Positions 1 to 64,000 of a stretch of DNA of 64,000 nucleotides are shown one piece after another. This DNA is from an uncultured Actinomycetes bacterium. Its GTDB lineage: Bacteria; Actinomycetota; UBA4738; JBBDTT01. The translations under genes were made by a program, and so were the position numbers. The DNA is taken from assembly GCA_963742735.1 (NCBI GenBank), contig CAVUMN010000003.1:307317-371316 (forward strand), read 5' to 3'. The notes under the pieces were generated by a model, which was given only the letters and a program-made list of their open reading frames with translations, was not told where the DNA came from and did no database searches. How positions within the stretch are numbered: the stretch's first letter is position 1; every line of letters begins with the position of its first letter.

Positions 1-1
1 C

Positions 2-658
2 TTCGGGCAGAGCGACCGGCCGGACGACGTCGAGGCGTACGCCCTCCCCGCCCTGCTGGAGGACGTCCGGGGCTGGCTGGACGTCCTGGGGATCGACCGG
101 GTCCGCCTGATCGTGCACGACTGGGGCGCGGTCGTCGGGTGGATCTTCGCCGCCGCCCACCCCGAGCGGGTCGAGCGGATGGCCGCGTTCTCGGTGGGCT
201 ACCAGCGGCGCCGGCCATCCGTCGAGGAGGCGGAGAAGTACTGGTACATCTTCCTGTTCCAGCTCCGCGGTTACGCCGAGCACGCGCTGTCCCGCCACGA
301 CTGGAAGCTCATGCGCGAGTGGCTCCGCGAGGGCCGCCCCGGCGAGTCTCCCGACCTGCGCCGCAGCCTGGAGTCGCTCGCCCGCCCGGGCGCGCTGACG
401 GCCGGGCTCTCGTACTACCGGGCGATCGCCCAGCCCGAGGTGTTCATGGAGGACGAGATCCCCGTTCCGCCGGTCGAGTGCTCCGTCCTGGCGATGTGGG
501 GGGAGCACGACCTGCTGCCCGAGTCGCGCATGACCGTGTCGCGGGAGAACGTGACCGGCCCGTGGCGCTACGAGCGCCTGGACGGCCTCGGCCACTGGAT
601 GATGCTCGAGGACCCCGCCCGCGTGAACGCGCTGCTCCTGGATTTCCTGGCGGGCTGA
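2..658 (+). CDS. alpha/beta-fold hydrolase (epoxide hydrolase-like), 5' truncated by window edge
   Basis: Frame continues open from nt 2; translation ...DRVRLIVHDWGAVVGWIFAAAHPERV contains the nucleophile-elbow HDWG motif typical of alpha/beta hydrolases; C-terminal cap region conserved. Confidence 0.7.
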   Translation, partial: FGQSDRPDDVEAYALPALLEDVRGWLDVLGIDRVRLIVHDWGAVVGWIFAAAHPERVERMAAFSVGYQRRRPSVEEAEKYWYIFLFQLRGYAEHALSRHDWKLMREWLREGRPGESPDLRRSLESLARPGALTAGLSYYRAIAQPEVFMEDEIPVPPVECSVLAMWGEHDLLPESRMTVSRENVTGPWRYERLDGLGHWMMLEDPARVNALLLDFLAG

Positions 659-675
659 CGGGCGTTTACGCAGGC

Positions 676-702
676 GTAACACATCGGAAATTCCACCGAA
701 AC
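676..702 (+). promoter_or_regulatory. GlnR-box-like motif GTAAC-n6-GAAAT-n6-GAAAC upstream of amtB
   Basis: Sequence cGTAACacatcgGAAATtccaccGAAAC lies about 45-70 nt upstream of the amtB start; matches the actinomycete GlnR a-site/b-site pattern (gTnAc-n6-GaAAc). Confidence 0.45.
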
Positions 703-744
703 CTCCGCCCGTCAGCATGCGTGCATCGAGAAGGGGGAGGTGTG

Positions 745-2426
<1,682 letters not shown>

Positions 2427-2619
2427 GTCGGAGAGCGAGACGGCAGCGGGCGGGCGTGGAGGCTCGCCCGCTGCGCGTCTGATCGAGAGCCTTCGGGCTC
2501 TCGATCGCGCGTACTCCCGCGGCCATCACGGCCGGTGGTCCGCCCGGCGGCGGGCCTCGCTCGTCGACGAGGCCGTCGTCGAGCTGTTCCGCGCCGCCCG
2601 TGAGGAGGACGGCCCGGAG

Positions 2620-4953
2620 ATGGCCCTCGTCGCGATCGGGGGCTACGGGCGGGGCGAGCTCTGCCCGGCCAGCGACGTCGACCTGATGGTCCTGCACGGT
2701 GAGCGCCGGCCGGACCGGATCCGGGCGGTCGCCGAGCGGCTGTTCTACCCGCTGTGGGACACGGGGTTCGCTCTGGGCCACGCCGTCCGAAACGTCCGGG
2801 AGGCGGTGGCGGAGGCGCGCGCCGGGGTCGACACGGCGACCTCGCTCCTCGAGGCGCGGCTGCTGGCGGGCGGGGAGGGTCTGTTCGAGGACCTTCGGAC
2901 GAAGCTCGCCGCCTGGGTGGGGCGCGACCCGGCGGGCTTCGTGACCCGGCTCCTGGCGGCCGACGCCGAGCGCCAGGCCAAGCACGGCTCGGCCGCGCAC
3001 CTGATGGAGCCCGACGTGAAGGAGTCCGCCGGCGGCCTGCGAGACGTCCACTCGGTCGGCTGGGCGGCGCGGGCCCTGGGGCTGCCGTCCCGCGACGCGC
3101 TGGAGGCCGAGGGGCTCATGCGCCGAACCGAGCGGATCGCGCTCGACGACGCCGAGGAGTTCCTGGTGCGGATCCGCAGCGCCCTGCACCTGGAGGCGGG
3201 CAAGCGGGCCGACCGGCTGATCCTGGACCATCAGCCGCGCCTGGCCGCCGAGTTCGGATTCGATGCTACGGCCGGGTTGGACGCGGCCGACGCGCTGATG
3301 CGCTCGCTGTTCGGGCACGCCCGCCACGTGGAGCACGTCCGGGCCGTCGCCTTCGAACGGGTGCTCGCGCGAGCGCGCGGGGCCGGGCCGGCGGCCTCCA
3401 CGGGCTGGGCGGGTCGCGCGGACCCCGAGGGCGTGATGGAGGCGTTCGCCGCGTGGGCCGGCGGCGGCCCCCCGCCGTCGGCCGAGGCCCTCGACGAGCT
3501 CGAGCAGCGGCCGTTCGACCCACCCGACCGCTGGAGCGAGCGCACCCTCCGTGCGTTCCTGACGATCCTGCGGGCGGGCGACGCCGGTGCCCATGCGCTG
3601 GAGACGATGGATCGGATCGAGGTCCTGGCGCGCTTCGTGCCGGAGTGGGCGGACGTGCGATGCCGCCCGCAGCGCGACCCGTTCCACACGTTCACCGTGG
3701 ACGTCCACCTGATCCGGGCGACCTCTGAGGCCGCCCGCCTGCTCGGCGGGACGACCGGTGACGCCGTCGCTCGCGAGGCCGCCGCGATCGTCCCCGCCGA
3801 CCTGCTGCTCCTCGGGGCCTTCCTGCACGACGCAGGGAAGGTTGGCCTCGGCGAGCACGTCTCGACGGGGGTGCAGGTCGCGAAGCGGGTGCTGCGCCGG
3901 ATGGGGGTGGAGGGGGACGCGGCGACGACGGTCCGGTTCCTGGTGCACAACCACCTGCTGCTCGCCGACACCGCCACCCGGCGGGACCTCTCCGACCCGG
4001 AGCTCGTCCGCGAGGTCGCCGCGAAGGTGGGCAACGCGGAGCGCCTCGCCCTCCTCTACCTGCTGACCCTGGCCGACGCCAACGCCACCGGCCCGCACGC
4101 CCGCACGCCGTGGCGGCTCGGGCTGATCCGGGAGCTGGTGGCCAAGGTCGAGCGGGTCCTCGAGCACGGGGAGGCCGAGCCGGACCACGCCGTCGCCGCC
4201 GCCCGGCAGCCCGATCTTCGAGCGGCCCTGGAGGCCGAGGATCCCGACGCCGTGCGGCGCTTCCTGGAGCGGATGCCCGATCGCTATCTCGCCTCGATCG
4301 AGCCCGGCCTGGCGGCCGAGCACCTCCGGCTGGCCGAGCCCGATCCGCAGGCGAACGAGATCCGTACGGCCGTGGGACTCGGCGCCGGCCGGGGGACGTA
4401 CCGCCTGGCGGTGGTGGCCCAGGACCGGCCGGGTCTGCTCTCGCTGATCGCGGGCGCCCTCGCCCTGTCGGGGCTGTCGATCCTCGCCGCCCAGGCCTTC
4501 ACCACCGACGACGGCCTGGCCCTGGACCTGTTCGAGGTGGAGCCCGCCTTCCACGGCGAGGTCGACGAGGAGCGGTGGCGACGGTTCCGCTCCGACCTCC
4601 GCCATGCCCTCGAGGGCCGGCTGTCCCTGGATACCCGGGTCCGGGAGAAGCAGCGGCACTACCCACCGGCGCGCGCCGACCTCGAGACCCGTGTCCGTGT
4701 CGACAACGAGGCGTCGGCGGGGTTCACCGTCGTCGAGGTGTTCGCCCCCGACCGCGTCGGCCTGCTGTTCCAGGTCACCGACGCCCTGCACGACCTGGGG
4801 CTGGACGTGCACCTGGCCAAAGTGGCGACGTACGGCGCCCGGGTCGTGGACGCCTTCTACGTCCGCGACCTCGAGGGCCGAAAGCTCGAGGCGCCGGAGC
4901 TCGCCGAGGCGGTGCGGGCGGACGTGGAGGCCCGCCTCGTCCACGCGGACTGA
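2620..4953 (+). CDS. glnD: [protein-PII] uridylyltransferase / uridylyl-removing enzyme GlnD (start uncertain, may lie upstream with non-canonical start)
   Basis: NTase motif ALVAIGGYGRGELCPASDVDL, HD domain (HD..GK), two C-terminal ACT domains; same frame stays open back to about 2425 with homologous-looking N-terminal residues but no ATG/GTG/TTG. Confidence 0.85.
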   Translation: MALVAIGGYGRGELCPASDVDLMVLHGERRPDRIRAVAERLFYPLWDTGFALGHAVRNVREAVAEARAGVDTATSLLEARLLAGGEGLFEDLRTKLAAWVGRDPAGFVTRLLAADAERQAKHGSAAHLMEPDVKESAGGLRDVHSVGWAARALGLPSRDALEAEGLMRRTERIALDDAEEFLVRIRSALHLEAGKRADRLILDHQPRLAAEFGFDATAGLDAADALMRSLFGHARHVEHVRAVAFERVLARARGAGPAASTGWAGRADPEGVMEAFAAWAGGGPPPSAEALDELEQRPFDPPDRWSERTLRAFLTILRAGDAGAHALETMDRIEVLARFVPEWADVRCRPQRDPFHTFTVDVHLIRATSEAARLLGGTTGDAVAREAAAIVPADLLLLGAFLHDAGKVGLGEHVSTGVQVAKRVLRRMGVEGDAATTVRFLVHNHLLLADTATRRDLSDPELVREVAAKVGNAERLALLYLLTLADANATGPHARTPWRLGLIRELVAKVERVLEHGEAEPDHAVAAARQPDLRAALEAEDPDAVRRFLERMPDRYLASIEPGLAAEHLRLAEPDPQANEIRTAVGLGAGRGTYRLAVVAQDRPGLLSLIAGALALSGLSILAAQAFTTDDGLALDLFEVEPAFHGEVDEERWRRFRSDLRHALEGRLSLDTRVREKQRHYPPARADLETRVRVDNEASAGFTVVEVFAPDRVGLLFQVTDALHDLGLDVHLAKVATYGARVVDAFYVRDLEGRKLEAPELAEAVRADVEARLVHAD

Positions 4954-4959
4954 GCCGGA

Positions 4960-5649
4960 TCAGCGAAGGAGCTCGAGCAGGGAGGCGGCCCACGCGGGCC
5001 CCTCGTCCCCCTGCTCGTGCTTGAAGAACGCGAACACGTCGCCGGCCCCGAGCGCAGGCCGCAGCCGTTCCGCCCACGCCGCCAACCGGGCGGCGTCGTA
5101 GTCCGCACGTCGCAGGCGGACGTACGTGAACGCCCCGTCGGGAAGCTCGTCCACCTCTGCGTCCTCGGTCTCGGTGACCACCCAGGCCCCGCGCTCGGTG
5201 ACGATCGGCCGGGCCTCCTCCCACGACGGATGCCGGAACTCGAAGGCCGGGCGCAGCCACGCCGGGAGCCGATCCAGGAAACGTTTCAAACGGTCCAGGT
5301 CGAGCGCGAACCTGGGCGCGCACTGGAACAGAATGCACCCGATCCGGTCCTCCAGCGGCCGAAGCGGGGCGAGGAACGACTCCAGTGCGTCCTCCGGTGG
5401 GTCCAGCGGCCAGTAGTGCGTGATCCGCATGTGGGCCTTGATCGCGAACCCGAACGCCTCCGGGGTCGCCGCCCGCCACGACTCGATGGTCGCCGGCGAG
5501 GGCTCGCGGCGGAACGTGTAGTTGATCTCGACGCTCGGAAGCCGCTCGGCGTAGAAGGCGAGCATCCGCTTCGAGGGGAGGTCCGGTGGGTAGAAGGCGC
5601 CCTTCCACTGCGGATAGGCGAACCCCGAGGTGCCCACGTAGGCCGTCAC
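4960..5649 (-). CDS. DUF72 (UPF0759/YecE-like) family protein
   Basis: MTAYVGTSGFAYPQWKGAFYPPDL... matches DUF72 N-terminal signature. Confidence 0.8.
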   Translation of the reverse strand: MTAYVGTSGFAYPQWKGAFYPPDLPSKRMLAFYAERLPSVEINYTFRREPSPATIESWRAATPEAFGFAIKAHMRITHYWPLDPPEDALESFLAPLRPLEDRIGCILFQCAPRFALDLDRLKRFLDRLPAWLRPAFEFRHPSWEEARPIVTERGAWVVTETEDAEVDELPDGAFTYVRLRRADYDAARLAAWAERLRPALGAGDVFAFFKHEQGDEGPAWAASLLELLR

Positions 5650-5687
5650 GCTCCGGCGATTCTGGCACCTCGGGGATAATCCCCTCC

Positions 5688-6344
5688 ATGGCCGAACCGA
5701 TAACGATCGAGACGCCCAGGGGTCCCGTGAGCGGGGCCCTGCACCTTCCGACCGGTGTCCGGGCCGTCGCGGTCGTCGCCCACGGCGCCGGCGTAGCGAT
5801 GGACGCCCCCCTCCTCGTCGCGTTCGCGGAGGGTCTGGAGGACTCCGGGATGGCGGCGCTGCGGTTCAACTTCCGGTACACGGAGGAGGGCCGCAAGGCC
5901 CCCGACCCGGAGGCGTCGCTCCGGGAGGTCTACCAGGCCGCGTACGAGGCGGCGGTCGAGCGAGTGCCCGGCAAGCCGGTCTACGCGTGCGGCAAGTCCA
6001 TGGGCGGGCGGATCGGCTCGATGGTCGTGGCCGACGGCGCGATCGAGACCGAGGGCCTGGTGTTCATCGGGTATCCGCTGCATCCACCGGGCAAGCCGGA
6101 GCGCCTGCGCAAGGACCACCTCACGAAGATCAGCGCCCGGATGCTCTTCCTCCAGGGCTCGCGGGACCCGTTCGCTCGCAAGGAGGTGCTGGACCCGCTC
6201 ATCGAGGAGCTCAAGCCCTGGGCGCGTTTGCACCTGGTGGAGGGCGGGGACCACTCCTGTGTCGTGAAGGGGGTGTCCCAGGAGGAGACGGGGCACCTCC
6301 TCGGCGGACGCGCCGCCCGATTCATCCAGGCCGCCGACCGCTGA
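5688..6344 (+). CDS. alpha/beta hydrolase (dienelactone hydrolase/KANL3-like)
   Basis: Start ATG at 5688 (MAEPITIETPRG) computed from ORF frame; GKSMGGR nucleophile motif; divergent from DUF72 gene. Confidence 0.75.
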   Translation: MAEPITIETPRGPVSGALHLPTGVRAVAVVAHGAGVAMDAPLLVAFAEGLEDSGMAALRFNFRYTEEGRKAPDPEASLREVYQAAYEAAVERVPGKPVYACGKSMGGRIGSMVVADGAIETEGLVFIGYPLHPPGKPERLRKDHLTKISARMLFLQGSRDPFARKEVLDPLIEELKPWARLHLVEGGDHSCVVKGVSQEETGHLLGGRAARFIQAADR

Positions 6345-6407
6345 ACGAGGCCGCCCGCAGGACCCAGACGAAGGGAACCGCCCGTCGCCCGGCGAACTCA
6401 ATCCGCC

Positions 6408-8108
6408 ATGCGCCGAACCCTGAAGCTCTCGATCGCCTTCCTCCTGGCCCTCGCCACGCTCCCCGCCGGAGGGGCGCCGGCGCACGCCGCCATCGAGACG
6501 CGGCCCGCGGGCCCGTGCCGGTTCACGGCCACCGACATGATGTTCACGTCGTTCGACGGCACGCAGATCGACGCCACCTACTACGTCCCGAGCTCAGCCT
6601 CGAAACGGCATCCCGAGCCGGCGGTCATGCTCAGCCACGGGTTCGGCGGCTGGCATCGCGGTGAGGGCGACCGGGCGGACCAGCGGATGCTCGCGTCCCA
6701 CTGCTACGTGGTCCTCGGGTGGACCGAACGGGGCTTCGGCAACTCCGGCGGCGAGGTCCACCTGCTCTCCCCCGACTACGAGGTGCGCGACGCACAGGGG
6801 CTGGTCGACTGGCTGGCGAGGCGGCCCGAGGTCCTGAAGGACCGCAAGGGCGACCCGCGCGTGGGGATGTTCGGCGGGTCCTACGGCGGCGGCATCCAGA
6901 CCCTCCTGGCGACCCACGATCGCCGGATCGACGCGATCACTCCGCAGGTGACCTGGAACGACCTGCGGTACTCGCTATACCCGAACGGCGCGATCAAGCA
7001 CGGATGGATCAACCTCCTGTTCGCGTCCGGGACGGCCAGTAGCCTCTGCGGGGCCGACTACACGGCGCCCGAGTGCAACGCGGTCCCGCCGGGCGTGACC
7101 TCGGAGCTCGTCCAGCACTACCTGACGTCCACCGTGCTGAACGGCGACTTCGACGGCTCGACCCAGGCCTGGCTTGCGGAGCGGTCCCCGGTCACGTACG
7201 CGGAGAACTGGAAGGTGCCCACGCTGTTCGTGCAGGGGATCGGCGACACCCTGTTCACGCTGAACGAGGCCATCCGCAGCTACCAGATCGTCCGCCACAA
7301 CAGGGCGCCGGCCAAGATGATCTTCTTCTCCGGCGGTCACGGGCAGATCGACGACCCCGGCCAGCGGCGCTACATCAACGACCGGGTGCTCGATTGGTTC
7401 CTCCGCCACCTGCGCAAGGATCGCCGCGCCTCCACCGGACCCGCGGTCGAGGTGTACGCGGGCTGGTTGGGCGCGAAGAAGGCGGCCCGGCGCTTCATTC
7501 CGTTCACGGGATGGCCGGTCAGCAAGCCCATCCGCTTCGAGCTGACAACGATCGGCGGCGCGCCGGCTCCGGTGCCCGTCCCCGGCCTGAGCGCGGTGCC
7601 GATCGTCAACAGCGTGGCTCCCACCAGCTACTCCGAGGTGCCGAACTTCCAGTCGGGAGGCGGGCCGAACTCGCCGATCCAGGCCAGCGACGCCGCGGAA
7701 CCCCTGACGGCGGCCTCGTTCGAGACCGCGGCGCTCGAGGACGACCTCGCCATGATCGGGTCGCCGCAGGTGCACTTCACGCTGACCTCGACCGCGGGCG
7801 AGGCGATCGTGTTCTGGAAGATCTACGACGAGGCGCCGGACGGCACGCGGGTCCTCGTCCACAACCTGGTCACGCCGATTCGCGTGGTGGGCGCGGGTAC
7901 GTGGCCGGCCACCGAGCCCATCACCACGCCTGTCGAGATCCTGTTGTCGTTCCAGTCGATCGTGCATCACTTCGAGCCGGGCCACCGGATCGTCCTGACG
8001 GTGTCGACCACCGACACGGCGCACTACGCCAGCCGGATCCCGGCCGTCTACGGGATCGGCGCGGCTCCCGGCGCGGACGGCCTGCTGACGCTTCCGGTCG
8101 CGGGCTAG
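6408..8108 (+). CDS. secreted CocE/NonD family hydrolase (X-Pro dipeptidyl-peptidase S15-like)
   Basis: Signal peptide MRRTLKLSIAFLLALATLPAGGAPAHA; GGSYGG nucleophile motif; C-terminal beta-sandwich domain typical of CocE/NonD. Confidence 0.8.
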   Translation: MRRTLKLSIAFLLALATLPAGGAPAHAAIETRPAGPCRFTATDMMFTSFDGTQIDATYYVPSSASKRHPEPAVMLSHGFGGWHRGEGDRADQRMLASHCYVVLGWTERGFGNSGGEVHLLSPDYEVRDAQGLVDWLARRPEVLKDRKGDPRVGMFGGSYGGGIQTLLATHDRRIDAITPQVTWNDLRYSLYPNGAIKHGWINLLFASGTASSLCGADYTAPECNAVPPGVTSELVQHYLTSTVLNGDFDGSTQAWLAERSPVTYAENWKVPTLFVQGIGDTLFTLNEAIRSYQIVRHNRAPAKMIFFSGGHGQIDDPGQRRYINDRVLDWFLRHLRKDRRASTGPAVEVYAGWLGAKKAARRFIPFTGWPVSKPIRFELTTIGGAPAPVPVPGLSAVPIVNSVAPTSYSEVPNFQSGGGPNSPIQASDAAEPLTAASFETAALEDDLAMIGSPQVHFTLTSTAGEAIVFWKIYDEAPDGTRVLVHNLVTPIRVVGAGTWPATEPITTPVEILLSFQSIVHHFEPGHRIVLTVSTTDTAHYASRIPAVYGIGAAPGADGLLTLPVAG

Positions 8109-8129
8109 CTCCGCGGGTACCCTCCGTGG

Positions 8130-8396
8130 ATGTCTCCCCGTCGCCATCGGGCGGGACGGGAGCGCCCCGGCCCGCCGCTGCCCCGGTCCTCGCCGTCGCA
8201 GGTCCCGTCCTGGGCGGTCCTGCCGGGCGTGGAGGTGCGCGCGGTGGCCGGCGACAAGCCGTACCGCTGCCCCGGGTGCCAGGGCGTGATCCCGCCGGGC
8301 ACGCCGCACCTGGTGATCGTGCCCGCGGATGCTCCCGAGGACCGGCGGCACTGGCACACGCCCTGCTGGCGGCGCGAGCTCAACCGGCGGCGGTAG
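8130..8396 (+). CDS. small hypothetical protein with CPGC...HxHTPC zinc-ribbon-like motif
   Basis: 88-aa ORF filling a 290-nt gap; contains YRCPGCQGV...RRHWHTPCW; start uncertain. Confidence 0.35.
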   Translation: MSPRRHRAGRERPGPPLPRSSPSQVPSWAVLPGVEVRAVAGDKPYRCPGCQGVIPPGTPHLVIVPADAPEDRRHWHTPCWRRELNRRR

Positions 8397-8412
8397 GCCG
8401 TAGGATCGCGCG

Positions 8413-8778
8413 ATGCTCCGGGCCGAGCTGTGGGAGGACCCCCCAGGACGTTGGAACGGCCGCCTGTCGAGCGACCCTCCTAAGATCGTCACCGCCGGAT
8501 CGCGGGCCGAGTGCCTGGACCGGCTGCTGGACTCGGCCGGGGGCGATCCCGATGCCGCCGTGGTGGTCGAGGAGCGGCCCAGGCTGGTGGGCGTGGCGGA
8601 GGCGGCCGCCATCCTCGGCTGGGACAAGCGCCGGGTGATCACGTACGTGGATCGGGGCCGCTTCCCCGAGCCGCTCGCCCGCCTCGCCGGGGGGCGGGTG
8701 TGGCGCCGCGAGGACGTTCAGGCCTGGGCCGACGCCTGGAAGACCCGGCGGACGAAACGAAAGGGGCCCGGTCCCTAG
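8413..8778 (+). CDS. HTH DNA-binding protein (excisionase/MerR-like C-terminal HTH; HicB-like N-terminal region)
   Basis: C-terminal AEAAAILGWDKRRVITYVDRGRFPEPLARLAGGRVWRREDV resembles excisionase-family HTH; stop codon lies in loop of downstream hairpin. Confidence 0.6.
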   Translation: MLRAELWEDPPGRWNGRLSSDPPKIVTAGSRAECLDRLLDSAGGDPDAAVVVEERPRLVGVAEAAAILGWDKRRVITYVDRGRFPEPLARLAGGRVWRREDVQAWADAWKTRRTKRKGPGP

Positions 8779-8788
8779 GACCGGGCCC
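8764..8788. terminator. perfect palindrome GGGCCCGGTCCctagGGACCGGGCCC, bidirectional terminator between convergent genes
   Basis: 11-bp perfect stem seen directly; followed by tctcgtttg; sits between the convergent genes ending at 8778 and 8811. Confidence 0.6.
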
Positions 8789-8810
8789 TCTCGTTTGGGC
8801 GGGTGCCTCG

Positions 8811-9161
8811 TTAGGCGGCCCGATGCATCCGCGACTCGATCTCGGTCGCCTCGTCGGCAGAGCGCCGCGCGTAGGACCCGATCAGGCCGAGGAACTCGTG
8901 CCAGAGGGTGGCCAGTCCGGCCAGCGTGAGACCGGTCATGACCACGTGCACCCACTCGGCCCGCAGAGCTACGCCCCAGGCCGCGAAGGGGGAGTAGTCG
9001 GCGACGAACGCCGCCACGATCCCCAGCACGATCGTCAGGAGCGTCCGAACCCCCTTGGAGAGGTCCGAGGACTCCGTGAACAGATCGACAACCTTCGCGA
9101 TCGCGAGACCGAGCAAAACCACTGTGGCGAACACGTACATGTGCCCACCTCCTTTCATCAC
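8811..9161 (-). CDS. small integral membrane protein (hypothetical)
   Basis: Three predicted TM helices (MYVFATVVLLGLAIAKVV..., LLTIVLGIVAAFVADY..., VVMTGLTLAGLATLW); start may be internal Met. Confidence 0.55.
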   Translation of the reverse strand: MMKGGGHMYVFATVVLLGLAIAKVVDLFTESSDLSKGVRTLLTIVLGIVAAFVADYSPFAAWGVALRAEWVHVVMTGLTLAGLATLWHEFLGLIGSYARRSADEATEIESRMHRAA

Positions 9162-9303
9162 GGTTTGACCCGCCGATGGGCTCCCGGGTTACCGCCGTGG
9201 GCTCGAATGGATGACCGGCGGTCAGTGGGCGCATCGCGGTCCGGCTATACTTCCGCGGTCCGAGAAGGCCGCGGGATGCGTCCCGCCCGAAAGGAGGCTC
9301 CAC

Positions 9304-9687
9304 GTGGGTTTGAAGTTCCTGTCGGAGGAGTGGGTCAGCGCCGTCAAGGAGGCCCTGGGGAACAACGAGGCGTTCAAGAACGCCGCGGGCTCCCAGAGCG
9401 CGACGATCCAGCAGGTCGTCAACACTCCTGAGGGCGACGTCAAGTACTACGTCAAGCTGGACGGCGGCAACCTCGAGCTCGCGCTCGGCGAGGTCGAGGG
9501 CGCGGACGCCACGATCACCCAGGATTACGACACGGCGGTCGCGCTGTCCAAGAACGAGCTCACGGGTACCGCCGCGTACATGAGCGGCAAGCTCAAGGTG
9601 TCCGGCGACCTCATGAAGCTGATGGCCATGCAGGGCGCGTTCAACCAGCTCCCCGCCGCCACGGCCAGCCTGGAAGTCGACTACTAG
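9304..9687 (+). CDS. SCP2 sterol-binding domain protein
   Basis: GTG start at 9304 preceded by RBS GAAAGGAGG; LKFLSEEWVSAVKEALGNNEAFKNAA...MSGKLKVSGDLMKLMAMQ is typical SCP-2. Confidence 0.8.
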   Translation: MGLKFLSEEWVSAVKEALGNNEAFKNAAGSQSATIQQVVNTPEGDVKYYVKLDGGNLELALGEVEGADATITQDYDTAVALSKNELTGTAAYMSGKLKVSGDLMKLMAMQGAFNQLPAATASLEVDY

Positions 9688-9708
9688 GCCGAACGAGAGC
9701 AGCGATCA

Positions 9709-9732
9709 CGGCCGGGCCCTCGGGCCCGGCCG
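9709..9732. terminator. palindrome CGGCCGGGCCCtcGGGCCCGGCCG followed by TTT; bidirectional terminator
   Basis: 11-bp perfect inverted repeat between convergent SCP2 and thioesterase genes. Confidence 0.55.
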
Positions 9733-9741
9733 TTTCGCTTC

Positions 9742-10188
9742 CTAGAAGGCTCCGGGAGCCGGAAGGATGATGAACGTCGCCGACGCGCGGGACAGCAGCT
9801 TCTCCTCGCCGTCGTAGACCTCGGCCTCGCCGTAGCCCATCCGCTGGCCGGTGTGCAGGGCCCGGCCGCGGGCGATGACCCGCCCACCCTTCGTCGAGGC
9901 CAGGAAGTGGACGTTCAGCTGGGCGGTCCGGTGGGTGAGCCCCGCGCGCAGCCGGGACCGCAGGGCCAGGCCGATCGCCGTGTCGGCCATCAGCGAGATC
10001 ACCCCGCCGTGGACGATCCCCTGGGGGTTGAAGTGCTGGGGTTGGAGGTCGAGCACGAGCTCGGAGGTGCCGTCGGCCACGTTGCCGACGCTGATCCCGA
10101 CCCACCCGTGGAAGGCCGAGCGGTCGATCCGTTCGCGAAGCTCGGTGAGGTACTGCTCGTCCAGCCCCGAACCGGTGTCCTCGTCCAT
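9742..10188 (-). CDS. PaaI/4HBT-family hotdog thioesterase
   Basis: ...HFNPQGIVHGGVISLMADTAIGLAL... hotdog-fold thioesterase motif. Confidence 0.8.
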   Translation of the reverse strand: MDEDTGSGLDEQYLTELRERIDRSAFHGWVGISVGNVADGTSELVLDLQPQHFNPQGIVHGGVISLMADTAIGLALRSRLRAGLTHRTAQLNVHFLASTKGGRVIARGRALHTGQRMGYGEAEVYDGEEKLLSRASATFIILPAPGAF

Positions 10189-10209
10189 GCGCTCTCCCTC
10201 GTCGGTCCG

Positions 10210-11508
10210 TTAGATGTAGCCGCGGAGCTGTTCCGCACGGTCGACCTTCTCCACCGCGATCGCGTAGGCCGACAGCCGCAGTGGGATGCCGTCCACGGCC
10301 GAGCGCGCGTGGACCTCCTTCCATGACCGAGCCATCGTCTTGTGGAGCTCGTCGTTCACCTTCGTCTCGTCCCAGCGGAACTGCTGGATGTTCTGGACCC
10401 ACTCGAAGTACGAGACCGTGACCCCGCCGGCGTTGGCGAGGATGTCGGGGATGACCACGACGCCGCGGTCCTCGAGCACCGCGTCCGCCGCGGGGGTGAC
10501 CGGGTGGTTCGCGGCCTCCACCAAGACTCGGGCCCTGATCCGATCGGCGTTGCGTTCGTTGACGACACGGTCGAGGGCGGCCGGGATCAGCACGTCGACC
10601 TCCAGCTCGAGCAGCTCGGGGTTCGTGATCGCGTCGGCCCCGGGGAACCCGCCCACCGAGCGCGTCCCGCGCACGTGGTCGTACAGGGCCTGCACGTCGA
10701 GACCCTCCCGGTTGTAGATGCCGCCCCCGACGTCGGAGACCGCCACAACCCGTACCCCGAGCGACCCGATCAGGCGCGCCGCCCAGGAGCCGACGTTGCC
10801 GAATCCCTGGATGGCCACGGTGGCCCCGGCCAGGTCGATGTCCAGGTCCCGGGCGGCCTCGCCGAGGACGTCCACCACGCCGCGACCCGTCGCCGCGTCG
10901 CGTCCGTACGATCCCCCGAGCTCGATGGGTTTCCCGGTGACGATGGCTGGCGTGTATCCGTACCGGGACGAGTAGGCGTCCATCATCCAGGCCATGGTCT
11001 GCGCGTCGGTGTTCACGTCGGGAGCGGGGATGTCCCGGTTCACGCCGAGGATGTAGGAGATCATCGTCGTGAACCGCCGCGTCAGTCGCTGCTTCTCCCC
11101 GTCACTCATGATCGTCGGCTCGCACTGCACCCCGCCCTTCGCCCCTCCGTAGGGGATGTCCACGACGGCCGTCTTCCAGGTCATCAACGCGGCGAGGGCG
11201 CGGACCTCGTCGATGTCCGCGTCCGGGTGATACCGGATCCCGCCCTTGTACGGGCCACGCGCCGCGTTGTGCTGGACGCGGTAGCCGCTGAACACCATCA
11301 GCCGGCCGTCGTCCATGCGGACGGGGACCTGCACGGTGAGCTCCCGATACGAGCTGCGGAGGATGTCGCGCATCTCGTCGGAGAGGTGGATGTGGTCGGC
11401 GGCGCGGTCGAAGAAGTGGTTGACCGCCTCGTGCGGGTTCATCTCCTGGGTCGCTGAAAGAGGCTTCGCGCGGGGCGGCGGGTCGGTCGGGCGAGACTCG
11501 GTCTGCAC
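10210..11508 (-). CDS. gdhA: NAD(P)-dependent glutamate dehydrogenase
   Basis: KGGIRYHPDADIDEVRALAALMTWKTAVVDIPYGGAKGG and GFGNVGSWAA Rossmann motif; internal Met (MNPHEAV...) is alternative start. Confidence 0.9.
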   Translation of the reverse strand: MQTESRPTDPPPRAKPLSATQEMNPHEAVNHFFDRAADHIHLSDEMRDILRSSYRELTVQVPVRMDDGRLMVFSGYRVQHNAARGPYKGGIRYHPDADIDEVRALAALMTWKTAVVDIPYGGAKGGVQCEPTIMSDGEKQRLTRRFTTMISYILGVNRDIPAPDVNTDAQTMAWMMDAYSSRYGYTPAIVTGKPIELGGSYGRDAATGRGVVDVLGEAARDLDIDLAGATVAIQGFGNVGSWAARLIGSLGVRVVAVSDVGGGIYNREGLDVQALYDHVRGTRSVGGFPGADAITNPELLELEVDVLIPAALDRVVNERNADRIRARVLVEAANHPVTPAADAVLEDRGVVVIPDILANAGGVTVSYFEWVQNIQQFRWDETKVNDELHKTMARSWKEVHARSAVDGIPLRLSAYAIAVEKVDRAEQLRGYI

Positions 11509-11544
11509 GGTGACGGGGAGCGTACGCCGGTGGGCTGGGCCGCG

Positions 11545-12168
11545 CTACGGCTCGGTTCCGTACAGGCGGTCCCCGAAGTCGCCGAGCCCTGGCAGGATGT
11601 AGCCGACGTCGTTGAGCTCCCGGTCGAGCCCCGCGGCGAACACACGAACGTCGGGGTGGTCCCGTTCCAAACGGGCGACCCCTTCGGGGGCGGCCACCAC
11701 GCAGATCAGTCTGACCTCGGCCGGCCCCTGGCCCTTGATGCTCGCGATCGCGCGGGCGGCGGACCCCCCGGTCGCGAGCATGGGGTCCAGGAGCAGGACC
11801 CGCTTCCCCGCCACCGGCGGGAGCTTCTCGTAGTACGAGGCGGGCTCCAGCGTGGCGTGATCCCGCTCGAGGCCGATGTAGCCGACGGAGACCTCGGGCA
11901 GAAGGTCCACCACGGCCTCGAGCATCCCCAGGCCGGCCCGCAGGATCGGCACCGCGACCAGGTCGTCCGGCATCGCCGCGCCCGGCGTGCGCTCCAGCGG
12001 CGTCTCGACCTCGCGCGCGACGGCGGGCACGTCCCGCACCGCCTCCAGGAGCAGCGCGAACGCGAGCCGTTTGGTCAGCGAGCGGAACTGCGCCGGCGGC
12101 GTCCCTCGGTCCCGCAGCTCCGTGAGCAGATGGGTGACCAGGGGGTGATCGACGAGCGTGAACGGCAT
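11545..12168 (-). CDS. upp: uracil phosphoribosyltransferase
   Basis: MPFTLVDHPLVTHLLTELRD...VLLLDPMLATGGSA...YILPGLGDFGDRLYGT canonical Upp; abuts upstream permease stop. Confidence 0.93.
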   Translation of the reverse strand: MPFTLVDHPLVTHLLTELRDRGTPPAQFRSLTKRLAFALLLEAVRDVPAVAREVETPLERTPGAAMPDDLVAVPILRAGLGMLEAVVDLLPEVSVGYIGLERDHATLEPASYYEKLPPVAGKRVLLLDPMLATGGSAARAIASIKGQGPAEVRLICVVAAPEGVARLERDHPDVRVFAAGLDRELNDVGYILPGLGDFGDRLYGTEP

Positions 12169-13113
12169 CTAGAGGGTCCCGCCCCCGCCCTCGTAGGCCT
12201 TGCCGGCGGCGGCCGGTGGCTGGACCCGCCCGACGAACCCGGCGATGGCGATGATCGTCACGACGTAGGGGATCATTCGGATGAACTGCTCGGGGAGCAG
12301 TGAGATCACCGGCGCGTCGTTCAGTCGCAGCGGGATGGCCTGGGCGAAGCCGAACAGGATGGCGCCCAGCATCAGCCTCCACGGCTTCCAGTTGCCGAGG
12401 ATCAGCGCCGCCAGGGCGATGAACCCGAGCCCCTGCGTCTGGCCCTCCTGGAACGACTGGTTGACCTCGATCGCCATGAAGGCGCCGGCCAGTCCGGCGA
12501 GGGTTCCCGAGATCGCGACGCCCGCGTACCGCAACGGCGCGACGCGCACGCCCAGCGTCCGCGCGGCGTCCGGGTTCTCACCGGCGGATCGGAGCCTCAG
12601 GCCGAACCGTGTGCGGTTCAACACCAGGATCGCCGGCACCGTGATGACGACGGCGAGCAGCACCACCGGGGACATGCCCTGGAACGCCCGCCCGAGGCCG
12701 AGTGGGAGCGACTCGAGCAGGGGCAGGTCGATCGGCGAGAAGCCGGGGATGCCCGCGTCCGACTGGGTCGGCTGTCCGAAGAAGAGCTGCGCGAGGAATC
12801 TGGCCAGCCCGAGCGCGACCAGGTTGATCACGACACCGGAGACGATGTGATCGACGCGGAACGTGACCGTGGCCAGGGCGTGCAAGAGCGAAAACACCAA
12901 CCCCGCCGCCGCGCCGGCCAGCAACCCGACGACCGGGCCCTGCTCGATCGTCCCCCACGCGCCCACGACCGTCCCCACGATGATCAGGCCCTCCAGCCCG
13001 ATGTTCACGATCCCGGAACGTTCGCTGAACAGGCCCCCGAGCCCGGCGAGGAAGATGATCGTGAAGTAGTTGAGCGCGATCGCGAACGCGGCCCCGAGGT
13101 CGAACAGGGGCAT
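12169..13113 (-). CDS. ABC transporter permease (BMP/nucleoside-type, second permease)
   Basis: Start ATG overlaps stop of upstream permease (TGATG); multi-TM protein; gene length 945 nt from ORF arithmetic. Confidence 0.85.
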   Translation of the reverse strand: MPLFDLGAAFAIALNYFTIIFLAGLGGLFSERSGIVNIGLEGLIIVGTVVGAWGTIEQGPVVGLLAGAAAGLVFSLLHALATVTFRVDHIVSGVVINLVALGLARFLAQLFFGQPTQSDAGIPGFSPIDLPLLESLPLGLGRAFQGMSPVVLLAVVITVPAILVLNRTRFGLRLRSAGENPDAARTLGVRVAPLRYAGVAISGTLAGLAGAFMAIEVNQSFQEGQTQGLGFIALAALILGNWKPWRLMLGAILFGFAQAIPLRLNDAPVISLLPEQFIRMIPYVVTIIAIAGFVGRVQPPAAAGKAYEGGGGTL

Positions 13114-14273
13114 CAGGCGACCTCTCCGGTGGGCGCCTCGGCCGCGGCCCCCGCCGTCCCGAAGGCCCGCTGGCGGCGCCGGGCGATCACTCGCCGTGAG
13201 GCCTCGTACGCCACGATGACGGAGAGGATCAGCAGCCCCTGGAGGATGATGATGATCTCGCGGGGGACCTCGGTCAGGATCTGGATGCCTTCCTCCCCCC
13301 GCGCGAGCATCCCGAACAGGATCGCCGCGAGCGGGATCCCCGCGGGGTGGTTCCGGCCCAGGAACGCGACGCCGATCCCCGCGAACCCGAGGTCGCTCTC
13401 GTAGTTCTGGCCGAGGTACCCGCGGACGCCGAGCAGGTGTTGCATCCCGACCAGGCCGGCCAGCGCGCCGGAGATCAGGAAGACCTTGAGCTGGGTTGCC
13501 CCGACGGACACGCCGCCCGCCTCCGCCGACCCGCTCGACGAGCCCACGGCCCGCACCTCGTACCCAAGGCGCGTCCGGTACAGGAACACCCACACCAGGA
13601 AGCAGGCCACCAGTGCCAGCGGGAACAGCCACGTCAGGTGGACCGAAGGCGGGATCGCATCCTCCAGCCCCAGAGAGGGAGCGAGGTCGGGGACCAGGGC
13701 CTTGTCGGAGAACACGTCCGAGCGGAGGTCGATCAGCCCTGGGCGGCCGGTCCGGAGGTGATTGAGGAGCGCCCACGCGATCAGGCTCACGGCGATGCCG
13801 TTCATCATGATCGTGGTGACGACCTCGTGAGCCCCGGTCTTGACCTTGAGGATCCCTGGGATCGCCGCCCAGATCATCGCCCCGAGCATCGACGCCACCA
13901 GGATCACGGGAAGCAGCACGACGGCCGGAAGGAAGTCCAGCATCAGGGCGGCGGACGTCCCGGTCATCATCCCGACGATGTACTGACCCTCCACCCCGAT
14001 GTTGAACATGCCGGCCTTGAACGCGACCGCGACGGCGAGCGCCGAGAAGATGAGCGGCGTCGCGTTGACCAGCACCCGCGCGAAGTCCTGCGGCCGCGAC
14101 GTCCCGAACCGCCACACCGTCTCGTATACGCGAAGGGGGCTCTCGCCGTACGCGATGATGATCACCGCGCCGACCAGCCCCGCGAAGCCGATCGCTCCGA
14201 GCAGCGCGACGAGCTGCAGGGGAAGGGCGTCCAGCCAGGGCGGCCGGCCCCGTTCCACGACCTCTGCCGCCAT
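13113..14273 (-). CDS. ABC transporter permease (BMP/nucleoside-type, first permease)
   Basis: Multi-TM; follows ATPase with start/stop overlap. Confidence 0.85.
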   Translation of the reverse strand: MAAEVVERGRPPWLDALPLQLVALLGAIGFAGLVGAVIIIAYGESPLRVYETVWRFGTSRPQDFARVLVNATPLIFSALAVAVAFKAGMFNIGVEGQYIVGMMTGTSAALMLDFLPAVVLLPVILVASMLGAMIWAAIPGILKVKTGAHEVVTTIMMNGIAVSLIAWALLNHLRTGRPGLIDLRSDVFSDKALVPDLAPSLGLEDAIPPSVHLTWLFPLALVACFLVWVFLYRTRLGYEVRAVGSSSGSAEAGGVSVGATQLKVFLISGALAGLVGMQHLLGVRGYLGQNYESDLGFAGIGVAFLGRNHPAGIPLAAILFGMLARGEEGIQILTEVPREIIIILQGLLILSVIVAYEASRRVIARRRQRAFGTAGAAAEAPTGEVA

Positions 14274-15799
14274 CAGCCCGCCTCGGCCCTGCGGCGTCCG
14301 CCGGTCATGCCGATGCCGACCTGCTCGGGCGGGGCGTTGGGAGGATATTCACCGGTGAGCCGCCCCTCGTAGATGGTCAGGATTCGGTCGGACAGCGCGT
14401 AGATCTCGTCCAGCTCGGCCGAGATCAGCAGCACGGCGCGGCCGGCGGCCTTCTGGGCGAGGATCTGCCTCCAGACGAACTCGATCGCGCCGACGTCCAG
14501 TCCCCGCGTCGGCTGGTGGGCGACGACGAGCTGGGGGTCGCCGTCGAGCTCCCGGGCCAGGATCAGCTTCTGCTGGTTGCCCCCGGAGAGCGTCGCGGCC
14601 TCGACGCCGATGCTTCGAGTCCGAACGTCGAAGGCCTTCACCAGCCTGGTGGCGAGCTCCTTGATCCTGCGGATCGCCAGCAGCCCCCATCTGCCGGAGT
14701 ACTCGGGGCGCGACTGTCGCCCCAGTACCGCGTTCTCCCACAGAGACATCGACAGCACCAGGCCGCGGTCGTGACGGTCCTCGGGGATGTAGCCGACGCC
14801 CTGCTTGCGCATCTGGGCCACCGGGAGGTCGGTGACGTTCCTCCCGTTCAGCACGACCCGCCCGCCCCCGGACCTGCGCAGCCCGACGAGGACCTCGGCC
14901 AGCTCCCGCTGGCCGTTCCCCTCCACCCCCGCGATGCCGACGATCTCGCCGGCGCCGACCTCGAACGAGACGTCCCACAGGGCGTCACCGAGGGTGAGCT
15001 CCTGCACCTCCAGCGTGGGCCGGCCGACCTCGACGTCGGGCTTCTCGAGTCGGAACAACACCGGCCGGCCCACCATCATCTCGGCGAGCTGCTCCTTCGT
15101 CGTCTCGGCCGGGGTCGTCTCTCCGACCACCCGGCCCCGACGCAGGACGGTGATCCGGTCGGCGATCTCCAGGACCTCGTCCAGCTTGTGGCTGATGAAC
15201 ACGACCGTTTTCCCGCTGTCGCGCAGGTCGCGCAGGTTGCGGAACAGATCCCTCGCCTCCGCCGGGGTGAGCACGGCCGTGGGCTCGTCGAGGATCAGCA
15301 CGTCCACCCCCCGGTACAGGGCCTTCAGGATCTCCACCCGCTGCTCCTGTCCGACGGAGAGGTCCTCGACCCGCGCGTCGGGATCGACGCGGAAGCCGTA
15401 GCTCTCGGCGAGGCGGGTCACGCGCTGGGAGGCCTCGTCCACGTCGAGCAGCAGACCGCCCTCCGCGCCGAGGATGATGTTCTCGGTGACCGTGAACCGG
15501 TCCACCAGGACGAAGTGCTGGTGGACCATCCCGATCCCGAGCGCGATCGCGGCGCGCGGCGAGCCGATGCGGGCCTCGGTCCCTCGGATGAGGACGCGTC
15601 CGCCGTCGGGTGGGTACAGCCCGTAGAGGACCCGCATGAGCGTGGACTTGCCGGCGCCGTTCTCGCCGACCAGGGCGTGAATCTCCCCGACTCCCAGGGT
15701 CAGGTCCACGGCGTCGTTAGCCAGCACACCCGGGAAGCGCTTGGTGATCGCCTCGAGAACGACGAGCGGGGCGTCGTCGCGCCCCGCTCGCTCGTCCAT
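14273..15799 (-). CDS. ABC transporter ATP-binding protein with duplicated NBD (sugar/nucleoside type)
   Basis: Two Walker A motifs (GENGAGKST; second NBD), LSGGNQQK signature. Confidence 0.9.
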   Translation of the reverse strand: MDERAGRDDAPLVVLEAITKRFPGVLANDAVDLTLGVGEIHALVGENGAGKSTLMRVLYGLYPPDGGRVLIRGTEARIGSPRAAIALGIGMVHQHFVLVDRFTVTENIILGAEGGLLLDVDEASQRVTRLAESYGFRVDPDARVEDLSVGQEQRVEILKALYRGVDVLILDEPTAVLTPAEARDLFRNLRDLRDSGKTVVFISHKLDEVLEIADRITVLRRGRVVGETTPAETTKEQLAEMMVGRPVLFRLEKPDVEVGRPTLEVQELTLGDALWDVSFEVGAGEIVGIAGVEGNGQRELAEVLVGLRRSGGGRVVLNGRNVTDLPVAQMRKQGVGYIPEDRHDRGLVLSMSLWENAVLGRQSRPEYSGRWGLLAIRRIKELATRLVKAFDVRTRSIGVEAATLSGGNQQKLILARELDGDPQLVVAHQPTRGLDVGAIEFVWRQILAQKAAGRAVLLISAELDEIYALSDRILTIYEGRLTGEYPPNAPPEQVGIGMTGGRRRAEAG

Positions 15800-15821
15800 G
15801 GCTCTCCGCCTCTCGCCGGGT

Positions 15822-16922
15822 CTAGACGTCCTCCGGCTTCTCCGGGACCGTGATCTCTCCGTCGATGATCTGCTGCTTGAACTCGTCGAGGCGGGCGACG
15901 ATGTCGTCGGTCAGTTGGTCGGGGTTGCTCCTCGCGTAGTCGATGCCTCCCTCGGCCATCCCGAACGACCTCGAGCCGGGCTCGAACTCGCCCGCCGCCG
16001 TCTCCACGATGATGTCGTGGACCGCCGTGTCCACCCGCTTGATCATCGAGGTGAGGATGTGCGGCTGCTGCTCGGCGCTCGCGGTGAGGTACTGATCCTT
16101 GTCGACCCCGATCGCCAGCGCGTCCTCGCCCTGGTTGACGACCGACTGGAACAGGCCGGCCCCGGAGTCGCCGGCCGCGTGATACACGACGTCGGCGCCG
16201 TCGTCGTACATCTTGTCGGCCAGTGCCTTGCCCTTCGTCGGGTCGTTGAACGCGGTCGTGCTGTCGCCGATGTACTCCGTGAGCACGTCGATGTTGATGT
16301 TGATCTCCTGGACGCCGGCCTTGAACCCGGCCTCGAACTTCTCGATCAGGCCGGTGCCGCGCTGGCCGCCGAGGAACCCGACCACGCGCGACTGTGTCTT
16401 CAGCGCCGCCGCCACGCCCACGAGGAAGGAACCTTCGTGCTCCTTGAACGCGAGGTCCACGACGTTGCCGGACTCGGCGACCTCCGGCAGGCCGCAGAAC
16501 TGTCCGCAGGTGGCGAAGCCGTCGATCACCGCGAACTTCGTGTCCGGGTAGTCGCCGGCGATCTCCGCGACGCCGGGGGAGAACGCGAACCCGATGGCGA
16601 GCACCAGGTCGAAGCCCTGATCCGCCAGGTTCACGACGTTGGCGTCGCGATTGGATCCGGTCGAGTTCGGCTCCAGGGTCTCCAGGGTCGCCTCAGAGAT
16701 CAGCCCTTCCTCGATGGTCGCCTGCGCTCCGTCCATGGCCGCGTCGTTGAACGACTTGTCACCCAGGCCGCCGATGTCGAACGCGATCCCCACGGTGAGA
16801 TCGCTGGACGCCGTCGGTTCGCCGGGGCCGCCATCCGGCTGCGTCGGATCGCCGCCTCCGCACGCCGCGGTGACCAGGGCGACCAGCGCGACGATGGCCA
16901 AGAACCTGAGCTGTCGAAGCAT
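15822..16922 (-). CDS. BMP-family ABC transporter substrate-binding lipoprotein (nucleoside-binding, PnrA-like)
   Basis: Lipoprotein signal MLRQLRFLAIVALVALVTAAC; BMP family periplasmic domain. Confidence 0.85.
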   Translation of the reverse strand: MLRQLRFLAIVALVALVTAACGGGDPTQPDGGPGEPTASSDLTVGIAFDIGGLGDKSFNDAAMDGAQATIEEGLISEATLETLEPNSTGSNRDANVVNLADQGFDLVLAIGFAFSPGVAEIAGDYPDTKFAVIDGFATCGQFCGLPEVAESGNVVDLAFKEHEGSFLVGVAAALKTQSRVVGFLGGQRGTGLIEKFEAGFKAGVQEININIDVLTEYIGDSTTAFNDPTKGKALADKMYDDGADVVYHAAGDSGAGLFQSVVNQGEDALAIGVDKDQYLTASAEQQPHILTSMIKRVDTAVHDIIVETAAGEFEPGSRSFGMAEGGIDYARSNPDQLTDDIVARLDEFKQQIIDGEITVPEKPEDV

Positions 16923-16953
16923 GGGTGCTTCCCCCTCTCCGCGGCCGACCGTT

Positions 16954-16972
16954 CGTGGACGGGCCGTCCACG
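16954..16972. promoter_or_regulatory. perfect palindrome CGTGGACGGgCCGTCCACG upstream of BMP/upp operon (candidate operator)
   Basis: 9-bp perfect inverted arms about 30 nt upstream of substrate-binding protein start codon (minus strand). Confidence 0.35.
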
Positions 16973-17052
16973 GGATTCTCGATCCGCGGCCGATGGTCCG
17001 TCAAAGCCGGGGGGTTGCAAACCGCCCCGGGGTGCCCCACAATCGCTCGACC

Positions 17053-17109
17053 ATGAGGCGGCAGCTGTTTACCTACCGGTGGTATTTCGCGGGGCACAGC
17101 CCGGCGTAG
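17053..17109 (+). CDS. putative aromatic-rich leader peptide MRRQLFTYRWYFAGHSPA upstream of DAHP synthase
   Basis: 18 codons containing F,Y,W,Y,F; followed by intrinsic terminator and then aroG-type gene. Confidence 0.45.
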   Translation: MRRQLFTYRWYFAGHSPA

Positions 17110-17134
17110 TCCTTCGGTAGCCGCCAAACACAAG

Positions 17135-17163
17135 GACCCCGGGCAGCGGCCCCGGGGTTTTTC
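17135..17163 (+). terminator. intrinsic terminator/attenuator hairpin ACCCCGGGcagcggCCCCGGGG + TTTTT
   Basis: 8-bp GC stem, 6-nt loop, 5 T run; located 40 nt upstream of DAHP synthase start with no upstream plus-strand gene except the leader ORF. Confidence 0.5.
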
Positions 17164-17205
17164 TCACTCCGGCGCCGTCACCCGCAGAATGGAGAGGTGG
17201 TGTCG

Positions 17206-18279
17206 ATGGTGGTCGTGATGAAGACCTCGGCGACCCAGGCCGAGATCGATCAGGTCGTCGAACGCGTACGCGACGCCGGCGGCGAGGCCTTCATCTCGCC
17301 GGGCGAGCATCGAACGATCATCGGGCTCGTCGGGGACACCACTCGCTTCATGGAGCTGCCCCTCTCCCAGCTCCCGGGAGTCGAGAACGTCATCCGAGTC
17401 GGGCGCCCGTACAAGCTGGTGGCCCGCGAGCTGCACCCCGAACCCAGCGTGGTCAAGGTCGGCTCGCATCCGATCGACCGGCGAACGATCACGATCATCG
17501 CCGGCCCGTGCGCGGTCGAGAGCGAGCAGCAGGCGGTGGAGGCGGCCCACATGGCCAAACGGGCCGGCGCGCACCTGCTGCGCGGCGGGGCCTACAAGCC
17601 GCGGACCTCTCCCTACTCGTTCCAGGGGCTCGCGAAGCAGGGCCTGGAGATCCTCGCCGCCTGCCGCGAGGAGACCGGCCTGCCCGTGGTCACCGAGGTC
17701 CTGGAGCCCCGAGACGTGGACCTGGTGTCCAGCCTGGCGGACGCGCTGCAGATCGGCGCCCGGAACATGCAGAACTTCTCGCTGCTCAAGGAGGTGGGCA
17801 AGGCCCACGTCCCCGTGATCCTCAAGCGGGGGTTGTCCGCCACGATCGAGGAGTGGCTCATGGCCGCGGAGTACGTGGCGCGCGAGGGCAACATGGACAT
17901 CGTCCTGTGCGAGCGGGGCATCCGGACCTTCGAGACGGCCACGCGGAACACCCTCGACCTGGCCGGCATGGCCGTGGCCCGCGAGGCGACGCACCTGCCG
18001 GTGATCGTCGACCCCTCGCATGCCACGGGGGTACGTGAGCTGGTGGGGCCGATGTCCCGGGCCGCCATCGCGGCCGGCGCCGACGGCATCATGGTGGAGA
18101 TCCACCCCCATCCCGAGGCGGCGCTGTCCGACGGGCCCCAGGCCCTCACGGGGGACGACCTCGACCGATTGGTGGACGAGCTCGCCGCCCTCGGCGCGAG
18201 CCTGGGCAGGCCGGTGCCCGGCTATCAGCGCGACGCGGGCTCGACGCCGTCGATGGGCTGGGGCAGCCCGAAGCGGTAG
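17206..18279 (+). CDS. aroF: 3-deoxy-7-phosphoheptulonate (DAHP) synthase, type I-beta with N-terminal regulatory domain
   Basis: KPRTSPYSFQGL...IGARNMQNF...VDPSHATG motifs of DAHPS/KDO8PS family; RBS GGAGAGGTGG; alt GTG start 17197. Confidence 0.9.
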   Translation: MVVVMKTSATQAEIDQVVERVRDAGGEAFISPGEHRTIIGLVGDTTRFMELPLSQLPGVENVIRVGRPYKLVARELHPEPSVVKVGSHPIDRRTITIIAGPCAVESEQQAVEAAHMAKRAGAHLLRGGAYKPRTSPYSFQGLAKQGLEILAACREETGLPVVTEVLEPRDVDLVSSLADALQIGARNMQNFSLLKEVGKAHVPVILKRGLSATIEEWLMAAEYVAREGNMDIVLCERGIRTFETATRNTLDLAGMAVAREATHLPVIVDPSHATGVRELVGPMSRAAIAAGADGIMVEIHPHPEAALSDGPQALTGDDLDRLVDELAALGASLGRPVPGYQRDAGSTPSMGWGSPKR

Positions 18280-18288
18280 ACCGCCGGA

Positions 18289-19071
18289 TCAGACGGCCGG
18301 GATCAGCTCCCCGATCACGCAGCCGGCCTGCTTCCACTTCGTGATGTTCTCCCCGGGCGAACCGAAGCGGCTGCGCCGGCGATCGACCAGGGTCGCGGCG
18401 AGCTGGTCGAACTCGGGGCTGTCGGGCTGGATCACGCGCACGGCGGCCATGAACCGTGTCAGGGCGGTGTCCTTGCCCTTCTCGCGCCGGATGATCACCA
18501 CGACCTCGTTCGAGTCGGGGATCCCGGGGATGAACTGCTCCCCGGCGTTGCGATCGGGGTCGGACAGGACGTAGATCCGGCCGTTGCGGTACACGAACCA
18601 CGACGGCGCCGCGACGTCGCGTCCCTCGTGGATCACGCCGATCCACGCCACGTCCGTCGCCTTGATCGCCTTCTCGATCTCGGGCGGGAGCTTGTCGCGG
18701 GGAGCCTGCAGGACGACCTCGAACTCGACCTGGGCGATCAGGGCGCCGTTGATGGTGAACGACGCCAGGTGGATGCCGCCCATCTCGAAGTGGGCGTCCG
18801 CGATCAGGTCGTCCAGCCGGGTGACGTCCATCTCGCCCACCATCTTCCGGACCTCCGGCCCGACCGTGTGCACCGTGTCGCCGCTGGGGTCGACGAAGTC
18901 GACCTTCTCGTGCACCAGCCCCTGCGGAGCCTTGTAGTGGCGAACCAGGTGGAACGGAAGGGCGAGACCGGGCAGGGCCACGCAGTACACGCCGTTGGGC
19001 CCCGAGTCGTCCTCCGGATCGCGGACGCGGGCGTCGATCAGGGCGGCGTGGATCAGCTCGGCCGGCTGCAT
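18289..19071 (-). CDS. hypothetical protein (260 aa)
   Basis: ORF arithmetic places Met (MQPAELIHAAL) at 19071; long upstream extension in ORF track is GC-rich read-through without support. Confidence 0.5.
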   Translation of the reverse strand: MQPAELIHAALIDARVRDPEDDSGPNGVYCVALPGLALPFHLVRHYKAPQGLVHEKVDFVDPSGDTVHTVGPEVRKMVGEMDVTRLDDLIADAHFEMGGIHLASFTINGALIAQVEFEVVLQAPRDKLPPEIEKAIKATDVAWIGVIHEGRDVAAPSWFVYRNGRIYVLSDPDRNAGEQFIPGIPDSNEVVVIIRREKGKDTALTRFMAAVRVIQPDSPEFDQLAATLVDRRRSRFGSPGENITKWKQAGCVIGELIPAV

Positions 19072-19103
19072 CGCGCGAATGCTAGCCGAACCGCGTGCGG
19101 GCC

Positions 19104-20285
19104 TCAGGCGATGCGCGCCAGCCAGAGCGTGGGCTCCTCGAGCTCGGGCATGGACGGAAGGTTCTCGGCGACGTCCCACATCCGGGAGAGGAGGGACTCG
19201 TCCGCGCGCTCGGCCACCGTGTCGGCGAAGGCCCGCCCCAGCCGGTACTGCTCGGGAGTCGTCTCGATCCCCAGCATCTGTTCGACCAGCCGGGTCTCTC
19301 CGGCCTCGCCCTCGCCCCGGCGGCGCAGGGCCTCGGTGATCTGTCCGAAGGTGGTGAGCATGCGGCCTCCCACGCCCTCGAGCACGTGGTCCGCGTACCC
19401 CTCGGCGACCGCGAGGAACGCCTGGACGCGGGCCAGGAGCAGCCGTCCCTCGTCGGTCAGGACGCGCGCCACCAGCTCGCCCGGGTTGCCGAACGCGTCG
19501 CCGAGCCGCTCGGGGTCGGACAGGTCCAGCCCGGCCAGCCGCTCCTCCAGCCCGGCCAGGTCCAGCTCGCTGCTCTCGGTGAAGTCGCGGACCAGGCCCT
19601 GGAAGTGGTCGCGGACCCACGGCCGCGCGAACTCGAAGCGGTGGGCGGCCTCGTGGATCGCGACCCAGGCGCGGAACTCCTTCGGATCCAGGCTCCACTC
19701 CCGCTCGGTGTCGGCGAGGTTCGGCACGACGAACGCCAGGGTCCCGGAGTCGCGCGGGATGGCGACGTCGAACTGGCCGAGGACGCGCTGGCCGAGGTAG
19801 CCGAGGACCGTGCCCATCTGGGCGCCCAGCAACAGGGGAGCCATCCGGTCCATGAGCACCTCGAGCATGGGGGCCTCGGTCGCGGTGTCCTGCTCGCGGA
19901 GCTCGCCCAGCGAGCGGGCGAGCTTCGAGGCCACCGGCTCGACCAGGTCCCGCAGGCTGTTGATGTTCGACTCGACCCAGGTGGCGCGCCGGTCGCACCG
20001 GACGTTCGCGACGCCGGGGACTTCCATGCCCGTGAACCGCGCGATCTCGAGCTCGGCCGCGCGAACCACGTCCTCGAGCGCGCTTCGGTCCTCGGGGGTC
20101 GGAGGGGGGTCCTCCTTGTTCCAGGAGGCCGTGGCGATCCCGACCTGCCGGGCCAGCTCCCAGTTGACGGGGCCGGTCCCGGACAGCAGCACCCTCTGGA
20201 GCTCACGGAACAGCGGAACGTCGCCCAGGATGTCCCCGATCGGGGTGTCGGGAGGGAGCTCGCGGGGATCGTCCATCGAGGCCAT
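19104..20285 (-). CDS. zincin-like metalloprotease (DUF2342 family, HExxH)
   Basis: VAIHEAAHRFEF HExxH motif; start MASMDDP computed at 20285. Confidence 0.7.
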   Translation of the reverse strand: MASMDDPRELPPDTPIGDILGDVPLFRELQRVLLSGTGPVNWELARQVGIATASWNKEDPPPTPEDRSALEDVVRAAELEIARFTGMEVPGVANVRCDRRATWVESNINSLRDLVEPVASKLARSLGELREQDTATEAPMLEVLMDRMAPLLLGAQMGTVLGYLGQRVLGQFDVAIPRDSGTLAFVVPNLADTEREWSLDPKEFRAWVAIHEAAHRFEFARPWVRDHFQGLVRDFTESSELDLAGLEERLAGLDLSDPERLGDAFGNPGELVARVLTDEGRLLLARVQAFLAVAEGYADHVLEGVGGRMLTTFGQITEALRRRGEGEAGETRLVEQMLGIETTPEQYRLGRAFADTVAERADESLLSRMWDVAENLPSMPELEEPTLWLARIA

Positions 20286-20386
20286 TGTAGGGTCGGCCCC
20301 CGATAAGCCATGGCCGAGATTCGAGAGCCCTCCGAGCAGGACGTCGATGCCCCGATCGCCCTCAAGGACGCGGCGACGGTGTACGT

Positions 20387-21289
20387 GTGAGGGTCCTCGA
20401 CGCCCTCCGGGAGGGGTTCGCGGGACGGATCCTGCAGGACGACGATTCCCGCGAGCGCTACGCACGCGATCAGAGCGTGTTCCGGGTTCCGCCGCACGCC
20501 GTGGCCGTCGCGACGAGCGAGGAGGACGTCGGCGCCGCCGTCCGTGCCTGTCGAGAGACGGCAACGCCGCTGACGGTCCGCTCCGGCGGGACCGGGCTGG
20601 CCGGAGGCTCGATCGGAACCGGCCTGGTCCTGGACGTCTCCGCGCTTCCCGCGCGCGTCCAGGTCGAGGACGACGGACGCCGGGTCCTGGCGAGCGCGTC
20701 GGTGACCGTCGACGACGTCAACGCCGCGCTCGAGCCGTACGGGCGGCGGCTGGGCCCCGACCTCACGTCCTCCGCGGACGCCCGCATCGGGGGGATCGTC
20801 GGCACGAACGCGTGCGGGGCGGGCTCGAACCGCTTCGGCCGGACGGCGGACGGCCTGCTCTCGCTCGACGTGGTCGCCGGGACCGGGGAGCGCCGGGTGC
20901 TCGTGGCGGACGCGGCCGAGCCGCCACCGGGAGGCTTCCGTCGCGCGCCCTCCGGCTACGCCGCGACGGACGGAGGCGCCCGGTCGTGGTGCGGTTCCGA
21001 GGGGACGCTCGGGGTGGTCCTGTCGGCGCGCCTGCGGACGTGGCCGAGGCGACCCTCGGCCGTCGGCGTGCTCGCGTTCGACGCCCCTCGCGAGGCCGCC
21101 GAGGCGGTTCCCGCGCTGCTGGCGGGCGAACCGGTGGCCGTGGAGCTGATGGATCGCCTGGCCCTGCGTTCGCGATGGGCGGGCGACCCCGCCGGGCTGT
21201 TGATCGTCGAGACCGAAGGCGAGCACGCGCGACGAGGCACTCGCGGCGCTGGGGGAGCTGGCCGATCCGGACCGGATCGTCGTCGGTGA
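20387..21289 (+). CDS. FAD-binding oxidoreductase (GlcD/FAD-linked oxidase family), N-terminal FAD-binding PCMH part; apparent frameshift at about 21210
   Basis: TPLTVRSGGTGLAGGS FAD-binding motif; frame switches to that of 21312..21782 which continues the C-terminal domain. Confidence 0.6.
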   Translation: MRVLDALREGFAGRILQDDDSRERYARDQSVFRVPPHAVAVATSEEDVGAAVRACRETATPLTVRSGGTGLAGGSIGTGLVLDVSALPARVQVEDDGRRVLASASVTVDDVNAALEPYGRRLGPDLTSSADARIGGIVGTNACGAGSNRFGRTADGLLSLDVVAGTGERRVLVADAAEPPPGGFRRAPSGYAATDGGARSWCGSEGTLGVVLSARLRTWPRRPSAVGVLAFDAPREAAEAVPALLAGEPVAVELMDRLALRSRWAGDPAGLLIVETEGEHARRGTRGAGGAGRSGPDRRR

Positions 21290-21311
21290 CGACGCCTCCG
21301 CCGAGCGGACG

Positions 21312-21782
21312 GTGTGGGGACTTCGGCGCTCCGTGCTGGCCGAGCTCCGGCCGGAGGACGGCCGGCTCCCGCTCGCCCTCATCGAGGACGCCCGCGTCGA
21401 CCCTGAGCGGCTGGGGGAGCTGATCGAGGGCGTCGACGCGCTGGCCGCCCGGTGGGACGTCGAGATCGTCCACTACGGCCACGCGGCGGCCGGGACCCTG
21501 CACCTGCGGCCGCTGCTTGACCTTCGCCGGGACGAGCATCGGCGGGCGGCCGTGGCGATCGTCGCGGACCACGCCGACCTGGTGGCCTCGCTGGGGGGCT
21601 CGATCGCCAGTGAGCACGGGCTCGGCCTGGCTCGTTCCTGGCTGGTGCCGAGGGCCTACCCGGCCGAGACGGTGCGGGCCTGGCAGGCGCTGAAGGCCGA
21701 GTTCGACCCGGACGGGATCATGAACCCCGGCCGCGTCGTGCCCGACCGCGAGACGTTCCCCGCGGAGTTGCTGGCGCGCTGA
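21312..21782 (+). CDS. FAD-linked oxidase C-terminal domain fragment (continuation of 20387..21289 in another frame)
   Basis: ...VHYGHAAAGTLHLRPLL...SEHGLGLARSWLVPRAY...FDPDGIMNPGRVV typical FAD-oxidase C-terminus; upstream in-frame residues DEALAALGELADPDRIVVGDD overlap previous ORF. Confidence 0.6.
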   Translation: MWGLRRSVLAELRPEDGRLPLALIEDARVDPERLGELIEGVDALAARWDVEIVHYGHAAAGTLHLRPLLDLRRDEHRRAAVAIVADHADLVASLGGSIASEHGLGLARSWLVPRAYPAETVRAWQALKAEFDPDGIMNPGRVVPDRETFPAELLAR

Positions 21783-22883
21783 CTACGCCGGAGCGGCCAG
21801 CTCGGGGCGGGTGTCCACGCCCAGGTGGTCCCGCTCCCAGTCATAGAAGTCGTCGGTGAAGTACCGCACCCGGACCTTCTTGTACTCCTTCGACGAGTAC
21901 AGGACGGCCCGGTCGGTGAGCCCCGTGTCCGCGGCGATGGCCTCGACGACCTCCTCGCACGACTCCTTCGAGCGGCCGTGGATCATCGAGAAAAGGTTGT
22001 ACGGCCAGTCCTCGTACACGGGCCGCTGGTAGCAGTGGGAGACGTTGCGGTACGAGGCCATCAGCGGGCCGTACTCGCCGACCTTCTCCTCGGGGACCTT
22101 CCACACGGCCATCGCGTTCGCGGTGTAGCCGGCGTGTCGATGGAACAGCACGGCCGCGAACCTGCGCATGTACCCGCGGTCGACGAACCCCTGGGCGGCC
22201 TCGAGGACCTCGTCCTCGGTCATGTCCAGGCGCCGGCCCATGGCCGCAAAGGGCCGGGGGATCAGCTCGATGTCCTCCTGGAGCTCGCGGATGATGGCGA
22301 TGTCCCGGGCGGACAGCCCCGGGTCGCCCGCCTGGCCGCGCTTCCATGCCTCGAGGTACTTCGGGTCCGGCCCCGACGTCGCCGTGCGCTCGGTGACCGA
22401 CCGGTTGCCGACCATGTCCAGGTCAACGCCGATCTTGAACATCCGCAGGGTCTGAAGGACCCGCGTGGCGGTGGCCCCGGTCTCCTCGTGGAGGCGGTCC
22501 ACGTGGGCCTGGAGCTCGCTCGTGTATGGGACCGCCACGGTGAACCACAGGTTGAACTCGTGGTTGCGACGGTAGTTGTGGGACACGCCGGGATGGGCGT
22601 TGATGAGCTCGGCGGCGGCCTCGAGGCGCTCTTTCGGCACCGCCATCGCCACCAGCGAGGACCGGTACCCGAGGGCGCGCGTGTCGAAGATCGCGGAGAC
22701 CTGTCGGATGACGTGCTCGTCCTTCAGCCGGCCGATCCGCTCGAGGGCGTCGTCCTCCGTCGTCCCCAGCCGCTCGCCGAGCGTCGCGAAGGGCGTCCCG
22801 GTGACGGGGAAGTCGTTCTGGATGACGTTCAGCAGCTCGCGATCGAGATCATCCACGGGAGCGAACCCTACTAGCTCATACAA
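21783..22883 (-). CDS. tandem AsnC/Lrp-type domain protein, siroheme decarboxylase NirDL/AhbAB-like
   Basis: Two repeats each with HTH + GVSHNYRRNHEFNLWF / NVSHCYQRPVYEDWPYNLFSMIH motifs characteristic of NirD/AhbA family. Confidence 0.6.
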   Translation of the reverse strand: MYELVGFAPVDDLDRELLNVIQNDFPVTGTPFATLGERLGTTEDDALERIGRLKDEHVIRQVSAIFDTRALGYRSSLVAMAVPKERLEAAAELINAHPGVSHNYRRNHEFNLWFTVAVPYTSELQAHVDRLHEETGATATRVLQTLRMFKIGVDLDMVGNRSVTERTATSGPDPKYLEAWKRGQAGDPGLSARDIAIIRELQEDIELIPRPFAAMGRRLDMTEDEVLEAAQGFVDRGYMRRFAAVLFHRHAGYTANAMAVWKVPEEKVGEYGPLMASYRNVSHCYQRPVYEDWPYNLFSMIHGRSKESCEEVVEAIAADTGLTDRAVLYSSKEYKKVRVRYFTDDFYDWERDHLGVDTRPELAAPA

Positions 22884-22921
22884 TGGCCGTGCTCGCCGAC
22901 CGGCCTGCGTAAGGAGATGTC

Positions 22922-23962
22922 ATGCAGGGGCGCGATCTCGCCATCGACCTCGGCACCGCCAATACGCTGGTGTACCGGCATCAGCAGGGGATCGTGTTCA
23001 ACCAGCCGACGGTCATCGCCCTCAACTCCAAGAGCGGCGAGGTCCTGGCCATGGGCGACGACGCCTGGGAGATGATCGGGCGCACCCCCGCCTACATCGT
23101 CGCCGTCCGCCCCCTTCGGCGGGGCGCCATCACCGACTTCGACATCACCCAGAGGATGATCAAGCTCATCCTCAAGCGGGTGGGGGTCACCCGCTTCGCC
23201 CGGCCGAGGGTCCTGATCTGCGTGCCGTCCGCGATCACCGAGGTCGAGCGCCGGGCGGTCGAGGAGGCGGCGACCTCGGCCGGGGCCCGGTCGGTGAGCC
23301 TGATCGAGGAGCCGATGGCCGCGGCCATCGGGGCGGGGCTCCCCATCCACGAGCCCGTCGGCAACCTTGTGGTGGACATCGGCGGTGGCACCTCGGAGAT
23401 GGCCGTCGTGTCCATGGGCGGCCTGGTCACCAAGCGCGCCATCCGCGTGGGCGGGTTCGACCTTGATTCCTCGGTCCAGGCGCACATCCGGCGGGAGTAC
23501 GGCCTGGCCATCGGCGAGAAGACCGCCGAGCAGCTGAAGATCGCCATCGGCTCCGCGTACCCGACCTCCGAGTCGCGGACGGCGGAGATCCGGGGGCGCG
23601 AGGTGTCCACGGGGATGCCGAAGGTCGTCGAGCTCTCCGAGGACGAGATCCGGGAGGCCCTTTCCGAGAACGTTCGGATGATCGTGGAGGCCACCCGGCA
23701 ATGCCTGTCCGAGTGCCCGCCCGAGCTCGCTCACGACGTGCTGGAGCGGGGAATCTTCCTGACCGGGGGCGGCGGCCTGCTCCGCGGGATCGAGGCCCGG
23801 CTGGCCCAGGAGTGCGAGGTGCCGGTGAACCTGACCGAGCAGCCCCTGGAGACCGTGGTGCTCGGCGCCGGCCGGCTGCTCGACTACCTCCCCGACCTGG
23901 AGGGCAGCTTCTTCATGAGCCCGAGCGCCGGCGTGCACGGGCGTCTCGGCAAGCGCCGGTGA
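22922..23962 (+). CDS. mreB: rod shape-determining actin-like protein MreB
   Basis: MQGRDLAIDLGTANTLVY...IEEPMAAAIGAGLPI...LTGGGGLL canonical MreB. Confidence 0.93.
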   Translation: MQGRDLAIDLGTANTLVYRHQQGIVFNQPTVIALNSKSGEVLAMGDDAWEMIGRTPAYIVAVRPLRRGAITDFDITQRMIKLILKRVGVTRFARPRVLICVPSAITEVERRAVEEAATSAGARSVSLIEEPMAAAIGAGLPIHEPVGNLVVDIGGGTSEMAVVSMGGLVTKRAIRVGGFDLDSSVQAHIRREYGLAIGEKTAEQLKIAIGSAYPTSESRTAEIRGREVSTGMPKVVELSEDEIREALSENVRMIVEATRQCLSECPPELAHDVLERGIFLTGGGGLLRGIEARLAQECEVPVNLTEQPLETVVLGAGRLLDYLPDLEGSFFMSPSAGVHGRLGKRR

Positions 23963-24813
23963 CGTTCTCGATCGTCGCGTTCGATGCCGCGAACGGCGAC
24001 CTGGGCGTTGCGGTCGCGTCGAGGTTCCCCGCGGTTGGCGTGGTCGTCCCGTGGGCGCGAGCGGGCGTCGGCGCCGTGGCCACCCAGGCGTGGGCGCTGA
24101 CGTCGTACGGGCCCGACGGCCTCGCCCTCATGGGCGCCTCGAACTGCTCGGCTCCCGTCGCCCTCGAGCGGCTGGTGGAGGCCGACGCGCGCCACGACGA
24201 CCGGCAGGTGGGCATGGTGGATGCGGCCGGTCGGGCCGCGACGTTCACCGGCACCAAGTGCATGGACTGGGCCGGCGGCCGCACCGGGGAGGGGTACGCC
24301 GCCCAGGGCAACATCCTGGCCGGGCCGGGCGTGGTCGACGCGATGTGCGCGGCGTTCGAGTCCACCGAGGGGGATCTCGTCGACCGCCTGCTGGCGGCCG
24401 TGCTGGCCGGGGACGTCGCCGGCGGTGATCGCCGGGGGAAGCAGTCGGCGGCGCTCCTGGTGGTTCGGGAGCGGGGAGGGTACGAGGGCGCCACGGATCG
24501 GTACGTGGATCTCCGTGTGGACGACCACCCCGAGGCTCCCTTGGAGCTGGCCCGGGTCTTCGAGGTGTACGACCGGGAGATGCTGATCCGCAACGACCCG
24601 CTGCTGGCCGCGACGCCGGACCTGGTGGCGGACCTCCAGCGGCGACTGGCCGCCCTCGGCCGATTCGCGGGCGAGGACACCGGCGAATACGACGAGCTCA
24701 CCCGCGACGCCATCGCCTCGTTCGCCGGCGAGTACAACCTTGAGGGCCGCCTGCGCGAGGACGACCAGATCTCCGACACGCTGGTACGGGAGATCCGCGA
24801 CCTGACGCCCTGA
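23959..24813 (+). CDS. DUF1028 (Ntn-hydrolase-like) protein with C-terminal peptidoglycan-binding-like domain
   Basis: GTG start overlapping mreB stop (GTGA); VTFSIVAFDAANGDLGVAVASRF; C-terminal GEYDELTRDAIASFAGEYNLEG resembles PG_binding_1. Confidence 0.65.
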   Translation: MTFSIVAFDAANGDLGVAVASRFPAVGVVVPWARAGVGAVATQAWALTSYGPDGLALMGASNCSAPVALERLVEADARHDDRQVGMVDAAGRAATFTGTKCMDWAGGRTGEGYAAQGNILAGPGVVDAMCAAFESTEGDLVDRLLAAVLAGDVAGGDRRGKQSAALLVVRERGGYEGATDRYVDLRVDDHPEAPLELARVFEVYDREMLIRNDPLLAATPDLVADLQRRLAALGRFAGEDTGEYDELTRDAIASFAGEYNLEGRLREDDQISDTLVREIRDLTP

Positions 24814-24816
24814 CCG

Positions 24817-25164
24817 TTACGGCTCGGTGAGCCGGCTGGCCAGGGCCTGGTTCACGAAGTGGGCCACCATCCAGACCGCACCCGCCCCGAACCCGGCGAG
24901 GCCGGCGACGAGGACCACGAGACGCACGACCGACCATCCGCGACGCGGCGGCTCCACCGGCGTGGGTTGGAACGCGATCGACGAGGCTGCGAGGGGGATG
25001 CCGGCGTCCGTTACCGGGAGCGCCGTCACCTCGAAGGCATCCTCGAAGCGAACCCGGCGGCGTTCCCGGCGGCCTCGGGGGAGTCCCGAGGGGCCGAGCG
25101 TGAGCCGCCAGACGACGGCGCCGGCGATGCCCGTGGCCAGGAGCAGGACGACCAGTTCCTTCAC
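24817..25164 (-). CDS. small membrane protein (hypothetical, 2 TM)
   Basis: GTG start (VKELVVLLLATGIAGAVVW...); second TM VVRLVVLVAGLAGFGAGAVWMVAHF; convergent with DUF1028 gene (3-nt gap). Confidence 0.4.
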   Translation of the reverse strand: MKELVVLLLATGIAGAVVWRLTLGPSGLPRGRRERRRVRFEDAFEVTALPVTDAGIPLAASSIAFQPTPVEPPRRGWSVVRLVVLVAGLAGFGAGAVWMVAHFVNQALASRLTEP

Positions 25165-25258
25165 GCAGCGCAGCGTACCTCCCGTTCGAGCGCGATCCGA
25201 GCAGCGGCCTCGGCGTCGTCCGGGCGTCGCCCGACGCGCGGTGCCGTAGCCTGCGGCC

Positions 25259-26251
25259 GTGAACGACGGCGTACGTCGGGTGCTCGCGCTCGTCCCGGTC
25301 CTCGCCGCGGCGGTCGTGTTGGCGGCGGTGCCGCTGCCGTTGTTCGCCGTGGCCCCGGGACCGGCCCGCGACGTCGTGCCCCTCATTCAGATCGAGGGCC
25401 ATCGGACCTACGAGCCGTCGGGCGATCTGCTGCTGACGACGGTCACCGTCAACCACTCCACCGCCTTCGAGGCCCTCAGGGGATGGCTGGACGAGTTCTC
25501 CGACATCGTCCCTGAGCGGCTGATCCTTCCTCCGGGCCTGACGGAGGAGGAGGAGGACCAGATCTCGCGCTCCCAGATGGACGAGAGCAAGCTGACCGCG
25601 GCCGCCGTGGCGCTGGCCCGGGTCACCGACTATCCCCAGCGGCACGGCTCCGGAGCGCTGGTCCGCCGCGTCCAGGCCGGCTCGCCCGCCGACGGCCGAC
25701 TCTTCCCGGGCGACCTGATCGAACGGGTCGACGGGACGGCCGTCGGCTCGGTCGAGGACGTCGGCCGCTTGGTTCGCGCTGCAGGGATCGGCCGCCGGGT
25801 GAGCGTCGTGGTTCGCGTGGAGGACCAGACCCGGACGGTCCGGCTCCGGCCGCGCGAGCTGGAGCCCGACGGCGCGCCGAAGATCGGAGTGGAGCTGCTG
25901 GAGAGCTTCCCGTTCCACCTGCTGATCGAGAGCGGAGACATCGGAGGGCCGTCGGCGGGGTTGATGTGGACGATCGGCGTCATCGACCTGCTGACCCCGG
26001 GCGACCTCACCGGAGGTCGCCGCATCGCCGGCACCGGGACGATCGAGGTGGACGGCAACGTCGGTCCGATCGGGGGCATCGGGCAGAAGATCGTCGCCGC
26101 GGACCGGGCGGGTGCGGACGCCTTCCTCGTGCCCCGTGCCGACATGGCGGCGGCTCGGGAGGCCCAGACGGACCTGGAGCTCGTGCCGATCGACGACCTC
26201 GAGGATGCACTCGACTACCTGGTGTCCACGTGCGACTGTCAAGGGCTCTGA
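25259..26251 (+). CDS. PDZ domain + Lon-protease C-terminal (S16) domain protein (YlbL/SdrC-like)
   Basis: N-terminal TM, PDZ (GSPADGRLFPGDLIERVDG), Lon_C (GPSAGLMWTIGVIDLL...IAGTGTI...GGIGQKIVAA). Confidence 0.8.
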   Translation: MNDGVRRVLALVPVLAAAVVLAAVPLPLFAVAPGPARDVVPLIQIEGHRTYEPSGDLLLTTVTVNHSTAFEALRGWLDEFSDIVPERLILPPGLTEEEEDQISRSQMDESKLTAAAVALARVTDYPQRHGSGALVRRVQAGSPADGRLFPGDLIERVDGTAVGSVEDVGRLVRAAGIGRRVSVVVRVEDQTRTVRLRPRELEPDGAPKIGVELLESFPFHLLIESGDIGGPSAGLMWTIGVIDLLTPGDLTGGRRIAGTGTIEVDGNVGPIGGIGQKIVAADRAGADAFLVPRADMAAAREAQTDLELVPIDDLEDALDYLVSTCDCQGL

Positions 26252-26319
26252 GCGTGCCTGGGCGCTCCTGAGGGGGCGGAGGCCGGGCGTATACTCGGAG
26301 CGCCTCTGAGCCGGGTGAC

Positions 26320-28983
26320 ATGACCTCCACAACGCTGCTACCGCTGCATTTCGCGTCCCATCTGTTCACGCTCGTCGTGGCTACGGCCGCCGCGTTCGTG
26401 CTGGCCGGGCGCCAGTTCGGAACACGCCCGACGCGGCTCGCGGGCGGGCTCGGGTTCCTGACGCTGGCCGTCTACGAGGCCCTGCACGGATCGGCCCTGC
26501 TGGGGGAGACGTCGGCCGTGGGCGCCTACGTCCGCACGGCCGGATACGCGCTGATCGTCGGGTCGTCGGTCCTGTCCCGCGGCACCTCGCTCGCCGGGGT
26601 GGCGCTCGTGGCGCCCGTGCAGGCGATGGCCCCGGCGGCGGCGGCCCTCGCCGGGGGGTTCGGGCTCGCGTGGCACTCGGACCGGGACCGGGTCCACCTG
26701 GCGCTCGCTGCCGGCCTGGTGATGATCGGGGCGGGGGAGACCCTCCTGGCGCTCTCGGAGACCGGTACCGAGGGCGCCGTCGTCCTGTCGCACGCCGCCA
26801 GGTTCCTCGGATGGGGGTTGGTGGCCGCGGGCGTCATGTCCGCCAGTCGCAAGAGCATCCGGTTCCGGTTCGTCGCCTCGTTCGCCGCCGTCCTGCTGGT
26901 GGTGGTCCTGGCCGTCTCCTCCGCCATCACGCGCGTCATCGGGGACAACCTCCGCTCGGGGGCGGCGGCCCGCGTGGCCGATCAGACCCAAGCGCTCGAT
27001 GAGCGGTTCGAGCCGCAAGCGCTTGAGGCCGTCCAGCGTGCGTTCACCGCGGCGGACGGGTTCGCCAGCGCTGTGCAGGTCTCGGACCTGCCGGACAAGG
27101 AGCTGTACCGCGGGCTGCTCGAGGCGATCAACTCTCTGCTGGCCGACGTCGACTTCATGCTCGCGGTGGGTCCGAACAACGAGGTGCTCGCCCGGCGCGG
27201 TGTGAGCGCGGCGACCGCGGTCGAGCTGGCCGGATCGGACGTGACCCGTGAGGCCCTCGGCGGCCGGTTGTCCGCCTCGCTGGACGCGTTGAACGACATC
27301 GACCTGGCGGTGTTCGGCGCCGCTCCGCTGCGGTCGCCATCCCTGCCGGGCGCGATCCTGGTCGGCTATCGGGTCGACACGGGCCGGCTGGAGCTGTTCG
27401 CCCCCGGCACCCCCGCCTTCGTGGTCCGGGGACTGGTCATCTCGGCCTCCACCGTCGAGGGCGTCCTGCCGAAGACGCTGGTCCCCGAGCCCCTCGCGTC
27501 GCGAATCGAGACCGAGGCCGTCCAGCGGGGCGAGGCGTTCGGCACGACGGCGAACCTGGGGGGCACGGACTACTTCGTGTCGGTGCGACCGATGCTCCGT
27601 ACGGACGGCCGTCCGGTCGGTGCCCTGGTCGGCGTCGAGCCCTCGGAGATCCTGGCCGCCACGGAGCGGGGCGTGAATCGGGTCCTGTTCGTGGTCTCGC
27701 TCATCGCGGTGGCCGTCGCCATCCTGCTGTCCCTGTTGTTCGGCCGAAGGTTCACCCGGCCGGTGCGCCAGCTCACCGCGGCGGCCCGCCGCGTCCAGGC
27801 CGGTGACCTCTCGACCAAGGCTCCCGTATCGGGCGAGGACGAGGTGGGGGACCTGGCGGTGGCGTTCAACCGGATGACCGAGTCGTTGTCGGAGACCACC
27901 GCCTCGCTGCGGGACTCGGTCGAGCAGGAGGCGCGCGTCCGCGACCAGCTCGAGACGGTGCTGAACTCGATGGGCGACGGCCTGATCGCGGTGGACGGCT
28001 CGGGCAAGGTCGTGACCATCAACCCGGCGGCAGAGCGCATCGCGGGCATCACCGGAAGCCGGGCGGTGGGACGCGGCCTGTCGGAGGTCCTCGTCGGCCG
28101 CACGCGAGAGGGCCGCGCGTTGTCCACGAAGGAGAACCCTTCCGGCTTCGCGTTGCTTCGCCGGAAGGGGGCCGAGGTTCCCGTGGCGATCTCATCCGCG
28201 CCCATCCGGGGCGGTGGCGACGAGCTCCTGGGCCGGGTCTACGTGATCCGCGACCGCAGCCAGGAGGCGGAGGTCGAGCGGGTCAAGCGAGAGTTCCTGG
28301 CCACGGTCTCGCACGAGCTCCGGACGCCCCTGACCCCGATCGTCGGCTACTCGGAGCTCCTCACCCGCCGGGACTTCGACGCCACCCGGGTGACCGAGTT
28401 CGCCCGGGGGATCCTGGGCTCGGCACGGCGGATGGAGCGCATCGTCGGGATGCTCCTCGACTACTCCGCGATCGAGGCCGGCCGTATGCCGGTGGAGCCC
28501 GAGGCGGTCCAGCTGAAGCCGCTGGTCGCAAAGGTCATCGACGAGTGGCGTCCGCGGGCCCCGTCGCACGAGTTCGTTACCAGGTTCGCCACGTCGCCGC
28601 ATGCGTTGATTGACGTACCGTTGTTCCGCAGAACTATGGACGAACTTCTGGACAACGCGGTGAAATACTCGCCCGACGGTGGGACGATCACCGTCTCGGT
28701 GCGGCCCAACGGGCGTATCAACGGGAAGGCGGCGGTACAGGTGGAGGTTGCCGACCAGGGGATCGGGATCCCGGCGAAGCAGCTCCCGCGCGTCTTCCAG
28801 GACTTCCGGCAGATCGACGGCTCCGATACCCGGGCGTTCGGCGGCCTCGGCCTCGGCCTCGCCTTCGTGAAGCGCATCGTTCAGGCCCACCGCGGAACGA
28901 TTACGGCGGAGAGCCGCCCGGGCAAGGGCACGACGTTCAAGATCGGGCTCCCGGCGGCCGAAGCGAGATCTCGAAGACCATGA
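26320..28983 (+). CDS. sensor histidine kinase (multi-TM sensor, HAMP, PAS, HisKA, HATPase)
   Basis: About 6 N-terminal TM helices; HAMP (LAVAFNRMTESL), PAS (LNSMGDGLIAVDGSGKVVTINPAAERI), H-box SHELRTPL, G-box GLGLGLAFVKRIV. Confidence 0.9.
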   Translation: MTSTTLLPLHFASHLFTLVVATAAAFVLAGRQFGTRPTRLAGGLGFLTLAVYEALHGSALLGETSAVGAYVRTAGYALIVGSSVLSRGTSLAGVALVAPVQAMAPAAAALAGGFGLAWHSDRDRVHLALAAGLVMIGAGETLLALSETGTEGAVVLSHAARFLGWGLVAAGVMSASRKSIRFRFVASFAAVLLVVVLAVSSAITRVIGDNLRSGAAARVADQTQALDERFEPQALEAVQRAFTAADGFASAVQVSDLPDKELYRGLLEAINSLLADVDFMLAVGPNNEVLARRGVSAATAVELAGSDVTREALGGRLSASLDALNDIDLAVFGAAPLRSPSLPGAILVGYRVDTGRLELFAPGTPAFVVRGLVISASTVEGVLPKTLVPEPLASRIETEAVQRGEAFGTTANLGGTDYFVSVRPMLRTDGRPVGALVGVEPSEILAATERGVNRVLFVVSLIAVAVAILLSLLFGRRFTRPVRQLTAAARRVQAGDLSTKAPVSGEDEVGDLAVAFNRMTESLSETTASLRDSVEQEARVRDQLETVLNSMGDGLIAVDGSGKVVTINPAAERIAGITGSRAVGRGLSEVLVGRTREGRALSTKENPSGFALLRRKGAEVPVAISSAPIRGGGDELLGRVYVIRDRSQEAEVERVKREFLATVSHELRTPLTPIVGYSELLTRRDFDATRVTEFARGILGSARRMERIVGMLLDYSAIEAGRMPVEPEAVQLKPLVAKVIDEWRPRAPSHEFVTRFATSPHALIDVPLFRRTMDELLDNAVKYSPDGGTITVSVRPNGRINGKAAVQVEVADQGIGIPAKQLPRVFQDFRQIDGSDTRAFGGLGLGLAFVKRIVQAHRGTITAESRPGKGTTFKIGLPAAEARSRRP

Positions 28984-30173
28984 ACACGACCTCGAAGCGC
29001 CTCGTCGCCCTCCTCGCCTGCGTGGCGGTGATCGGGGCGGGCTGTGCCGGCTCCTCCGGCCCCGATCCGGTGGGCACCCTGACGCCGTTGTCGGGCACCG
29101 TCGAGATCCTGCGGGGTGAGGCCTGGGAGGTGGTCACCGATCCCCTCGAGCTCGCCCCGGGCGACCAGGTCCAGGCCAGCGAGAACGGGGCGGCCCGGTT
29201 GCAGGTGTCCGATGCCGGCTCGATCGAGATCGGGCCGTCCAGCCGGGTCCGGCTGAAATCGAACGGGTCCGAGCTCATGCAGGGCGCGGCCCTCGCGCAG
29301 GGATCGGGGTTCGAGCTGAGCCTGGGCCGAACCACGATCTCGCCCATGGACACGGCCGCCTTCAGGGTCGACCGGGGCCTGTCCACGACGGTCGGCGTCT
29401 ATCGCGGCGTCGCGGAGATCTCCGCGCTCGGCAACCCGGTGCAGGTCGACGCCCTGTGGCAGGCGGTGATCGTCGCCAACGCGGTGCCCACGGACCCCTC
29501 GCCGCTGGTGGTCTCGCCCACCGACGCGTGGGATCAATTGATGCTCGAGGACGCGATCGACGTCGGCCTCCGGCTCCGCCGGATCGAGCTCGGCGTCCGG
29601 GGGCAGCTCGATCGCCGGGCCGGGGCGGCCGAGCTCGTGGCCGAGGCCATGCCCGCTCCGCTGGCCCCGCAGCGGGTCCGGTCCCTGATCCGCGAGCACT
29701 CGGCCGGTGTCGGTACCGTCTTCGTGGCCCTCGCGCTGGCCACCGAGTCCGCGTCGCCGGGCGGCCTCCTTCGTACCACGAACACGATCCTGCACCGGCT
29801 CGAGCTGGGGGCCTCCTGGATCGTGGTGGTCGCGGCGCTCGATGTGGCCCGGCCCAACCTCCTGACGGCGATCGCCCGGATCCTCGCCGCGATCCCGGGC
29901 CTGATCGATCCGGACGCAATCGTGAACGACCCCACCAGCGATCCGGGCGGCGAACCGAGTCCGAACGACCCAAGCCCGCCGGGCGGCTGCACCGGCGACG
30001 ACTGTCCGCCGAGCCCGGATCCGAGCCCCACCCCCTGTCCGGAGGGCGACGACGCCTGCGCGGCGCAGGAGGCCGTGAACCAGGTCATCGAGGACATCAC
30101 CGGGGGCCTGGGCGGCCGCAACGAGCCGGAGCCGACGCCGACGCCGACCCTCCCGCCGCTCATCAAGCTCTGA
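28980..30173 (+). CDS. lipoprotein with FecR-like domain and Pro/Cys-rich C-terminus (hypothetical)
   Basis: ATGA overlap with kinase; signal RLVALLACVAVIGAGCAGS; VEILRGEAWEVV...QVSDAGSIEIGPSSRV FecR-like. Confidence 0.65.
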   Translation: MNTTSKRLVALLACVAVIGAGCAGSSGPDPVGTLTPLSGTVEILRGEAWEVVTDPLELAPGDQVQASENGAARLQVSDAGSIEIGPSSRVRLKSNGSELMQGAALAQGSGFELSLGRTTISPMDTAAFRVDRGLSTTVGVYRGVAEISALGNPVQVDALWQAVIVANAVPTDPSPLVVSPTDAWDQLMLEDAIDVGLRLRRIELGVRGQLDRRAGAAELVAEAMPAPLAPQRVRSLIREHSAGVGTVFVALALATESASPGGLLRTTNTILHRLELGASWIVVVAALDVARPNLLTAIARILAAIPGLIDPDAIVNDPTSDPGGEPSPNDPSPPGGCTGDDCPPSPDPSPTPCPEGDDACAAQEAVNQVIEDITGGLGGRNEPEPTPTPTLPPLIKL

Positions 30174-30229
30174 GTCACCCCGGCACCTAGTCCCCGCCCG
30201 ATCGGTGGGGCTTTGCTACGCTGCGGAGA

Positions 30230-33079
30230 ATGTCCCAGGTTGCTCGCATGCCACGGCCCAGGCGGCGATGGCCCGTCATCGCGATCTCCGGTGGTGTCGG
30301 AGCCCTGATCGTCCTCGGCGGCCTGTCGGGCTTCTACACCAACCTCCTGTGGTTCAGGGAGGACGCGAAGCTCTCGTCCGTCTTCTGGGGGGTGTTCTGG
30401 TCCAAGGCCGTGCTGATCGCCGTCTTCGGCGCGGTGTTCTTCGCGCTGCTCTACGCGAACCTGCTGATCGTCAAGCGCTTCGCCCCCCGCTACCGCCTCT
30501 TCTCGCCCGAACAGGAGGTCGTCGACCGGTTCAAGGGGCAGATCGATCCGTACATGAATTGGTTGCTCCCGGGCGTGTCGCTGCTGTTCGCCGCGTTCGC
30601 CGCGCTCGGGGTCACCGGCCTGTGGGAGCGGTTCCTGCTGTGGCGCCACGGCGGGGAGGTCGCGTTCGGGCAGATCGACCCCCTGTTCGGTCGCGATCTC
30701 GGGTTCTACGTCTTCAAGCTGCCGTTCCAGCACTTCGTGCAGAGCTGGCTGTTCTCGTCGCTGGTCGTGATCACCATCGTCACCGCGGTCGCCTACTACC
30801 TGTGGGGCGGCATCCGGTTCCAGGCGATCGGCGAGAAGGTCACGCCGACGGTCAAGGCCCACCTATCGGTACTCCTGGGAATCATCGTGCTCGTCAAGGC
30901 TTGGGGATACCGGCTGGGGCAGTTCGACCTGCTCACCTCCGAGCGAGGGGTGGTGACGGGCGCGTCCTATACCGACGTCAAGGCTCAGCTGCCGGCCCTT
31001 CGCATCCTGGTCCCGATCGCGATCGTGTGCGCCGTGCTGTTCCTGGTGAACATCAGGTTCCGTGGCTGGGCCCTGCCCGCCATCGGGATCGGGCTTCTGG
31101 GGCTGACCTCGATCATCGCCGGCGGCGCGTACCCGGCCTTCGTCCAGAACTTCCAGGTCAAGCCGCAGGAGCTGCAGCGGGAGTCCGAGTACATTGATCG
31201 AAACCTGGAGTTCACCAACCGCGCCTACGGGCTGGACGGGATCAAGACCAGCCCGTTCCAGGTCGACGAGGACCTCACGGCCCAGGAGGTGCAGGACAAC
31301 CCCGCCACGATCAGCAACATCCGGCTGTGGGATCCGCTCACGCTCCAGCGCGGGTTCCGCCAGCTCCAGCAGATCAAGCCCTACTACACGTTCGACGACG
31401 TCGACGTGGACCGGTACACGCTCGAGAACGGGCAGCGCCGGGTGGTCATGGTCTCCGGCCGGGAGATCCAGCAGTCGGGGGTGCCCGCCGCGAACCAGTC
31501 GTGGCAGAACCTGCACCTGTTCTACACGCACGGGTACGGATACGTGGCCAGCCGGGTCGACCGGGTGACGTCCGAGGGGCAGCCCGACTTCGTGGTGAAG
31601 GACATCCCTCCGGCCTCGGTCCCCAGCGAGGACTTCGAGGTGACCGAGCCCCCCGGACCGAGGATCTACTTCGGCGAGCACGACGACGAGGAGTTCGTCG
31701 TGGCCCGCACCGGGCAGGAGGAGTTCGACCGGCCGGAGGGCACCGGACAGGGCGAGGATGCCACCGTCGTCTACGAGGGCGACGGGGGCGTCGAGGTCGG
31801 TGGGTTCTTCCGGAAGCTCGCCCTGGCGTGGAGGTTCCGCGACGTGAACCTGCTGATCTCGGGCCTGATCAAGCCGGACTCCAAGATCATGTACCACCGC
31901 ACCATCCGGGACCGGGTCGAGAAGGTCGCGCCCTTCCTGAAGTTCGACCACGACCCCTACATGGCGGTGGTCGACGGCCGGCTCACCTGGATCTGGGACG
32001 CTTACACCCACTCCAACGAGTACCCGTACTCACAGCGCCTGGAGCTGCAGAACGTGTCCGACCTCGAGGGTGAGGTCAACTACCTTCGCAACTCCGTGAA
32101 GGTGACGATCGACGCCTACGACGGGACGTTGCGGTTCTACGTGATCGACCCGACGGATCCGGTCATCCAGGCGTGGCAGGCCGCCTTCCCGGACCTGTTC
32201 ACCCCGGACGAAGAGGTCAGCCCGAACCTGCGGGAGCACTTCCGCTACCCCGAGGACCTGTTCAAGATCCAGGCCGCGCAGTACGCGCAGTACCACGTGC
32301 AGAGCGCGACCGACTTCTACTCCGGCCGCGACTTCTGGGCCCTGCCTCAGGATCCCGACCCGACGAAGACGAACGCCGAGACCCTCGACCCCTACTACGT
32401 GCTCATGCGGCTCCCGGGGGAGGAGCAAGAGGAGTTCGTGCTGTTCATCCCGTTCACCCCCAACGACCGCCCGAACATGATCGCCTGGTTCGCCGCCAAG
32501 TCCGACCCCGAGGGCTACGGGGAGCTCACCGCGTTCGACTTCCAGGCGGGCCAGAGCATCGACGGCCCGAAGCAGGTGTTCCAGCGGATCAACGCCGACA
32601 CGGAGGTGTCGCGGGAGCGGACGCTGCTCGGGCAGAGCGGCTCCAACGTCCTCTTCGGGAACCTCCTGACGATCCCCATCGAGAACTCGTTCCTGTACGT
32701 CCAGCCGATGTACATCGAGGCCAGTTCGAGCTCGGACCAGCAGGGCGCCATCCCGGAGCTCAAGCGGGTCATCCTCGTCCACGGAGAGACGGTGACCATC
32801 GCCGAGACGCTGCAGGAGGCCCTCGAGGCGTCGTTCGGCGAGGGCGGCGAGGAGCCTCCGCCGGAGGAGCCGGGTGTCGACCAGACGATCCAAGAGCTCC
32901 TCCAGGAGGCTCTGCAGCACTTCCGCAACGCCGAGCAGGCCCTGCGTGACGGCGACCTGGCCGAGTACCAGACCGAGCTGGCCGCGGCCCGCGCCGCGGT
33001 CGAGGAGGCCGCGCAGCGCTCCGCGGAGGCCTCGGGCGAGGAGCCGGCGCCCACCCCGACCGCTTCCCCGAGCGGCTGA
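30230..33079 (+). CDS. UPF0182 family large transmembrane protein
   Basis: 949 aa, N-terminal about 7 TM then large soluble domain; characteristic UPF0182 N-terminus ...SGFYTNLLWFREDAKLSSVFWG. Confidence 0.85.
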   Translation: MSQVARMPRPRRRWPVIAISGGVGALIVLGGLSGFYTNLLWFREDAKLSSVFWGVFWSKAVLIAVFGAVFFALLYANLLIVKRFAPRYRLFSPEQEVVDRFKGQIDPYMNWLLPGVSLLFAAFAALGVTGLWERFLLWRHGGEVAFGQIDPLFGRDLGFYVFKLPFQHFVQSWLFSSLVVITIVTAVAYYLWGGIRFQAIGEKVTPTVKAHLSVLLGIIVLVKAWGYRLGQFDLLTSERGVVTGASYTDVKAQLPALRILVPIAIVCAVLFLVNIRFRGWALPAIGIGLLGLTSIIAGGAYPAFVQNFQVKPQELQRESEYIDRNLEFTNRAYGLDGIKTSPFQVDEDLTAQEVQDNPATISNIRLWDPLTLQRGFRQLQQIKPYYTFDDVDVDRYTLENGQRRVVMVSGREIQQSGVPAANQSWQNLHLFYTHGYGYVASRVDRVTSEGQPDFVVKDIPPASVPSEDFEVTEPPGPRIYFGEHDDEEFVVARTGQEEFDRPEGTGQGEDATVVYEGDGGVEVGGFFRKLALAWRFRDVNLLISGLIKPDSKIMYHRTIRDRVEKVAPFLKFDHDPYMAVVDGRLTWIWDAYTHSNEYPYSQRLELQNVSDLEGEVNYLRNSVKVTIDAYDGTLRFYVIDPTDPVIQAWQAAFPDLFTPDEEVSPNLREHFRYPEDLFKIQAAQYAQYHVQSATDFYSGRDFWALPQDPDPTKTNAETLDPYYVLMRLPGEEQEEFVLFIPFTPNDRPNMIAWFAAKSDPEGYGELTAFDFQAGQSIDGPKQVFQRINADTEVSRERTLLGQSGSNVLFGNLLTIPIENSFLYVQPMYIEASSSSDQQGAIPELKRVILVHGETVTIAETLQEALEASFGEGGEEPPPEEPGVDQTIQELLQEALQHFRNAEQALRDGDLAEYQTELAAARAAVEEAAQRSAEASGEEPAPTPTASPSG

Positions 33080-33090
33080 TAGACTCGCTC

Positions 33091-33164
33091 TGCGGGGTGG
33101 AGCAGTCAGGTAGCTCGCTGGGCTCATAACCCAGAGGTCACAGGTTCAAATCCTGTCCCCGCGA
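33091..33164 (+). tRNA. tRNA-Met (anticodon CAT), initiator-like (three G:C pairs in anticodon stem)
   Basis: Cloverleaf read by eye: D-arm GAGC/GCTC, anticodon stem CTGGG/CCCAG loop CTCATAA, T-arm ACAGG-TTCAAAT-CCTGT, acceptor CCCCGCG; near-identical to E. coli tRNA-fMet; ends +/-1. Confidence 0.85.
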
Positions 33165-33168
33165 CAAA
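33123..33168 (+). repeat. attL: 46-bp direct repeat (3' half of tRNA-Met + 4 nt)
   Basis: CTCATAACCCAGAGGTCACAGGTTCAAATCCTGTCCCCGCGACAAA identical at 33123-33168 and 42476-42521. Confidence 0.85.
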
Positions 33169-33248
33169 GGAAACCGCAGGTCAGAGCGCCTGCGAGCGGA
33201 TAGCCGGCCCTCGGAGACCACGGTCCCGGGGGCCGATCTGCAAACAGA

Positions 33249-33887
33249 TTGCAAACGAGGCGGGGAGCGGTGGAGATCTGGGAGCTTTTGGGCGCGCTCC
33301 TGGTGGGGTTCATCCTCGGGGCATACGAACGCGGCCGAACGCTCGAAATCGCCGTGGCGGTCCAGAAGCTCGAGCGGCAACAACAGGCTCTACTCCGGGC
33401 CCGCGAGAGGCTTAGGGAGCTACTCGCCACCTTTGGCCGCGACGCCCAATCGGATCCGCGATTCGGACTGAAGGGACAGCCGGATCGAGAATGGCTAGCA
33501 GCCAAGGATGCCCAACTCGCCCGGCTAAGGGAGTGGTGGAGGGGCTGGGTCGATGAGACGGAGCTGGCCGTTTATGACGACCAACTGCTGGCCCGAGTGC
33601 ATGGAGTCATGGGAGAAGGCAGGGCGCGTCGTCGCTACCCGCTTCTCTGGGAAGCCCAGGATTCCCTCGCGCTCTATTCGCTCAAGCCTGATGTGGTCTC
33701 TGCCTCGCTGGCCAATCGACACCTTGAGTTGGCGATGATCGCGCTTGGATACATCGAGGATTTCGTCAAACAGGCGATCCGAAGGATGGAGCCTCCAAGC
33801 CGCAGAGGGGGGCTGGCCTCCGCGCTGATGCTCTGGACACGGCGAGCGTGGCGACGCCTTGATACGTGGCTTAGCTCCTCCCGCTGA
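33249..33887 (+). CDS. hypothetical protein (element-encoded, N-terminal TM)
   Basis: 212-aa ORF between attL and int; N-terminal hydrophobic helix. Confidence 0.4.
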   Translation: MQTRRGAVEIWELLGALLVGFILGAYERGRTLEIAVAVQKLERQQQALLRARERLRELLATFGRDAQSDPRFGLKGQPDREWLAAKDAQLARLREWWRGWVDETELAVYDDQLLARVHGVMGEGRARRRYPLLWEAQDSLALYSLKPDVVSASLANRHLELAMIALGYIEDFVKQAIRRMEPPSRRGGLASALMLWTRRAWRRLDTWLSSSR

Positions 33888-33902
33888 CGCCAGTCGTCCG
33901 AC

Positions 33903-35132
33903 CTACGCCTCGAGGATCATCGTGGCAACTCGGTTGGCTGCCTCCTCCTGAAGTCCCGCGATCGCGTGCGAGTACGTGTCCAGCGTGATGGAGACCGTCG
34001 CATGGCCGAGGCGCTCGCTTACGACCTTGGGATGAACGCCGGCGGCGAGGGCTGCCGTCGCGTAGGAGTGGCGCAGGTCGTGGAGTCTGATCCGGGGGAG
34101 CCCCGCGCCGCGAGCGTGACGGAGGAACTGATCGGCGAACGCCTCCGGGTGGATCAGGGAACCGTCCTCGCGGGTGAACACAAGGCCCGAGTCCTGCCAC
34201 GCCGGGCCCCATGCCATCCGCTCCTCAAGCTGGCGCTTGCGGTGCTCCCGCAGGCCGGCGACGGTGGCGGGGTCGAGGGCGAGCTGGCGGCGGCCCTTGC
34301 TGGTCTTGGGCTCTGAGGTCGCGGGCTTGCCGTCCACAACCACGAGCGTCTGTGTGATGGCCGTGCGGCCCGCGTCAAGGTCCACGTCCTGCCAGCGCAG
34401 CCCAAGGGCCTCGCCCCGGCGCATGCCGGTTGTGGCCAGCAGCAGCCACGCCCCGTAAAGCCGATCCTCCCGAACGTGGCCGAGGAACTGGCGCAGCTCG
34501 GGCGGAGCCCAGACGTTCATCTGGCGGCGTCCAACGCGGGGAGGGTCCGCAACCTCTGCGACGTTGCGAGTCACGCGCCCCCAGCGGAGCGCGTCCGAGA
34601 GCGCCTTGTGGATCACAACGTGAATGTTCCGGGCGGTCTTGGGGGAGAGGCCCTGGCCGTCGCGGCGTCCGTTGGCGAGCAGCCGGCCGTAGAACCCGTT
34701 GAGCGCGGCGGGGGAGAGCTTCTGCAAGGGCAGCGCACCCAGGGCCGGCACAACGTGCTTGTTGATATTCACGCGGTAGCTGGCCAGCGTGGTGGCCCGG
34801 ACGGTGGACTCGATCGCGGGCAGCCACTCCTCGAGGAGAAACTGCCCGAACGTGACCCGGCTCGGGGGGATGTACGTCCCGCGGTTCAGGCGGCCGAGGA
34901 TCTCGGGGAGCTCCTGCTGCGCCTCCCGCCGAGTCGGGAATCCGCCGTGCCATTGCTGGCGGCGCTCGTCCCGATCGGGGAGCAAGGCGGCTCCGCAGCG
35001 GGCGCAGTCATCGCGCCGGCCGTCCGCCGTCCAGTACCGGGTGCGGCAGGCAGGGCAGGACCGGGCGGGCTGGCGGCCCACGTCCACCACCACGGCCCAG
35101 GTGCTTCCGCGCTTCCGAACGTGACCCCTCAT
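33903..35132 (-). CDS. int: tyrosine-type site-specific integrase
   Basis: C-terminal catalytic RLHDLRHSYAT...HPKVVSERLGHATVSITLDTYSH (R..HxxR..Y); N-terminal arm-binding domain with CPACR...CARCG zinc ribbon; start Met44 of ORF computed at 35132. Confidence 0.9.
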   Translation of the reverse strand: MRGHVRKRGSTWAVVVDVGRQPARSCPACRTRYWTADGRRDDCARCGAALLPDRDERRQQWHGGFPTRREAQQELPEILGRLNRGTYIPPSRVTFGQFLLEEWLPAIESTVRATTLASYRVNINKHVVPALGALPLQKLSPAALNGFYGRLLANGRRDGQGLSPKTARNIHVVIHKALSDALRWGRVTRNVAEVADPPRVGRRQMNVWAPPELRQFLGHVREDRLYGAWLLLATTGMRRGEALGLRWQDVDLDAGRTAITQTLVVVDGKPATSEPKTSKGRRQLALDPATVAGLREHRKRQLEERMAWGPAWQDSGLVFTREDGSLIHPEAFADQFLRHARGAGLPRIRLHDLRHSYATAALAAGVHPKVVSERLGHATVSITLDTYSHAIAGLQEEAANRVATMILEA

Positions 35133-35770
35133 GACTTTGCCTTTCGCTTGCGGCCGGGCTTTGACCCGGCGGCCCTTCCGCGGCTCGTGGGGGGGAGCAG
35201 GCCCATTGCTCGGGCCCGTGCCACCCACTTGGCTGCGGCTGATTTGCTGACGTGGCCCCACTCCGCGACCCGGGCCGTTGGGTTCTTGAGGCCCGCCTTG
35301 AACGCTTCGGAGTAGACCCGGGCCACCTCGCGGAAGTGATCCGAGCCCAACGCGGGCGGCCGTCCAGGCTTGTTGCGGCGTGGGGTAGCGGCGAGGGCCC
35401 GCAAGGGCTTATCGGCGGCGAGCTGCTCTTGCCCGCTGCCGTGCTCGGAAACGTCGAGCAGATGCTCCGCGTACAACTCGAGCCGCTTGTCGATCAGCTC
35501 GGCGAGGGGCAGCTCGCGCTTGGTCGTCGCGGTCAGCCGGCGGAGGTCGCGGTCAGGGTGCCCCTTTGGCCTGCCATCCCGATCTGTATCGAAGGATCGA
35601 AGATCCAGCCCGACGCACTCCATCCGGCCATCGAGCTCGGCGAACCAGAGCGTTACGACCCACGGCCCCTTCCCGGGGTGCGGCCACAGGAACGAATCGC
35701 GCAGCCTGGGCACCTTGCTCATGCGTCGGGCCCGCTGGCTGTGGTACTCGAAGGTGCCCTCCTCGTTCAC
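35129..35770 (-). CDS. hypothetical protein upstream of and overlapping int (213 aa)
   Basis: 4-nt overlap with int start suggests co-transcription; no recognisable family. Confidence 0.5.
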   Translation of the reverse strand: MNEEGTFEYHSQRARRMSKVPRLRDSFLWPHPGKGPWVVTLWFAELDGRMECVGLDLRSFDTDRDGRPKGHPDRDLRRLTATTKRELPLAELIDKRLELYAEHLLDVSEHGSGQEQLAADKPLRALAATPRRNKPGRPPALGSDHFREVARVYSEAFKAGLKNPTARVAEWGHVSKSAAAKWVARARAMGLLPPTSRGRAAGSKPGRKRKAKS

Positions 35771-35790
35771 CCCCGCAGTCTATCCCGAGC

Positions 35791-35873
35791 GGGAACGCTT
35801 AGGCAACACGTTCCCTGAATATCCCCCTTGTTTGTGCTCGGAATTAGGGGTAAGGCGTTGTCAGAGCGTTCCC
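35791..35873. promoter_or_regulatory. divergent promoter/operator region with GGGAACG / CGTTCCC inverted repeats
   Basis: GGGAACGcttaggcaacaCGTTCCC at 35791-35815 and another CGTTCCC at 35867-35873 between divergent hypothetical/int and XRE genes. Confidence 0.4.
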
Positions 35874-35894
35874 TAACCCCTACCGTGCCGAGGC

Positions 35895-36122
35895 ATGGAC
35901 GACGAACTGATGCAGGTGTCGAGGGCTCGGGCTCTGGTGAGCAGCGGGGCCGCTCGCTCGGTGCGGTTGGGCGCACGTCTCTCACTCTGGGAGCTGGCAG
36001 GGCAGATCGGATGCGCGCCCTCCACGGTCCTCCGGTGGGAACGGGGCGATCGCATTCCGCGGGGCGGCCTGGCTGTGCGCTACGTCGAAGCCCTGGACAC
36101 GCTGATGAAGGCCGCCCAGTGA
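35895..36122 (+). CDS. XRE-family (Cro/CI-type) HTH transcriptional regulator
   Basis: LSLWELAGQIGCAPSTVLRWERGDRIP typical HTH_XRE. Confidence 0.8.
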   Translation: MDDELMQVSRARALVSSGAARSVRLGARLSLWELAGQIGCAPSTVLRWERGDRIPRGGLAVRYVEALDTLMKAAQ

Positions 36123-36340
36123 AGGCTCTCGAGGACTACCCCCTGGTGATGCGGCCCGAGGAGGTCGCCGAGGCCCTTCGCTGCGGGCGGTCCTCGGTCT
36201 ATGAAGCCATCCGCCGGGGGGACATTCGAGCAGTGCGCCTTGGCCGTCGCGTGCTGGTTCCCAGGGCCGCGCTGGAGGAGCTTCTGGGTATCCAGGGAGC
36301 GGCGCAGCCGGCTTCGGTTTCCGAGGAGAGTGGGGCATGA
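36119..36340 (+). CDS. xis: excisionase/AlpA-family HTH DNA-binding protein
   Basis: GTGA overlap with XRE gene; LVMRPEEVAEALRCGRSSVYEAIRRGDIRAVRLGRRVLV is excisionase-family HTH. Confidence 0.7.
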   Translation: MKALEDYPLVMRPEEVAEALRCGRSSVYEAIRRGDIRAVRLGRRVLVPRAALEELLGIQGAAQPASVSEESGA

Positions 36341-36720
36341 CGGAGCCGGGCGACGTGCTCGCCGAGGTCATCAGCTTCCGCCGGGCCGCTCGGGCCATCG
36401 TCCGCGACGCATCGCTGGACAGGCACCAGAAGTACGCAGCCCTGATGCGACTGGCGATCCTCGCCCGTACCGAGGCTGCATTCCCGCGAGCGGCGCAGGG
36501 AGTCGTCGCTGATGAGGCGATCCCGCTACTGCATCCCGGGATGCATCCGGCACCGATCGACCCGGCAGAGCGGGAAGCGCGGCGACTTCGCGCCCAAGGC
36601 TACGGGAGCTGCCCGACGTGCCTCCGGTCGCTTCCCACGAACGCCGAGCTTGACCGGTGGAGGCGGCTGGCGGAGGACGCTGCGATGCGAGCGGCTCGCC
36701 GGGAGGCTCTGGTTCCGTGA
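36337..36720 (+). CDS. hypothetical protein (127 aa)
   Basis: ATGA overlap with xis-like gene; C-terminal CPTC motif. Confidence 0.5.
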   Translation: MTEPGDVLAEVISFRRAARAIVRDASLDRHQKYAALMRLAILARTEAAFPRAAQGVVADEAIPLLHPGMHPAPIDPAEREARRLRAQGYGSCPTCLRSLPTNAELDRWRRLAEDAAMRAARREALVP

Positions 36721-38012
36721 GCTCCACCGAAACCGAGCTGCTCGACCGGGTGAAATCGAACCTGCCCCCGGCCGTGCTCCCTGCCCCCGAGGGCTGGCCA
36801 CGGCTGGACCCGGCCGCCCGGTACGGGCTGGCGGGCGAGTTCGTCGCAACCGTTGAGCCACACACGGAGGCGGACGCGGTTGGGCTGCTGGTGGACTTCC
36901 TCACCGCGTTCGGCTCCGCCGTTGGCCCTGGCCCTCACGTCGAGGCAGACGGCGCTCGCCATGCCGGCGCACTGTTCGCCCTCCTGGTGGGCAACACAAG
37001 CCGGGCTCGGAAGGGAACTGCCCGGAAGCAGGTCGCTCGGTTCTTCGAGGGGGCGGATGCGGCCTGGGCGACGGGATGCGTCAAGGGCGGCCTGGCGTCG
37101 GGCGAGGGACTGGTGGCCGCGCTCCAGGATCCGCCAGAGGGCGAGGGCCGGCGAGACCCCCGCCTGCTTCTGGTTGAGGAGGAGTTCGCCCGCCTCTTGG
37201 CCGCTGCCGGGCGTGAGGGCTCAACGCTGAGCCACGTTGCACGCCAAGCCTGGGATGGCGGCCCGATCGCGGTGCTCACCCGCAAGGACCCGCTGAGCGC
37301 TTCGCCGAGTCACGTCTCGCTGATTGGCCACGTCACCGAGGAGGAGCTGCGCCGGCGACTGAGCTCGACCGAGGCCGCGAACGGGTTCGGCAACCGTTTC
37401 CTGATCGTCTTGGTACGGCGCTCAAAGCTGCTGCCGAGCGGGGGCCGGCCTGCCGAGGGGGACTTTGTTCGCCTGGTTCGCTTTATTCGCAACCGGTTGG
37501 AGGACGCCAGGAGACACACGCTGATCCAGCGCTCTCCCGATGCGGAGGGGTTGTGGGCGGACCTGTATCGAAGGATGGCCGCCGAGGATGAGCCCGGGAT
37601 GGTGGGCGCACTTCTCGCCCGTGACTCCGCCCAGCTCCTCCGCCTTTCTCTGGTGTACGCGCTTACCGATGCCTCTCCGACGATCGAGGTCCCGCACCTA
37701 GAAGCGGCTTGGGCCCTGTGGCAGTACTCGGCGGAATCGGTGCGGCACATCTTCGGGACCGTGCTGGGGGACGAGACCGCCGATCGGCTGTACGCGGCGA
37801 TCCTGGAGATGGGGGCAAAGGGCCTCGATGGAAAGGGGCAGCACGCCGCGTACGGCCGGCATGTTGACGGGGCGGAACTCGACCGGGCCCGGGCCGAGCT
37901 TGAGGAGCGCGGCCTGATCGTGACGCTCAACGTGGACACGGGTGGCCGGCCCCGCCTGGTCTCCTACGCGAAAGAAGCGAATAAAGCGAAAGAAGGTCCC
38001 CGTGGCCCGTGA
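36717..38012 (+). CDS. large element-encoded protein, possibly DUF3987-like (replication-associated?)
   Basis: GTG start overlapping previous stop (GTGA); 431 aa; family assignment by weak recollection only. Confidence 0.5.
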   Translation: MSSTETELLDRVKSNLPPAVLPAPEGWPRLDPAARYGLAGEFVATVEPHTEADAVGLLVDFLTAFGSAVGPGPHVEADGARHAGALFALLVGNTSRARKGTARKQVARFFEGADAAWATGCVKGGLASGEGLVAALQDPPEGEGRRDPRLLLVEEEFARLLAAAGREGSTLSHVARQAWDGGPIAVLTRKDPLSASPSHVSLIGHVTEEELRRRLSSTEAANGFGNRFLIVLVRRSKLLPSGGRPAEGDFVRLVRFIRNRLEDARRHTLIQRSPDAEGLWADLYRRMAAEDEPGMVGALLARDSAQLLRLSLVYALTDASPTIEVPHLEAAWALWQYSAESVRHIFGTVLGDETADRLYAAILEMGAKGLDGKGQHAAYGRHVDGAELDRARAELEERGLIVTLNVDTGGRPRLVSYAKEANKAKEGPRGP

Positions 38013-38436
38013 GGCTGACATTGCCGAGTTCGAGGCAGCGCTAGAGCGCGGCGTGGTGGAGTTCGCAGAGCTTGCCGCCCAGGGCGACTGGGGGCGTGCT
38101 GAGACACAGCTCGGCGTGGTGTTTGGAATCGCCTGGCTCGTGAGCGCGTACGCCGATCGTGCGTGAGAGCTCCCAGGCCAAGGGCCGGCGCTACCTACCC
38201 GAGGGCCCGGCGGTATGTCCGAACGGCGGGGCCCGGCGGTATTCGAGAATCCGGGCGCTTCAAGCGCTACGACCTGCCCGTTTTCGGGCCTGCCCAGGAA
38301 TGAGCGACCAGGGATTCTGGATCGGAGTGGCAAGCGAGGCGGCGGAGGATGCCGAGCAGCGTTGAGGAAGTCAAGGCGGGCGCTTCTTGCCAGGTGCACC
38401 GGAACCATTGACATGTCTCGCGGCAGAGGCGTACAA

Positions 38437-38886
38437 ATGAGCTTGGTGAAAAGCGCTCTGGCAGGCGGAAAGAGATCGATCCTCGTTGCCGCTTTCTTGC
38501 TCGCGGTCGTCGGCTTTGCGGCAGTGCTAACTGCTAGCGGGGGGGCGGAGGACTCGTCGGGCCTCGACTGCCCCGATGGATTTCGTAACACAGCGGTCTT
38601 CGAGCAAGGGGCTGAGTACGCCCCGTCGCCGGAAGATTCCGTGATGCGGACTGAAATACTTACGCAGCTGTTTGACCTACCACCGCAGGAGCGCCGCATG
38701 GGTACTGGCGGATCCGCTCGAGGCGGTATCGTCCGCTCAGACAACCGAGGCAGGCCGGACCGGGCTTCCTTTCAAGTCTTCCTGGACTCAAAGCCGCGTG
38801 CTTTGGTGACTTCAGTTCTCGTGGAGCCTGGCAAATGGCGTGTTACCACCGTTGAGTACTGCCCAAGCGCGGGTTCCTCCGACTGA
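38437..38886 (+). CDS. secreted hypothetical protein (signal peptide), low-GC cargo
   Basis: MSLVKSALAGGKRSILVAAFLLAVVGFAAVLTASGG signal/TM; local GC clearly lower than flanks. Confidence 0.5.
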   Translation: MSLVKSALAGGKRSILVAAFLLAVVGFAAVLTASGGAEDSSGLDCPDGFRNTAVFEQGAEYAPSPEDSVMRTEILTQLFDLPPQERRMGTGGSARGGIVRSDNRGRPDRASFQVFLDSKPRALVTSVLVEPGKWRVTTVEYCPSAGSSD

Positions 38887-39670
38887 CATGAACCCCAACA
38901 TCGCCCCGCTTGATGCGAATGGCAAACGAGTGTGGCGGGGCCTTGAAGGACTTACCGTATTTGCGTGGGCGATCCTTCTGGCCTTTGGCCCCGTCACGAT
39001 GGCCTATGCCCATTCAGTAGATCAATTCTGGGGTCCCGAGTGGGCAAACCAGGATAGGGGAACAAGCAAGCAGCATTTTTCGGTGACCGAAGAGGTCCCC
39101 GGAACGACGTCTTCCGCGACTTGGCCCCTGCGCGTCTACCAAGGGTCAGTAAGGTGGAACAACGTAGACATCGTCGATCCGGACATGTCATTCGGCGTAA
39201 AAGCCGCCATCGTCGCCAACTACAGCCCTTACAATCATTGCGGCTCGGACTACTTCTTTGAGAACGGCATGCACTACCGTGATGTCGCCGGGGACTCTTT
39301 GGCCGTGACGATCGTTTGCACCCAGAACACGATTTGGGGAGACCAGATTCGCAACTACCAAATGGTCTTCGACCCCAATGCCACTACGTGGTACACCGGA
39401 TCGGACCCCGATGCGGTGCCGTCCGGCTCAATGGATTTGATATACGTCGCTTCTCACGAGTTCGGCCACGCCGCTGGTGGCTGGAGCGATGACACTCCTG
39501 GCGGTCACTATGACTCGGCCAACAACAGCTTACTTTGCGGCATAGGTGTACCGGTGATAGATAGGCACACGATGTGCGCTTCAGCGACAGCCGGGCGGAC
39601 GCTTGACTCGAGGGCGCTCGAGTATCACGACGTCGACGTTTTCATCGAGGTCTACGATTTCGGCGGTTAG
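38887..39670 (+). CDS. secreted HExxH zinc metallopeptidase-like protein (metzincin-like)
   Basis: ATG directly after upstream TGA; N-terminal TM/signal (LTVFAWAILLAFGPVTMAYA); LIYVASHEFGHAAGGW motif; low GC. Confidence 0.6.
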
Positions 39671-39818
39671 GCTGAGGTTCAGCGCTTCGGGGGATCCCGG
39701 CGAGTGCGGGTCGGACGCCACGCTGACGGCCAGGTAACGAATGACAGATCGTCGGGGATCCGGGCAGCAGCGCGTTACTCGCCCGCCTGAAGACCAGCCG
39801 AATGTAGCCGCCGAGCCT

Positions 39819-40232
39819 TCAGCCATCGGCGAGGATCTCCCTGACTCGAGCCTCGCCGAGATGCTTCTCGAGCGTTTCTAGACGCCGCTGCCGATCCTTC
39901 TGCTCCCGCTCCCACTCCTCCCACCACTCGTCGAATTGGTCGCGTAGCACCTCCGAGCCCGGTTCGGTGCGCGGTGGGCTGGCCTCCTTCGCCACCGGCC
40001 CCAAGACACGCTCTAGAACCGTGGTAGCGGCGCGCAGACGGAGGCGCGGGTCCTCCGCATCGAGCAGGTCCACGAGCGTGGTGGCGGCCTTGTCCGCGTG
40101 GAGCTCGAGCCGCTCGAGGGTTTCCCCGATCCGATCTAGCCGGCGGCGTTCACGCTCGGCCGCACCAAGGACACCGTTCGCTTTGGGATCGGGACCGTCC
40201 GGGGAGCCGAAGGGCTTGCCTCGCACGGCCAC
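39819..40232 (-). CDS. hypothetical protein, paralog of 40252..40701 (FGxPDGPDP motif)
   Basis: Shares FGSPDGPDP...ERERRRL with neighbour's FGQPDGPDP...VRERRL; coiled-coil-like charged C-terminus. Confidence 0.5.
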   Translation of the reverse strand: MAVRGKPFGSPDGPDPKANGVLGAAERERRRLDRIGETLERLELHADKAATTLVDLLDAEDPRLRLRAATTVLERVLGPVAKEASPPRTEPGSEVLRDQFDEWWEEWEREQKDRQRRLETLEKHLGEARVREILADG

Positions 40233-40251
40233 CTGTCCGTTGCCGCTGTCG

Positions 40252-40701
40252 CTAATGGGGCCCCTCCGCTTGTTCGTGGGCTTCCATCTCGGCCAGCAGT
40301 TCGTCTACACGGCGGGAGAACTCGCCACGGGAGGTGTGCTCGATGTGCTGGTCGGCCTGGCCTATGGCCTGCTCAACTAGCCACCGGGCGTTCTGGGTGC
40401 GGATGGACCACGCCTCTTCGCCTTTGCGGGTGGCCCCCTTGATGGCCTCGAGGATGGTCTGGACAGCGCGAGGGGCGTTGAGGATCAGGGCTTGGCGGGT
40501 CTGGTCACGTCGCTGCTCGAGCCGGCGCTCCCTCACCTCGGTGGCTTTCCTGGCAGCCGCTACAGGATCGGGTCCGTCAGGCTGACCGAACCGGGTTCTA
40601 GAGCCCGCGTCACGCGGTCTGACCTGCTCATTCGCGGAGGCTCCCACGGCTCGATCGTATGGCCGGGGGGCGTTTGCATCGCGTTTGCGAGCCCCGAACA
40701 A
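40252..40701 (-). CDS. hypothetical protein, paralog of 39819..40232
   Basis: See above; tandem duplicated pair. Confidence 0.5.
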   Translation of the reverse strand: MFGARKRDANAPRPYDRAVGASANEQVRPRDAGSRTRFGQPDGPDPVAAARKATEVRERRLEQRRDQTRQALILNAPRAVQTILEAIKGATRKGEEAWSIRTQNARWLVEQAIGQADQHIEHTSRGEFSRRVDELLAEMEAHEQAEGPH

Positions 40702-40816
40702 AGGCCCGTTTACCTGCGGTTATGGGGAACCCTCTGGGTTGCTCACCCACTAGTTTGAGGTCCCCATTGACCATGGCGGAACCAGCGGCCGAGGATGGGG
40801 GATCGCGGGGGGCAGT

Positions 40817-41188
40817 ATGAGGCAGTACACGCAAGAAGAGCACGAGGCAGTCAGCCGAGCGATGAAGGACTTCTTTCGCGAGGTGGCCTCGCGCTTCGAG
40901 CACGTGGCCTTCCGAGACGATCTTCCCGGGCCCAGTGGCGAGCCGGGGGGGATCATCGAGCTCCGCTGTGAGCTTCCGGGTACCAGTCGGATTGCGGCGC
41001 TCGTCGGCGCGGATCAGATCGACCTATACCTCGGTCAGAGGACTTGGTGGGAGTTCCTACCCAGGTGGAAGGATCGGGGTCCCGAGCGGATGATTGCCCG
41101 GGTTCGCAACGCCATCGAAGACGTCGTGGCCGGGCGATTCAAGGAACGCATTGGATCTCGGATCGTGCGATATGCCCCGTACAGATAG
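40817..41188 (+). CDS. hypothetical protein (123 aa)
   Basis: RBS GGGGGG upstream of ATG; no family recognised. Confidence 0.45.
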   Translation: MRQYTQEEHEAVSRAMKDFFREVASRFEHVAFRDDLPGPSGEPGGIIELRCELPGTSRIAALVGADQIDLYLGQRTWWEFLPRWKDRGPERMIARVRNAIEDVVAGRFKERIGSRIVRYAPYR

Positions 41189-41223
41189 CTGATCGCGGAG
41201 GGACTATTGCGACTCGGCCACGC

Positions 41224-41772
41224 ATGAGAAAGCGAATCGGATCGGTGAGCCTCGCTCTTCTGGTCGCGTGCTCTGGCCCGGACAGTCCTCCCCAAGCCGA
41301 GCCCAGCGCCGCGCCGGCCAGTCCCTCCCCATCACCAGCGGTAGCGCTCTTGGACTTGGGGCAGGAGGGCAGCACAGCTGGCGGGACGCGAGTGACCGTC
41401 TACTCGGTCGCCCCCTCGAGTCGGAATGGCTACTCGCCACCGAGCGGGAGCACATGGCGCATCGCGGACACCAGGCTTTGCGCCTCGCTAGAGCAGCCTG
41501 GCCAGATCGGAGTGGGGCTGGTGGCGAGCTCGCAGTTCGTCGCCGAGAGTGCGGACGGGAGTTCCTACGCGGTGGACAGCGCCGGCGTTCTGTCGAACGA
41601 GCTGATGGCGCAACCCACACGGCTGCTCGATCCGGGCGAGTGCATCCGGGGACTGTTGGTGTTCGCTCTCCCGGCGCGGACGCCAGTTGCATCCGTTGTG
41701 TTCCTGGCAGCCAGCAGCCCCGATCCAGGCTCCGGCCTAACCGCGGCGATGAGGTGGCTCGTGCCGCGCTGA
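41224..41772 (+). CDS. lipoprotein (DUF4352-like beta-sandwich?)
   Basis: Lipobox LALLVACSG; start computed from ORF frame. Confidence 0.55.
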   Translation: MRKRIGSVSLALLVACSGPDSPPQAEPSAAPASPSPSPAVALLDLGQEGSTAGGTRVTVYSVAPSSRNGYSPPSGSTWRIADTRLCASLEQPGQIGVGLVASSQFVAESADGSSYAVDSAGVLSNELMAQPTRLLDPGECIRGLLVFALPARTPVASVVFLAASSPDPGSGLTAAMRWLVPR

Positions 41773-41849
41773 ACCGAGGGCCCGCCGTCGCTTTTCGCCC
41801 GCTTTTTCGCCAGTCAAAATGGCCCCCGCTCGGCCAGGGTCACCCATTT

Positions 41850-42313
41850 TGACCTGCGGTTTCTGTTGAGCCGGGCTCCAACGGACCTGGCCCCGCTAGA
41901 CCGATGCTTCTAGCATGCTGACCTGCGCTTTCCCCCCAGTTTCGGCCCAGTTCCGCGCCACCGAACTGGATATTGGGGTGGGGCCCCCTGCACGCCCCGC
42001 GTCACGCGGCCTGACCTGCGGTTTTTGGGAGAACGCTTCTACCGTTCTGACCTGCGGTTTTCATGGGGCTTGGCTTCATCCGAGCGACCTGCAACAACCC
42101 GCCCCCAAGCCGTGGATGATCCACGCTGACCTGCGGTTTTGGGTCGCCGGGGCGTCATGCGATGAACCCTTCCGACCTGCGGTTATCCCGTGGCCCCCCC
42201 CTACCCGCCGGTTCTACCGGTCTGACCTGCGGCTTTCGTGTGTCGTGGGCCCCCAACCCCCGTGCTTGTGAGGCACTAGGCTTTCGAGCGATGATCGTTC
42301 GTGACCTGCGGTT
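41850..42313 (+). repeat. cluster of nine direct 13-bp repeats TGACCTGCGGTTT (iteron/arm-site-like), noncoding
   Basis: Copies at 41850, 41919(v), 42012, 42048, 42085(v), 42127, 42173(v), 42222, 42301; three share extended TGACCTGCGGTTTTTGGG. Confidence 0.8.
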
Positions 42314-42475
42314 TTTGGGTCGCCGATCCCGCCGTCGATGCAAACGCTCTGCAAACGAACGCCGCACGTTCAAGCCTCGGCGAGACGGACGGGGGTGGAC
42401 AGGACGAGATGTGTTCCCGCACGGCCCAGCACGGGGCCGGACGCGACCTAGCTTGAGCGGACAGCGATCAGCAAA

Positions 42476-42521
42476 CTCATAACCCAGAGGTCACAGGTTC
42501 AAATCCTGTCCCCGCGACAAA
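42476..42521 (+). repeat. attR: duplicated 3' 46 nt of tRNA-Met followed by native terminator hairpin
   Basis: Identical to 33123-33168; followed by GAAGCCGCAGGtcacgcaCCTGCGGCTTC hairpin. Confidence 0.85.
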
Positions 42522-42617
42522 CGCGAAGCCGCAGGTCACGCACCTGCGGCTTCTCGCGTTGAAGGGGCGAATCCCCGGAGTCCGCGGCGGGTATGAACCA
42601 GGGAGGAGGTGGTCGTC

Positions 42618-42860
42618 GTGGCCGATCTCAGCCCCAAGCAGCGAGCACGGATCCCGAGCAAGAAGTTCGGGCTTCCCGAGAAGGCGCGCACGCCCGACGC
42701 CAAGAAGGAATCCGGCAACTACCCGATACCCGACCGTAAGCACGCGGTGAGCGCCAAGGGCCGTGCCAAGGCTCAGCTCAAGCGCGGAAACCTCACCAAG
42801 GACCAGTACGAGCGCGTGGTTCGCAAGGCGGACCGGGTCCTGAAGAAGGACGGCGCTTAG
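42618..42860 (+). CDS. small basic hypothetical protein (Lys/Arg-rich)
   Basis: RBS GGGAGGAGG then GTG; alt start 42609. Confidence 0.55.
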   Translation: MADLSPKQRARIPSKKFGLPEKARTPDAKKESGNYPIPDRKHAVSAKGRAKAQLKRGNLTKDQYERVVRKADRVLKKDGA

Positions 42861-43185
42861 CCCGAACGGGCTGGTCCCAGACCCACCAGGAAGGGGCGCT
42901 CGGCGCCCCTTCCTCCCGTTTGATCCCTTCTGTGCCTCCCGACCCCCCTGCTTACGGGCCATTTTTCTCCCGGGAGGGCGTATCCCTCGTGCTCCCGCGG
43001 CGCTTTGACGGAATAAGAAAGTCGGTTGCCGAAGGGGACTTCCCTACGGCCCGAGTCGAGAGGTCTGTTCGTATGACGGAAGCGTGGTCCCGAGTACTCG
43101 CAGCGGGGGTCGGTTTCTGCTACCGTCCGGCCTCGAGCGGGCGAGGACCCGGACGGCTCCGCGTCCCCGATGGGAGGTGTTCGGT

Positions 43186-44298
43186 TTGAAGACGAAGTTT
43201 CGTGTTCTGGTCGGGGCGGCGGCGTTCGTCGTACTGACCATTTTTGCGCTCTCCCCCGCGATGGCGGCCCCTGCGGGCAGCTATTCGGGAGTGGCGGACG
43301 GGACGGCACTGTCGCTCTCCGTTTCCACAGGCGGCGACCCGATTCTGTCGGTCGACGCCGGTATCACGCACGCTGAGGTCGACTCCTCGCCGCACGCGGC
43401 AGGGTCGGGCGCCGGCCTCGTTCAGCTTCCGGGAACGATTGCTGAGACCGACGCTCCGCCGGACGACACCAAGTCGGCCGAGCTCCTGAGCGTGCCGATC
43501 GGGGACCCGAACACCGCCGGCCTTGAGGTCGGAGTCGCGCGCGGAAGCTCCACGTCCGAGACCACGGGCGACCCGAGCTCGAGGAACGTCGGTGAGCTTC
43601 TCGCCGTCAACCTCAACGCGGCCAACCTGCTGGGGACGAACGACTTCGCGGTCCGCAGCACGGCGGACGTGGTCGTCGACGGCCAGCTGGTCACCGCGAC
43701 CGGTCACTCGGACGAGGTGGTCATCACCCTGGCGCTCGGTGACGAGCTCGTGTCTCCGGTGTGTGACCTGCTCGACGCTCTGCCGCTCGGCCTCGGTGAG
43801 GCCTGTGACAGCGCGGTCGACCAGGTTCAGCTCCTGACCACGGTCATCACCGTCAGGATCCTTCCGGCGACGGTTGAGTGCGTCTACGACGGCAACACCG
43901 GACTGGCGAGCGTTCCGACGGCTGAGGCGGCCCTTCTGACCGTCCAGCTGTTCGACGCGGAGCCCATCGCGGTGAGCGCCGGCCAGACGATCGACCTGCT
44001 CGACGGTACCCCGCTGCACATCCACGCCATCGTGAGCGACGTGTCCACGGTCGTGGAAGGCAACAGTGCGAGCGCCCGCGCAAGCGGCCTCGTGGTGGAG
44101 CTCTTCGAGGATGTGCTTCCACAGGTGCGTCTCGCGGCGTCCGACGTGACGTGCGGTGTCTCCGGCGAACTGCCGGTCGAGCCGCCGCCGGTCCCGCGGA
44201 CCCCCGTGACGGGTGGAGCTCTCCCGCCGATCATGCTCGGCGCGGCGGCTCTCGTCCTGGTGGGTCTCGGGGCGCGGAGGTTCGCGAAGGTCGCCTAG
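43186..44298 (+). CDS. secreted cell-surface protein with C-terminal hydrophobic anchor + basic tail
   Basis: TTG start after RBS GGGAGG; signal LKTKFRVLVGAAAFVVLTIFALSPAMA; C-term ...TPVTGGALPPIMLGAAALVLVGLGARRFAKVA. Confidence 0.7.
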   Translation: MKTKFRVLVGAAAFVVLTIFALSPAMAAPAGSYSGVADGTALSLSVSTGGDPILSVDAGITHAEVDSSPHAAGSGAGLVQLPGTIAETDAPPDDTKSAELLSVPIGDPNTAGLEVGVARGSSTSETTGDPSSRNVGELLAVNLNAANLLGTNDFAVRSTADVVVDGQLVTATGHSDEVVITLALGDELVSPVCDLLDALPLGLGEACDSAVDQVQLLTTVITVRILPATVECVYDGNTGLASVPTAEAALLTVQLFDAEPIAVSAGQTIDLLDGTPLHIHAIVSDVSTVVEGNSASARASGLVVELFEDVLPQVRLAASDVTCGVSGELPVEPPPVPRTPVTGGALPPIMLGAAALVLVGLGARRFAKVA

Positions 44299-44338
44299 GC
44301 GACCGGACCGATACCTTCCTACCCAGGGAGAATTTCAA

Positions 44339-45078
44339 ATGACGCGGGACGACAGTTGGATCAACGGCGAGGACGTCCCGCCGAAGGCAGAGGGCTCGGG
44401 GCGCCGCGGCGACAGCCGCCGCGGCGCCTCCGGTCCGCCGGCGGACACCCGATGGCGCAAGCGCAAGGGGGTCCGTAGGGCCCTCAACACGCTCTCGGTG
44501 GTCCTGGTCCTCGGTGGTGTCGGCCTCCTCGCCTTCCCGTTCGCCACGAACATGTGGGCGGACCACCGGCAGGGGGAGCTGGCGCAGGAGTTCGGACGCG
44601 AAGAGCTCCGCAGCGCGTACGTGCAGCACACCATCAAGCCGGGGCAGGCGCTGACCCGCCTGCGGATCCCCAAGCTCGGGGTGGACACCATCGTCGTCGA
44701 GGGGACCACGCCCTCGGCGCTGCGGGCAGGATCGGGGCACTACGAGAACACCGCCCTGCCGTGTGAGAAGGGCAACGCGGGTATCGCCGGGCACCGGACG
44801 ACCTACTCGAAGCCCTTTGCGAACATCGACAAGCTTCGACCGGGGGACCAGATCATCCTGGAGACCCCGATCGGGAAGTGCTGGTACGAGGTGGAGAAGA
44901 TGCCGTGGACGACCGACCCGTTCGACTGGACCATCGTGAAGAACGTCGGTGGCGCTCGTCTGACCATGTCGGCGTGTCACCCGCCGGGGAGCGCCGCCCA
45001 GCGGCTGGTCGTCCGGTCCAAGCTCGTCCGGACCCAGTTCCGCACCGAGGACGGCACGTTCGTGGACGCGGTGCAGTG

Positions 45079-45079
<1 letters not shown>
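44339..45079 (+). CDS. srtE: class E sortase
   Basis: N-terminal TM, GNAGIAGHRTTY (His), LTMSACHP (TLxTC-like Cys), RLVVRSKLV (Arg). Confidence 0.8.
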
Positions 45080-46134
<1,055 letters not shown>

Positions 46135-46172
46135 GCGGGCTCGAGCCCGGAGGTTCCTCAGGGGCGGCTAGA

Positions 46173-46610
46173 ATGCGGCCCATGCTCTCCAAGGCCGAGG
46201 TGCAGAAGCTCCTGTCCGAGGTCGGACTCTTCGCCGGCACCTCCAAGAAGGAGCTCGCCGAGATCGCCTCGGTGGCCAAGGTCGTCGACCACGCCGCCGG
46301 CGACGTCATCGCCCGGGAGGGCGAGCGTGGCCTGGGATTCTTCCTGCTCGCGGACGGCAAGGCGGAGGTCACGATCGGCGGCCAGCGCAAGGCCGTCCTG
46401 GAGCGGGGGGACTTCTTCGGAGAGGTCTCCCTGCTGGACGAGGGACCGCGGTCCGCGACGGTCACGGCCATGACTCCGGTGATCCTTCTGGGGGTCACCG
46501 CGTGGGCGTTCAAGGACCTCGTGGAGCGCCACGCCACCATCGGGCTGAAGATGCTGGAGACCGTGGCCGCTCGCGTGCGCAACGCCACGCGCGACGCCGC
46601 CACCCTCTAG
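46173..46610 (+). CDS. cyclic nucleotide-binding domain protein
   Basis: GDVIAREGERGLGFFLLADGKAEV...GDFFGEVSLLDEGPRSATVTA cNMP-binding fold. Confidence 0.75.
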   Translation: MRPMLSKAEVQKLLSEVGLFAGTSKKELAEIASVAKVVDHAAGDVIAREGERGLGFFLLADGKAEVTIGGQRKAVLERGDFFGEVSLLDEGPRSATVTAMTPVILLGVTAWAFKDLVERHATIGLKMLETVAARVRNATRDAATL

Positions 46611-46616
46611 CCGCGC

Positions 46617-47624
46617 GTGCCCGAGCTCGGGATCGTCGTCGGCGGGCCGCTGCCGGGGCTGGCCGAGATGGCCCGGCGCGCCGAGGACGCCGGGTACGAG
46701 AGCCTGTGGGTGGCCGAGACGTCTCGCTCGGCCTTCAGCCAGGCCGGCGTGGCCGTCCAGGCCACGTCGAGGGCGACGGTCGGGACGGCGATCGCACTGG
46801 CCTTCCCGAGGAGCCCGGCGATCACCGCGATGGAGTCCCGCGACCTCGACGAGCTGAGCGGCGGGCGGTTCGTGCTCGGGCTCGGCTCGCAGGTCAAGCG
46901 GGTGAACGAGCAGCGCTTCGGCGTCGCCTTCGAGCACCCGGCGCCGAAGATGCGCGAGTACGTGGAGGCGGTGCGCGCCGTCCTCGGATCGTTCGGCGGG
47001 ACGCCGCCCGAGCACCGCGGCCGGTTCTACGAGATCACGATGGCTCCGTTCCCGGGAGCCACGCCGCCCGCGCGGCCGCTGCCGATCTATCTCGCGGCCG
47101 TGAACGAGCGCATGGCCGAGGTCGCCGGCGAGGTCGCGGACGGCGTCCAGGGGCACCCGATGACCTCGCCCCGGTGGGTCCAGGAGGTCATCCGCCCGGC
47201 GATCGCCCGGGGTGCCGCCCGTGCCGGGCGGGATCCGGCCGAGGTGAGCGTGACCACCAACGTGATCCTGCAGGTCACCGACGATCCCGAGGTGGCCCGG
47301 CGGGAGGCGGCGGGCCAGCTCGCGTTCTACGCGACCACCCGGACGTACGCCCCCGTTCTGGAGATGCACGGGTTCGGGGACCTGACCGACCCGATCCGGG
47401 AGGCGTTCGGGCGGGGAGACCTCGGGGCGATGGTCGACCTCGCCCTTCCGATGGTGGAGACGCTCGCTGTGGCGGGCGACGTCCGGATGTGCCGGGAGCG
47501 GCTCGAGGCCTTCGACGGGATCGCCGATCGCATCGTCCTCGGCGGGGCTTGGGTCGGCACCGACCCGTCCCGCGTGATCGAGAACTACCGGGTCATCCTG
47601 GAGGCGTTCGGGCCGGCCGCCTGA
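46617..47624 (+). CDS. LLM-class (luciferase-like) flavin oxidoreductase, possibly F420-dependent
   Basis: Luciferase-like TIM barrel motifs (GYESLWVAETS..., FVLGLGSQVKRVNE...). Confidence 0.7.
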   Translation: MPELGIVVGGPLPGLAEMARRAEDAGYESLWVAETSRSAFSQAGVAVQATSRATVGTAIALAFPRSPAITAMESRDLDELSGGRFVLGLGSQVKRVNEQRFGVAFEHPAPKMREYVEAVRAVLGSFGGTPPEHRGRFYEITMAPFPGATPPARPLPIYLAAVNERMAEVAGEVADGVQGHPMTSPRWVQEVIRPAIARGAARAGRDPAEVSVTTNVILQVTDDPEVARREAAGQLAFYATTRTYAPVLEMHGFGDLTDPIREAFGRGDLGAMVDLALPMVETLAVAGDVRMCRERLEAFDGIADRIVLGGAWVGTDPSRVIENYRVILEAFGPAA

Positions 47625-48532
47625 TGGGCGAGGCCGACGCTCGCCGTCTGGCCGAGGAGCGTGCCGGGAGGCGCGCGGCCGGGGATTACGCCGCGGCCGA
47701 CGCCCTTCGCGAACGGATCGAGGCACTCGGGTTCCACGTCGCCGATACGGCCGAGGGCTTCACCCTGGTGCCGATCGAGACGGAGCCGGCCGAGCGGGTT
47801 CGGCTCCGCCCCGAGGACGTGGGGTCGGCTCTTGACGCGCCCCCGGACGTGGACGTGAGCATCCACTGGCTCGCGGAGGGCTGGCCCGAGGACGTCCTGC
47901 GAGGGATCGCCTCCTTCGATGCCCAACGGGGAGGGCGGCGGGTCCAGCACGTCGTGGTCGAGGCGGTGCCCGCCGACGAGGGCTGGCCGGAGGGGTGCGA
48001 AGTCCTCCCGATGCGGGAGGGGCTCGGGTGGGCGCGGTGTCGCAACGCCGGCCTCGCCCGCTCCCGAGGCGCCCTGGTGTTCGTCGTCGACGGCTCTACC
48101 CAGGCCACGGGGGACGTCTTCGATCCTCTCGAGGCCGCGCTCGCCGACCCGTCGGTGGGGATCGCCGGGCCCGTGGGGGCGGTCACCGACGAGCAGCTCC
48201 ACGAGTTCGTGCCCGCGACGGAACCGGAGTGCGATGCGATCGAGGGCTACCTGATGGCGTTTCGCCGGGAGGTGCTGACGCGCGGGGTTCGGTTCGACGA
48301 CCGGTTCCGGTTCTATCGATCGGCCGACCTGGACTTCTCGTTCTCCGTCAAGGACCTCGGGCTGCGTGCCCTGATGGTCGAGGTGCCGATCGAACGGCAC
48401 GAGCACCGGACATGGTGGACGACGGAGCCCGCCCGGCGGGCGCAGCTGTCCAAGCGCAACTACTACCGGTTCCTGGACCGTTGGCGGGGCCGTTCGGACC
48501 TGACCGTCAGCGGTCGGGGTTCGTCCGGGTGA
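47624..48532 (+). CDS. hypothetical protein, glycosyltransferase-like (low certainty)
   Basis: TGATG coupling with upstream gene; ARCRNAGLARSRGALVFVVDGST resembles GT-A DxD region. Confidence 0.45.
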   Translation: MGEADARRLAEERAGRRAAGDYAAADALRERIEALGFHVADTAEGFTLVPIETEPAERVRLRPEDVGSALDAPPDVDVSIHWLAEGWPEDVLRGIASFDAQRGGRRVQHVVVEAVPADEGWPEGCEVLPMREGLGWARCRNAGLARSRGALVFVVDGSTQATGDVFDPLEAALADPSVGIAGPVGAVTDEQLHEFVPATEPECDAIEGYLMAFRREVLTRGVRFDDRFRFYRSADLDFSFSVKDLGLRALMVEVPIERHEHRTWWTTEPARRAQLSKRNYYRFLDRWRGRSDLTVSGRGSSG

Positions 48533-50570
48533 CGCCCTCCTCGACGTCGACCGAGCCGGGCGGAGGCGGAAGGGAGACCTCCAGGGCCTCCCGCTTGGCC
48601 GCATCCGCGGCGGCCTCGGCGGCGGCGGCGCCCTGGGCGCGCTCCTCGAGGAGCTTGTCGACCTCGTCCTCGGAGGGGATCTCCGTCTCGCCGTCGATGA
48701 AGGCCTTGAGCTCCTCCCCCTCCATCACTTCCTTGGCCATGAGCAGCTTGGACAGGCGGGCGAGCATCTCGCTGCGCTCCTGCAGGATGGTCCGCGCGCG
48801 GCCGTGGGCCTCTTCGACCAGCCGGCTCACCTCGGCGTCGACTTTGCGCTGCATCTCCTCGGACATCTCGGGCCGGTCGTAGCCGAACAGGGGACGGCCG
48901 TCGGCGTTCCGGAACCCGTCCGAGGCGAACGACAGCGCGCCGATCACCTCGCTCATGCCGTACTCCACGATCATGGCCCGCGCGATCTGGGTCGCGCGCA
49001 TCAGGTCGTCCTGGGCGCCGGTGGAGATCTGCTTGAACGAGATCTCCTCCGCCGTCCGCCCGCCGAGTAGGATGGCCAGCCGGTCCTTCAGCTCGGGCTC
49101 GGTCAGGATGTAGCGGTCCTCGATCGGACGCTGCATGGTCATCCCGAGCGCGGCGGCCCCGCGGGGGATGATCGACACGCGGTGCAGGGGGTCGGCGGTG
49201 GGGACCGCGAGGGCCACCAGGGCGTGTCCCATCTCGTGGTGGGCGACGATCTCTCGCTGCTTCGGCGAGATGACGCGGCTCTTGCGCTCGAGCCCCCCGA
49301 CCACGCGGTCGATGGCCTCCTCGAGCTCGGCCATCGTCACCGAGTTCTTCTCGCGGCGGGCGGCGAGCAGGGCCGCCTCGTTCACCACGTTCGCCAGGTC
49401 CGCGCCGGTGAACCCGGGCGTCCGCGACGCGATGACGGAGAGGTCGACCTTGGGGTCGATCGCCACGCCGCGCGCATGGACCTCGAGGATCGCGGTGCGG
49501 CCACGGAGGTCGGGTCGGTCCACGATGACCTGCCGGTCGAACCGTCCGGGGCGCAGCAGCGCCGGGTCGAGCACGTCCCCTCGGTTCGTGGCGGCCATGA
49601 TGATGACGCCCTTGCTGGTGTCGAAGCCGTCCATCTCGACGAGCAGCTGGTTGAGGGTCTGCTCGCGCTCGTCGTGCCCGCCCAGGGATCCCCCGAGGGC
49701 GCCGGCCCGGGTCTTGCCGATCGTGTCGAGCTCGTCGAGGAATACCAGGCACGGGGCCTTCTCCTTGGCCTGCTGGAACAGCTCGCGGACGCGAGCCGCC
49801 CCCAGGCCAACGAACATCTCCACGAACTCAGAGCCGGACATGTAGAAGAACGGCACCTTGGCCTCGCCGGCCACGGCCCGGGCCAGCAGGGTCTTGCCGC
49901 AGCCGGGCGGGCCGAGCAGCAGGACCCCCTTGGGGATCCGGCCGCCGAGGCGCTGGTACTTCTTGGGGTTCTTCAGGAAGTCCACGATCTCGTGGAGCTC
50001 CTGGACCGCCTCGTCGACGCCCGCCACGTCCGAGAACGTCGTCTTCAGATCCTTGCGGTCGTAGATCTTGACCTTGTTGCGGCCCAGGTTGAGCGCGCCG
50101 GCGCCGGCACCGCCCATGGTTCGCCGGATGAAGAAGATGTAGAAGCCGATGATCAGGATGAAGGGCAGGATGTAGCCGAGCACCGTGCCCAGCAGGCCCG
50201 GCTGCACGCCCTTGACGCTGATGCCCTTCTCGGCCAGGTCGGTGGTGAGCCGCGTGGGGTCGTAGTTCGGGGGGATCGTGGCGGCGATCCGGCGCTCGCC
50301 CCCGTTCTCGAGCTCCTCGACGGCCACGATGTCGGAGGTCCCGATCTCGACGTCGCTGACCTTGCCGGCCTCCGCCAGCCTCAGGAACTCGCTGAACCCC
50401 ACCTGCCGGGTCGTGGCCCGAAGCGGGTTGAGCAGCAGGACCAGCAGCAGGAGGGCGATGACCACGTAGCCGACGGAGAAGCGCATGCGGCTCTTGCCCG
50501 GCCCGCCCTGCGAGCCCTGGCTCCCGCCCCCGAGGTCGAAGGGGAATCGGTTCTTCCGGTCATCAGGCAT
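48507..50570 (-). CDS. ftsH: ATP-dependent zinc metalloprotease FtsH
   Basis: Walker [19 protein letters not shown] zinc motif, N-terminal TM. Confidence 0.95.
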
Positions 50571-50624
50571 GGCCTACATCTTCCCACCCGGTCGCCCATT
50601 AGGACATGGCGGTATCGTGGCCGG

Positions 50625-51206
50625 GTGAGTGACGCCCAGCCGGTCGAGGACGCTGATCTCCGGCAATCGTTCGAGGCGGAGGCCCTGCCCCTGCTGCCCG
50701 GCCTCTATCGCGCGGCCCTGCGCCTGACCCGGAACCCCACCGACGCCGAGGATCTCGTGCAGGAGGCCTACCTTCGCGCGTACCGGGGATTCCACCAGTT
50801 CACACCCGGGACCAACCTGAAAGCGTGGCTCTATCGGATCCTCACCAACCAGTTCATCAACACCTACCGCAAGAAGCAGCGCGAGCCGCAGACCGTCCCC
50901 GACGAGGAGGTCGAGGACTGGTACCTGTACAACCGGCTGGCCCGCGAGGCTCCCGATTCCTCGGCGGAGGCGGTGGTGCTGGAGTCCATGCCGGACGAGG
51001 ACGTCCGGGCCGCCCTGGAGGCGCTTCCCGAGACGTATCGGGCGGCCGTTCTGCTCGCGGACGTCGAGGGGTTCTCCTACAAGGAGATCGCGGAGATCCT
51101 CGAGATTCCGATGGGCACCGTGATGTCGCGACTGCATCGCGGAAGGAAAGCGCTGGAGAAGGCGTTGTGGGAGAAGGTACGGGAGAGGGGCCTTGTCAGG
51201 GATTGA
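50625..51206 (+). CDS. ECF RNA polymerase sigma factor (SigR/SigH-like)
   Basis: GTG start; region 2 ([13 protein letters not shown]) and region 4 ([25 protein letters not shown]). Confidence 0.85.
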
Positions 51207-51429
51207 CTGCGAAGCCGTGCTGCGCCAGGTGGAGCTCTACCTCGATGGTGAGCTCGAGACCGTGGCCTACAGCGAGCTCGAAGTGCACCTCACCGGGTGC
51301 TCTTCCTGCATGCACCGCGTGGAGTTCCGCAGCGCGCTGCGCCGGATCGTGAAGGCCAAGTGCGCCTCCGACCCGGTACCCGGAGACCTCATGCAGCGGA
51401 TCCGCTCGTCTCTGTGGGACCAGGACTGA
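51193..51429 (+). CDS. zinc-finger (ZAS) anti-sigma factor, RsrA/RshA-like
   Basis: TTG start overlapping sigma gene; HLTGCSSC (Hx3Cx2C) ZAS motif and N-terminal DCEAVL...YLDGEL. Confidence 0.75.
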
Positions 51430-51498
51430 ACCCGGCCTTCCGGCGCGCCGAATACCCGAGCAAGGAGACGGCCGCTCCCCCCGACGCGGCCCATCGCC

Positions 51499-51687
51499 AT
51501 GAAGGGAACCCGACCCGGCCATCACCCGCAGCCCTCCAAGCGGGCCGAGCGCGCCTCCCGGGCGTGCGAGGAGCCCGGATGCGACACGCGCCTGTCGGCA
51601 TACAACCTCGGAACCCACTGCTGGCAGCACACCGAGCTGACCTTCCCGAACTACCGCGGCAAGCGCCTGGCCGACGGTCGGGCTTGA
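51499..51687 (+). CDS. small Cys/His-rich hypothetical ORF
   Basis: 62 aa, ACEEPGCDTRLSAYNLGTHCWQH; weak RBS. Confidence 0.25.
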   Translation: MKGTRPGHHPQPSKRAERASRACEEPGCDTRLSAYNLGTHCWQHTELTFPNYRGKRLADGRA

Positions 51688-51831
51688 CCGGTTCCGGTTC
51701 TCTGCCCGTCATTCGCTGATAGGCTCGTTCGCAGGGTTCGGCCCGGGTAACCCCTGAGGGAGCCGTTTCCGGTTCGCCGTGGGGTTGTGAAACAATGCAA
51801 CCACCTATCCGGGTCCCCCAAGGAGCCGAAA

Positions 51832-52029
51832 ATGGCCCAGAAACGAGCCCCCGCCCCGAAGTACCTCAAGACCGCCGAGGTCGCGGAGATCCTGCACGTC
51901 TCCCCGAAGACCGTCACGCGGTGGGCCAAGGACGGGAAGCTGCCACACTCGCGGACGCTCGGCGGCCATCGCCGGTTTCCGAGCGAGCGCATCCAAGAGC
52001 TGGCCGACGAGCTGATCGAGTCCGTCTAG
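51832..52029 (+). CDS. bldC: BldC-like MerR/excisionase-family small HTH regulator
   Basis: TAEVAEILHVSPKTVTRWAKDGKLPHSRTLGGHRRF very close to Streptomyces BldC. Confidence 0.8.
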   Translation: MAQKRAPAPKYLKTAEVAEILHVSPKTVTRWAKDGKLPHSRTLGGHRRFPSERIQELADELIESV

Positions 52030-52081
52030 CCCGCATCGGCGCCTCTGACCTCCCCGCGGTGGCCGGGGTATCTTCCTGCCC

Positions 52082-53398
52082 GTGTTCGGCAAGGTCCTGG
52101 TCGCCAACCGCGGTGAGATCGCCTGCCGCGTGCTCCGCACCCTCCACCGGCTCGGGGTAGCCGGCGTCGGCGTGTACTCCGACGCCGACGCCCAGGCCAA
52201 GCACGTTCGCGAGGCCGCCGAGTCGGTGCGGATCGGCGAGCCTCCGGCCACGGTGTCCTATCTGAACCCCGCCGCGATCGTGGATGCGGCCCTGGCGAGC
52301 GGCGCGGAGGCCATCCATCCCGGCTACGGATTCCTCTCCGAGAACGCGATGTTCGCTCGGGCGGTGGCCGACGCCGGGCTGGTGTTCATCGGCCCGCCCC
52401 CCGAGGTGCTCGAGCTCTCCGGCGACAAGGTGGCCGCCCGCAAGGCGTTCGACGCGGCGGGGTTCCCGGTGCTTCCCGGAGGTGGGCCGTACGAGACCCC
52501 GGAGGAGGCGCTGGCCGCGTCCGCGGAGGTCGGCTTCCCGATCATGGTGAAGGCGACGTCGGGCGGCGGCGGGATCGGCATGGGCATCGCCGAGGACGAG
52601 ACGGAGCTCGTCAAGCAGGTCGAGACGGCCTCCACCCGGGGGGAGCGGTTCTTCTCCGACGCCTCCGTCTACCTGGAGCGGTACGTGCCGGGAGGCCGGC
52701 ACATCGAGGTGCAGATCTTGGCCGACGACGCCCGGACGCTGCACCTGTACGAGCGCGAGTGCTCGGTCCAGCGGCGGCACCAGAAGGTGGTGGAGGAGTC
52801 GCCGTCGCCGGCGCTCGACGAGCCGCTGCGCGAGGAGATCTGCCGGGCCGCGGTGGCCGCGATGGAGTCGATCGGGTATCGCGGCGCCGGAACCGTCGAG
52901 TGCATCCTGACGCGCGACCGCGAGTTCTTCTTCCTGGAGGTCAACGCGCGACTGCAGGTCGAGCACCCCGTCACCGAGATGCTCACGGGGCTCGACCTGG
53001 TCGAGGAGCAGCTGCGGATCGCCGCCGGCGAGGGCATGTCGATCGAGGACACTCCGTCGAAGAGCGGGCACGCGATCGAGTTCCGCCTCTACGCGGAGGA
53101 TCCCCGAACCTTCCTGCCCGCCCCGGGCCGCGTCGAACGGCTCGTCCTGCCCGAGGACCCCGGGCGATGGCGGTACGACTTCGGGTACGACGAGGGGGAC
53201 GAGGTGCCGATGTTCTACGACCCGCTGATCGGCAAGATCATCGTGCACGGCGACGAGCGGACCGATTCGTTGGACGGTACGCCGCTGGACCTCGTGGAGA
53301 TCGAGGGCCTGAAGACCAACCTTCCCGCGCTGCGGACCGTCCTCGCCGGAGAGCGGTTCCGGTCGGGGGAGTACGACACCGGGTTGCTGGGACGATGA
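52082..53398 (+). CDS. biotin carboxylase (acyl-CoA carboxylase alpha-type, no BCCP domain)
   Basis: ATP-grasp motifs; ...GGGGIGMGIA..., EVNARLQVEHPVTEM; lacks biotinyl domain. Confidence 0.9.
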   Translation: MFGKVLVANRGEIACRVLRTLHRLGVAGVGVYSDADAQAKHVREAAESVRIGEPPATVSYLNPAAIVDAALASGAEAIHPGYGFLSENAMFARAVADAGLVFIGPPPEVLELSGDKVAARKAFDAAGFPVLPGGGPYETPEEALAASAEVGFPIMVKATSGGGGIGMGIAEDETELVKQVETASTRGERFFSDASVYLERYVPGGRHIEVQILADDARTLHLYERECSVQRRHQKVVEESPSPALDEPLREEICRAAVAAMESIGYRGAGTVECILTRDREFFFLEVNARLQVEHPVTEMLTGLDLVEEQLRIAAGEGMSIEDTPSKSGHAIEFRLYAEDPRTFLPAPGRVERLVLPEDPGRWRYDFGYDEGDEVPMFYDPLIGKIIVHGDERTDSLDGTPLDLVEIEGLKTNLPALRTVLAGERFRSGEYDTGLLGR

Positions 53399-54177
53399 GC
53401 GACGACGTCGTCCTCTACGAGGTGCGTGGGGCGTCGGCGTGGGTCACGATCAACCGGCCGGAGTCCCGCAACGCCCTGAACCCGGACGTCATGTCCGGAC
53501 TGGCCGACGCGGTGGAGCGTGCCGGGGCCGACGAGTCGCTGCGGGCGGTGGTGCTCACCGGGGCGGGTGACCGAGCCTTCTCAGCAGGCGGCGATCTCGG
53601 GGGGTTCGCGCCGGATACCTCGAAGGTGGCCCAGCACGGCGCCCGCGGGGCGATGGCTCGGTTGCTCGAGGCGCTGCAGGACTGTCCCCTCCCGGTGATC
53701 GCCCGGGTGCGGGGCCGGTGCCTGGCCGGGGGGTTCGGCCTGGCGCTGGGCTGTGACCTGATCGTCGCCGCGGACGACGCCGAGTTCGGCACGCCGGAGA
53801 TCGACATCGGGCTGTGGCCGTACATGATCACCGCGGTCATCCAGCGGAACATGCCTCGGAAGGTGGCCCTCGACCTCATGCTGACCGGGCGCCGGATGGA
53901 CGCCGCCGAGGCGGCGAGGTGGGGGATCGTGAACCGGGTCGTTCCGTCCGATGGTCTGGACGGCGCGGTGGACGAGCTGGTCGCCGTGCTGGCCGGCAAG
54001 AGCCCGCTCATCCTCCGGCTCGGGAAGGGCTCGTTCTACCGCGCCCAGGACATGACCTTCTCCGACGCCCTCGCGTTCCTCCACTCGATGCTCACGGTCA
54101 ACCTCGAGGCCGAAGACGTCGTCGAGGGAATCACCGCGTTCATGCAGAAGCGTCCCCCCGACTGGAAGGGTCGCTAG
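53395..54177 (+). CDS. enoyl-CoA hydratase/isomerase family protein
   Basis: ATGA overlap; crotonase fold AFSAGGDL, GRCLAGGFGLALGCDL. Confidence 0.85.
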   Translation: MSDDVVLYEVRGASAWVTINRPESRNALNPDVMSGLADAVERAGADESLRAVVLTGAGDRAFSAGGDLGGFAPDTSKVAQHGARGAMARLLEALQDCPLPVIARVRGRCLAGGFGLALGCDLIVAADDAEFGTPEIDIGLWPYMITAVIQRNMPRKVALDLMLTGRRMDAAEAARWGIVNRVVPSDGLDGAVDELVAVLAGKSPLILRLGKGSFYRAQDMTFSDALAFLHSMLTVNLEAEDVVEGITAFMQKRPPDWKGR

Positions 54178-54269
54178 GACCACCCGAGCGGGCTCTTGAC
54201 CGGCCGGCCTCGGCCTGATATTCCACATCGCATTTCGCCGGCCGGCCCGATCGAGCAGGGAGGCGCCTC

Positions 54270-55034
54270 ATGGCCACGGTCATCGACAACGTCAAGCGCG
54301 CGAAGAAGGGGCTTCCCGAGAAGGGGCAGCTCGTGATCGACAACGGCGTCGTCGAATGGCGAGGCGAGAAGGACGGGATCAAGACGCTGAGCGACGTCAA
54401 GGGCGTCGGGGTCTCGCTGAGCGCGCCCGGGGCCGTCGTCATCACCTATGGGGATCCCCAGCAGCAGGAGCAGTTCATCGACTTCAGGCGCGGGGCGCTG
54501 AAGACCCAGGGCCAGGCGAAGGTGCTCGAGCAGGACATCCGCGATGCTCTCGGACTGACGGCGGCATCGGCGGTGCCGTCCGACCCCGTGGCGGCCGGCA
54601 ACTTCCAGCGGATGGCGGCCCAGGCCGAGAAGTCGGCGGGAGCCAAGGGGATGATCTTCGGGGCGATCGCGCTCGCCGTCGGGATCGGGATCACCGTCGT
54701 CACCTACGGGAACGCGTCCAGCAGCCCCTCCGGCGGCAGGTACATCGTCGCGTGGGGGCCGATGCTGTTCGGGTTCATCGCGTTCGTGCAAGGGTTGTTC
54801 CGCTTCGTGAAGGGCAACGGCCAGCTCGCCAGGGCCGGCATGGCGCCGGCCGCGCAGACCGCGCCGCCCCCCACGGGGCCGCCGGTCGCCCCGCCCCCAC
54901 CGGCCGCGCCGGCTCCCGCCGACGCCGCGCCCGCGTATCCGCCTCAGGCCGCTCCGCCCCCGCCCCCGCCGATGTCGACGCCGGTGATCCTGCCGCCGCC
55001 CTCCGCGCCGCCCCCTCCGCCACCCGCGCCCTGA
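54270..55034 (+). CDS. membrane protein with proline-rich C-terminus (hypothetical)
   Basis: 2 TM helices; C-terminal PPPPPP-rich tail. Confidence 0.55.
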   Translation: MATVIDNVKRAKKGLPEKGQLVIDNGVVEWRGEKDGIKTLSDVKGVGVSLSAPGAVVITYGDPQQQEQFIDFRRGALKTQGQAKVLEQDIRDALGLTAASAVPSDPVAAGNFQRMAAQAEKSAGAKGMIFGAIALAVGIGITVVTYGNASSSPSGGRYIVAWGPMLFGFIAFVQGLFRFVKGNGQLARAGMAPAAQTAPPPTGPPVAPPPPAAPAPADAAPAYPPQAAPPPPPPMSTPVILPPPSAPPPPPPAP

Positions 55035-55131
55035 GGCGTGCCGGCGGGGGGCCGGGCTACAGTAGGCGCGAGCGGGCCCCGGAAAGCATCGGGGGTTGAG
55101 CCTCCGGCGACGGGCCCCGAGGAGGTGAACG

Positions 55132-56784
55132 ATGGCGGACCCCACGCCGTCTCCCGTTGCATCCGAGGGTGGCGAAGCGCCCGTGAGCACACCGGCGAAG
55201 CCCGCCCCAACCCTGACCTATTCCGGCCCGACGATGGCCGAGGCCACGGCGGATCTCCACCGGCGCCGCGACGACGCGCGCCAGATGGGCGGCCCCGAGC
55301 GCATCGAGCGGCAGCATGCCGGCGGCAAGCTGACCGTTCGTGAGCGCCTCGAGCGGCTGTACGACGAGGGCTCGTTCCTCGAGTTCGGGATGCTGGCGCA
55401 CCACCAGTCGGCGTCGCCGGCGATGCAGGGCAAGAACACGCCCGCCGACGGGGTCGTGTGCGGCATCGGCACGATCGACGGCCGCCGCGTCGCCCTGATC
55501 GCGTACGACTTCACGGTGATGGCCGGCTCGATCGGCATGGTCGGGGAGCTCAAGGCGACCCGGATGCGCGAGCTCGCGCTCAAGGAACGGATCCCCATCG
55601 TGTGGCTGATCGACTCGGCCGGCGCCCGCATCCAGGAGGCCGCCGGCTCGATGTTCGCCCGCACCGGCGACCTGTTCAAGGAGCAGGTCCACATGAGCGG
55701 GGTGATTCCACAGGTCTCCGCGATGATGGGCCCCGGCGCCGCAGGGACGGCGTACATCCCCGGGCTCGCCGACTTCGTGCCGATGGTCAAGGGCACCTCG
55801 AACATGGCCCTCGGAGGACCGCACCTGGTGAAGGCGGCGGTGGGCGAGGACGTCACCGCCGAGGACATGGGCGGCTCCGCGGTGCACAACAAGGTCTCCG
55901 GCGTGGCGGACCTCGAGGTCGCCGACGACGACGCCTGCCTGGAGGCCGTGCGCACCTACCTGTCGTTCTTCCCGTCCTCGAATCTGGAGAAGCCGCCGAT
56001 CCGGGAGACGTCCGACCCCATCGATCGCCGATGCGACCTGCTGCTCGATCTGGTCCCGGCCAACCCGCGGCAGGCGTACGACATGCGCAAGCTCATCGCG
56101 GAGGTCGTGGACGACCACGAGTTCTTCCCGATGAAGCCGGACTGGGCCCGCAACCTGATCACGGGCTTCGCCCGAATCGGTGGACGGCCGGTGGGGATCG
56201 TGGGCAACCAGCCGATGTTCCTGGGCGGCGCCCTGGATGTGAACTCCGCGGACAAGGCGGCCCGGTTCGTGTGGCTCTGCGACGCCTTCCATGTCCCGCT
56301 CGTCTTCCTGATGGACTGCCCCGGGTTCCTGGTCGGCTCGGCGGTCGAGAAGCAGGGGATCATCCGCCACGGCGCCAAGATGCTGTTCGCGGTGGCCGAG
56401 GCCACCGTCCCGAAGGTCACGGTGGTGATCCGCAAGGGCTACGGCGCCGGCTACTACGTGATGAACGGGCGGGCGTACGAGCCCGACATGATCGTCGCGT
56501 GGCCGACCGCGGAGATCTCGGTGATGGGCCCCGAGGGCGCGGTGAACATCATCTTCCGCAAGCAGATCGAGGCCGCGCCGCCGGAGCAGCAGGACGAGAT
56601 GCGGGACTCGCTGATCAACACGATCCGGGAGCAGATCAACCCCTACGTGGCGGCGGGCTGGTCGTTCGTGGACGACCTCATCGATCCCGCCGACACCCGG
56701 ACCGTGCTCGCTCGAGCGCTCGCGTTCGCCGAGACCAAGGTGGTCGAGCGGCCCTGGCGGAAGCACGGGGTGCTGCCGGTCTGA
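55132..56784 (+). CDS. acyl-CoA carboxylase carboxyltransferase (beta) subunit
   Basis: RBS GAGGAGG; PccB/AccD5-like motifs throughout. Confidence 0.9.
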   Translation: MADPTPSPVASEGGEAPVSTPAKPAPTLTYSGPTMAEATADLHRRRDDARQMGGPERIERQHAGGKLTVRERLERLYDEGSFLEFGMLAHHQSASPAMQGKNTPADGVVCGIGTIDGRRVALIAYDFTVMAGSIGMVGELKATRMRELALKERIPIVWLIDSAGARIQEAAGSMFARTGDLFKEQVHMSGVIPQVSAMMGPGAAGTAYIPGLADFVPMVKGTSNMALGGPHLVKAAVGEDVTAEDMGGSAVHNKVSGVADLEVADDDACLEAVRTYLSFFPSSNLEKPPIRETSDPIDRRCDLLLDLVPANPRQAYDMRKLIAEVVDDHEFFPMKPDWARNLITGFARIGGRPVGIVGNQPMFLGGALDVNSADKAARFVWLCDAFHVPLVFLMDCPGFLVGSAVEKQGIIRHGAKMLFAVAEATVPKVTVVIRKGYGAGYYVMNGRAYEPDMIVAWPTAEISVMGPEGAVNIIFRKQIEAAPPEQQDEMRDSLINTIREQINPYVAAGWSFVDDLIDPADTRTVLARALAFAETKVVERPWRKHGVLPV

Positions 56785-56906
56785 GCGCCGTCCCGGCCGA
56801 GGCCTCGCCGGACGAGCTCGTCGCCGGCATCGAAGCGCACCATCGCGAGCTCTCGGCGAAGTGGGCGAGGGCGCAGGGAGGCGTCGTCGACGACCGGCCT
56901 CAGCTG

Positions 56907-57605
56907 GTGCGGACGGTGGTCGGGCTCCCCGTGTCCTACACCAACCAGATCAACGCCGCGCGCCTCACGCCGGATGACGCCGACGCCGAGATCGCCGCCA
57001 CCGAGGCGTTGCTGGAGGGCCACGGCGTGCCCGGGATGTGGGTGGTCGGCCCCCTCAGCACGCCGGCGGATCTTGGCGAACGCCTGGTGCGGCGAGGATG
57101 GGTGCACGACGAGGACCTCCCGTGGATGGCCGCGCCGATCTCCCGGCTGCTCGAGCCCGGCCCCGAGGCCCCGCCGGGGCTGCGGGTGGAGGTCGTGGAC
57201 GACGACCACGCGCAGGCCCGGTGGCTCTCGGTGATGAGCGATGGGTTCGGGATGGACGCGAACGGGCGGGAGGCGATGTCGCGGCTGGCGGCGGCGGTCG
57301 GGTACGGCGAGGACCGCCCCTGGCGGCGGTTCGTGGGCTCGATCGACGGACGTCCGGTCGGCAGCGCCGGGCTGATGACCACCGAGCGGGTGGCCGGCGT
57401 GTACAACGTGGCGACGGTCCCCGACGCCCGTCGGCTGGGCGTGGGCGCCGCGATGACCGCCGTCGCCCTCAGGGAGGGCCGGTCCCGGGGCTTCGAGGTC
57501 GCCGTCCTGGGCGCCTCCACCAAGGGCTATGGGGTCTACCGGCGGATGGGCTTCGCCGAGGTCTGCCGGGTCGGCCTGTACGACTGGACGCCGCCGCCGG
57601 GCTAG
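56907..57605 (+). CDS. GNAT family N-acetyltransferase (start uncertain; frame open from 56785)
   Basis: C-terminal GNAT core ...VATVPDARRLGVGAAMTAV...GYGVYRRMGF; no canonical start until GTG 56907. Confidence 0.55.
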   Translation: MRTVVGLPVSYTNQINAARLTPDDADAEIAATEALLEGHGVPGMWVVGPLSTPADLGERLVRRGWVHDEDLPWMAAPISRLLEPGPEAPPGLRVEVVDDDHAQARWLSVMSDGFGMDANGREAMSRLAAAVGYGEDRPWRRFVGSIDGRPVGSAGLMTTERVAGVYNVATVPDARRLGVGAAMTAVALREGRSRGFEVAVLGASTKGYGVYRRMGFAEVCRVGLYDWTPPPG

Positions 57606-58342
57606 GCGTCGGGGGGCGACAGCAGATACGCGGAGGCCTCCCGATCGAACGCCGTCGCCACCAGGCCGGCGGCCATCGCCGCCTGCAGCTCGTCCGCGAC
57701 CGAGTCCCGGAGGGCTCGGGCCCCCTCCGGATCGGAGATGCGCAGCGCCTCGTGGTCGGCCGGGATGGTCACCCGCGCGGTCACCTCGGCCACCTCGCGC
57801 GGGCCCGGCGCTCCGTGGAGGTCCCACCGAACCTCCAGTCGGTCCGATCGCTGGCCACGGTTCACGTCGTCGTCCATGTCGCCGTAGTAGTGCTTGTGGA
57901 AGCGGTCCGCCACCGTCCCCAGGATCTGGAGGTTGAAGTACGCGTTGCGGGCGATGAGCGGATCGAACGTCCAGCGCATCGTGCCGATGCCCTGTTTCAG
58001 GGCCCACGCGCGCTGGGCCAGCTTCAGGGCTCGGCCCACGCCCCTGGACCGCTCGCCCCCGGTGACGGCGAGCTGATGGGAGTGCACGTGGAGCCCGTCC
58101 TCGCCCGCCCCGATGAACCCCAGGACGAACCCAACGACCTCCTCGCCGGCGAAGGCGCCCAAGGGGGGGATCCCGGCTCCCTGGAAGGCGCGGATCACCT
58201 CCCGGGGCACCAGCTGGCCGTCGCCCCACGCCTCTCGTTGGAGCCGGACGACCGCGCCCGCCTCGTCGAGGGTGGTGAGGGTCCGGATATCCACGCCGGC
58301 CTCCCCGGCGGCGAGCCGGGCGGCTTCGTGGGGATCGTCCAT
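57602..58342 (-). CDS. GNAT family N-acetyltransferase
   Basis: Acetyl-CoA binding motif QLAVTGGERSRGVGRALK; convergent with previous GNAT (4-nt overlap). Confidence 0.7.
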   Translation of the reverse strand: MDDPHEAARLAAGEAGVDIRTLTTLDEAGAVVRLQREAWGDGQLVPREVIRAFQGAGIPPLGAFAGEEVVGFVLGFIGAGEDGLHVHSHQLAVTGGERSRGVGRALKLAQRAWALKQGIGTMRWTFDPLIARNAYFNLQILGTVADRFHKHYYGDMDDDVNRGQRSDRLEVRWDLHGAPGPREVAEVTARVTIPADHEALRISDPEGARALRDSVADELQAAMAAGLVATAFDREASAYLLSPPDA

Positions 58343-58382
58343 GGCCGGCGAGTGTAGCCCCGCCGGCGGTACCCTCCTGGCG

Positions 58383-58982
58383 ATGGCGACCGACGAGCCC
58401 CACCTCGTGATGCACGAGCTGCACCGCCGGGCGGGGGAGACCTTCAACGCAGTTCTCCGGCAGGCGAACGGGACGGACTGGCATGCCCCGACGCCGTGCG
58501 GGGAATGGGACGTTCGCGAGCTCGTTCACCATGTGGTCTCCGGCAACCTCTGGGTGCCCCCACTCGTGGCCGGCGAGAGCCTCGCCGAGGCGGGAGCACG
58601 CCTCGACGGCGACCTGCTCGGGGACGATCCGATCGGGGTCGGGCTGGCCTCGACCGTGGCGGCCACCGCGGCGTTCGATGAGCCCGGCGCCCTGGAGCGA
58701 ACGGTGGAGCTCTCGCGCGGGCCGTCTCCGGCCCTGGACTACTGCGCCGAGCGGATGAACGACCTGGCGATCCACGCCTGGGACCTGGCCGCGGCCCTCG
58801 GGGTCACCGTCGAGCTCGACCGCGAGTGCATGGCCGCGGCGACGGCGTACCACCGGCCGCAGGAGGCAGTGGGGCGGCCCGCAGGGATGTTCGGTCCGCC
58901 GGTCGATGTCGCGCCGGACGCCGATCCACAGACCCGCTTCCTGGCGTTCTGGGGCCGACGCGCCGACTGGGCCCCCGAATAG
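58383..58982 (+). CDS. DinB/YfiT-like (mycothiol-dependent maleylpyruvate isomerase N-terminal domain, TIGR03086-like) protein
   Basis: HELHRRAGETFNAV...WDVRELVHHVV family signature. Confidence 0.65.
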   Translation: MATDEPHLVMHELHRRAGETFNAVLRQANGTDWHAPTPCGEWDVRELVHHVVSGNLWVPPLVAGESLAEAGARLDGDLLGDDPIGVGLASTVAATAAFDEPGALERTVELSRGPSPALDYCAERMNDLAIHAWDLAAALGVTVELDRECMAAATAYHRPQEAVGRPAGMFGPPVDVAPDADPQTRFLAFWGRRADWAPE

Positions 58983-59014
58983 CGCCGGGTCCCCGCGGGG
59001 CCTAGAGTCTGGCC

Positions 59015-59575
59015 ATGACCGCGCCCGGGGTCGGCGACCCAGCCCCCGACTCGGTCCTCTGGGATCCCGACGGCGAGGACGTCGCGCTCTCCAGCTTCTG
59101 GAGGGAGCGGCCCGCGCTGCTGGTGTTCCTCCGGCACTGGGGCTGAACGTTCTGCCGCCGGCACGTCGCGCAGTTGCGTGACGAGGAGGACCGACTGACG
59201 CCGCTGGCCAACGTCGTGTTGGTGGGCCAGGGGCGGCCCGAGCATGCCCGGGACTTCTGCGCGGCTCGCCGCGTCGCCGACCGCTTCCACTGCACGGTCG
59301 CTCCGCACAACGAGACGTATCGCCAGTACGGCCTCGACCGGGGGTCGTGGATGGCGGTGGCCGGGCCGAAGGTGTGGCTCCCCGGCGCGCAGTCCTTCTT
59401 CGGCCCCGAGACGCACCAGGGCCGAACGAAGGGCGACCCGATCCAGCTCGCCGGCACCTTCGTGATCGACGCGGCCGGCGTGATCCGCTTCGCGCACCGA
59501 AACCGGACGTCGGCGGATAATCCTGCGAACGAGGACGTGCTGGCCGCTCTCGAGGCGGTCGTCTCGGGTTCCTGA
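59015..59575 (+). CDS. peroxiredoxin-like (AhpC-TSA_2) protein with in-frame TGA at first Cys of GCxxC: candidate selenoprotein (GUTFC)
   Basis: Translation through TGA at 59144-59146 gives ...ALLVFLRHWG-U-TFCRRH... matching family motif FLRHFGCxFCR; hairpin CGTCGCGC-AGTT-GCGTGACG 17 nt downstream. Confidence 0.6.
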
Positions 59576-59590
59576 GGAAACGGAGGTCAG

Positions 59591-60478
59591 GTGGCGGTCC
59601 AGGACAAGGTGATCATCACGTGCGCCGTCTCCGGTGCGGTGGCGAACAAGCAGCAGTGCCCGGGCATTCCGTACACGCCCGAGGAGTACGCGAAGGAGGT
59701 CCGCCGGGCTCGTGACGCGGGCGCCACGATGGTCCACATCCACGCCCGGGAGCCCAACGGGACGCCGACCGTCAAGGCCGAGCACTACAAGGCCATCACC
59801 CAGGCGGTTCTCGCCGAGACGCCCGACATCATCATCAACTACTCCACCGGCTTCGTGGGGCTTCCGATGGCGGAGCGCGTCGCCCACATCGTCGAGCTCA
59901 AGCCCGAGGTCGGCGCGCTGAACATGGGCTCCATGAACTACGCGAAGTACTCGCCGAAGCGCAAGGGGTTCGTCTTCAACTTCGTGTTCGAGAACCACTT
60001 CGACGACATCATCTTTCTGCTCGAGCGCATGAAGGAGGCCGGTGTGAAGCCGGAGTGCGAGACCTTCGACGTCGGCCACGTGGAGTCGGTCGCCCCGCTT
60101 GTGGATCTGGGCGTGCTCACCCCGCCGATCCAGTTCTCTCTGATCCACGGCGTGCTGGGGGGCATCCAGGCCACCGCTCGCAACCTGGCCCACATGTCGA
60201 GCGTCGTCCCGGACGGGTCGACGTGGGGGGTCATCGCCATCAGCCGGAACCAGTGGATGATGGTCGCGGCGTCGGCCACCCTGGGCGGCAACGTGCGGGT
60301 CGGCTTCGAGGACAACTTCTACCTCCCGTCGGGGGAGATGGCGTCCTCGAACGGCGAGCTCGTGGAGTCGGCGGCCGCGATCTGCCGGCTGCAGGGACGC
60401 GAGGTCGCGGAGCCCCAGGAGGCCCGATCGCTGCTGTCGCTGCCCCTCGAGCCCGACCGAACCGCGGTGATGGCCTGA
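59591..60478 (+). CDS. 3-keto-5-aminohexanoate cleavage enzyme family (BKACE/DUF849, Kce-like)
   Basis: GTG start; VIITCAVSGA...MVHIHAREPNG...GFEDN hallmark of BKACE. Confidence 0.85.
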   Translation: MAVQDKVIITCAVSGAVANKQQCPGIPYTPEEYAKEVRRARDAGATMVHIHAREPNGTPTVKAEHYKAITQAVLAETPDIIINYSTGFVGLPMAERVAHIVELKPEVGALNMGSMNYAKYSPKRKGFVFNFVFENHFDDIIFLLERMKEAGVKPECETFDVGHVESVAPLVDLGVLTPPIQFSLIHGVLGGIQATARNLAHMSSVVPDGSTWGVIAISRNQWMMVAASATLGGNVRVGFEDNFYLPSGEMASSNGELVESAAAICRLQGREVAEPQEARSLLSLPLEPDRTAVMA

Positions 60479-60693
60479 TGGCCACCGAGGTCCAGGCCGA
60501 GATGGTCGCCAACGTCTGGAAGATCGTCGTGGCGCCCGGAGACACGGTGGCCGCCGGCGACCCGCTGGTGATCCTGGAGTCGATGAAGATGGAGATCCCC
60601 GTGGAGTCCCCGGTGGACGGCACCGTGAGCGAGCTCCGCGTCCAGGAGGGGGGCGTCGTCCAGGAGGGCGACGTCATCGCGGTCGTCGAGTAA
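60478..60693 (+). CDS. standalone biotin carboxyl carrier (biotinyl/lipoyl) domain protein, 71 aa
   Basis: TGATG coupling to kce; ESMKME biotinylation motif. Confidence 0.8.
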   Translation: MATEVQAEMVANVWKIVVAPGDTVAAGDPLVILESMKMEIPVESPVDGTVSELRVQEGGVVQEGDVIAVVE

Positions 60694-60702
60694 CGTCGCC
60701 GC

Positions 60703-61494
60703 GTGACGCTGGTTCGCATCGAGCCCGGCCGGGTCTGGCGGCTCACGCTCGACCGCCCGGAGCAGCGCAACGCGGTCTCCGCGGCGATGATGGAGGAGTT
60801 CCTCTCGGCGCTGGGCGACGCCGCCGTCGATCCCGCCGCGCGGGCGATCGTCCTGGCGGGCGCCGGCGACCACTTCTGCGCCGGAGCCGACGTCGCGGAG
60901 CTCCTGGAGGCCACCGGGGGTCCGGGGGCGATCGAGTACGGCCGCGCATTCGAGGAGGTCCTCCGGGCGATCGGCGACCACCCCGTGCCGGTCATCGCCC
61001 GGGTCCAGGGGGCGGCCCTGGGGGCGGGCTGCCAGCTCGCGGTGGCCTGCGACCTCGCCGTGGCGGCCGAGGACGCCAGGATCGGAATCCCGTCGTCGCG
61101 TCTCGGCCTGCTCATCAACGTCGAGAACATCGAACGCCTCACGCTCTCCGCCGGATCGAAGCGGGCCGCCGAGCTCCTCTTCACCGGCCGGGCCCTGGAG
61201 GGAACGGAGGCCGCAGCGTGGGGGATCATCAACCGTGCGGTGCCCGCCGCGGACCTCGACCAGGAGGTGGATCGGCTGGCGAAGCTCATCGCGGACGGGG
61301 CGCCGATCTCCGTCCGGGGTTCGAAGCGGGGGATCCAGGCCGTGCTGGGAGCCCTGTCCATGGACGAGACGACCGAGCGGGACCGCATCGCGGAGTTCGA
61401 CATGATGGCCGCGCAGGCCCTGGCCAGCGAGGACCTCCGTGAGGGGATCGCGGCCTTCCGCGAACGACGCCCTCCGGAGTTCCGAGGCACGTGA
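60703..61494 (+). CDS. enoyl-CoA hydratase/isomerase family protein
   Basis: GTG start; crotonase motifs FCAGADV, GAALGAGCQLAVACDL. Confidence 0.85.
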   Translation: MTLVRIEPGRVWRLTLDRPEQRNAVSAAMMEEFLSALGDAAVDPAARAIVLAGAGDHFCAGADVAELLEATGGPGAIEYGRAFEEVLRAIGDHPVPVIARVQGAALGAGCQLAVACDLAVAAEDARIGIPSSRLGLLINVENIERLTLSAGSKRAAELLFTGRALEGTEAAAWGIINRAVPAADLDQEVDRLAKLIADGAPISVRGSKRGIQAVLGALSMDETTERDRIAEFDMMAAQALASEDLREGIAAFRERRPPEFRGT

Positions 61495-62150
61495 CGCCGG
61501 CGAGGCTCGGCCGGGACAGCCCGCTCGAGGAGCGAGCTCCCGTGGTGATCGACCGCCTGAAGGCGGCGTACCCCGACGCGACCGTCGCCCTGAAGTTCTC
61601 GAACCCGCTCGAGATGCTGGTGGCGACCATCCTGTCGGCCCAGTGCACCGACGAGAAGGTGAACGAGGTCACGGCCACGCTGTTCAAGAAGTACCGGTCG
61701 TGCGAGGACTACCTGAAGGTCCCCGAGGACGAGCTCCGTACGGACATCTTCTCGACGGGCTTCTACAACCAGAAGGCGAAGGCGATCCGCGGCGCGTGCC
61801 GGGTGCTGCTCGAGGAGTTCGACGGGCGGATTCCCGACACCATGGAGGAGATCGTCCGGCTCCCCGGGGTGGCCCGAAAGACCGGGAACATCGTCCTGGG
61901 CAACGCCTACGGCGTGGTCGAGGGGATCGCCGTCGACACCCACGTCAAACGCGTGGCCACGCGGCTGGGGTTCACCGGCCAGAAGGATCCCGACAAGGTC
62001 GAGCGCGAGCTGATGGCGCGCATCCCGAAGGAGGACTGGTTCTCGTTCACCTACGTGCTCATCGATCACGGACGCCGGATCTGCCAGGCGAAGCGCCCGT
62101 TGTGTGAGGAATGCCCGGTGAACGACCTGTGTCCGTCGAGCCTCGTGTAG
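61491..62150 (+). CDS. nth: endonuclease III
   Basis: HhH-GPD (LPGVARKTGNIVLG) and C-x6-C-x2-C-x5-C FeS motif (CQAKRPLCEECPVNDLC). Confidence 0.9.
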   Translation: MTPARLGRDSPLEERAPVVIDRLKAAYPDATVALKFSNPLEMLVATILSAQCTDEKVNEVTATLFKKYRSCEDYLKVPEDELRTDIFSTGFYNQKAKAIRGACRVLLEEFDGRIPDTMEEIVRLPGVARKTGNIVLGNAYGVVEGIAVDTHVKRVATRLGFTGQKDPDKVERELMARIPKEDWFSFTYVLIDHGRRICQAKRPLCEECPVNDLCPSSLV

Positions 62151-62207
62151 CCTTCGGCAGGACCGCGCGCCCCGGCGGAGAAGTTGTTCGAAACGCCCTC
62201 AATTGGC

Positions 62208-64000
62208 ATGGAGGTCAATGTGGCCCGTCGTGTGATCCTGTCGCTGTCCCTGATCGCCCTGCTCGCCTCGGGCCTGACGGGGCCTCCGGCCGGCGCCGTG
62301 AGGAAGCCCAAGAAGCCCCCGGCGATCGGGTTCTCGAGCGCGGTCGTGGTCGACCCCGTGCACACCTTCGGCGAGCCGGACGTCCGTATGGGTCTCGACG
62401 GCGTCACCCACGTGAGCGGCCCGTGGGGGACCGGCACGCAGCGAAGCATCTGGAACATGTCGATGGACGGGGGCCGGACCTTCCACACGATGCACGACGA
62501 GGCGCTCACCGTCGCGGACCAGTCGGTGACCCAGCACCTGGGCCCGGGAGGCGGCGACACCGAGATCGCGATCGCCCGGGACGGCACGGTCTTCTACTCC
62601 GACCTGGCGGCGCTGGTGACCCTCAAGAATGCGGTGTGGCACCCGGGGGCGCGCACGCTGGAGACCGGCTTCATCACCGACGGGACCAGCAACGCCAACG
62701 GCATCGACCGGCAGTGGATGGCGTTGTGGGACCCGGCGAACGTGACCGCGACGCGGCGGGCGAGCGGCTACCAGGGCCCGTTCCCCGTGAACTACCAGAC
62801 GTTCAACGCGGCCACCGGCGGGATCAGCTGCGATCCTCCCGGCGGCAGCTGCTCGATCGCCACGTACACCCTGGACGGGGTGACCTACACCGAGCCCACC
62901 GTGACCTGGCCGATGGAGAACGACGGCAACCCGGTCATCGATCAACTGACCGGCACCGTGATCCAGGCCGTGAGTACCGCCGAGGACTCGAGCGAGAACT
63001 ACGACGACATCGGGGTGGCCCTGATTCGCCGCGCCCCCGGCGCGAGCCCGACGGACCCCGCCCTCACCCAGGCCGAGGTCATCAAGATCTCGGATCTGCC
63101 CCTGGACGACACCTCGGCGGACGAGGGCGACCACATGGGGACCCGCGTGCTGTTCCCGGTCACCGCGATCGACTCCGCGCGCAACGCCTACGTGATCTGG
63201 GCCAACCGGGCCGACGGCGCGGCCGGTGAGTCCCCGTCCAAGGCCGCGTGGCAGATCAGCTACGCGTGGGCCTCGGCCTCCTCGGGCTGGAAGCGCTGGT
63301 CCAAGCCCATCCGGGTGAGCCGGCCGCCGTCGAACACGAACATCATGCCGTGGGCCGTCGGAGGCTCCGGCGGGCGGCTGGCCGTCGTGTGGTACGGGAC
63401 CCAGGACGCCTCGGCCAATCCCCAGGAAGAGGACATCCATCAGGCGTGGGACGTGTACCTGGCCATGGTCGAGAAGGCGGCCTCCGCCAGGCCGGTGATT
63501 CGCCAGACGAAGGTCACCCGCCACCCGATGCACTACGGGACCATCTGCCTGCAGGGCACCGGTTGCATCGCGATCGCCGGCAACCGCAACCTGGCGGACT
63601 TCTTCATGGTCGAGAAGGACCCCCGCGACGGCGCGGTCCTGATCGTCTACAACGACACGTCCAACGAGGCGACCCAGAACGTGCCGCCCGGCGGACCCCA
63701 GGTCCCGCCGCCGTTGGACGGCGCCGTGGACCACCGGGGGGCGCCCGTCGTCACCCTCATGCGGCAGAACCGCGGCATCGGCCTGTTCGGCCGTCCCGTG
63801 AACGGCCCCCTGGCCACCGGCAGCTCCATGGCCGACGTCGCCGGCGACGCCGGCTGGGATCCCATCTACGGCGGGGTGACGGTGCCCGAGCTCGACCTGC
63901 GCGGCGTCAAGGTCAAGCGGGCCGGCGACCAGCTGGAGATCCGCGTGGCGGTCGAGAACCTCGACGACATCTCCCAGGCCCACTTCGCGACGGGCGGCCG
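62208..64000 (+). CDS. large secreted protein (BNR/sialidase-like beta-propeller?), 3' truncated by window edge
   Basis: Hand translation of 597 codons without stop; signal peptide MEVNVARRVILSLSLIALLASGLTGPPAGA; not in ORF track because no stop within window. Confidence 0.7.
   Translation, partial: MEVNVARRVILSLSLIALLASGLTGPPAGAVRKPKKPPAIGFSSAVVVDPVHTFGEPDVRMGLDGVTHVSGPWGTGTQRSIWNMSMDGGRTFHTMHDEALTVADQSVTQHLGPGGGDTEIAIARDGTVFYSDLAALVTLKNAVWHPGARTLETGFITDGTSNANGIDRQWMALWDPANVTATRRASGYQGPFPVNYQTFNAATGGISCDPPGGSCSIATYTLDGVTYTEPTVTWPMENDGNPVIDQLTGTVIQAVSTAEDSSENYDDIGVALIRRAPGASPTDPALTQAEVIKISDLPLDDTSADEGDHMGTRVLFPVTAIDSARNAYVIWANRADGAAGESPSKAAWQISYAWASASSGWKRWSKPIRVSRPPSNTNIMPWAVGGSGGRLAVVWYGTQDASANPQEEDIHQAWDVYLAMVEKAASARPVIRQTKVTRHPMHYGTICLQGTGCIAIAGNRNLADFFMVEKDPRDGAVLIVYNDTSNEATQNVPPGGPQVPPPLDGAVDHRGAPVVTLMRQNRGIGLFGRPVNGPLATGSSMADVAGDAGWDPIYGGVTVPELDLRGVKVKRAGDQLEIRVAVENLDDISQAHFATGG

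Follow-up and report, generated by a model that had tools for sequence, protein, structure and literature searches.

DAHP synthase catalyses the committed first step of the pathway that leads to Phe, Tyr, Trp and numerous aromatic secondary metabolites, and the homologue of T. maritima is subject to feedback inhibition by Tyr and Phe. In C. glutamicum the DAHP synthase gene aroF, which heads an operon, encodes a type I-alpha enzyme. As summarised in secondary accounts, aroF is attenuated by the leader aroR (Phe-Tyr-Phe) (Neshat et al. 2014, J Biotechnol 190:55, via PMC4046766 and PMC11802643), and in these accounts aroR is reported to respond to Phe and not to Tyr. Leader ORFs that are translated without a 5' leader sequence have been documented for ilvL, leuL and trpL2 of S. 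lividans (PMC8079986), in D. deserti (PMC4007540) and for the mycobacterial poly-Cys sORFs (bioRxiv 10.1101/834739). A prior description of a leader family preceding type I-beta DAHP synthase genes was not found in the openly searchable literature, which yielded only C. glutamicum aroR and general attenuator surveys; for Seliverstov et al. 2005 (PMC1262725) the search listing gives zero occurrences of 'DAHP synthase'.

The window, i.e. the whole 64 kb stretch of DNA that was analysed, derives from an uncultured Actinomycetes bacterium. The original prediction had described an 18-codon ORF containing Phe, Tyr, Trp, Tyr and Phe, a GC-rich hairpin with a T5 run downstream of it and, past the hairpin, the ribosome binding site (RBS) and start of a type I-beta DAHP synthase gene. 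All three parts were located in the sequence and are given here together with the putative promoter and the predicted pairing regions.

17015-17020, + strand: -35-like hexamer TTGCAA, with conserved spacing and a putative promoter role
17038-17043, + strand: -10-like hexamer CACAAT, ending 9 nt before the leader ATG
17053-17109, + strand: leader ORF of 18 codons plus TAG (17107-17109), with ATG at 17053 and the product MRRQLFTYRWYFAGHSPA
17068-17088, + strand: putative regulatory codon cluster TTT ACC TAC CGG TGG TAT TTC (F T Y R W Y F), five aromatic residues in seven codons
17088-17095, + strand: region 1 (CGCGGGGC), 5' strand of the predicted anti-antiterminator hairpin, pairing with 17099-17106 in the minimum free energy (MFE) fold
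17099-17114, + strand: region 2 (GCCCGG CGUA GUCCUU), shared strand predicted to pair with region 1 or region 3, with the stop codon inside
17132-17144, + strand: region 3 (AAGGAC C CCGGGC), predicted terminator 5' arm and antiterminator 3' strand
17134-17162, + strand: terminator hairpin plus T5, consisting of GGACCCCGGGC (17134-17144), the loop AGCG, GCCCCGGGG (17149-17157) and TTTTT (17158-17162)
17149-17162, + strand: region 4 (GCCCCGGGG) with the T5 run, forming the 3' arm and the U-tract of the predicted intrinsic terminator
17167-17172, + strand: region 5 (CUCCGG; CUCCGGG in the family description), conserved element past the T-run
17191-17197, + strand: Shine-Dalgarno sequence GGAGAGG of the DAHP synthase gene, ending 8 nt before the ATG at 17206
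17206-18279, + strand: type I-beta DAHP synthase gene, its product combining an N-terminal ferredoxin-like regulatory domain (PF18152) with PF00793

The DAHP synthase gene is monocistronic, with the next gene convergent on the minus strand and the upstream gene divergent; the neighbours of the element encode a Bmp-type ABC transporter binding protein and the DAHP synthase itself. Homologues of the enzyme begin with MVVVMK, and the closest solved structures are the T. maritima I-beta entries 1RZM and 3PG9 (E about 1e-105).

Five of the 18 leader codons specify Phe, Tyr or Trp (2 Phe, 2 Tyr and 1 Trp), an enrichment in end-product codons as is characteristic of attenuators. The GC content of the window is 70%, the chance that a random sense codon specifies an aromatic residue is p = 0.043, and that of at least five aromatic residues in 17 codons is 5.8e-4, so that about 0.3 such ORFs are expected by chance among the 544 small-ORF loci in the window. 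Two aromatic small ORFs were seen against this expectation, of which the second, at 49930-50064, lies inside long coding ORFs and was rejected as a chance occurrence. The in-window statistics by themselves are only suggestive, and the case for a leader is made instead by its position directly upstream of the DAHP synthase gene and its conservation in relatives.

Conservation upstream of DAHP synthase genes was indeed strong. At 11 of 11 close-homologue loci, which were found by look-ups of the encoding contigs and whose DAHP synthases are 75-95% identical, a leader of 17-18 codons is kept with the pattern M[KQR]R[FY]FG[YF][RE]W[YF]FAGxxPA followed by a stop codon. Collection-wide scans extended the comparison to more distant relatives, all of at most 70% identity among the matches listed. 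An aromatic-rich small ORF, defined by at least four aromatic residues in eight, was present upstream of the orthologous gene at 131 of 164 actinobacterial loci among the matches listed, compared with 0 of 164 in the reverse-complement control, and a perfect-stem hairpin with a T-rich tail lay 3' of the leader at 110 of those 131 loci, again among the matches listed. The genera in which the leader precedes the orthologous gene include, among the matches listed, Nocardiopsis, Streptosporangium, Nonomuraea, Microbispora, Actinomadura and Glycomyces, in addition to many uncultured lineages. At least three architectures were distinguished in the family, namely class a (...WFFYGGxxPA and stop), class b (MRQQFWFWFGYRPGSRTVARQTLR and stop) and class c (..WYGFP...).

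The leader frame and a length of 16-18 codons are maintained in 35 class-a relatives. Phe, Tyr and Trp make up 35% of the residues in the peptide profile, with all three aromatic amino acids occurring in 29 of 33 peptides. Aromatic positions are conserved as a class, at which F, Y and W interchange, as exemplified by position -9, which is aromatic in all 33 peptides (F in 20, W in 11 and Y in 2). The constraint on these positions acts at the amino-acid or tRNA level rather than at the nucleotide level. Different behaviour was observed towards the 3' end of the ORF, where codon -3 invariably has C at its third position despite a varying amino acid (S, G, D, R, C or I), Pro is always encoded by CCG and Gly(-5) always by GGG; these codons are under nucleotide-level (RNA) constraint. 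Two constraint regimes within one ORF, an aromatic class in the 5' part and fixed nucleotides in the 3' part, would argue for an attenuator.

When the sequences of 33 class-a relatives were anchored on the leader ATG, a hexamer of the type TTGCAA, TTGCCA or TTGTCA was found 17 bp (16-19 allowed, mostly 17-18) 5' of a -10-like hexamer in 30 of the 33. The latter, of CAnnAT type, ends 9-10 nt (range 6-10) ahead of the leader ATG in the relatives, and no Shine-Dalgarno sequence was detected between the -10-like hexamer and the leader ATG, either in the window or in the class-a relatives. Since the conserved promoter-like site stops 9 nt short of the AUG and a Shine-Dalgarno sequence is absent from this interval, the leader ORF is probably leaderless or nearly so, with a 5' UTR of roughly 0-4 nt as judged from the promoter spacing. 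The position of this site also speaks against transcription starting only past the hairpin, an outcome that would have contradicted the original prediction.

The predicted terminator lies between leader and gene, as a GC-rich hairpin plus U-tract that begins 24-26 nt past the leader stop codon. Its MFE fold comprises 13 pairs (11 G-C and 2 closing G-U pairs), including one between C17144 and G17149, with a single bulged C in the 3' arm. Such sites are rare in the window, where a loose definition yields only seven hairpin-plus-T-run sites over the two strands of the 64 kb. The relatives show 87.7% pairing in the terminator helix, with covariation at the apical pair (CG in 12, UA in 6 and UG in 3). 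The T-rich tail has at least four T in seven nt in 25 of 35 relatives and is weak (at most three T in seven nt) in the other 10, in which intrinsic termination may be inefficient or factor-assisted. Past the T-run, region 5 is present in nearly all of 33 class-a relatives and is deleted in L163. RNAalifold pairs it with region 4, and the 4:5 hairpin is the MFE structure in 31 of 33; its energy was no better than that of shuffled sequences.

Three alternative pairings (1:2, 2:3 and 3:4) were recovered, in agreement with the mutually exclusive structures that had been anticipated for this region, and they covary. The 1:2 helix is 85.6% paired over 34 distinct sequences with one covarying pair (G-C to U-G, in four sequences), and jointly with the terminator the figure is 86.8%. 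In the window only, this hairpin is extended by pairing of 17074-17079 with 17114-17119 and of 17057-17062 with 17120-17125. The predicted antiterminator consists of two helices, formed by 17099-17104 with 17139-17144 and by 17109-17114 with 17132-17137, and RNAalifold recovers this pairing de novo. It has 43 alignment cells changed on both sides, compared with 23.4 +/- 3.3 in shuffles (0 of 500 reach this value) and with at most 13 in slid controls, a count that derives from few independent substitution events among related sequences. By these pairings, formation of the antiterminator would exclude the terminator. The core CCCGGG motif is self-complementary, which makes several other pairings possible, and the fold stability of the whole region was not significant (z = -1.48).

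One element of the original prediction had to be revised. The antiterminator proposed there, GCGGGGC with ACCCCGGG, shows no covariation, is paired in 58.8% of cells and performs no better than slides by 1-2 columns. GCGGGGC was therefore rejected as an antiterminator strand; it corresponds instead to region 1, the 5' strand of the putative anti-antiterminator, and the predicted antiterminator strand is GCCCGG(CGUA)GUCCUU at 17099-17114.

The effect of a translating ribosome was modelled by masking its footprint at each position and folding the transcript up to a point before region 4. This procedure replaced equilibrium folding including region 4, which favoured the terminator at almost every ribosome position and is uninformative about a switch that works kinetically; for that reason antitermination is assumed to be kinetic, as in classical attenuators. 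In the window, an absent or early ribosome allows 1:2 to form and leaves region 3 free. When the A-site is at Leu5/Phe6 or at W/Y/F, a 13-bp antiterminator is the MFE structure, on T/Y/R the two structures tie, and from Gly14 (Ala13 with a wider footprint) through the stop codon no antiterminator is formed. In the relatives, the antiterminator is obtained in 34 of 35 whichever of the three core aromatic codons (-9 to -7) occupies the A-site and in 0 of 35 with the ribosome at the stop codon, while in simulations with the ribosome left out 1:2 pairing is found in 27 of 35 and the antiterminator is already the MFE structure in 8 of 35. The modelled geometry is thus one in which the antiterminator strand would be freed by a ribosome stalled on the regulatory codons and blocked by one at the stop codon, reproducing the logic of trpL and supporting the attenuator reading.

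Combined, these results make it highly likely that the element is a ribosome-mediated leader-peptide transcription attenuator controlling the monocistronic type I-beta DAHP synthase gene. Sequence and comparison provide its parts, their conservation, the alternative pairings, the covariation and the in silico switch geometry, and from these we infer where transcription starts, that it terminates at the hairpin and that it responds to aromatic amino acids. The trpL/pheL-like mechanism of the original prediction is upheld by the leader conservation, the covarying exclusive structures and the ribosome-position modelling. Transcription would begin at the conserved promoter a few nt before the leader AUG, resulting in leaderless or near-leaderless translation of the 18-codon leader. 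As long as the tRNAs for Phe, Tyr and Trp are all charged, the ribosome would reach the UAG at 17107 and cover region 2 (17099-17114), leaving region 3 free for region 4, so that the hairpin and U5 would terminate transcription at approximately 17158-17164. If any one charged tRNA is scarce, the ribosome would stall on the F-T-Y-R-W-Y-F cluster (17068-17088), covering region 1 (17088-17095) and leaving region 2 exposed. Region 2 would then pair with the emerging region 3 through two helices flanking the stop codon, the terminator could not form in time, and RNA polymerase would continue into the DAHP synthase gene. Without translation, regions 1 and 2 would pair and termination would follow.

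An alternative is that the leader does sense aromatic aminoacyl-tRNA but acts through Rho-dependent termination, mRNA stability or DAHP synthase translation initiation. The weak T-tract in 10 of 35 relatives, the conserved region 5 past the T-run and the MFE fold of the window, which pairs 17170-17183 with the RBS/start region, could all be accommodated in this way, and C. glutamicum aroR has been termed a 'translational regulatory leader peptide' in one paper (PMC7356990). We consider such an output improbable, given the canonical hairpin plus T5 in the window and the perfect-stem hairpins with T-rich tails at the 110 loci among the matches listed. A conserved structure sequestering the DAHP synthase RBS was looked for in the relatives and not found, and the covarying alternative pairing uses the terminator 5' arm, as transcription attenuation requires. 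It is very improbable that the ORF is a chance occurrence and the hairpin a constitutive or bidirectional terminator or insulator in a divergent intergenic region, with no amino-acid sensing. Approximately 0.3 such ORFs are expected in the window, and a terminator is also scored for the hairpin on the minus strand; against this, ORF, frame, length and aromatic content are kept at the 131 of 164 loci listed and not once in the control, and covariation ties the 3' end of the ORF to the terminator arm. For an insulator it is also relevant that, with a divergent upstream gene, neither strand has a gene whose end lies at the hairpin, and that the element persists at L167 and L170, where the upstream gene is co-directional.

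Two further possibilities assign the ORF another role or none, and we attach next to no weight to either. The conserved and strongly aromatic peptide might be a functional micropeptide, for instance a RiPP precursor or a regulatory peptide that acts in trans, and not a translation sensor only, as leader peptides with trans functions are known (e.g. peTrpL in Sinorhizobium, PMC7298713). However, no linked modifying enzyme or exporter is encoded among the neighbours, and the interchange of F, Y and W, together with the variation of non-aromatic positions unless these are fixed by RNA pairing, does not fit one specific structure of the peptide. The leader peptide may still have a secondary role in trans alongside attenuation. 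It is equally hard to credit that the ORF is incidental to a riboregulator that binds a ligand, a tRNA or a protein (T-box, riboswitch or TRAP-like). T-boxes and riboswitches also use terminator/antiterminator expression platforms, but what lies upstream of this switch is an ORF with conserved frame and codon class and not a conserved aptamer fold. An Rfam scan of 16800-17400 at E <= 10 gave no Trp_leader, Phe_leader, Leu_leader, His_leader, Thr_leader or T-box match and only generic terminator look-alikes, and 12 related loci gave no matches at the gathering threshold. The RiPP-precursor, T-box and riboswitch readings were rejected on the strength of gene context and the lack of model matches.

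The attenuator is of a known kind, and being mechanistically a textbook case it leaves the general understanding of regulation unchanged. The family to which it belongs, widely conserved in actinobacteria with neither an Rfam match nor a description found, is apparently uncatalogued. A class-a covariance model built from 32 relatives, with the window and its 95% relative excluded, matches 17056-17169 with 76.3 bits (E = 1.7e-16), the next-best match in the window scoring 14.8 bits. We tentatively put forward the possibility that the window element is one member of a phylum-wide, apparently uncatalogued family of leaderless tri-aromatic attenuators, which would be located ahead of type I-beta DAHP synthase genes throughout Actinomycetota, combine the sensing of Phe, Tyr and Trp charging in one switch and carry the additional region 5. 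If this holds, region 5 could add a second, post-termination layer of control. The leader itself would supplement the allosteric ferredoxin-like domain of the enzyme with a second level of control, one that responds to the charging of the tRNAs for Phe, Tyr and Trp. At present unannotated, the leader could be included in genome annotation and in an Rfam-type model, and it is an obvious target for removal where more shikimate-pathway flux is wanted in actinomycete producers, as with aroR in C. glutamicum (PMC7356990).

Judged by published descriptions of aroR, the system closest to the present locus is aroR-aroF, in which an aromatic-codon-rich leader likewise precedes an actinobacterial DAHP synthase gene and ribosome stalling at aromatic codons raises downstream transcription, as proposed here. 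Unlike aroR (Phe-Tyr-Phe), the window leader contains 2 Phe, 2 Tyr and 1 Trp, and 29 of 33 relatives have all three aromatic amino acids; unlike the type I-alpha aroF at the head of its operon, the gene controlled here is monocistronic and encodes a type I-beta enzyme with a ferredoxin-like domain, and thus falls outside the aroF class. Multivalent sensing of Phe, Tyr and Trp, as suggested by the codon content, would have its counterparts in the E. coli ilvGMEDA (Leu/Val/Ile) and thr (Thr/Ile) leaders, which mix codons for several pathway end products and in which shortage of any one relieves termination, although the amino acids and pathway differ. The leader resembles those of S. lividans, mycobacteria and D. 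deserti in that the ORF lies at or a few nt from the transcript 5' end with no Shine-Dalgarno sequence; transcription starts are mapped in those systems, whereas the leaderless status proposed in the window follows from promoter spacing. With E. coli trpL and pheL the element shares the four-region logic of a 1:2 anti-antiterminator, a 2:3 antiterminator and a 3:4 terminator with U-tract, as well as the placement of regulatory codons, by which region 1 lies under the ribosome when it stalls and region 2 when it terminates. It has no sequence or structure match to the corresponding Rfam families Trp_leader (RF00513) and Phe_leader (RF01859). The E. coli leaders have a Shine-Dalgarno sequence, and the window leader has none and starts 9 nt past the -10 hexamer. 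The predicted antiterminator differs from that of trpL and pheL in carrying the stop codon in its internal loop, and the target is the entry enzyme of the common pathway, whereas trpL and pheL control terminal branches.

The features upstream of the DAHP synthase (DAHPS) gene on which the analysis rests are as follows.

15822-16922, minus strand: Bmp/PnrA-type lipoprotein gene, divergent from the DAHPS gene
16923-17205: intergenic region between the divergent genes
17015-17020 and 17038-17043, plus strand: promoter-like hexamers of the leader
ATG 17053 to TAG 17109, plus strand: leader ORF, MRRQLFTYRWYFAGHSPA
17088-17095: RNA region 1, CGCGGGGC
17099-17114: region 2, GCCCGG-CGUA-GUCCUU
17132-17144: region 3, AAGGAC-C-CCGGGC
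17149-17157: region 4, GCCCCGGGG
17134-17144 and 17149-17157, plus strand: terminator hairpin arms GGACCCCGGGC and GCCCCGGGG, followed by TTTTT at 17158-17162
17191-17197, plus strand: DAHPS ribosome-binding site, GGAGAGG
ATG 17206, plus strand: DAHPS gene start

The leader ORF, the GC-rich hairpin with its T5 run and the ribosome-binding site and start of DAHPS had been described accurately in the original prediction, each lying where it was placed. Two Pfam domains, PF18152 (DAHP synthase ferredoxin-like domain) and PF00793, make up the DAHPS annotation, and the whole length of the protein is covered by matches to the type I-beta structures 1RZM/3PG9 of Thermotoga maritima (E ~1e-105); its start was assigned to 17206 rather than GTG 17197 because homologues open with MVVVMK, and the gene is monocistronic since the gene 3' of it is convergent. 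In the close relatives (loci L161-L171) the gene order of leader-DAHPS, a convergent protein of ~260 aa and a Zincin_2 (PF10103) protein is kept, usually with a Bmp/ABC transporter upstream, either divergent or co-directional; the ~260-aa protein (18289-19100, minus strand, in the window) gave no Pfam match.

Given the 70% GC of the window, the probability that any one sense codon is aromatic is p = 0.043, and at least five aromatic codons in 17 are expected by chance with p = 5.8e-4. Among the 544 small-ORF loci of the window, ~0.3 such aromatic ORFs were expected versus two observed, of which the second (49930-50064, plus strand, 5 aromatic in 8), enclosed by long ORFs on either strand, was taken as a chance, out-of-frame occurrence. 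The terminator hairpin has 13 pairs, including two G-U, with one C bulged, and canonical hairpin-plus-T-run sites are rare (7 per 64 kb, both strands, loose rules). Another of these few intrinsic-terminator-like sites lies at 8762-8790 (minus strand), where a GC-rich hairpin of 13 bp (GAGGGCCCGGTCC...GGACCGGGCCCCT) precedes a T-rich tail. By themselves the in-window statistics are only suggestive for leader and hairpin, and it is the comparative evidence that is decisive.

DAHPS homologues number in the thousands in uncultured Actinomycetota. Two collection scans gave, among the matches listed, identities of 70% or less, and close relatives were sampled from the contigs encoding the nine closest DAHPS proteins (75-95% identity). 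At 11/11 of these close loci a 17-18-codon ORF occupies the same position, e.g. MKRFFGYRWFFAGHRPA, MQRYFGFEWYFAGHSPA, MKRFFGGWWYFAGRSPA and MQRFFGYRWYFVGESPA. In a census of 164 DAHPS loci among the matches obtained, each offering 300 nt or more of sequence 5' of the gene, a sense-strand small ORF with at least four aromatic residues in eight was present in 131, compared to 0/164 when those regions were read in reverse complement; in 110 loci the aromatic ORF is additionally followed by a perfect-stem hairpin and T-rich tail. The aromatic leader, whose retention in relatives the original prediction had proposed to check, is thus kept upstream of DAHPS.

Mutually exclusive RNA structures, likewise anticipated, were found in class a, the family of window-like leaders defined here. 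Pairing in the 1:2 hairpin (anti-antiterminator) and 3:4 terminator reaches 86.8% over 34 distinct sequences, both being mostly invariant with few compensatory changes. The 2:3 antiterminator consists of two helices with the stop codon between them and covaries, with 43 cells changed on both sides compared to 23.4 +/- 3.3 in shuffles (0/500) and never above 13 in slid registers; the unguided RNAalifold consensus gave the same pairing. The antiterminator originally proposed, GCGGGGC with ACCCCGGG, did not hold, as it displayed no covariation and 58.8% of cells paired, no better than slid versions; the GCGGGGC segment is region 1 instead. A further segment, region 5 (CUCCGG(G), 17167-17172 in the window), lies 4-10 nt past the terminator T-run and is conserved at equivalent positions in almost every one of the 33 class-a relatives, with a deletion in L163. 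Its partner in the RNAalifold structure is region 4; a 4:5 hairpin is the MFE structure in 31/33, although its energy is no better than that of shuffles.

Once region 4 is part of the fold, the high stability of the terminator lets it prevail at nearly all ribosome positions, suggesting that the choice would have to be kinetic, as in classical attenuators. The transcript was therefore folded to the end of region 3 with the ribosome footprint masked. For the window, 1:2 is paired and region 3 free without a ribosome or with one on codons 1-4 (1-3 with a wider footprint); the 13-bp antiterminator is the MFE with the A-site at Leu5/Phe6 or Trp10/Tyr11/Phe12; the two states tie at Thr7/Tyr8/Arg9, Arg9 giving the antiterminator with the wider footprint; and from Gly14 (Ala13, wider footprint) through the stop codon the antiterminator is absent. 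Among class-a sequences, 34/35 have the antiterminator as MFE with the A-site at any of the three core aromatic positions (codons -9 to -7) and 0/35 with it at the stop codon or codon -3, while the 1:2 hairpin forms without a ribosome in 27/35.

Leader conservation, 2:3 covariation and folding geometry together support the original reading, with the antiterminator strand corrected: ribosome-mediated transcription attenuation very likely controls DAHPS, probably responding whenever one of the three aromatic aminoacyl-tRNAs runs short. The main residual alternative retains the same aromatic sensor with another output, namely Rho-dependent termination, mRNA stability or translation, and was prompted by weak T-tracts in 10/35 relatives. 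Two types of constraint act on the ORF. F/Y/W make up 35% of residues in 33 class-a leaders, all three occurring in 29/33, and aromatic positions stay aromatic while the residue swaps (position -9 is F in 20, W in 11 and Y in 2), the pattern that selection on which tRNAs the ORF consumes would produce. Its 3' part is conserved at the nucleotide level, as expected for RNA pairing: Gly(-5) is invariably GGG, Pro(-2) is invariably CCG, codon -3 always ends in C although its amino acid varies (S, G, D, R, C, I), and the stop codon is TAG in 34/35 sequences. A chance ORF, an ORF encoding a micropeptide and a riboswitch or T-box RNA are each poorly supported.

In 30/33 class-a sequences, an array of TTGCAA/TTGCCA/TTGTCA, a 17-18-bp spacer and CAnnAT ends 9-10 nt short of the leader ATG, and no Shine-Dalgarno was found between the CAnnAT hexamer and the ATG, suggesting that the transcript begins 0-4 nt before the AUG and that the leader start is probably leaderless or nearly so. 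Tracts CCGGGGGG and CCCCGGGG in the promoter region (17008-17035, plus strand) resemble the terminator core, which is probably compositional because similar spacer tracts occur in few relatives only (L029, L170). On the minus strand, a promoter-like TTGACG-18-GAGAAT (16975-17004) faces the lipoprotein gene, so that two promoters are probably arranged back to back within the ~280 nt between the genes. Documented precedents for leaderless leader peptides come from S. lividans, D. deserti and mycobacteria (PMC8079986, PMC4007540, bioRxiv 10.1101/834739).

At least three leader architectures precede DAHPS. Class a (...WFFYGGxxPA*) resembles the window and occurs in MAG lineages, one labelled Solirubrobacterales. 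Class b (MRQQFWFWFGYRPGSRTVARQTLR*), from Streptosporangiales, Nocardiopsis and Glycomyces, with Streptosporangium, Nonomuraea and Microbispora among the further genera, has a strong terminator plus an extra hairpin immediately 3' of the aromatic codons, and class c is shorter and built round WYGF, one codon per aromatic amino acid. Loci of other architecture (range L005-L160), 5' of orthologous I-beta DAHPS genes, include:

L009, 2833-2970
L013, 2782-2919
L006, 2826-2960
also L036, L042, L061 and L073

A covariance model of 32 class-a sequences, built with the window and its 95% relative left out, matched the window at 17056-17169 (76.3 bits, E = 1.7e-16; next-best match 14.8 bits). It also detected class b and c elements weakly (22-41 bits) at the correct position, which suggests a common origin of the three classes.

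The element belongs to a known type, the leader-peptide attenuator, and its closest precedent is aroR-aroF of C. glutamicum. By description, the two differ in that aroF encodes a type I-alpha DAHPS whereas the window element precedes a type I-beta enzyme, in that window-type leaders include Trp codons whereas aroR is Phe-Tyr-Phe, and in the large conserved family to which the window element belongs. According to the accounts available in PMC4046766 and PMC11802643, attenuation by the aroR leader preceding aroF was shown experimentally (Neshat et al. 2014), and aroR deletion has been used to increase shikimate-pathway flux (PMC7356990). Rfam 15 gave no family match to the element, and a search of the openly accessible literature found no published description of an I-beta DAHPS leader family. 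The element is mechanistically unsurprising and useful for annotation and metabolic engineering. Its switch logic is the same as that of E. coli trpL/pheL, and its mixed codon content is reminiscent of the multivalent ilv and thr leaders.

Follow-up and report, generated by a model that had tools for sequence, protein, structure and literature searches.

Phage satellites of the PICI and SaPI type are about 10 kb in size (PICIs span some 8–15 kb), carry an integrase at one end, occupy a specific chromosomal att site and combine a gene in repressor position, divergent from XRE and Xis genes, with a gene for a replication protein and, at the opposite end, small-terminase-like genes; capsid, tail and lysis genes are absent. 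Cos-type satellites (P4 and the SaPIbov5-type cos SaPIs) contain sequence typical of helper cos regions, that is, one complete helper cos, and not packaging proteins of their own only; in P4, a DUF3987-like helicase module forms part of the alpha protein and is accompanied by iteron clusters. Small tRNA-integrated islands with DUF3987, HTH_17 and integrase genes occur in many phyla, are 6–15 kb long and have a module of Xis, a small gene and DUF3987 between tRNA-derived direct repeats. AICEs (for example, pSAM2 and SLP1) are likewise small, reside in actinobacterial hosts and integrate at tRNA 3′ ends using a tyrosine integrase and Xis.

Within the window (the whole 64-kb stretch of DNA that was analysed), the block at 33123–42521 is a 9.35-kb (roughly 9.4-kb) integrative island that was inserted by a tyrosine integrase. 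It shares the PICI and SaPI features listed above, but its host is an actinobacterium, probably Acidimicrobiia-like, its replication protein is helicase-like, of the DUF3987 type and primase-less, its TerS-like gene is present as two paralogues on the opposite strand, and no gene for capsid size, capsid remodelling or a Ppi/Rpp-type function was recognised in it. Like the cos-type satellites, the island contains sequence of the kind found in helper cos regions; whereas theirs is a complete cos, it has a short cos-proximal motif about ten times, and no cosN-like cleavage site was found (flank similarity to phage cos junctions did not exceed that of shuffles). Homologues of ccm are absent, and PHROGs and Pfam searches yielded no sid, psu, delta, epsilon or full primase–helicase alpha, only the helicase-like DUF3987 part and an AlpA-like gene. 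The island matches the small DUF3987 islands in module, size range and repeats; its cargo and integrase differ from theirs, and a comparable motif array is present in none of 87 such loci. It differs from AICEs in that domain searches of every ORF revealed neither an FtsK/SpoIIIE-type TraB transfer protein nor a RepSA, RepAM or Prim-Pol replicase. This type of island is widespread and known in kind, and the unusual part is the array that reiterates a motif of phage genome ends.

Borders and integration target

The integration target, in a high-GC actinobacterium, is the part of an initiator-like tRNA-Met gene that runs from the anticodon loop to the 3′ end. Bacterial initiator tRNAs have three G:C pairs in the anticodon stem and a mismatch at 1:72; here the stem is GGG/CCC, and position 1:72 is a U–G wobble as opposed to the canonical C x A. 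The sequence-only reading had proposed an element of about 9.4 kb bracketed by a 46-bp perfect repeat in the 3′ end of this gene, with the intact tRNA on the left as attL. The duplication proved exact (46 of 46 positions): each core begins with the first base of the anticodon loop, ends 3–4 nt beyond the tRNA and comprises the 3′ part of the gene plus 4 nt, and the intact tRNA stands at the left end only. The assignment of the two ends is backed by a metagenomic contig (L271) that lacks the tRNA, encodes an integrase 93% identical to that of the island over 409 aa, and carries an uninterrupted attP in which the core is set between the right and left flanks seen in the window.

Pairs of the form TGCAAAC-N4-TGCAAACGA occur twice in the 64 kb, one inside each island end, and never in 100 shuffles, and a 23-nt stretch across the pair on the P arm is identical in the attP of L271; these pairs are candidate arm-type sites of the integrase. 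The exact repeat, the end-specific heptamer pairs and the joined attP together argue against a chance origin of the borders. Both cores are followed by CCGCAGGTCA (33173–33182 and 42528–42537), as the earlier reading had noted, and the hairpin after attR is probably the native terminator of the tRNA gene (Table 1).

Table 1 Features of the island and its borders, with positions in the window
Feature	Positions	Strand	Basis
tRNA-Met (CAT), initiator-like, intact copy at attL	33091..33165	+	ARAGORN; Rfam RF00005, 65 bits
attL core, 46-bp perfect direct repeat	33123..33168	+	repeat search of window
Single inverted TGACCTGCGGTTT motif copy, 4 nt past core, P′ arm	33172..33184	-	motif search; same place in L271 attP
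TGCAAAC-N4-TGCAAACGA pair, P′ arm, candidate arm-type integrase site	33239..33258	+	sequence match; conserved in L271 attP
212-aa ORF between attL and int, coding status uncertain	33249..33887	+	ORF list
Tyrosine integrase, 409 aa, N-terminal arm-binding domain	33903..35132	-	Pfam PF00589, PF14659, PF14657; phrog_1 2e-68
213-aa protein, overlaps int start, repressor position	35129..35770	-	role from position
XRE-type HTH regulator, cro-like position	35895..36122	+	PF01381, PF13560
Excisionase/AlpA-like HTH_17 protein (Xis)	36119..36340	+	PF12728 2e-13; phrog_66
127-aa conserved partner of DUF3987 gene	36337..36720	+	139-aa homologue, same place in L084
DUF3987-type helicase-like replication protein, 451 aa, without primase domain	36657..38012	+	homologues; phrog_5311 helicase 2e-8
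Low-GC cargo region: secreted 223-aa ORF and 276-aa HExxH metalloprotease-like ORF (38840-39670)	38240..39750	+	GC; L084 comparison
TerS-like paralogue 1, 137 aa	39819..40232	-	BLASTP E 1e-8 to 149-aa ORF
TerS-like paralogue 2, 149 aa	40252..40701	-	synteny and weak profile matches of family
Motif variant (ATAACCGCAGGTAAAC) and GCAAAC-N4-TGCAAAC pair, upstream of TerS-like gene	40665..40724	-	sequence match; homologous region in L271
Lipoprotein-like cargo gene, signal ...LALLVAC/SG (/, cleavage mark)	41224..41772	+	ORF translation
Array: 8 direct copies of TGACCTGCGGTT(T), ≤1 mismatch, and 1 degenerate at 42086	41850..42314	+	repeat and motif searches
TGCAAAC-N4-TGCAAACGA pair, P arm, candidate arm-type integrase site	42339..42358	+	sequence match
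attR core, second 46-bp copy, tRNA 3′ part only	42476..42521	+	repeat search of window
Host hairpin GAAGCCGCAGGT-CACGC-ACCTGCGGCTTC after attR, contains motif	42524..42552	+	sequence; motif match

Switch, replication, terminase-like and cargo genes

The left part of the island is organized as a divergent switch: one strand carries int together with the 213-aa gene, the other the XRE, HTH_17 Xis, 127-aa and DUF3987 genes. The integrase, which contains the Phage_integrase, SAM_3 and Arm-DNA-bind_4 domains, was placed by the sequence-only reading about 740 bp from attL in opposite orientation; it lies on the minus strand, and its stop codon at 33903 is 735 bp from the core. Pfam and PHROG matches likewise bear out the calls of a tyrosine integrase, an XRE regulator and an AlpA/Xis-like protein. 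No family match was obtained for the 212-aa ORF (Pfam, PHROGs and NCBIfam) or for the 213-aa protein (Pfam and PHROGs). The latter is 58% identical to its counterpart in L271 and has homologues in a prophage (L268) between int and a divergent XRE/Prim-Pol module, and its position suggests that it is the repressor. The 451-aa protein had been called DUF3987-like, a call that draws on homologues at 50–77% identity that carry PF13148/DUF3987 and not on a direct PF13148 match, of which there was none (Pfam, E ≤ 0.01); PF13148 is a precomputed annotation in homologues at 50–61% identity. The protein has at least 1,000 homologues, many with PF13148 and some fused to Prim-Pol, Toprim or DnaB, and its PHROG matches are phage helicases/primases.

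Two adjoining ORFs (39819–40701) appear, on the basis of synteny in two related loci and weak profile matches, to be small-terminase-like, a resemblance that the first reading had missed. The 149-aa ORF is 61% identical to a protein (P0122) whose gene overlaps the TerL start in one phage locus (L267), and another family member (P0160) overlaps the TerL start in a second (L270); the family is rare, and its members lie directly upstream of TerL in these two phage loci. The TerS-like gene of L271 (P0161) matches the TerS family phrog_2538 weakly (3e-4), and the best natural PDB match of the 149-aa ORF is a small terminase (7joq), also weak (E 0.03). Structure prediction gave a low-quality model (pLDDT 64), and Foldseek returned no match.

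The GC content drops to 0.57–0.59 at 38750–39750 from 0.68–0.72 in the surroundings, in line with the lower-GC cargo region reported earlier. Similarity to the closest relative (L084) ends at about 38240, where this cargo begins, and we take the cargo to have been swapped in at that point; its 276-aa ORF has a weak metalloprotease match (NF038122), and the lipoprotein-like gene further on has no family match. A truncated SWIM-like gene is also present. Searches with Pfam, PHROGs and NCBIfam found no capsid, tail, lysis, conjugation or defence families in the island, in agreement with the earlier statement that capsid, tail and conjugation genes are not visible.

A motif shared with phage genome ends

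The motif of the hairpins recurs about ten times inside the island, which the sequence-only reading had overlooked, and it is also a motif of phage genome ends. Eight of the copies fall in the array at 41850–42314, and matches in the window (16 compared with 4.7 expected) cluster there. The array is non-coding and lies on the P arm, 160–630 bp from the core; each copy is preceded by a short variable palindrome, and the spacing is irregular (36–93 bp). In PICIs an origin lies next to the primase or replicase gene; a search for one in the island identified none, and the array is a candidate at most. The closest relative, L084, retains the motif despite having a different, arm-less XerC-like integrase, and L271 lacks the array despite having the same integrase. 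The region upstream of the TerS-like gene (40665–40724) is homologous to that upstream of P0161 in L271, where the motif is present as well, and the two phages with the same TerS family (L267 and L270) lack the motif near terS.

Among cultured actinobacteriophages, the motif matched 816 genomes. In 48 of 60 hits sampled evenly from these 816 records, it lies 21–131 bp from the right cohesive end, mostly at about 52 bp (for Rumpelstiltskin, HH92 and Dubu, the right end was inspected at the sequence level), and the distance of about 52 bp to the physical genome end holds across many phage clusters. Phages have 1–3 copies, as opposed to about ten in the island, and in viral contigs pairs of the motif lie between HNH and TerS/TerL. 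The motif also occurs in attP arms (Taquito and L253) and beside primase/helicase genes with iterons (L090, L096, L169 and L172). No single TerS family is common to the motif-bearing phages, and their TerS candidates are unrelated.

Possible modes of spread

The earlier reading had concluded that the locus is a satellite or PICI-like island, a defective prophage or a minimal integrative element, and neither a full phage nor an AICE. This hedged conclusion holds, and among its three options the reiterated motif and the TerS-like ORFs lead us to favour the satellite: with confidence only a little better than even, we regard the island as a PICI-type phage satellite. Since it has TerS-like genes and a phage-end motif in about ten copies but no virion genes, its most likely means of spread is to hijack a helper phage, on which it would depend for packaging. 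The island would be repressed in the chromosome until infection by, or induction of, a helper phage, would then be excised by Int and Xis through the 46-bp core and replicated via its own helicase-like protein, and would be packaged into helper capsids, with the helper terminase captured by the TerS-like proteins, by the repeated phage-end motif or by both. The exact att repeats, the attP in L271, the PICI-like layout of switch and replication genes, the TerS-like family and the motif all speak for a satellite. Counting against it are the occurrence of the motif in attP arms and primase/helicase neighbourhoods as well as at cos, the phages that have this TerS family without the motif near terS, the lack of a TerS family common to the motif-bearing phages, the weak profile matches and two-locus synteny behind the TerS assignment, the lack of a primase domain in the DUF3987 protein, and the fact that no helper phage, cosN-like cleavage site or capsid-size gene was recognised.

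A possible, though rather unlikely, alternative is an autonomous minimal integrative element, non-transmissible or passively transduced, that hijacks no helper and in which the array is a replication origin and/or intasome scaffold, with sites for an architectural factor shared by phage cos, attP and ori in the manner of IHF in lambda. The iteron-like look of the array unit (motif plus palindrome) fits this reading, as do the position of the motif between core and arm-type repeats in the window, Taquito and L253, whose flanking repeats differ, its place beside primase/helicase genes amid element-specific iterons, and the unrelated TerS candidates of the motif-bearing phages. However, a minimal element would leave the TerS-like genes unexplained, and the irregular spacing and the absence of a comparable array from the 87 DUF3987 loci weigh against it; the fixed distance of about 52 bp to the genome end in many phage clusters fits packaging better, and mIHF, the known actinobacterial integration host factor, binds DNA without sequence preference (PMC3724605).

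Still less probable is a decayed, immobile prophage remnant, in which Int, Xis, the replication gene, the TerS genes and cos-proximal repeats were left after deletion of the structural genes. The missing structural genes, the truncated SWIM-like gene, the cargo replaced at about 38240, and the TerS genes and cos-type motifs as phage features would agree with such decay, but the two att copies match perfectly, none of int, xis and the DUF3987 gene is disrupted, an attP form exists in a metagenome, and the motif is amplified well beyond the number found in phages. Relatives that share the backbone are just as small, and small size is normal and no sign of decay, because many DUF3987 loci in other phyla are tRNA-bounded islands of 6–15 kb. 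That the reiterated motif consists of arm-type (or Xis) binding sites of the island integrase, the array being an unusually long P arm, is very improbable: the array does lie on the P arm with one inverted copy on the P′ arm, the integrase has an arm-binding domain and the motif adjoins int in L253 and Taquito, but L084 has the motif with an arm-less integrase, L271 has the same integrase without the array, phages have the motif mostly at their genome ends, a long way from int, and the TGCAAAC pairs are better candidates for arm sites.

Within the satellite model, we raise a further, tentative and rather doubtful conjecture: the motif, (c)TGACCTGCGGTT(a/t)t, may be an undescribed actinobacteriophage recognition element at packaging ends and attP arms, and the array an amplified 'super-site' with which the satellite takes over, and perhaps titrates away, the packaging apparatus of numerous unrelated cos phages. 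The motif would be recognised by a component of a terminase or by a sequence-specific architectural protein. If this were true, a broad helper range would be combined with interference in a single 9.4-kb satellite.

Insertion of the island in the tRNA-Met gene

The island occupies the only tRNA gene of the 64-kb window, a tRNA-Met(CAT) found by ARAGORN in agreement with Rfam. A perfect 46-bp direct repeat extends from the first anticodon-loop base to 3–4 nt beyond the tRNA, so that its left copy (attL core) lies in the intact gene and its right copy (attR core) is a 3′ fragment, and both cores are followed by CCGCAGGTCA. The repeat, the hairpin sequence after each core and the lower-GC cargo region (GC content of 0.57–0.59 at 38750–39750 versus 0.68–0.72 nearby), all of which had been claimed in the sequence-only reading, proved to be real; on the opposite strand the hairpin sequence reads TGACCTGCGGTT(T), the short reiterated sequence that we call the motif.

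A 7.5-kb metagenomic contig without a tRNA (L271) encodes an integrase 93% identical to that of the window and, at 58% identity, a counterpart of the 213-aa protein. Adjoining these genes is one contiguous sequence in which the right-end flank of the window (with the 23-nt stretch GCAAACGCTCTGCAAACGAACGC, and with GCAAA immediately preceding the core) is followed by the 46-bp core and then by ~110 bp nearly identical to the left-end flank. This sequence is the attP predicted by the two ends of the window and is the strongest available evidence that the insertion was site-specific and has precisely these borders; an uninserted attB would read tRNA-Met directly followed by CGCGAAGCCGCAGGTCACGCACCTGCGGCTTC. 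The 64 kb contain just two copies of a heptamer pair (TGCAAAC-N4-TGCAAACGA), and 100 shuffles contain none; given this rarity and the arm-binding domain of the integrase, these pairs are the best candidates for arm-type sites. A simple scan for terminator and promoter signals gave nothing above chance.

Features of the island and its surroundings (window coordinates; motif positions allow at most one mismatch)
Feature	Position	Strand	Remarks
UPF0182 membrane protein gene	30230-33079		left neighbour
tRNA-Met(CAT)	33091-33165		
46-bp repeat, attL core	33123-33168		
Motif copy	33172	minus	4 nt 3′ of attL core
Paired heptamers	33239-33258; 42339-42358		
Tyrosine integrase, 409 aa	33903-35132	minus	catalytic, SAM-like and arm-binding domains; phrog_1 at 2e-68
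213-aa gene	35129-35770	minus	overlaps integrase start; no family match
XRE gene	35895-36122	plus	
HTH_17 excisionase-like gene	36119-36340	plus	
127-aa gene	between HTH_17 and 451-aa genes	plus	
DUF3987-type protein, 451 aa	36657-38012	plus	
SWIM-type gene	38159-38365		truncated
Low-GC cargo	~38240-39750		secreted 223-aa ORF; 276-aa HExxH protein
Lipoprotein-like gene and 123-aa ORF	farther right in cargo		
TerS-like gene, 137 aa	39819-40232	minus	
TerS-like gene, 149 aa	40252-40701	minus	
Motif copy	40710	plus	upstream of the 149-aa TerS-like gene
Motif array	41850, 41919, 42012, 42048, 42127, 42173, 42223, 42302	plus	eight direct copies
46-bp repeat, attR core	42476-42521		
Motif copy	42527	minus	in host hairpin after attR
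404-aa secreted protein (hydrophobic C-terminal tail), then sortase gene	43084-45079		right of island

Gene content, cargo and small-terminase-like genes

Domain matches confirmed the proposed tyrosine integrase, XRE and Xis-like genes. The 213-aa gene occupies the repressor position, a putative role suggested by its location; its homologues in prophage L268 lie between the integrase and a divergent XRE/Prim-Pol module. The initial assignment of a DUF3987-like protein is based on homologues, whereas the 451-aa protein itself gave no direct match to PF13148: it has many homologues, the 120 listed being 46–77% identical, and many of those listed carry PF13148/DUF3987, some fused to Prim-Pol, Toprim or DnaB. 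It also matches phage helicase and primase PHROGs and is a helicase-like replication protein that is primase-less.

The low-GC segment represents a replacement of backbone, because the DNA similarity to L084 (the closest relative among the matches listed, with a 77% identical DUF3987 protein) and a small SWIM-type (that is, SWIM-zinc-finger) gene both break exactly where the GC content falls; the similarity ends at ~38240, within this gene, which is intact in L084 (2160–2396). L084 and L271 both occur in SRR22868766. Searches of the island genes detected no family linked to capsids, tails, lysis, conjugation or defence, in keeping with the reported absence of capsid, tail and conjugation genes, and a PADLOC search of the cargo gave no match.

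The two TerS-like genes are paralogues (E = 1e-8) from a rare family, with seven matches among 1.84 billion representatives. P0122, on phage locus L267, is 61% identical and its gene overlaps the start of that for the terminase large subunit (TerL; phrog_2, 4e-37), after which portal, protease and capsid genes follow; P0160, on phage locus L270, is encoded directly before an 83% identical TerL; and P0161, on L271, has a weak TerS PHROG match (3e-4). The family profile has a small terminase as its best natural PDB match (7joq, E = 0.03); the structure predicted by AlphaFold was of poor quality (pLDDT of 64), and Foldseek was uninformative. A homologous segment upstream of the window TerS-like gene and of P0161 contains a motif copy and then a GCAAAC-N4-TGCAAAC pair. 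Both island genes belong to a family whose phage members fill the TerS slot.

The reiterated motif in the island and in phages

At up to two mismatches, the motif has 16 matches in the window versus 4.7 expected. Each unit of the array is preceded by a short palindrome with arms that vary from unit to unit (including ATGC-TTCTA-GCAT, CCGG-TTCTA-CCGG, CCGCG-TCA-CGCGG and TGGA-TGA-TCCA). Searches of the whole array against phages by blastn gave no match, and cosN-like similarity beside the window copies was not above that in shuffles. Several identities were rejected: a structured RNA (no Rfam match and fold z-scores of −0.5 and −0.9); helix-45 of 16S rRNA (ACCTGCGGTT), given that actinobacterial 16S differs there; a motif private to DUF3987 islands, given that a comparable array is absent from all 87 related DUF3987 loci and that the motif loci lack DUF3987 genes; and a general tie to tRNA or att sites, given that few motif loci have a tRNA nearby.

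A pattern scan of uncultured sequences for two motif copies 20–50 bp apart yielded 49 viral and >120 metagenomic stretches; in 76 stretches, a 5′ T left unspecified by the pattern was also conserved, often with flanking bases (gcctc...tt(a/t)tg). Genes for the terminase large subunit formed the largest cluster within 3 kb of motif pairs (13 loci), where P27-type small terminases, HNH endonucleases and portals also recurred. When two consensus copies were searched by blastn against 50,697 cultured phage records, 816 records matched (672 Mycobacterium, 83 Gordonia and 39 Streptomyces phages among them), and every named host was actinobacterial. Among 60 evenly spread matching records, the motif lay 21–131 bp from the right genome end in 48 (mostly at ~52 bp), within 1 kb of the left end in 4 and internally in 8; the right-end matches include Faith1/Rumpelstiltskin-, Kostya-, Omega-, Giles- and DLane-type phages. 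In Rumpelstiltskin, HH92 and Dubu, the ends of which were read directly, ~60 bp separate the last motif copy from the cohesive end, and in two of the three a CCCCCTGGGGGG palindrome follows that copy. These cultured-phage ends replace an argument that took viral contig ends as cos markers, which was dropped because the start of contig L113 proved to be internal in comparison with Dubu. Many unrelated actinobacteriophage clusters carry (c)TGACCTGCGGTT(a/t)t in either orientation, ~52 bp away from the right cohesive end (for example, NC_023732.1 69117–69227, EU816591.1 75741–75759 and NC_042317.1 58827–58845).

Other settings also occur. In phage Taquito (L266, 33781–33801), paired GGGTACA repeats enclose the internal copy, which lies in the attP region and upstream of the integrase gene, and in an actinobacterial element (L253, 13388–13520), GTACACA pairs flank four copies located between int and an HTH_17 gene; in both, the motif lies inside an attP-like region, between paired repeats that look arm-type, with a tyrosine integrase gene alongside. 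At four loci (L090, L096, L169 and L172), a motif pair follows a primase or helicase gene, among element-specific iterons. The viral contigs L133 (4300–8100) and L098 contain ~10 copies of ACCTGCGG at a GC content of 0.37, and the motif is therefore not limited to high-GC phages; these copies lie in a nearly ORF-free 4-kb stretch rich in TTAGCAA-type repeats, and L133 had no blastn match to phages. The last 100 bp of Arthrobacter phage Seahorse (L262), after an HNH gene, contain three DnaA-box-like repeats (TGTGGATAA), and three metagenomic contigs (L224, L163 and L209; GC content of 0.57–0.59) each contain a longer repeat, GAGTCGAAGGACCTGCGGTTG, several times. No description of the motif in phage context was found in the searchable literature.

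A putative satellite and its alternatives

The island is a precisely bounded, integrase-mediated insertion in tRNA-Met that combines a lysogeny-type switch, a helicase-like replication gene and swapped-in cargo with an amplified motif that phages keep at the packaging end. We consider it reasonably probable that the island is a helper-dependent satellite that would excise, replicate and be packaged by a helper terminase, which its TerS-like proteins may redirect, its motif array may recruit, or both. PICIs/SaPIs are the nearest system in layout and presumed mechanism, and the island has structural features of a PICI; like the cos-type satellites (P4 and SaPIbov5), it carries phage-end sequence. 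The core genes of P4-like satellites and AICEs are absent, which places the island outside both groups, and the cautious initial interpretation (a satellite/PICI-like, defective or minimal element, not a full phage or AICE) stands.

It is conceivable, if doubtful, that the island is instead an autonomous minimal element, the array of which would serve as an origin or as an intasome scaffold bound by an architectural factor. 

A terminase component and a sequence-specific architectural factor are both compatible with the data as the partner of the motif. No single candidate stands out because L084 keeps two motif copies despite a different, arm-less integrase type, motif-bearing phages have small-terminase candidates from more than one family (leaving a single TerS family behind the motif unsupported) and the integration host factor known from actinobacteria shows no sequence preference in its binding (PMC3724605). 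TerS candidates in such phages include Rumpelstiltskin gp2, Kostya gp6 and DLane gp1.

That the island is a dead prophage remnant is unlikely, as its small size is typical of its class and not a sign of decay. Least probable by our estimate is that the array consists of integrase or Xis arm sites, against which the retention of the motif beside the arm-less integrase of L084 argues.

The DUF3987 protein profile recovered 80 genomic loci from many phyla; in >20 of these, the gene lies in a 6–15-kb segment bounded by tRNA-derived direct repeats of 21–70 bp, and the module of HTH_17, small gene and DUF3987 recurs adjoining integrases. The island is therefore a member of a widespread class of small integrative elements. 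Such tRNA-bounded segments (for example, L002, L009, L013, L032, L046, L047, L053 and L070 among L001–L080) are found in Nitrospirota, Acidobacteriota, Chloroflexota, Proteobacteria and others, and a CRISPR-like 11-copy array with a 69-bp period lies near a DUF3987 locus of a Planctomycetes MAG (L036, 1092–1852).

In itself the island is a further member of a widespread kind; what sets it apart is that a phage-end motif is reiterated and that the TerS-like genes are duplicated. The fixed place that the motif takes in the genomes of hundreds of cultured actinobacteriophages is a lead independent of the island. Satellites are much studied in Proteobacteria and Firmicutes and, to our knowledge, barely known in Actinobacteria; the island would be one more example, from a high-GC lineage that has received little study. 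Hundreds of sequenced phages of mycobacteria, Gordonia and Streptomyces keep the motif at a constant distance from their right cohesive end. If it is a terminase or cos recognition element, it would allow packaging specificity to be tested in phages used in mycobacterial genetics and therapy, would serve as a simple sequence marker by which cos-type satellites could be found in actinobacterial genomes, and would suggest hijacking by reiterated sites rather than by one carried cos.

Follow-up and report, generated by a model that had tools for sequence, protein, structure and literature searches.

An array of a widespread actinobacterial mobile-element motif beside the attachment site of a candidate phage-satellite island

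An integrated island in tRNA-Met

The window analysed here, a 64-kb stretch of DNA with a G+C content of 70%, carries a 9.4-kb island that resides in a tRNA-Met gene and is bounded by a 46-bp block of identity. Local alignment of the two ends places the attL copy of this block at positions 33123–33168 (+ strand), where it runs from the anticodon loop to 3 nt beyond the end of the tRNA, and the attR copy at 42476–42521 (+ strand), where it forms the 3′ half of a partial tRNA-Met. ARAGORN predicts a complete tRNA-Met(CAT) at 33091–33165 (+ strand), the 3′ part of which is contributed by the island at attL, and predicts no tRNA at attR (42476–42521).

Three genes of the island have recognizable functions in integration, excision or replication. 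The tyrosine integrase encoded at 33903–35261 (− strand; PF00589, PF14659 and PF14657; phrog_1) has an arm-DNA-binding domain at its N terminus. A small HTH_17 (excisionase/MerR-like) protein at 36149–36340 (+ strand; start codon inferred) is a probable Xis, on the basis of its matches to PF12728 (E = 1.2e-12) and to excisionase PHROGs. The third gene, at 36657–38012 (+ strand), encodes a DUF3987-family helicase-like replication protein (phrog_5311 and phrog_3022; homologues with PF13148), some homologues of which are fused to Prim-Pol or Toprim domains.

The remaining genes include several orphan ORFs, as well as two small helical proteins, orf137 (39819–40232, − strand) and orf149 (40252–40701, − strand), that are paralogues of each other (E = 3e-8). 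Neither matches a known family, and only two homologues were found among 5.8 billion proteins. An ‘FGxPDGPDP’ motif made this pair candidates for a terminase small subunit (TerS), an assignment that is unsupported by Pfam, PHROGs, PADLOC and BLAST against terminase small subunits.

Conjugation, virion, terminase and known defence genes were not detected in the island, nor was a recognizable terS, HNH or capsid-remodelling gene. The locus is an att-bounded module for integration, excision and replication that carries no virion genes, which is the gene content by which cos-type satellites are recognized. Because an integrase, an Xis-like gene and a DUF3987 replicon occur here without virion, terminase or conjugation genes, this composition suggests a phage-satellite-like element, and in the annotation of the island the label of candidate phage satellite replaces that of generic integrated element. 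When the whole island was compared with phages and plasmids by megablast, the tRNA fragment alone matched.

A non-random array of direct repeats

Near the attR end of the island, a 13-mer, TGACCTGCGGTTT, recurs far more often than chance predicts. With up to two mismatches allowed, 12 matches are present in the 64-kb window, compared with 0.98 ± 1.04 expected, and none of 100 shuffles gave 12 matches. Eight direct copies with 0–2 mismatches form a non-coding array at 41850–42314 (+ strand), with starts at 41850, 41919, 42012, 42048, 42127, 42173, 42223 and 42302 and hence start-to-start distances of 69, 93, 36, 79, 46, 50 and 79 nt. All eight share one orientation and none contains tRNA-derived sequence. 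The 13-mer is perfect in five of the eight, amid flanks that have diverged. The 12 nt upstream sort the units into three sub-families (GATGAWC, sTTCTAsC and GsGTCACsC), and downstream of the copies lie T-runs and C-runs, the 3′ extension of the unit being TTTT(T)GGGTCGCC.

An earlier note on this DNA had counted nine copies, the ninth of which is at best a weak match, CGACCTGCAACAA, at about 42086 in which only the 7-mer GACCTGC is kept. Likewise, two of the three extended copies that it described carry TGACCTGCGGTTTTTGGG exactly (42012 and 42302), and the copy at 42127 is one T short. The array itself is genuine, as that note had recognized: its sites are asymmetric, non-random, non-coding and physically tied to the att sites of an integrated element. 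A CRISPR was rightly excluded, given a conserved unit of 13 nt with irregular 36–93-nt spacing as compared with regular repeats of 24–48 nt. We also concur that the ORF at 41915–42271, which reads LTCAF/LTCGF, is the repeat read as protein, because no coding GC3 signal is seen across this region.

The array region has a G+C content of 0.63–0.67, and searches there for an AT-rich block, promoter-like sites and AT-rich hexamers found none. A weak terminator-like hairpin overlaps a single copy (42012). With no promoter-like sites and one copy at such a hairpin, we rejected a promoter or terminator reading of the array. An Rfam search returned no relevant family, only a chance microRNA match (E = 0.84) to the host-side hairpin described below. 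We infer that the array copies are probably protein-binding sites, a point on which our main reading and its rivals agree.

Inverted copies and candidate integrase sites flank the core

The exact 13-mer also occurs in inverted form in the P′ arm at 33171–33183 (− strand; AAACCGCAGGTCA on the + strand), confirming the reported reverse complement after the attL core, which ends at 33168. This copy starts 6 nt past the end of the tRNA and can form a weak hairpin, CGCAGG/CCTGCG. On the host side of attR, an inverted-repeat pair, CGCGAAGCCGCAGGT/ACCTGCGGCTTCTCG, forms a 15-bp hairpin (42522–42556, + strand) whose 5′ arm contains an inverted 13-mer with one mismatch (42526–42538). The position of this copy within a hairpin is as previously described, and its distance from the core is 4 nt rather than the 8 nt given, the block ending at 42521.

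A second motif, TGCAAAC-N4-TGCAAACGA (M2), yields three matches in the window, compared with none expected, and is exact twice, once on each side of the core. The P′-arm pair, TGCAAAC-AGAT-TGCAAACGA, lies at 33239–33258 (+ strand), and the P-arm pair, TGCAAAC-GCTC-TGCAAACGA, lies at 42339–42358 (+ strand), 25 nt past the last array copy and 117 nt ahead of the core. Both the 13-mer and these pairs are present in both arms. In the P arm the pairs, which have an 11-bp register, are nearer the core, and the array is distal to them. The attP of phage L5 has TGCAACTC pairs in both arms, which we take to be the experimentally defined L5 arm-type sites, and the attP of phage Bernal13 has GCAAAC pairs. 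Lying on either side of the core and resembling those of L5 and Bernal13, the TGCAAAC pairs appear to be better candidates for arm-type integrase sites than the 13-mer array is. On the excised circle, we predict that the array would be followed by one TGCAAAC pair, the core, the inverted 13-mer, the other TGCAAAC pair and int.

Motif matches also define a degenerate module between orf149 and orf123 (40596–40745). It contains a degenerate array-type unit (40620–40632), an inverted M2 pair with two mismatches (40670–40689), a 13-mer with two mismatches (40710–40722, + strand) and an inverted tRNA-like fragment, CCTCTGGGTT, at 40731.

The motif is widespread in actinobacterial mobile elements

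The core of the 13-mer, CTGACCTGCGG, is not specific to this island but is widespread in mobile elements of Actinobacteria. Among IMG/VR viral contigs, at least 120 matches carry two TGACCTGCGG copies 15–45 nt apart, whereas by our own rough estimate fewer than 10 would be expected by chance. An earlier scan for 9-mer pairs was dominated by coding repeats (pentapeptide and collagen-like proteins). With coding repeats removed, the matches listed comprise 87 distinct non-coding pairs, which have a consensus of approximately gcCTCTGACCTGCGG-WWWY-GC and reside in contigs ranging from 34% to 72% G+C. Except for distant integrases, no homologues of island proteins were found at the viral motif loci among the matches listed.

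The host range of the motif is confined to a single phylum in the phage records that we searched. A synthetic motif query matched 377 records among 50,697 GenBank phages, and all 377 have actinobacterial hosts: Mycobacterium (347), Gordonia (12), Streptomyces (8), Nocardia (3), Corynebacterium (2), Eggerthella (2), Rhodococcus (2) and Mycolicibacterium (1). Similarly, 18 of 19 plasmid matches are actinobacterial; two actinobacterial plasmid matches were set aside as coding coincidences, in which the motif encodes the peptide IASDLRERI of a GntR regulator. A further 22 contigs carry the motif as inverted pairs, the arms of which reach 24 bp. In a metagenome scan, 22 loci with the motif were recovered, most of which hold a pair of copies, and a sibling island was not among them. 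Across the scans of viral contigs and metagenomes, arrays of at least eight copies were found only here and at one other locus (L131), where 11 copies adjoin terS–terL. When viral contigs were searched for exact matches to the extended unit of the array, none was found.

In the host DNA of the window, which amounts to 54 kb, the 10-mer has a single site, inverted, in the trailer of tRNA-Met. It is therefore not a REP-like host repeat. The earlier note had named a common genome-wide repeat as the observation that would count against a link to the island; the motif is not such a repeat of the host genome, as judged from the 64-kb window, but it is a common one of actinobacterial phages and islands. 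We found no description of the motif in the literature, our coverage of which is incomplete, and it may be known elsewhere. Literature searches with the sequence returned just primers and tRNA-Lys att cores; tRNA-Lys(UUU) itself includes GACCTGCGG.

The motif lies near phage cos ends and at attP

One to five motif copies are present in cos phages of many clusters, where they lie between the HNH gene and the terminase genes, 25–100 bp from the end of the genome. At several viral loci (L083, L237, L207, L232, L168 and L172) the gene order is HNH endonuclease, motif (two to five copies), TerS, TerL and portal, and alignment of L168 to phage IdentityCrisis places the L168 motifs about 100–200 nt ahead of genome position 1, the last of them at about 100 nt. 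In phage Taj (cluster F), the motif is found at positions 58452 and 58487 of 58550 as well as at position 57, and the end sequence of this phage is common to at least 224 cluster F records. In Bernal13 (cluster T), it is found at 42309 and 42339 of 42392. GenBank matches in mycobacteriophages of ~70–76 kb, 53–60 kb and 42 kb and in Gordonia and Nocardia phages lie about 51–72 nt short of the right end and can be on either strand. Furthermore, 17 of the 87 distinct non-coding pairs among the IMG/VR matches listed end 23–96 nt from a contig end. The similarity to the island extends beyond the core, as the array unit at 42174–42211 and the cos-proximal sequence of Bernal13 are alike at about 29 of 38 positions in an alignment made by eye.

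Other observations complicate the association with cos. The orientation of the motif relative to the terminase genes varies (L172 and L098). The motif is absent from IdentityCrisis and from HK97, which was considered as an archetype of HNH-cos phages and set aside on this ground. Judging from these genomes, the motif is dispensable for packaging by some related terminases.

Attachment sites are a second setting for the motif. The six exact copies in Taj are divided between cos (three) and the surroundings of attP (three), where the arrangement is TGACCTGCGG, 10 nt, the tRNA 3′ half, 4 nt and CCGCAGGTCA, directly upstream of int. The attP sites of Bernal13 and L5 have a layout like that of Taj with one or two mismatches. 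At the junctions of the island and of two other loci (L063 and L312), GCAGGTC(A) occurs 9–11 nt past the tRNA end, and nearly so in a third (L314). The inverted copy occupies the P′ arm in Taj, L5, L312 and L063 as it does in the island. Because it is also present at att sites and tRNA trailers, the motif is not purely a packaging signal, and its presence in the island could be explained, without packaging, by a function in recombination or in the 3′ flank of the tRNA.

A proposed packaging-linked docking array

We tentatively favour a reading, which we hold with somewhat less than even confidence, in which the array is a set of docking sites borrowed from phage cos regions, through which a helper phage would package the island after its excision. 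Each site would be a cis-acting docking motif composed of CTGACCTGCGG and a short T-rich tail, and the array an expanded cluster of such candidate binding sites. The island would excise at tRNA-Met and replicate from an origin near the DUF3987 gene. In the resulting circle, the 8–10-copy array beside attP would then recruit the factor that marks the cos site of co-resident phages, which might be the terminase or HNH protein directly or a shared architectural protein. As a result, island DNA may be packaged, or may compete with the helper phage for packaging.

This reading is favoured because satellite gene content is combined here with a motif that is found near cos and with relatives that are linked to packaging genes. 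The nearest relatives of the DUF3987 protein (50–77% identity) come from Acidimicrobiia-like MAGs and metagenomes, where recombinase, HTH_17 and DUF3987 genes form modules adjoining tRNA genes. One such locus (L316), which lacks the motif, encodes beside DUF3987 an HNH protein, a protein that weakly matches TerS (Terminase_7) and one that is TerL-like. In another (L314), a single canonical motif immediately precedes an 83-aa gene and a gene with weak similarity to the TerL ATPase. Also supporting a link to packaging are the position of the motif at cos ends, the synteny of HNH, motif, TerS and TerL, the restriction to actinobacterial hosts and the L131 array at terS–terL. The weak points of this reading are the lack of the motif in IdentityCrisis, HK97 and L316, the varying orientation, the copies at att sites and tRNA genes, and the lack of a terS or HNH gene in the island. 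Neither a cos cleavage sequence nor a helper phage was identified.

The array is best filed with known cis-acting accessory sites of cos and att and with cos-bearing satellites. We compared it with the P4/P2 and SaPIbov5/phi12/phiSLT systems and with cosQ, the cosB R sites and the IHF sites I1 and I2 of lambda. Like cos-bearing satellites, the island combines an integrase and a replication module without virion genes and has a DNA element in common with phages, and the actinophage motif, like the subsites of a lambda-type cos, lies at a short and near-constant distance from the cos cut. In contrast to such satellites, the island has 8–10 dispersed copies instead of a compact cos, and its motif is conserved across many phage clusters of little mutual nucleotide similarity rather than being helper-specific and is also present at attP. 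The copy number, the phylum-wide conservation of the motif and its dual placement at cos and att are what is unusual about the array. The stoperators of cluster A mycobacteriophages are likewise asymmetric, 13 bp long and repeated in a single orientation; these are genome-wide, specific to one phage cluster and bound by its repressor, whereas the island motif is clustered and common across clusters.

To our knowledge, phage satellites are barely described in Actinobacteria. If the motif is indeed a packaging or architectural site, it would provide a simple sequence marker for actinobacterial cos regions and phage satellites. It also points to a DNA-binding factor common to hundreds of mycobacteriophages, including those of clusters used for genetics and therapy.

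Alternative explanations for the array

Among the alternatives, the one we take most seriously, while regarding it as considerably less probable than not, is that the HTH_17 protein of the island (Xis/MerR/BldC-like) forms a cooperative multimer on the direct repeats, bending the P arm for excision, repressing transcription into attP or both. Each related DUF3987 island that we examined has an HTH_17 gene, as does this one, and the repeats are asymmetric, direct and located in the P arm, where the sites of recombination directionality factors (RDFs) lie in lambda and L5. The motif also lies beside the attP cores of Taj, Bernal13 and L5. A precedent exists in gp36 of phage D29, an excisionase/MerR-like homologue of L5 Xis; this protein represses genes downstream of its binding sites, which are direct repeats rich in G and C, either AGGCGGC-N13-AGGCGGC or sets of four (PMC12266134). 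The systems of D29 gp36, Streptomyces BldC and L5 Xis resemble the island in having GC-rich direct repeats that are asymmetric and vary in number, a small HTH_17 gene in the element and sites near att or genome ends. However, the gp36 site differs from the motif, with GCGGC repeats at 13–19 nt as compared with CTGACCTGCGG at 36–93 nt in the island, and the fast divergence of Xis proteins contrasts with the near-invariance of the motif among unrelated phages. The geometry also differs: known RDF sites are two to four closely packed copies between arm and core, whereas the array extends over 460 bp on the distal side of the candidate arm sites, its copies lying 36–93 bp apart without regularity or phasing. 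Furthermore, an RDF role alone leaves the fixed distance to cos ends unexplained.

Two further proposals invoke a factor that serves cos and attP alike. In the first, which seems to us rather doubtful, CTGACCTGCGG is the site of a sequence-specific factor, either shared by Actinobacteria or encoded in a conserved domain of their phages, that marks both cos and attP as a counterpart of IHF, and the array has evolved into a high-avidity landing pad or sponge that would either hijack helper packaging or titrate the factor and so interfere with phage. The second, which we judge unlikely, makes the motif the site of an actinobacteria-wide, sequence-specific DNA-bending factor, an IHF analogue acting at attP and cos, with the array as a scaffold for an intasome or nucleoid. 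Sites for IHF occur at both cos and attP of lambda, and the motif likewise appears at both. It is found in either orientation, occupies a fixed H′-like place beside the core in the P′ arm of at least five elements, and is confined to a single host phylum even though the terminases and integrases of the phages concerned have little or no detectable similarity. We know of no such architectural factor in Actinobacteria. Near-invariance over 10–13 bp is atypical of nucleoid proteins, there is no copy in the host DNA of the window (54 kb) besides that in the tRNA trailer, and eight distal copies exceed the needs of an intasome. The protein mIHF was considered as the motif binder and rejected, as its ChIP-seq gave no motif and indicated non-specific binding (PMC6155035).

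It is improbable that the array is a set of replication-origin iterons for the DUF3987 helicase/initiator, similar to the SaPI ori or P4 ori/crr, although the island does encode such a replication protein and the earlier note had proposed an iteron set. A resemblance to SaPI/PICI and P4 lies in the presence of a replication helicase/primase family on a small integrative element, and iteron arrays do exist at distant DUF3987 loci (L050, L052 and L069). These are lineage-specific, tightly tandem and abut the gene: one consists of four tandem copies of TTTAACGAA with a fifth nearby, and others are formed by GCGACAAAA/GCGACATAA and by TCGTCAAAT, all unrelated to the island motif. The copies of the island array, in contrast, are spaced irregularly at 36–93 bp, and 3.8 kb separates the array from the DUF3987 gene upstream. 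In P4, a second iteron cluster (crr) lies kilobases away from ori, which offers a precedent for such a distance. Iterons are specific to their Rep protein, however, and the motif is not lineage-specific; the iteron reading is unsupported because hundreds of phages and contigs carry the motif but neither a DUF3987 gene nor homologues of island proteins except a distant integrase. Promoter-like AT-rich hexamers are also missing from the array region, and no AT-rich unwinding region of the SaPI/PICI/P4 type was identified at the array. Small repeats directly 3′ of the DUF3987 gene, such as GGGCCCGGCGGTAT, which occurs twice (38203 and 38229), are an alternative ori candidate. An apparent array at the closest DUF3987 locus (L001) proved to be coding sequence, read as hisD-like.

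We consider it very unlikely that the array is non-functional debris that built up as fragments of att flanks and terminators, remnants of earlier integrations at this tRNA, were serially duplicated or accreted. The motif does form one arm of the tRNA-trailer hairpins, the module at 40596–40745 is degenerate, inverted and P′-like, and the sub-families of units suggest segmental duplication. Against such an origin, five of the eight 13-mers remain perfect amid diverged flanks, all copies share one orientation with no tRNA-derived sequence, and the motif is kept at defined functional positions in many phages.

Least probable of all, in our assessment, is the earlier proposal that the array comprises arm- or core-type sites of the island’s own integrase: this integrase has an arm-DNA-binding domain and motif copies flank the core on both sides, but the 13-mer does not track integrase lineage, as it accompanies integrases only 22–29% identical to that of the island and occurs at cos far from att, and the TGCAAAC pairs, with their 11-bp register and presence in both arms, fit better. 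The assignment of candidate arm-type sites thus moves from the 13-mer array to the TGCAAAC pairs, which are the equivalents of the TGCAACTC pairs in L5 attP and lie in both arms, with the 13-mer array outside them.

Paired repeats as candidate integrase arm sites

The att core of the island, a 46-bp identity block, is bracketed on either side by TGCAAAC-N4-TGCAAACGA pairs, at window positions 33239–33258 and 42339–42358 (both + strand), where none would be expected by chance. These pairs are similar to the TGCAACTC pairs in attP of mycobacteriophage L5 and to the GCAAAC pairs of Bernal13. The integrase probably has its true arm-type sites here.

A third pair, carrying two mismatches and lying on the − strand (40670–40689), falls within a degenerate module that is an inverted copy of the P′ arm layout, the P′ arm being the attL side of the element. 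This module (40596–40745) lies in the divergent stretch separating orf149 from orf123 and also contains a tRNA-like fragment, a copy of the array 13-mer with two mismatches and one more unit of the array type. An operator and the relic of an att site are both possible readings of the module.

Anatomy of the main motif

In viral and metagenome loci, the site formed by the main motif (the conserved motif on which the island array is built) looks bipartite, with a constant part, (CTC)TGACCTGCGG, followed on its 3′ side by a variable extension. This extension of 4–8 nt is usually the same among the copies of one phage and different between phages; examples include AAACGC, TTATGC, ATGGCA, TTAGCA and TTTGAGCC, among others. 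Several phage contigs (L096, L140, L275 and Taj) have CAGCAAAC-like words following the main motif close to cos.

The motif units of L131, a 4-kb IMG/VR contig, form a higher-order architecture. Eleven copies (2289–3142) adjoin terS–terL. Every one of them lies in the loop of a hairpin that has its own unit-specific stem, and each copy is followed by a duplicated word that likewise differs from unit to unit (for example, CATCGGA twice or CCTAGCA twice).

Motif scans give false positives from two sources. The extended motif GCCTCTGACCTGCGGGAACGC in plasmid pEN2701 (L340, 3001–3024) was rejected as a coding coincidence, as it encodes the GntR N-terminal peptide IASDLRERI, and GACCTGCGG is present on the complementary strand of tRNA-Lys(UUU) genes.

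DUF3987 genes, origins and related islands

Two exact short direct repeats, each present twice, mark a possible true origin region around the 3′ end of the island DUF3987 gene: GCGAAAGAAG at the 3′ end itself (37968–37977 and 37986–37995) and GGGCCCGGCGGTAT just past it (38203–38216 and 38229–38242). Classical tandem iteron arrays lie directly beside DUF3987 genes in three MAG loci from other phyla (L050, 11253–11342; L052, 11588–11728; L069, 9824–9991), an arrangement that fits a role for DUF3987 proteins as initiators that bind the origin.

Two islands with a related DUF3987 gene also carry packaging-like genes. L316 (5852–8182) encodes an HNH protein, a TerL-like protein and one that matches Terminase_7 weakly, and L314 (3738–5730) has a single motif followed by an 83-aa gene and a weakly TerL-ATPase-like gene. 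This gene content suggests an actinobacterial satellite family with variable packaging modules. At the edge of L006, an Acidimicrobiales island with DUF3987 and integrase genes, one canonical motif copy (6446–6455, − strand) overlaps the int stop codon.

Orphan proteins of the island

Two small helical proteins encoded in tandem on the − strand (39819–40232 and 40252–40701) are paralogous (E = 3e-8) and share the sequence FGxPDGPDP. Their homologues are very scarce, with two found among 5.8 billion proteins, one of which is 99% identical and lies on a 963-kb contig. A TerS-like role for the pair is not supported.

The island region of lowest G+C content (0.57–0.59) contains an orphan + strand ORF of 276 aa (38840–39670), which bears a zinc-metalloprotease-like HEFGH motif and is possibly cargo.

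Follow-up and report, generated by a model that had tools for sequence, protein, structure and literature searches.

A probable UxxC selenoprotein gene of the SelL-related family, with a candidate SECIS element, in an uncultured Actinomycetota lineage

On the forward strand of the window (the whole 64-kb stretch of DNA that was analysed), a reading frame begins with ATG at 59015, meets an in-frame TGA at 59144–59146 in the context LLVFLRHWG-TGA-TFCRRH, and ends with a terminal TGA at 59573–59575. Translated through the internal TGA, the putative gene (59015–59575, forward strand, terminal stop included) encodes a protein of 186 residues, in which the UGA is codon 44, presumptively selenocysteine (Sec44), and the first residue of a U44-T-F-C47 redox motif. 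The second, resolving Cys of this UxxC motif (TGC codon 47, 59153–59155, forward strand) is invariant across all the Sec and Cys forms aligned. The ORF list of the locus contains only a 43-aa ORF at 59015–59146 and a TTG-initiated ORF of 133 aa at 59174–59575 (forward strand); the latter, which is also the NCBI/ENA entry (P0001), appears to be spurious. The original prediction had pointed out that the ORF track sees the downstream TTG fragment, which is the case, and the 43-aa ORF can be added to it. The TTG at 59174 corresponds to Leu54, and its first two bases belong to the loop of the hairpin described below.

The GC content at third codon positions (GC3), calculated in the same frame, is 0.95 for the codons preceding the TGA and 0.91 for those that follow; these high values on both sides indicate that one coding frame spans the TGA. 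The proposal of a single 186-residue gene read through 59144–59146 is therefore upheld by both the translation and the continuous GC3. When the 64 kb were scanned for in-frame TGA codons with coding signal on both sides, only the site at 59144 and two ordinary gene junctions were obtained, and neither the window nor the orthologue loci yielded a further selenoprotein gene of this kind. A reassignment of TGA in the genetic code was also considered and rejected, because TGA is an ordinary stop in 13 of the 23 confident genes of the window, including the terminal stop of the peroxiredoxin-like (Prx-like) gene itself. An ATG or GTG occupies the start position in 10/10 orthologues.

The gene is part of a syntenic block with the order carboxyltransferase, GNAT acetyltransferases, MDMPI_N/DinB-like protein, Prx-like selenoprotein gene, BKACE, biotinyl/lipoyl carrier, enoyl-CoA hydratase and endonuclease III-like protein. 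From biotin carboxylase to endonuclease III, the block occupies 52049–62150 of the window and is conserved in six orthologue loci (L001–L006). A TAGAGT hexamer of the −10-like TANNNT type is located at 59003–59008 (forward strand), at −12 to −7 from the start codon, and TAGAGT, TAGACT or TACACT was found at identical spacing, exactly 6 nt 5′ of the ATG or GTG, in 10/10 orthologues (L001–L006, L026–L028 and the window). An E. coli-type promoter/terminator scan returned nothing at the hexamer or the gene. The conserved spacing suggests that the hexamer could be an actinobacterial −10 box, serving a putative leaderless mRNA that would start at the ATG. The organism belongs to the Actinomycetota: among the best 120 matches to the FtsH protein encoded in the window, those with a name are proteins of "Actinomycetota bacterium" MAGs, and none is from a cultured relative.

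Elsewhere in the window, a tRNA-Met gene (33091–33165) is followed by a phage-type integrase gene (33906–35408, reverse strand), and the region of 38–43 kb, which comes next in window coordinates, has a GC content of 0.60–0.66 and few high-GC3 ORFs; the stretch 33091–42600 is probably a mobile element integrated at a tRNA gene. An FAD-linked oxidase gene (about 20400–21782, forward strand) is split over two frames near 21180–21200, and the FAD-oxidase_C match in the ORF 21204–21779 starts at profile position 86. This frameshift is a pseudogene or an assembly indel error.

With Cys substituted at the TGA, the encoded protein matched the Pfam families AhpC-TSA (5.9e-12), AhpC-TSA_2 (3.5e-10) and Redoxin (8.5e-8), with scores of 40.7 against a cut-off of 27 for PF13911 and 46 against a cut-off of 26 for PF00578. 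It also matched NCBIfam NF040769, "SelL-related redox protein", over model positions 2–172 of 173; its 142.8 bits exceed the cut-off of 120. The proposed AhpC-TSA_2/redoxin-like nature of the protein is borne out by these Pfam and NF040769 matches. In the alignment with full-length homologues, the TGA column is the first Cys of a CxxC motif, FLR[YH][FL]G-C-[PIV]F-C, and U44 is aligned with that Cys in P0014–P0041 and in the loci L008–L020, in agreement with the suggestion that the TGA replaces the first Cys of the family motif (Cys to Sec, UxxC). A Cys at the U44 position occurs only in homologues of ≤49% identity.

The fold was assessed by proxy, using the Cys homologue P0015, which is 49% identical to the window protein. 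Its AlphaFold model (pLDDT 89.8) shows a peroxiredoxin/thioredoxin fold with a strand at 35–39, Cys45 and a helix at 46–57, and Bcp, AhpE and PGFS are its best PDB folds. In this model, the Cys equivalent to U44 sits at the N-terminus of the helix 46–57, directly after the strand 35–39. A canonical peroxiredoxin (PxxxT/SxxC(U)) was rejected as an assignment: the window protein reads FLRHWG-U-TFC, with no Thr or Ser three residues before the reactive residue. The canonical peroxiredoxin mechanism falls with it, because there is no TxxC/U motif and the reactive residue is the first in a CxxC-type motif. SelL proper (UxxU) does not apply either, as there is only one internal TGA and the motif reads U-T-F-C; a single Sec in UxxC makes the protein SelL-related rather than SelL. 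We infer that the enzyme is thioredoxin-like, a UxxC oxidoreductase or peroxidase in which Cys47 takes part in a selenenylsulfide. The selenolate of Sec44 would attack an oxidised substrate such as a disulfide or a peroxide, Cys47 would resolve the intermediate to a selenenylsulfide, and a cellular thiol system would re-reduce the latter. Two other cysteines, Cys82 (59258–59260, DFC) and Cys93 (59291–59293, FHC), are invariant in the seven orthologues of the first alignment, and Cys93 is frequent in the Cys-form homologues too; a further redox or resolving role is conceivable for both.

Among 5.8 billion proteins searched, the 13 closest homologues have 65–99% identity; all of these are 123–136-aa gene calls starting 3′ of the TGA, and full-length homologues in the same search were found only at ≤49% identity. 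The DNA of nine of the short homologues (65–84% identity), from different samples, was fetched from JGI, ENA, NCBI and Logan, giving an orthologue set of independent metagenomes and MAGs (counts of 10/10 include the window gene). A scan of genome contigs yielded one species representative of the Sec subfamily, and a scan of metagenome contigs yielded three loci. TGA was found in frame at the same codon in 9/9 fetched orthologues, or 10/10 with the window gene. An uninterrupted Cys codon in close relatives, which the original prediction had named as evidence against a selenoprotein, was found in none of them. The 43-codon N-terminus 5′ of the TGA is conserved in the fetched orthologues, and VFLRHWG-U-TFCR is invariant among the orthologues. 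By pairwise Nei–Gojobori estimates, dN/dS is 0.50 upstream of the TGA, with dN<dS in 44 of 45 pairs, and 0.30 downstream; between the window gene and each orthologue it is 0.28–0.43 at dS of 0.43–0.67. Purifying selection acts on both sides of the TGA.

Downstream of the TGA, a hairpin with an 8-bp stem and an AGUU loop is located at 59164–59183 (forward strand; loop 59172–59175, conserved G at 59173), with the form CGUCGCGC-AGUU-GCGUGACG. It starts 17 nt 3′ of the TGA, as predicted, and folds with −12.6 kcal/mol and z = −3.5, a stability reached by 0/200 shuffles. The 81-nt context has z = +0.45, that is, no unusual stability at 70% GC, and a 50-nt context is likewise not significant; with the wider context unexceptional, stability by itself proves little and comparative evidence is needed. 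A published model of bacterial SECIS elements specifies a loop of 3–9 nt, an upper stem of 4–16 bp, an energy of ≤−7.5 kcal/mol, a G within the first two loop positions and a UGA-to-loop distance of 16–37 nt (PMC13188914). The hairpin lies within all of these constraints (loop 4 nt, stem 8 bp, UGA-to-loop distance 25 nt, −12.6 kcal/mol), and G followed by U at loop positions 2–3 satisfies the published G requirement. A possible extended SECIS (59149–59191, forward strand) would include a lower stem, in which GUUCU at 59149–59153 is paired with AGGAC at 59187–59191 in the RNAalifold consensus of the 10 orthologues; a GAC to GAU change in three sequences keeps a G-U pair there. The lower stem is weaker, and it is not conserved in distant subfamilies. 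No SECIS match was obtained with Rfam.

Among the orthologues, the upper stem differs by five codon changes at four positions (CAC to CAU twice, CGU to CGC twice and GCG to GUG once), and pairing is kept by all of these substitutions, which are one-sided and wobble-compatible only. Synonymous divergence reaches the minimum of the whole gene over the hairpin (HVAQLRDEE), at 0.083 compared with a mean of 0.33. The rare codon TTG (3% of Leu) is kept in 10/10 orthologues and forms part of the loop, and the rare codon CGT (5% of Arg) is kept in 8/10; together, they build the loop and the G-U pair. These comparative patterns indicate that the hairpin is under RNA-level constraint.

Beyond the orthologues, TGA was found at the same position in three more subfamilies, which are about 28–37% identical. 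One comprises two soil-metagenome contigs (L024 and L025) with FLRHFG*L[HL]C, where * denotes TGA, and another comprises three Rokubacteria MAGs (L013, L021 and L022) with VG[GR]*PFCRRHVAQLG, whose Burkholderiales counterparts read CPFCRRHVAQLG. The third is a contig of 44.5% GC (L029) with TGA at 758–760; the corresponding database entry (P0047) has a Trp in the active site, a product of gene calling with a code in which TGA means Trp. The same W is present in P0046 and P0049, which probably also have TGA in the DNA. The distant subfamily (25–32% identity) with TGA forms in Rokubacteria (L013, L021 and L022) is represented in Burkholderiales and other Proteobacteria (L014, L015, L017, L018 and L020) by Cys forms, with two copies per locus.

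A hairpin with an AGUU loop recurs at the same distance from the TGA, with altered stems, in the three other TGA subfamilies, such as GUCGCCC/GGGCGGC in Rokubacteria and UGGCGC/GCGCCA in L029. Across the 16 TGA forms, 98.9% of cells pair, and the covariation score was reached by 0/500 shuffles; compensatory double changes occur at two pairs (C24-G37 to G-C and G27-C34 to C-G) and come from only two distant lineages. The hairpin is absent from 14/14 Cys-form gene copies checked (12 loci), including those encoding CPFCRRHVAQLG, and Cys forms with the same HVAQL peptide use CAA CTC, whereas the TGA forms use CAG TTG. A covariance model gave 58–78 bits for TGA forms and 16–35 bits for Cys forms, with a single match in the window. 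The original assignment of the hairpin as a bacterial SECIS element is thus reinforced, in that it fits the published model (PMC13188914), covaries and is missing from Cys forms. On one possible reading, the near-identical AGUU-loop candidate SECIS at +29 in Actinomycetota, Rokubacteria and the organism of 44% GC would make Sec ancestral to the whole SelL-related family and the Cys forms derived.

Combined with the above analysis, we consider that 59015–59575 is one selenoprotein gene, in which the attacking Cys, the N-terminal one of the CxxC active site, is replaced by a Sec encoded by the in-frame TGA, with a probability of roughly 0.9. TGA and TGC differ by one base, and the same assembly has at least one frameshifted gene, namely the FAD-linked oxidase near 21.2 kb, so that a pseudogene or a sequencing or assembly error, in which TGC to TGA inactivated an ordinary CxxC Prx-like gene, deserves to be weighed. 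It is nevertheless exceedingly improbable, since the identical TGA is present in 10/10 independent assemblies at dS of about 0.43–0.67, dN/dS is 0.3–0.5 on both sides, TGA occupies the same site in three other subfamilies, and the downstream RNA structure is conserved in TGA forms only. The conserved TGA and the dN/dS pattern cannot be accounted for by a pseudogene or sequencing error, and the four sources (NCBI, ENA, JGI and Logan) exclude an artefact of a shared pipeline. We give almost no credence to a true stop with two separate products, a peptide of 43 aa and a protein of 133 aa initiated at TTG 59174, even though gene callers annotate the locus in this way and this TTG is kept in all the orthologues. 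The split would cut the thioredoxin fold within the active site, and it would leave T45–Q53, including the invariant Cys47, untranslated, yet this segment is conserved with the Cys homologues at the protein level. No Shine–Dalgarno sequence precedes TTG 59174, GC3 remains at coding level through 59147–59173, and the hairpin loop, to which this TTG contributes, accounts for its conservation.

The recoding itself could also be stimulated by the hairpin while the inserted residue is not Sec. Cys could be inserted by a tRNA(Sec)-like tRNA(Cys) with a SelB-like factor, or Trp or Cys by near-cognate read-through, in a lineage without selenophosphate synthesis. The former route to Cys has reportedly been described by Mukai and co-workers. 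The inserted residue cannot be told from sequence alone, Sec machinery was not observed in the 64-kb window and the fetched loci, and most of the habitats are oxic soils, in which Sec is uncommon (PMC13188914). On the other hand, the hairpin obeys every constraint of the canonical SelB-type SECIS model, the family has documented Sec members, and Rokubacteria, now placed in Methylomirabilota, share the module; for one Methylomirabilota MAG, 63 predicted selenoprotein genes have been reported. A Cys product would need only one TGA to TGY change, yet 0/16 sequences show it. A residue other than Sec is accordingly held to be highly unlikely. The related proposal for the clade as a whole, that it lacks a canonical selenium pathway and that the UGA and hairpin would insert a non-Sec residue, e.g. 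Cys delivered by a tRNA(Sec)-like tRNA with the help of a SelB-like factor, is very unlikely as well; if true, it would mean that a SECIS-type recoding device has been retained by oxic-soil Actinomycetota for a non-selenium purpose.

In the favoured reading, Sec insertion, the UGA at 59144 would not be read as a stop during translation. The mRNA hairpin at 59164–59183, with the G of its AGUU loop 26 nt after the UGA, would act as a bacterial SECIS and recruit SelB-GTP-Sec-tRNA(Sec) to the ribosome, so that Sec is inserted, in a presumably SelB-dependent manner. In the 64-kb window, no selA, selB or selD turned up, SelA, SelB and SelD domains being absent from the roughly 36 genes annotated with Pfam; nor was there a tRNA-Sec, ARAGORN and Rfam giving only a tRNA-Met. 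A tRNA search in 16 related loci returned nothing, and no selA, selB or selD was present in any fetched locus. Sec machinery is reportedly present in some mycobacteria (PMC13449736). The sources of the TGA-form sequences are mostly soils, and aerobic bacteria rarely retain selenoproteins according to a 2026 review (PMC13188914).

The stem-loop resembles the E. coli fdhF-type SECIS in its location within the coding sequence, immediately 3′ of the UGA, and in having G-U in a small apical loop. In the fdhF SECIS, the loop G is at +23 from the U of the UGA, whereas here it is at +30, no bulged U is evident and the stem sequence is unrelated.

SelL proper carries two Sec residues in a UxxU motif and forms a diselenide. 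The window protein resembles SelL/NF040769 in its full-model match and in having the redox motif at the same place, but differs from SelL proper in its UxxC motif with one Sec. It also shares an AhpC/TSA-type thioredoxin fold with the Prx-like thiol:disulfide oxidoreductase selenoproteins of Zhang and Gladyshev (PF00578, UxxC/UxxU), for which, as here, Cys homologues are common and a bacterial SECIS lies just 3′ of the UGA. Unlike those PF00578 proteins, its best models are AhpC-TSA_2 and NF040769; and whereas the published Prx-like selenoproteins come from marine bacteria, Deltaproteobacteria and Clostridia, the members of this clade are uncultured Actinomycetota found in soils and a salt lake. 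Prx-like UxxC selenoproteins are on record from the selenoproteomes of the Sargasso Sea and GOS (PMC1088965, PMC2398784), the GOS paper mentioning SelL only as a Prx-like protein (PMC2398784), and Prx-like selenoproteins are among the high-confidence predicted families in the 2026 review (PMC13188914). That Prx-like oxidoreductases are a known bacterial selenoprotein class, as originally stated, is in line with all three sources (PMC1088965, PMC2398784, PMC13188914). The review also lists a cd02970 peroxiredoxin-like family with UxxS (PMC13188914). Sec is likewise first in the motif here, and NCBI names the orthologue P0004 "peroxiredoxin-like family protein", but the published motif is UxxS rather than UxxC, and the two were compared by description only.

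Among solved structures, the best sequence match is human PRXL2B (9us9, E 2.7e-5), the prostamide/prostaglandin F synthase of the PRXL2/SelU group (AhpC-TSA_2). Its RRFGCVVCR is aligned with RHWGUTFCR of the window protein, with the catalytic CxxC at the same position, and the predicted model of the Cys homologue P0015 superposes on 9usa with an rmsd of 2.2 Å and a TM score of 0.71. Unlike the window protein, PRXL2B is a eukaryotic Cys enzyme; the two are about 22% identical, and there is no sign of a prostaglandin-type substrate in the bacterium.

The class is already known (Prx-like UxxC, since 2005), and what is new is this gene, in an uncultured Actinomycetota lineage; the known workings of selenoproteins are unchanged by the finding. 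For the databases, it means that NCBI, ENA and JGI carry a full-length redox enzyme only as a 133-aa fragment without its active site (P0001 and 12 relatives), and that other family members are shown with an erroneous Trp at a TGA codon (P0047). A UGA with an AGUU-loop hairpin at +22 to +39 provides a family signature for re-annotation. The finding implies that an uncultured lineage of soil and salt-lake Actinomycetota decodes Sec, which would extend the use of Sec to a habitat and a group where it has been thought rare.
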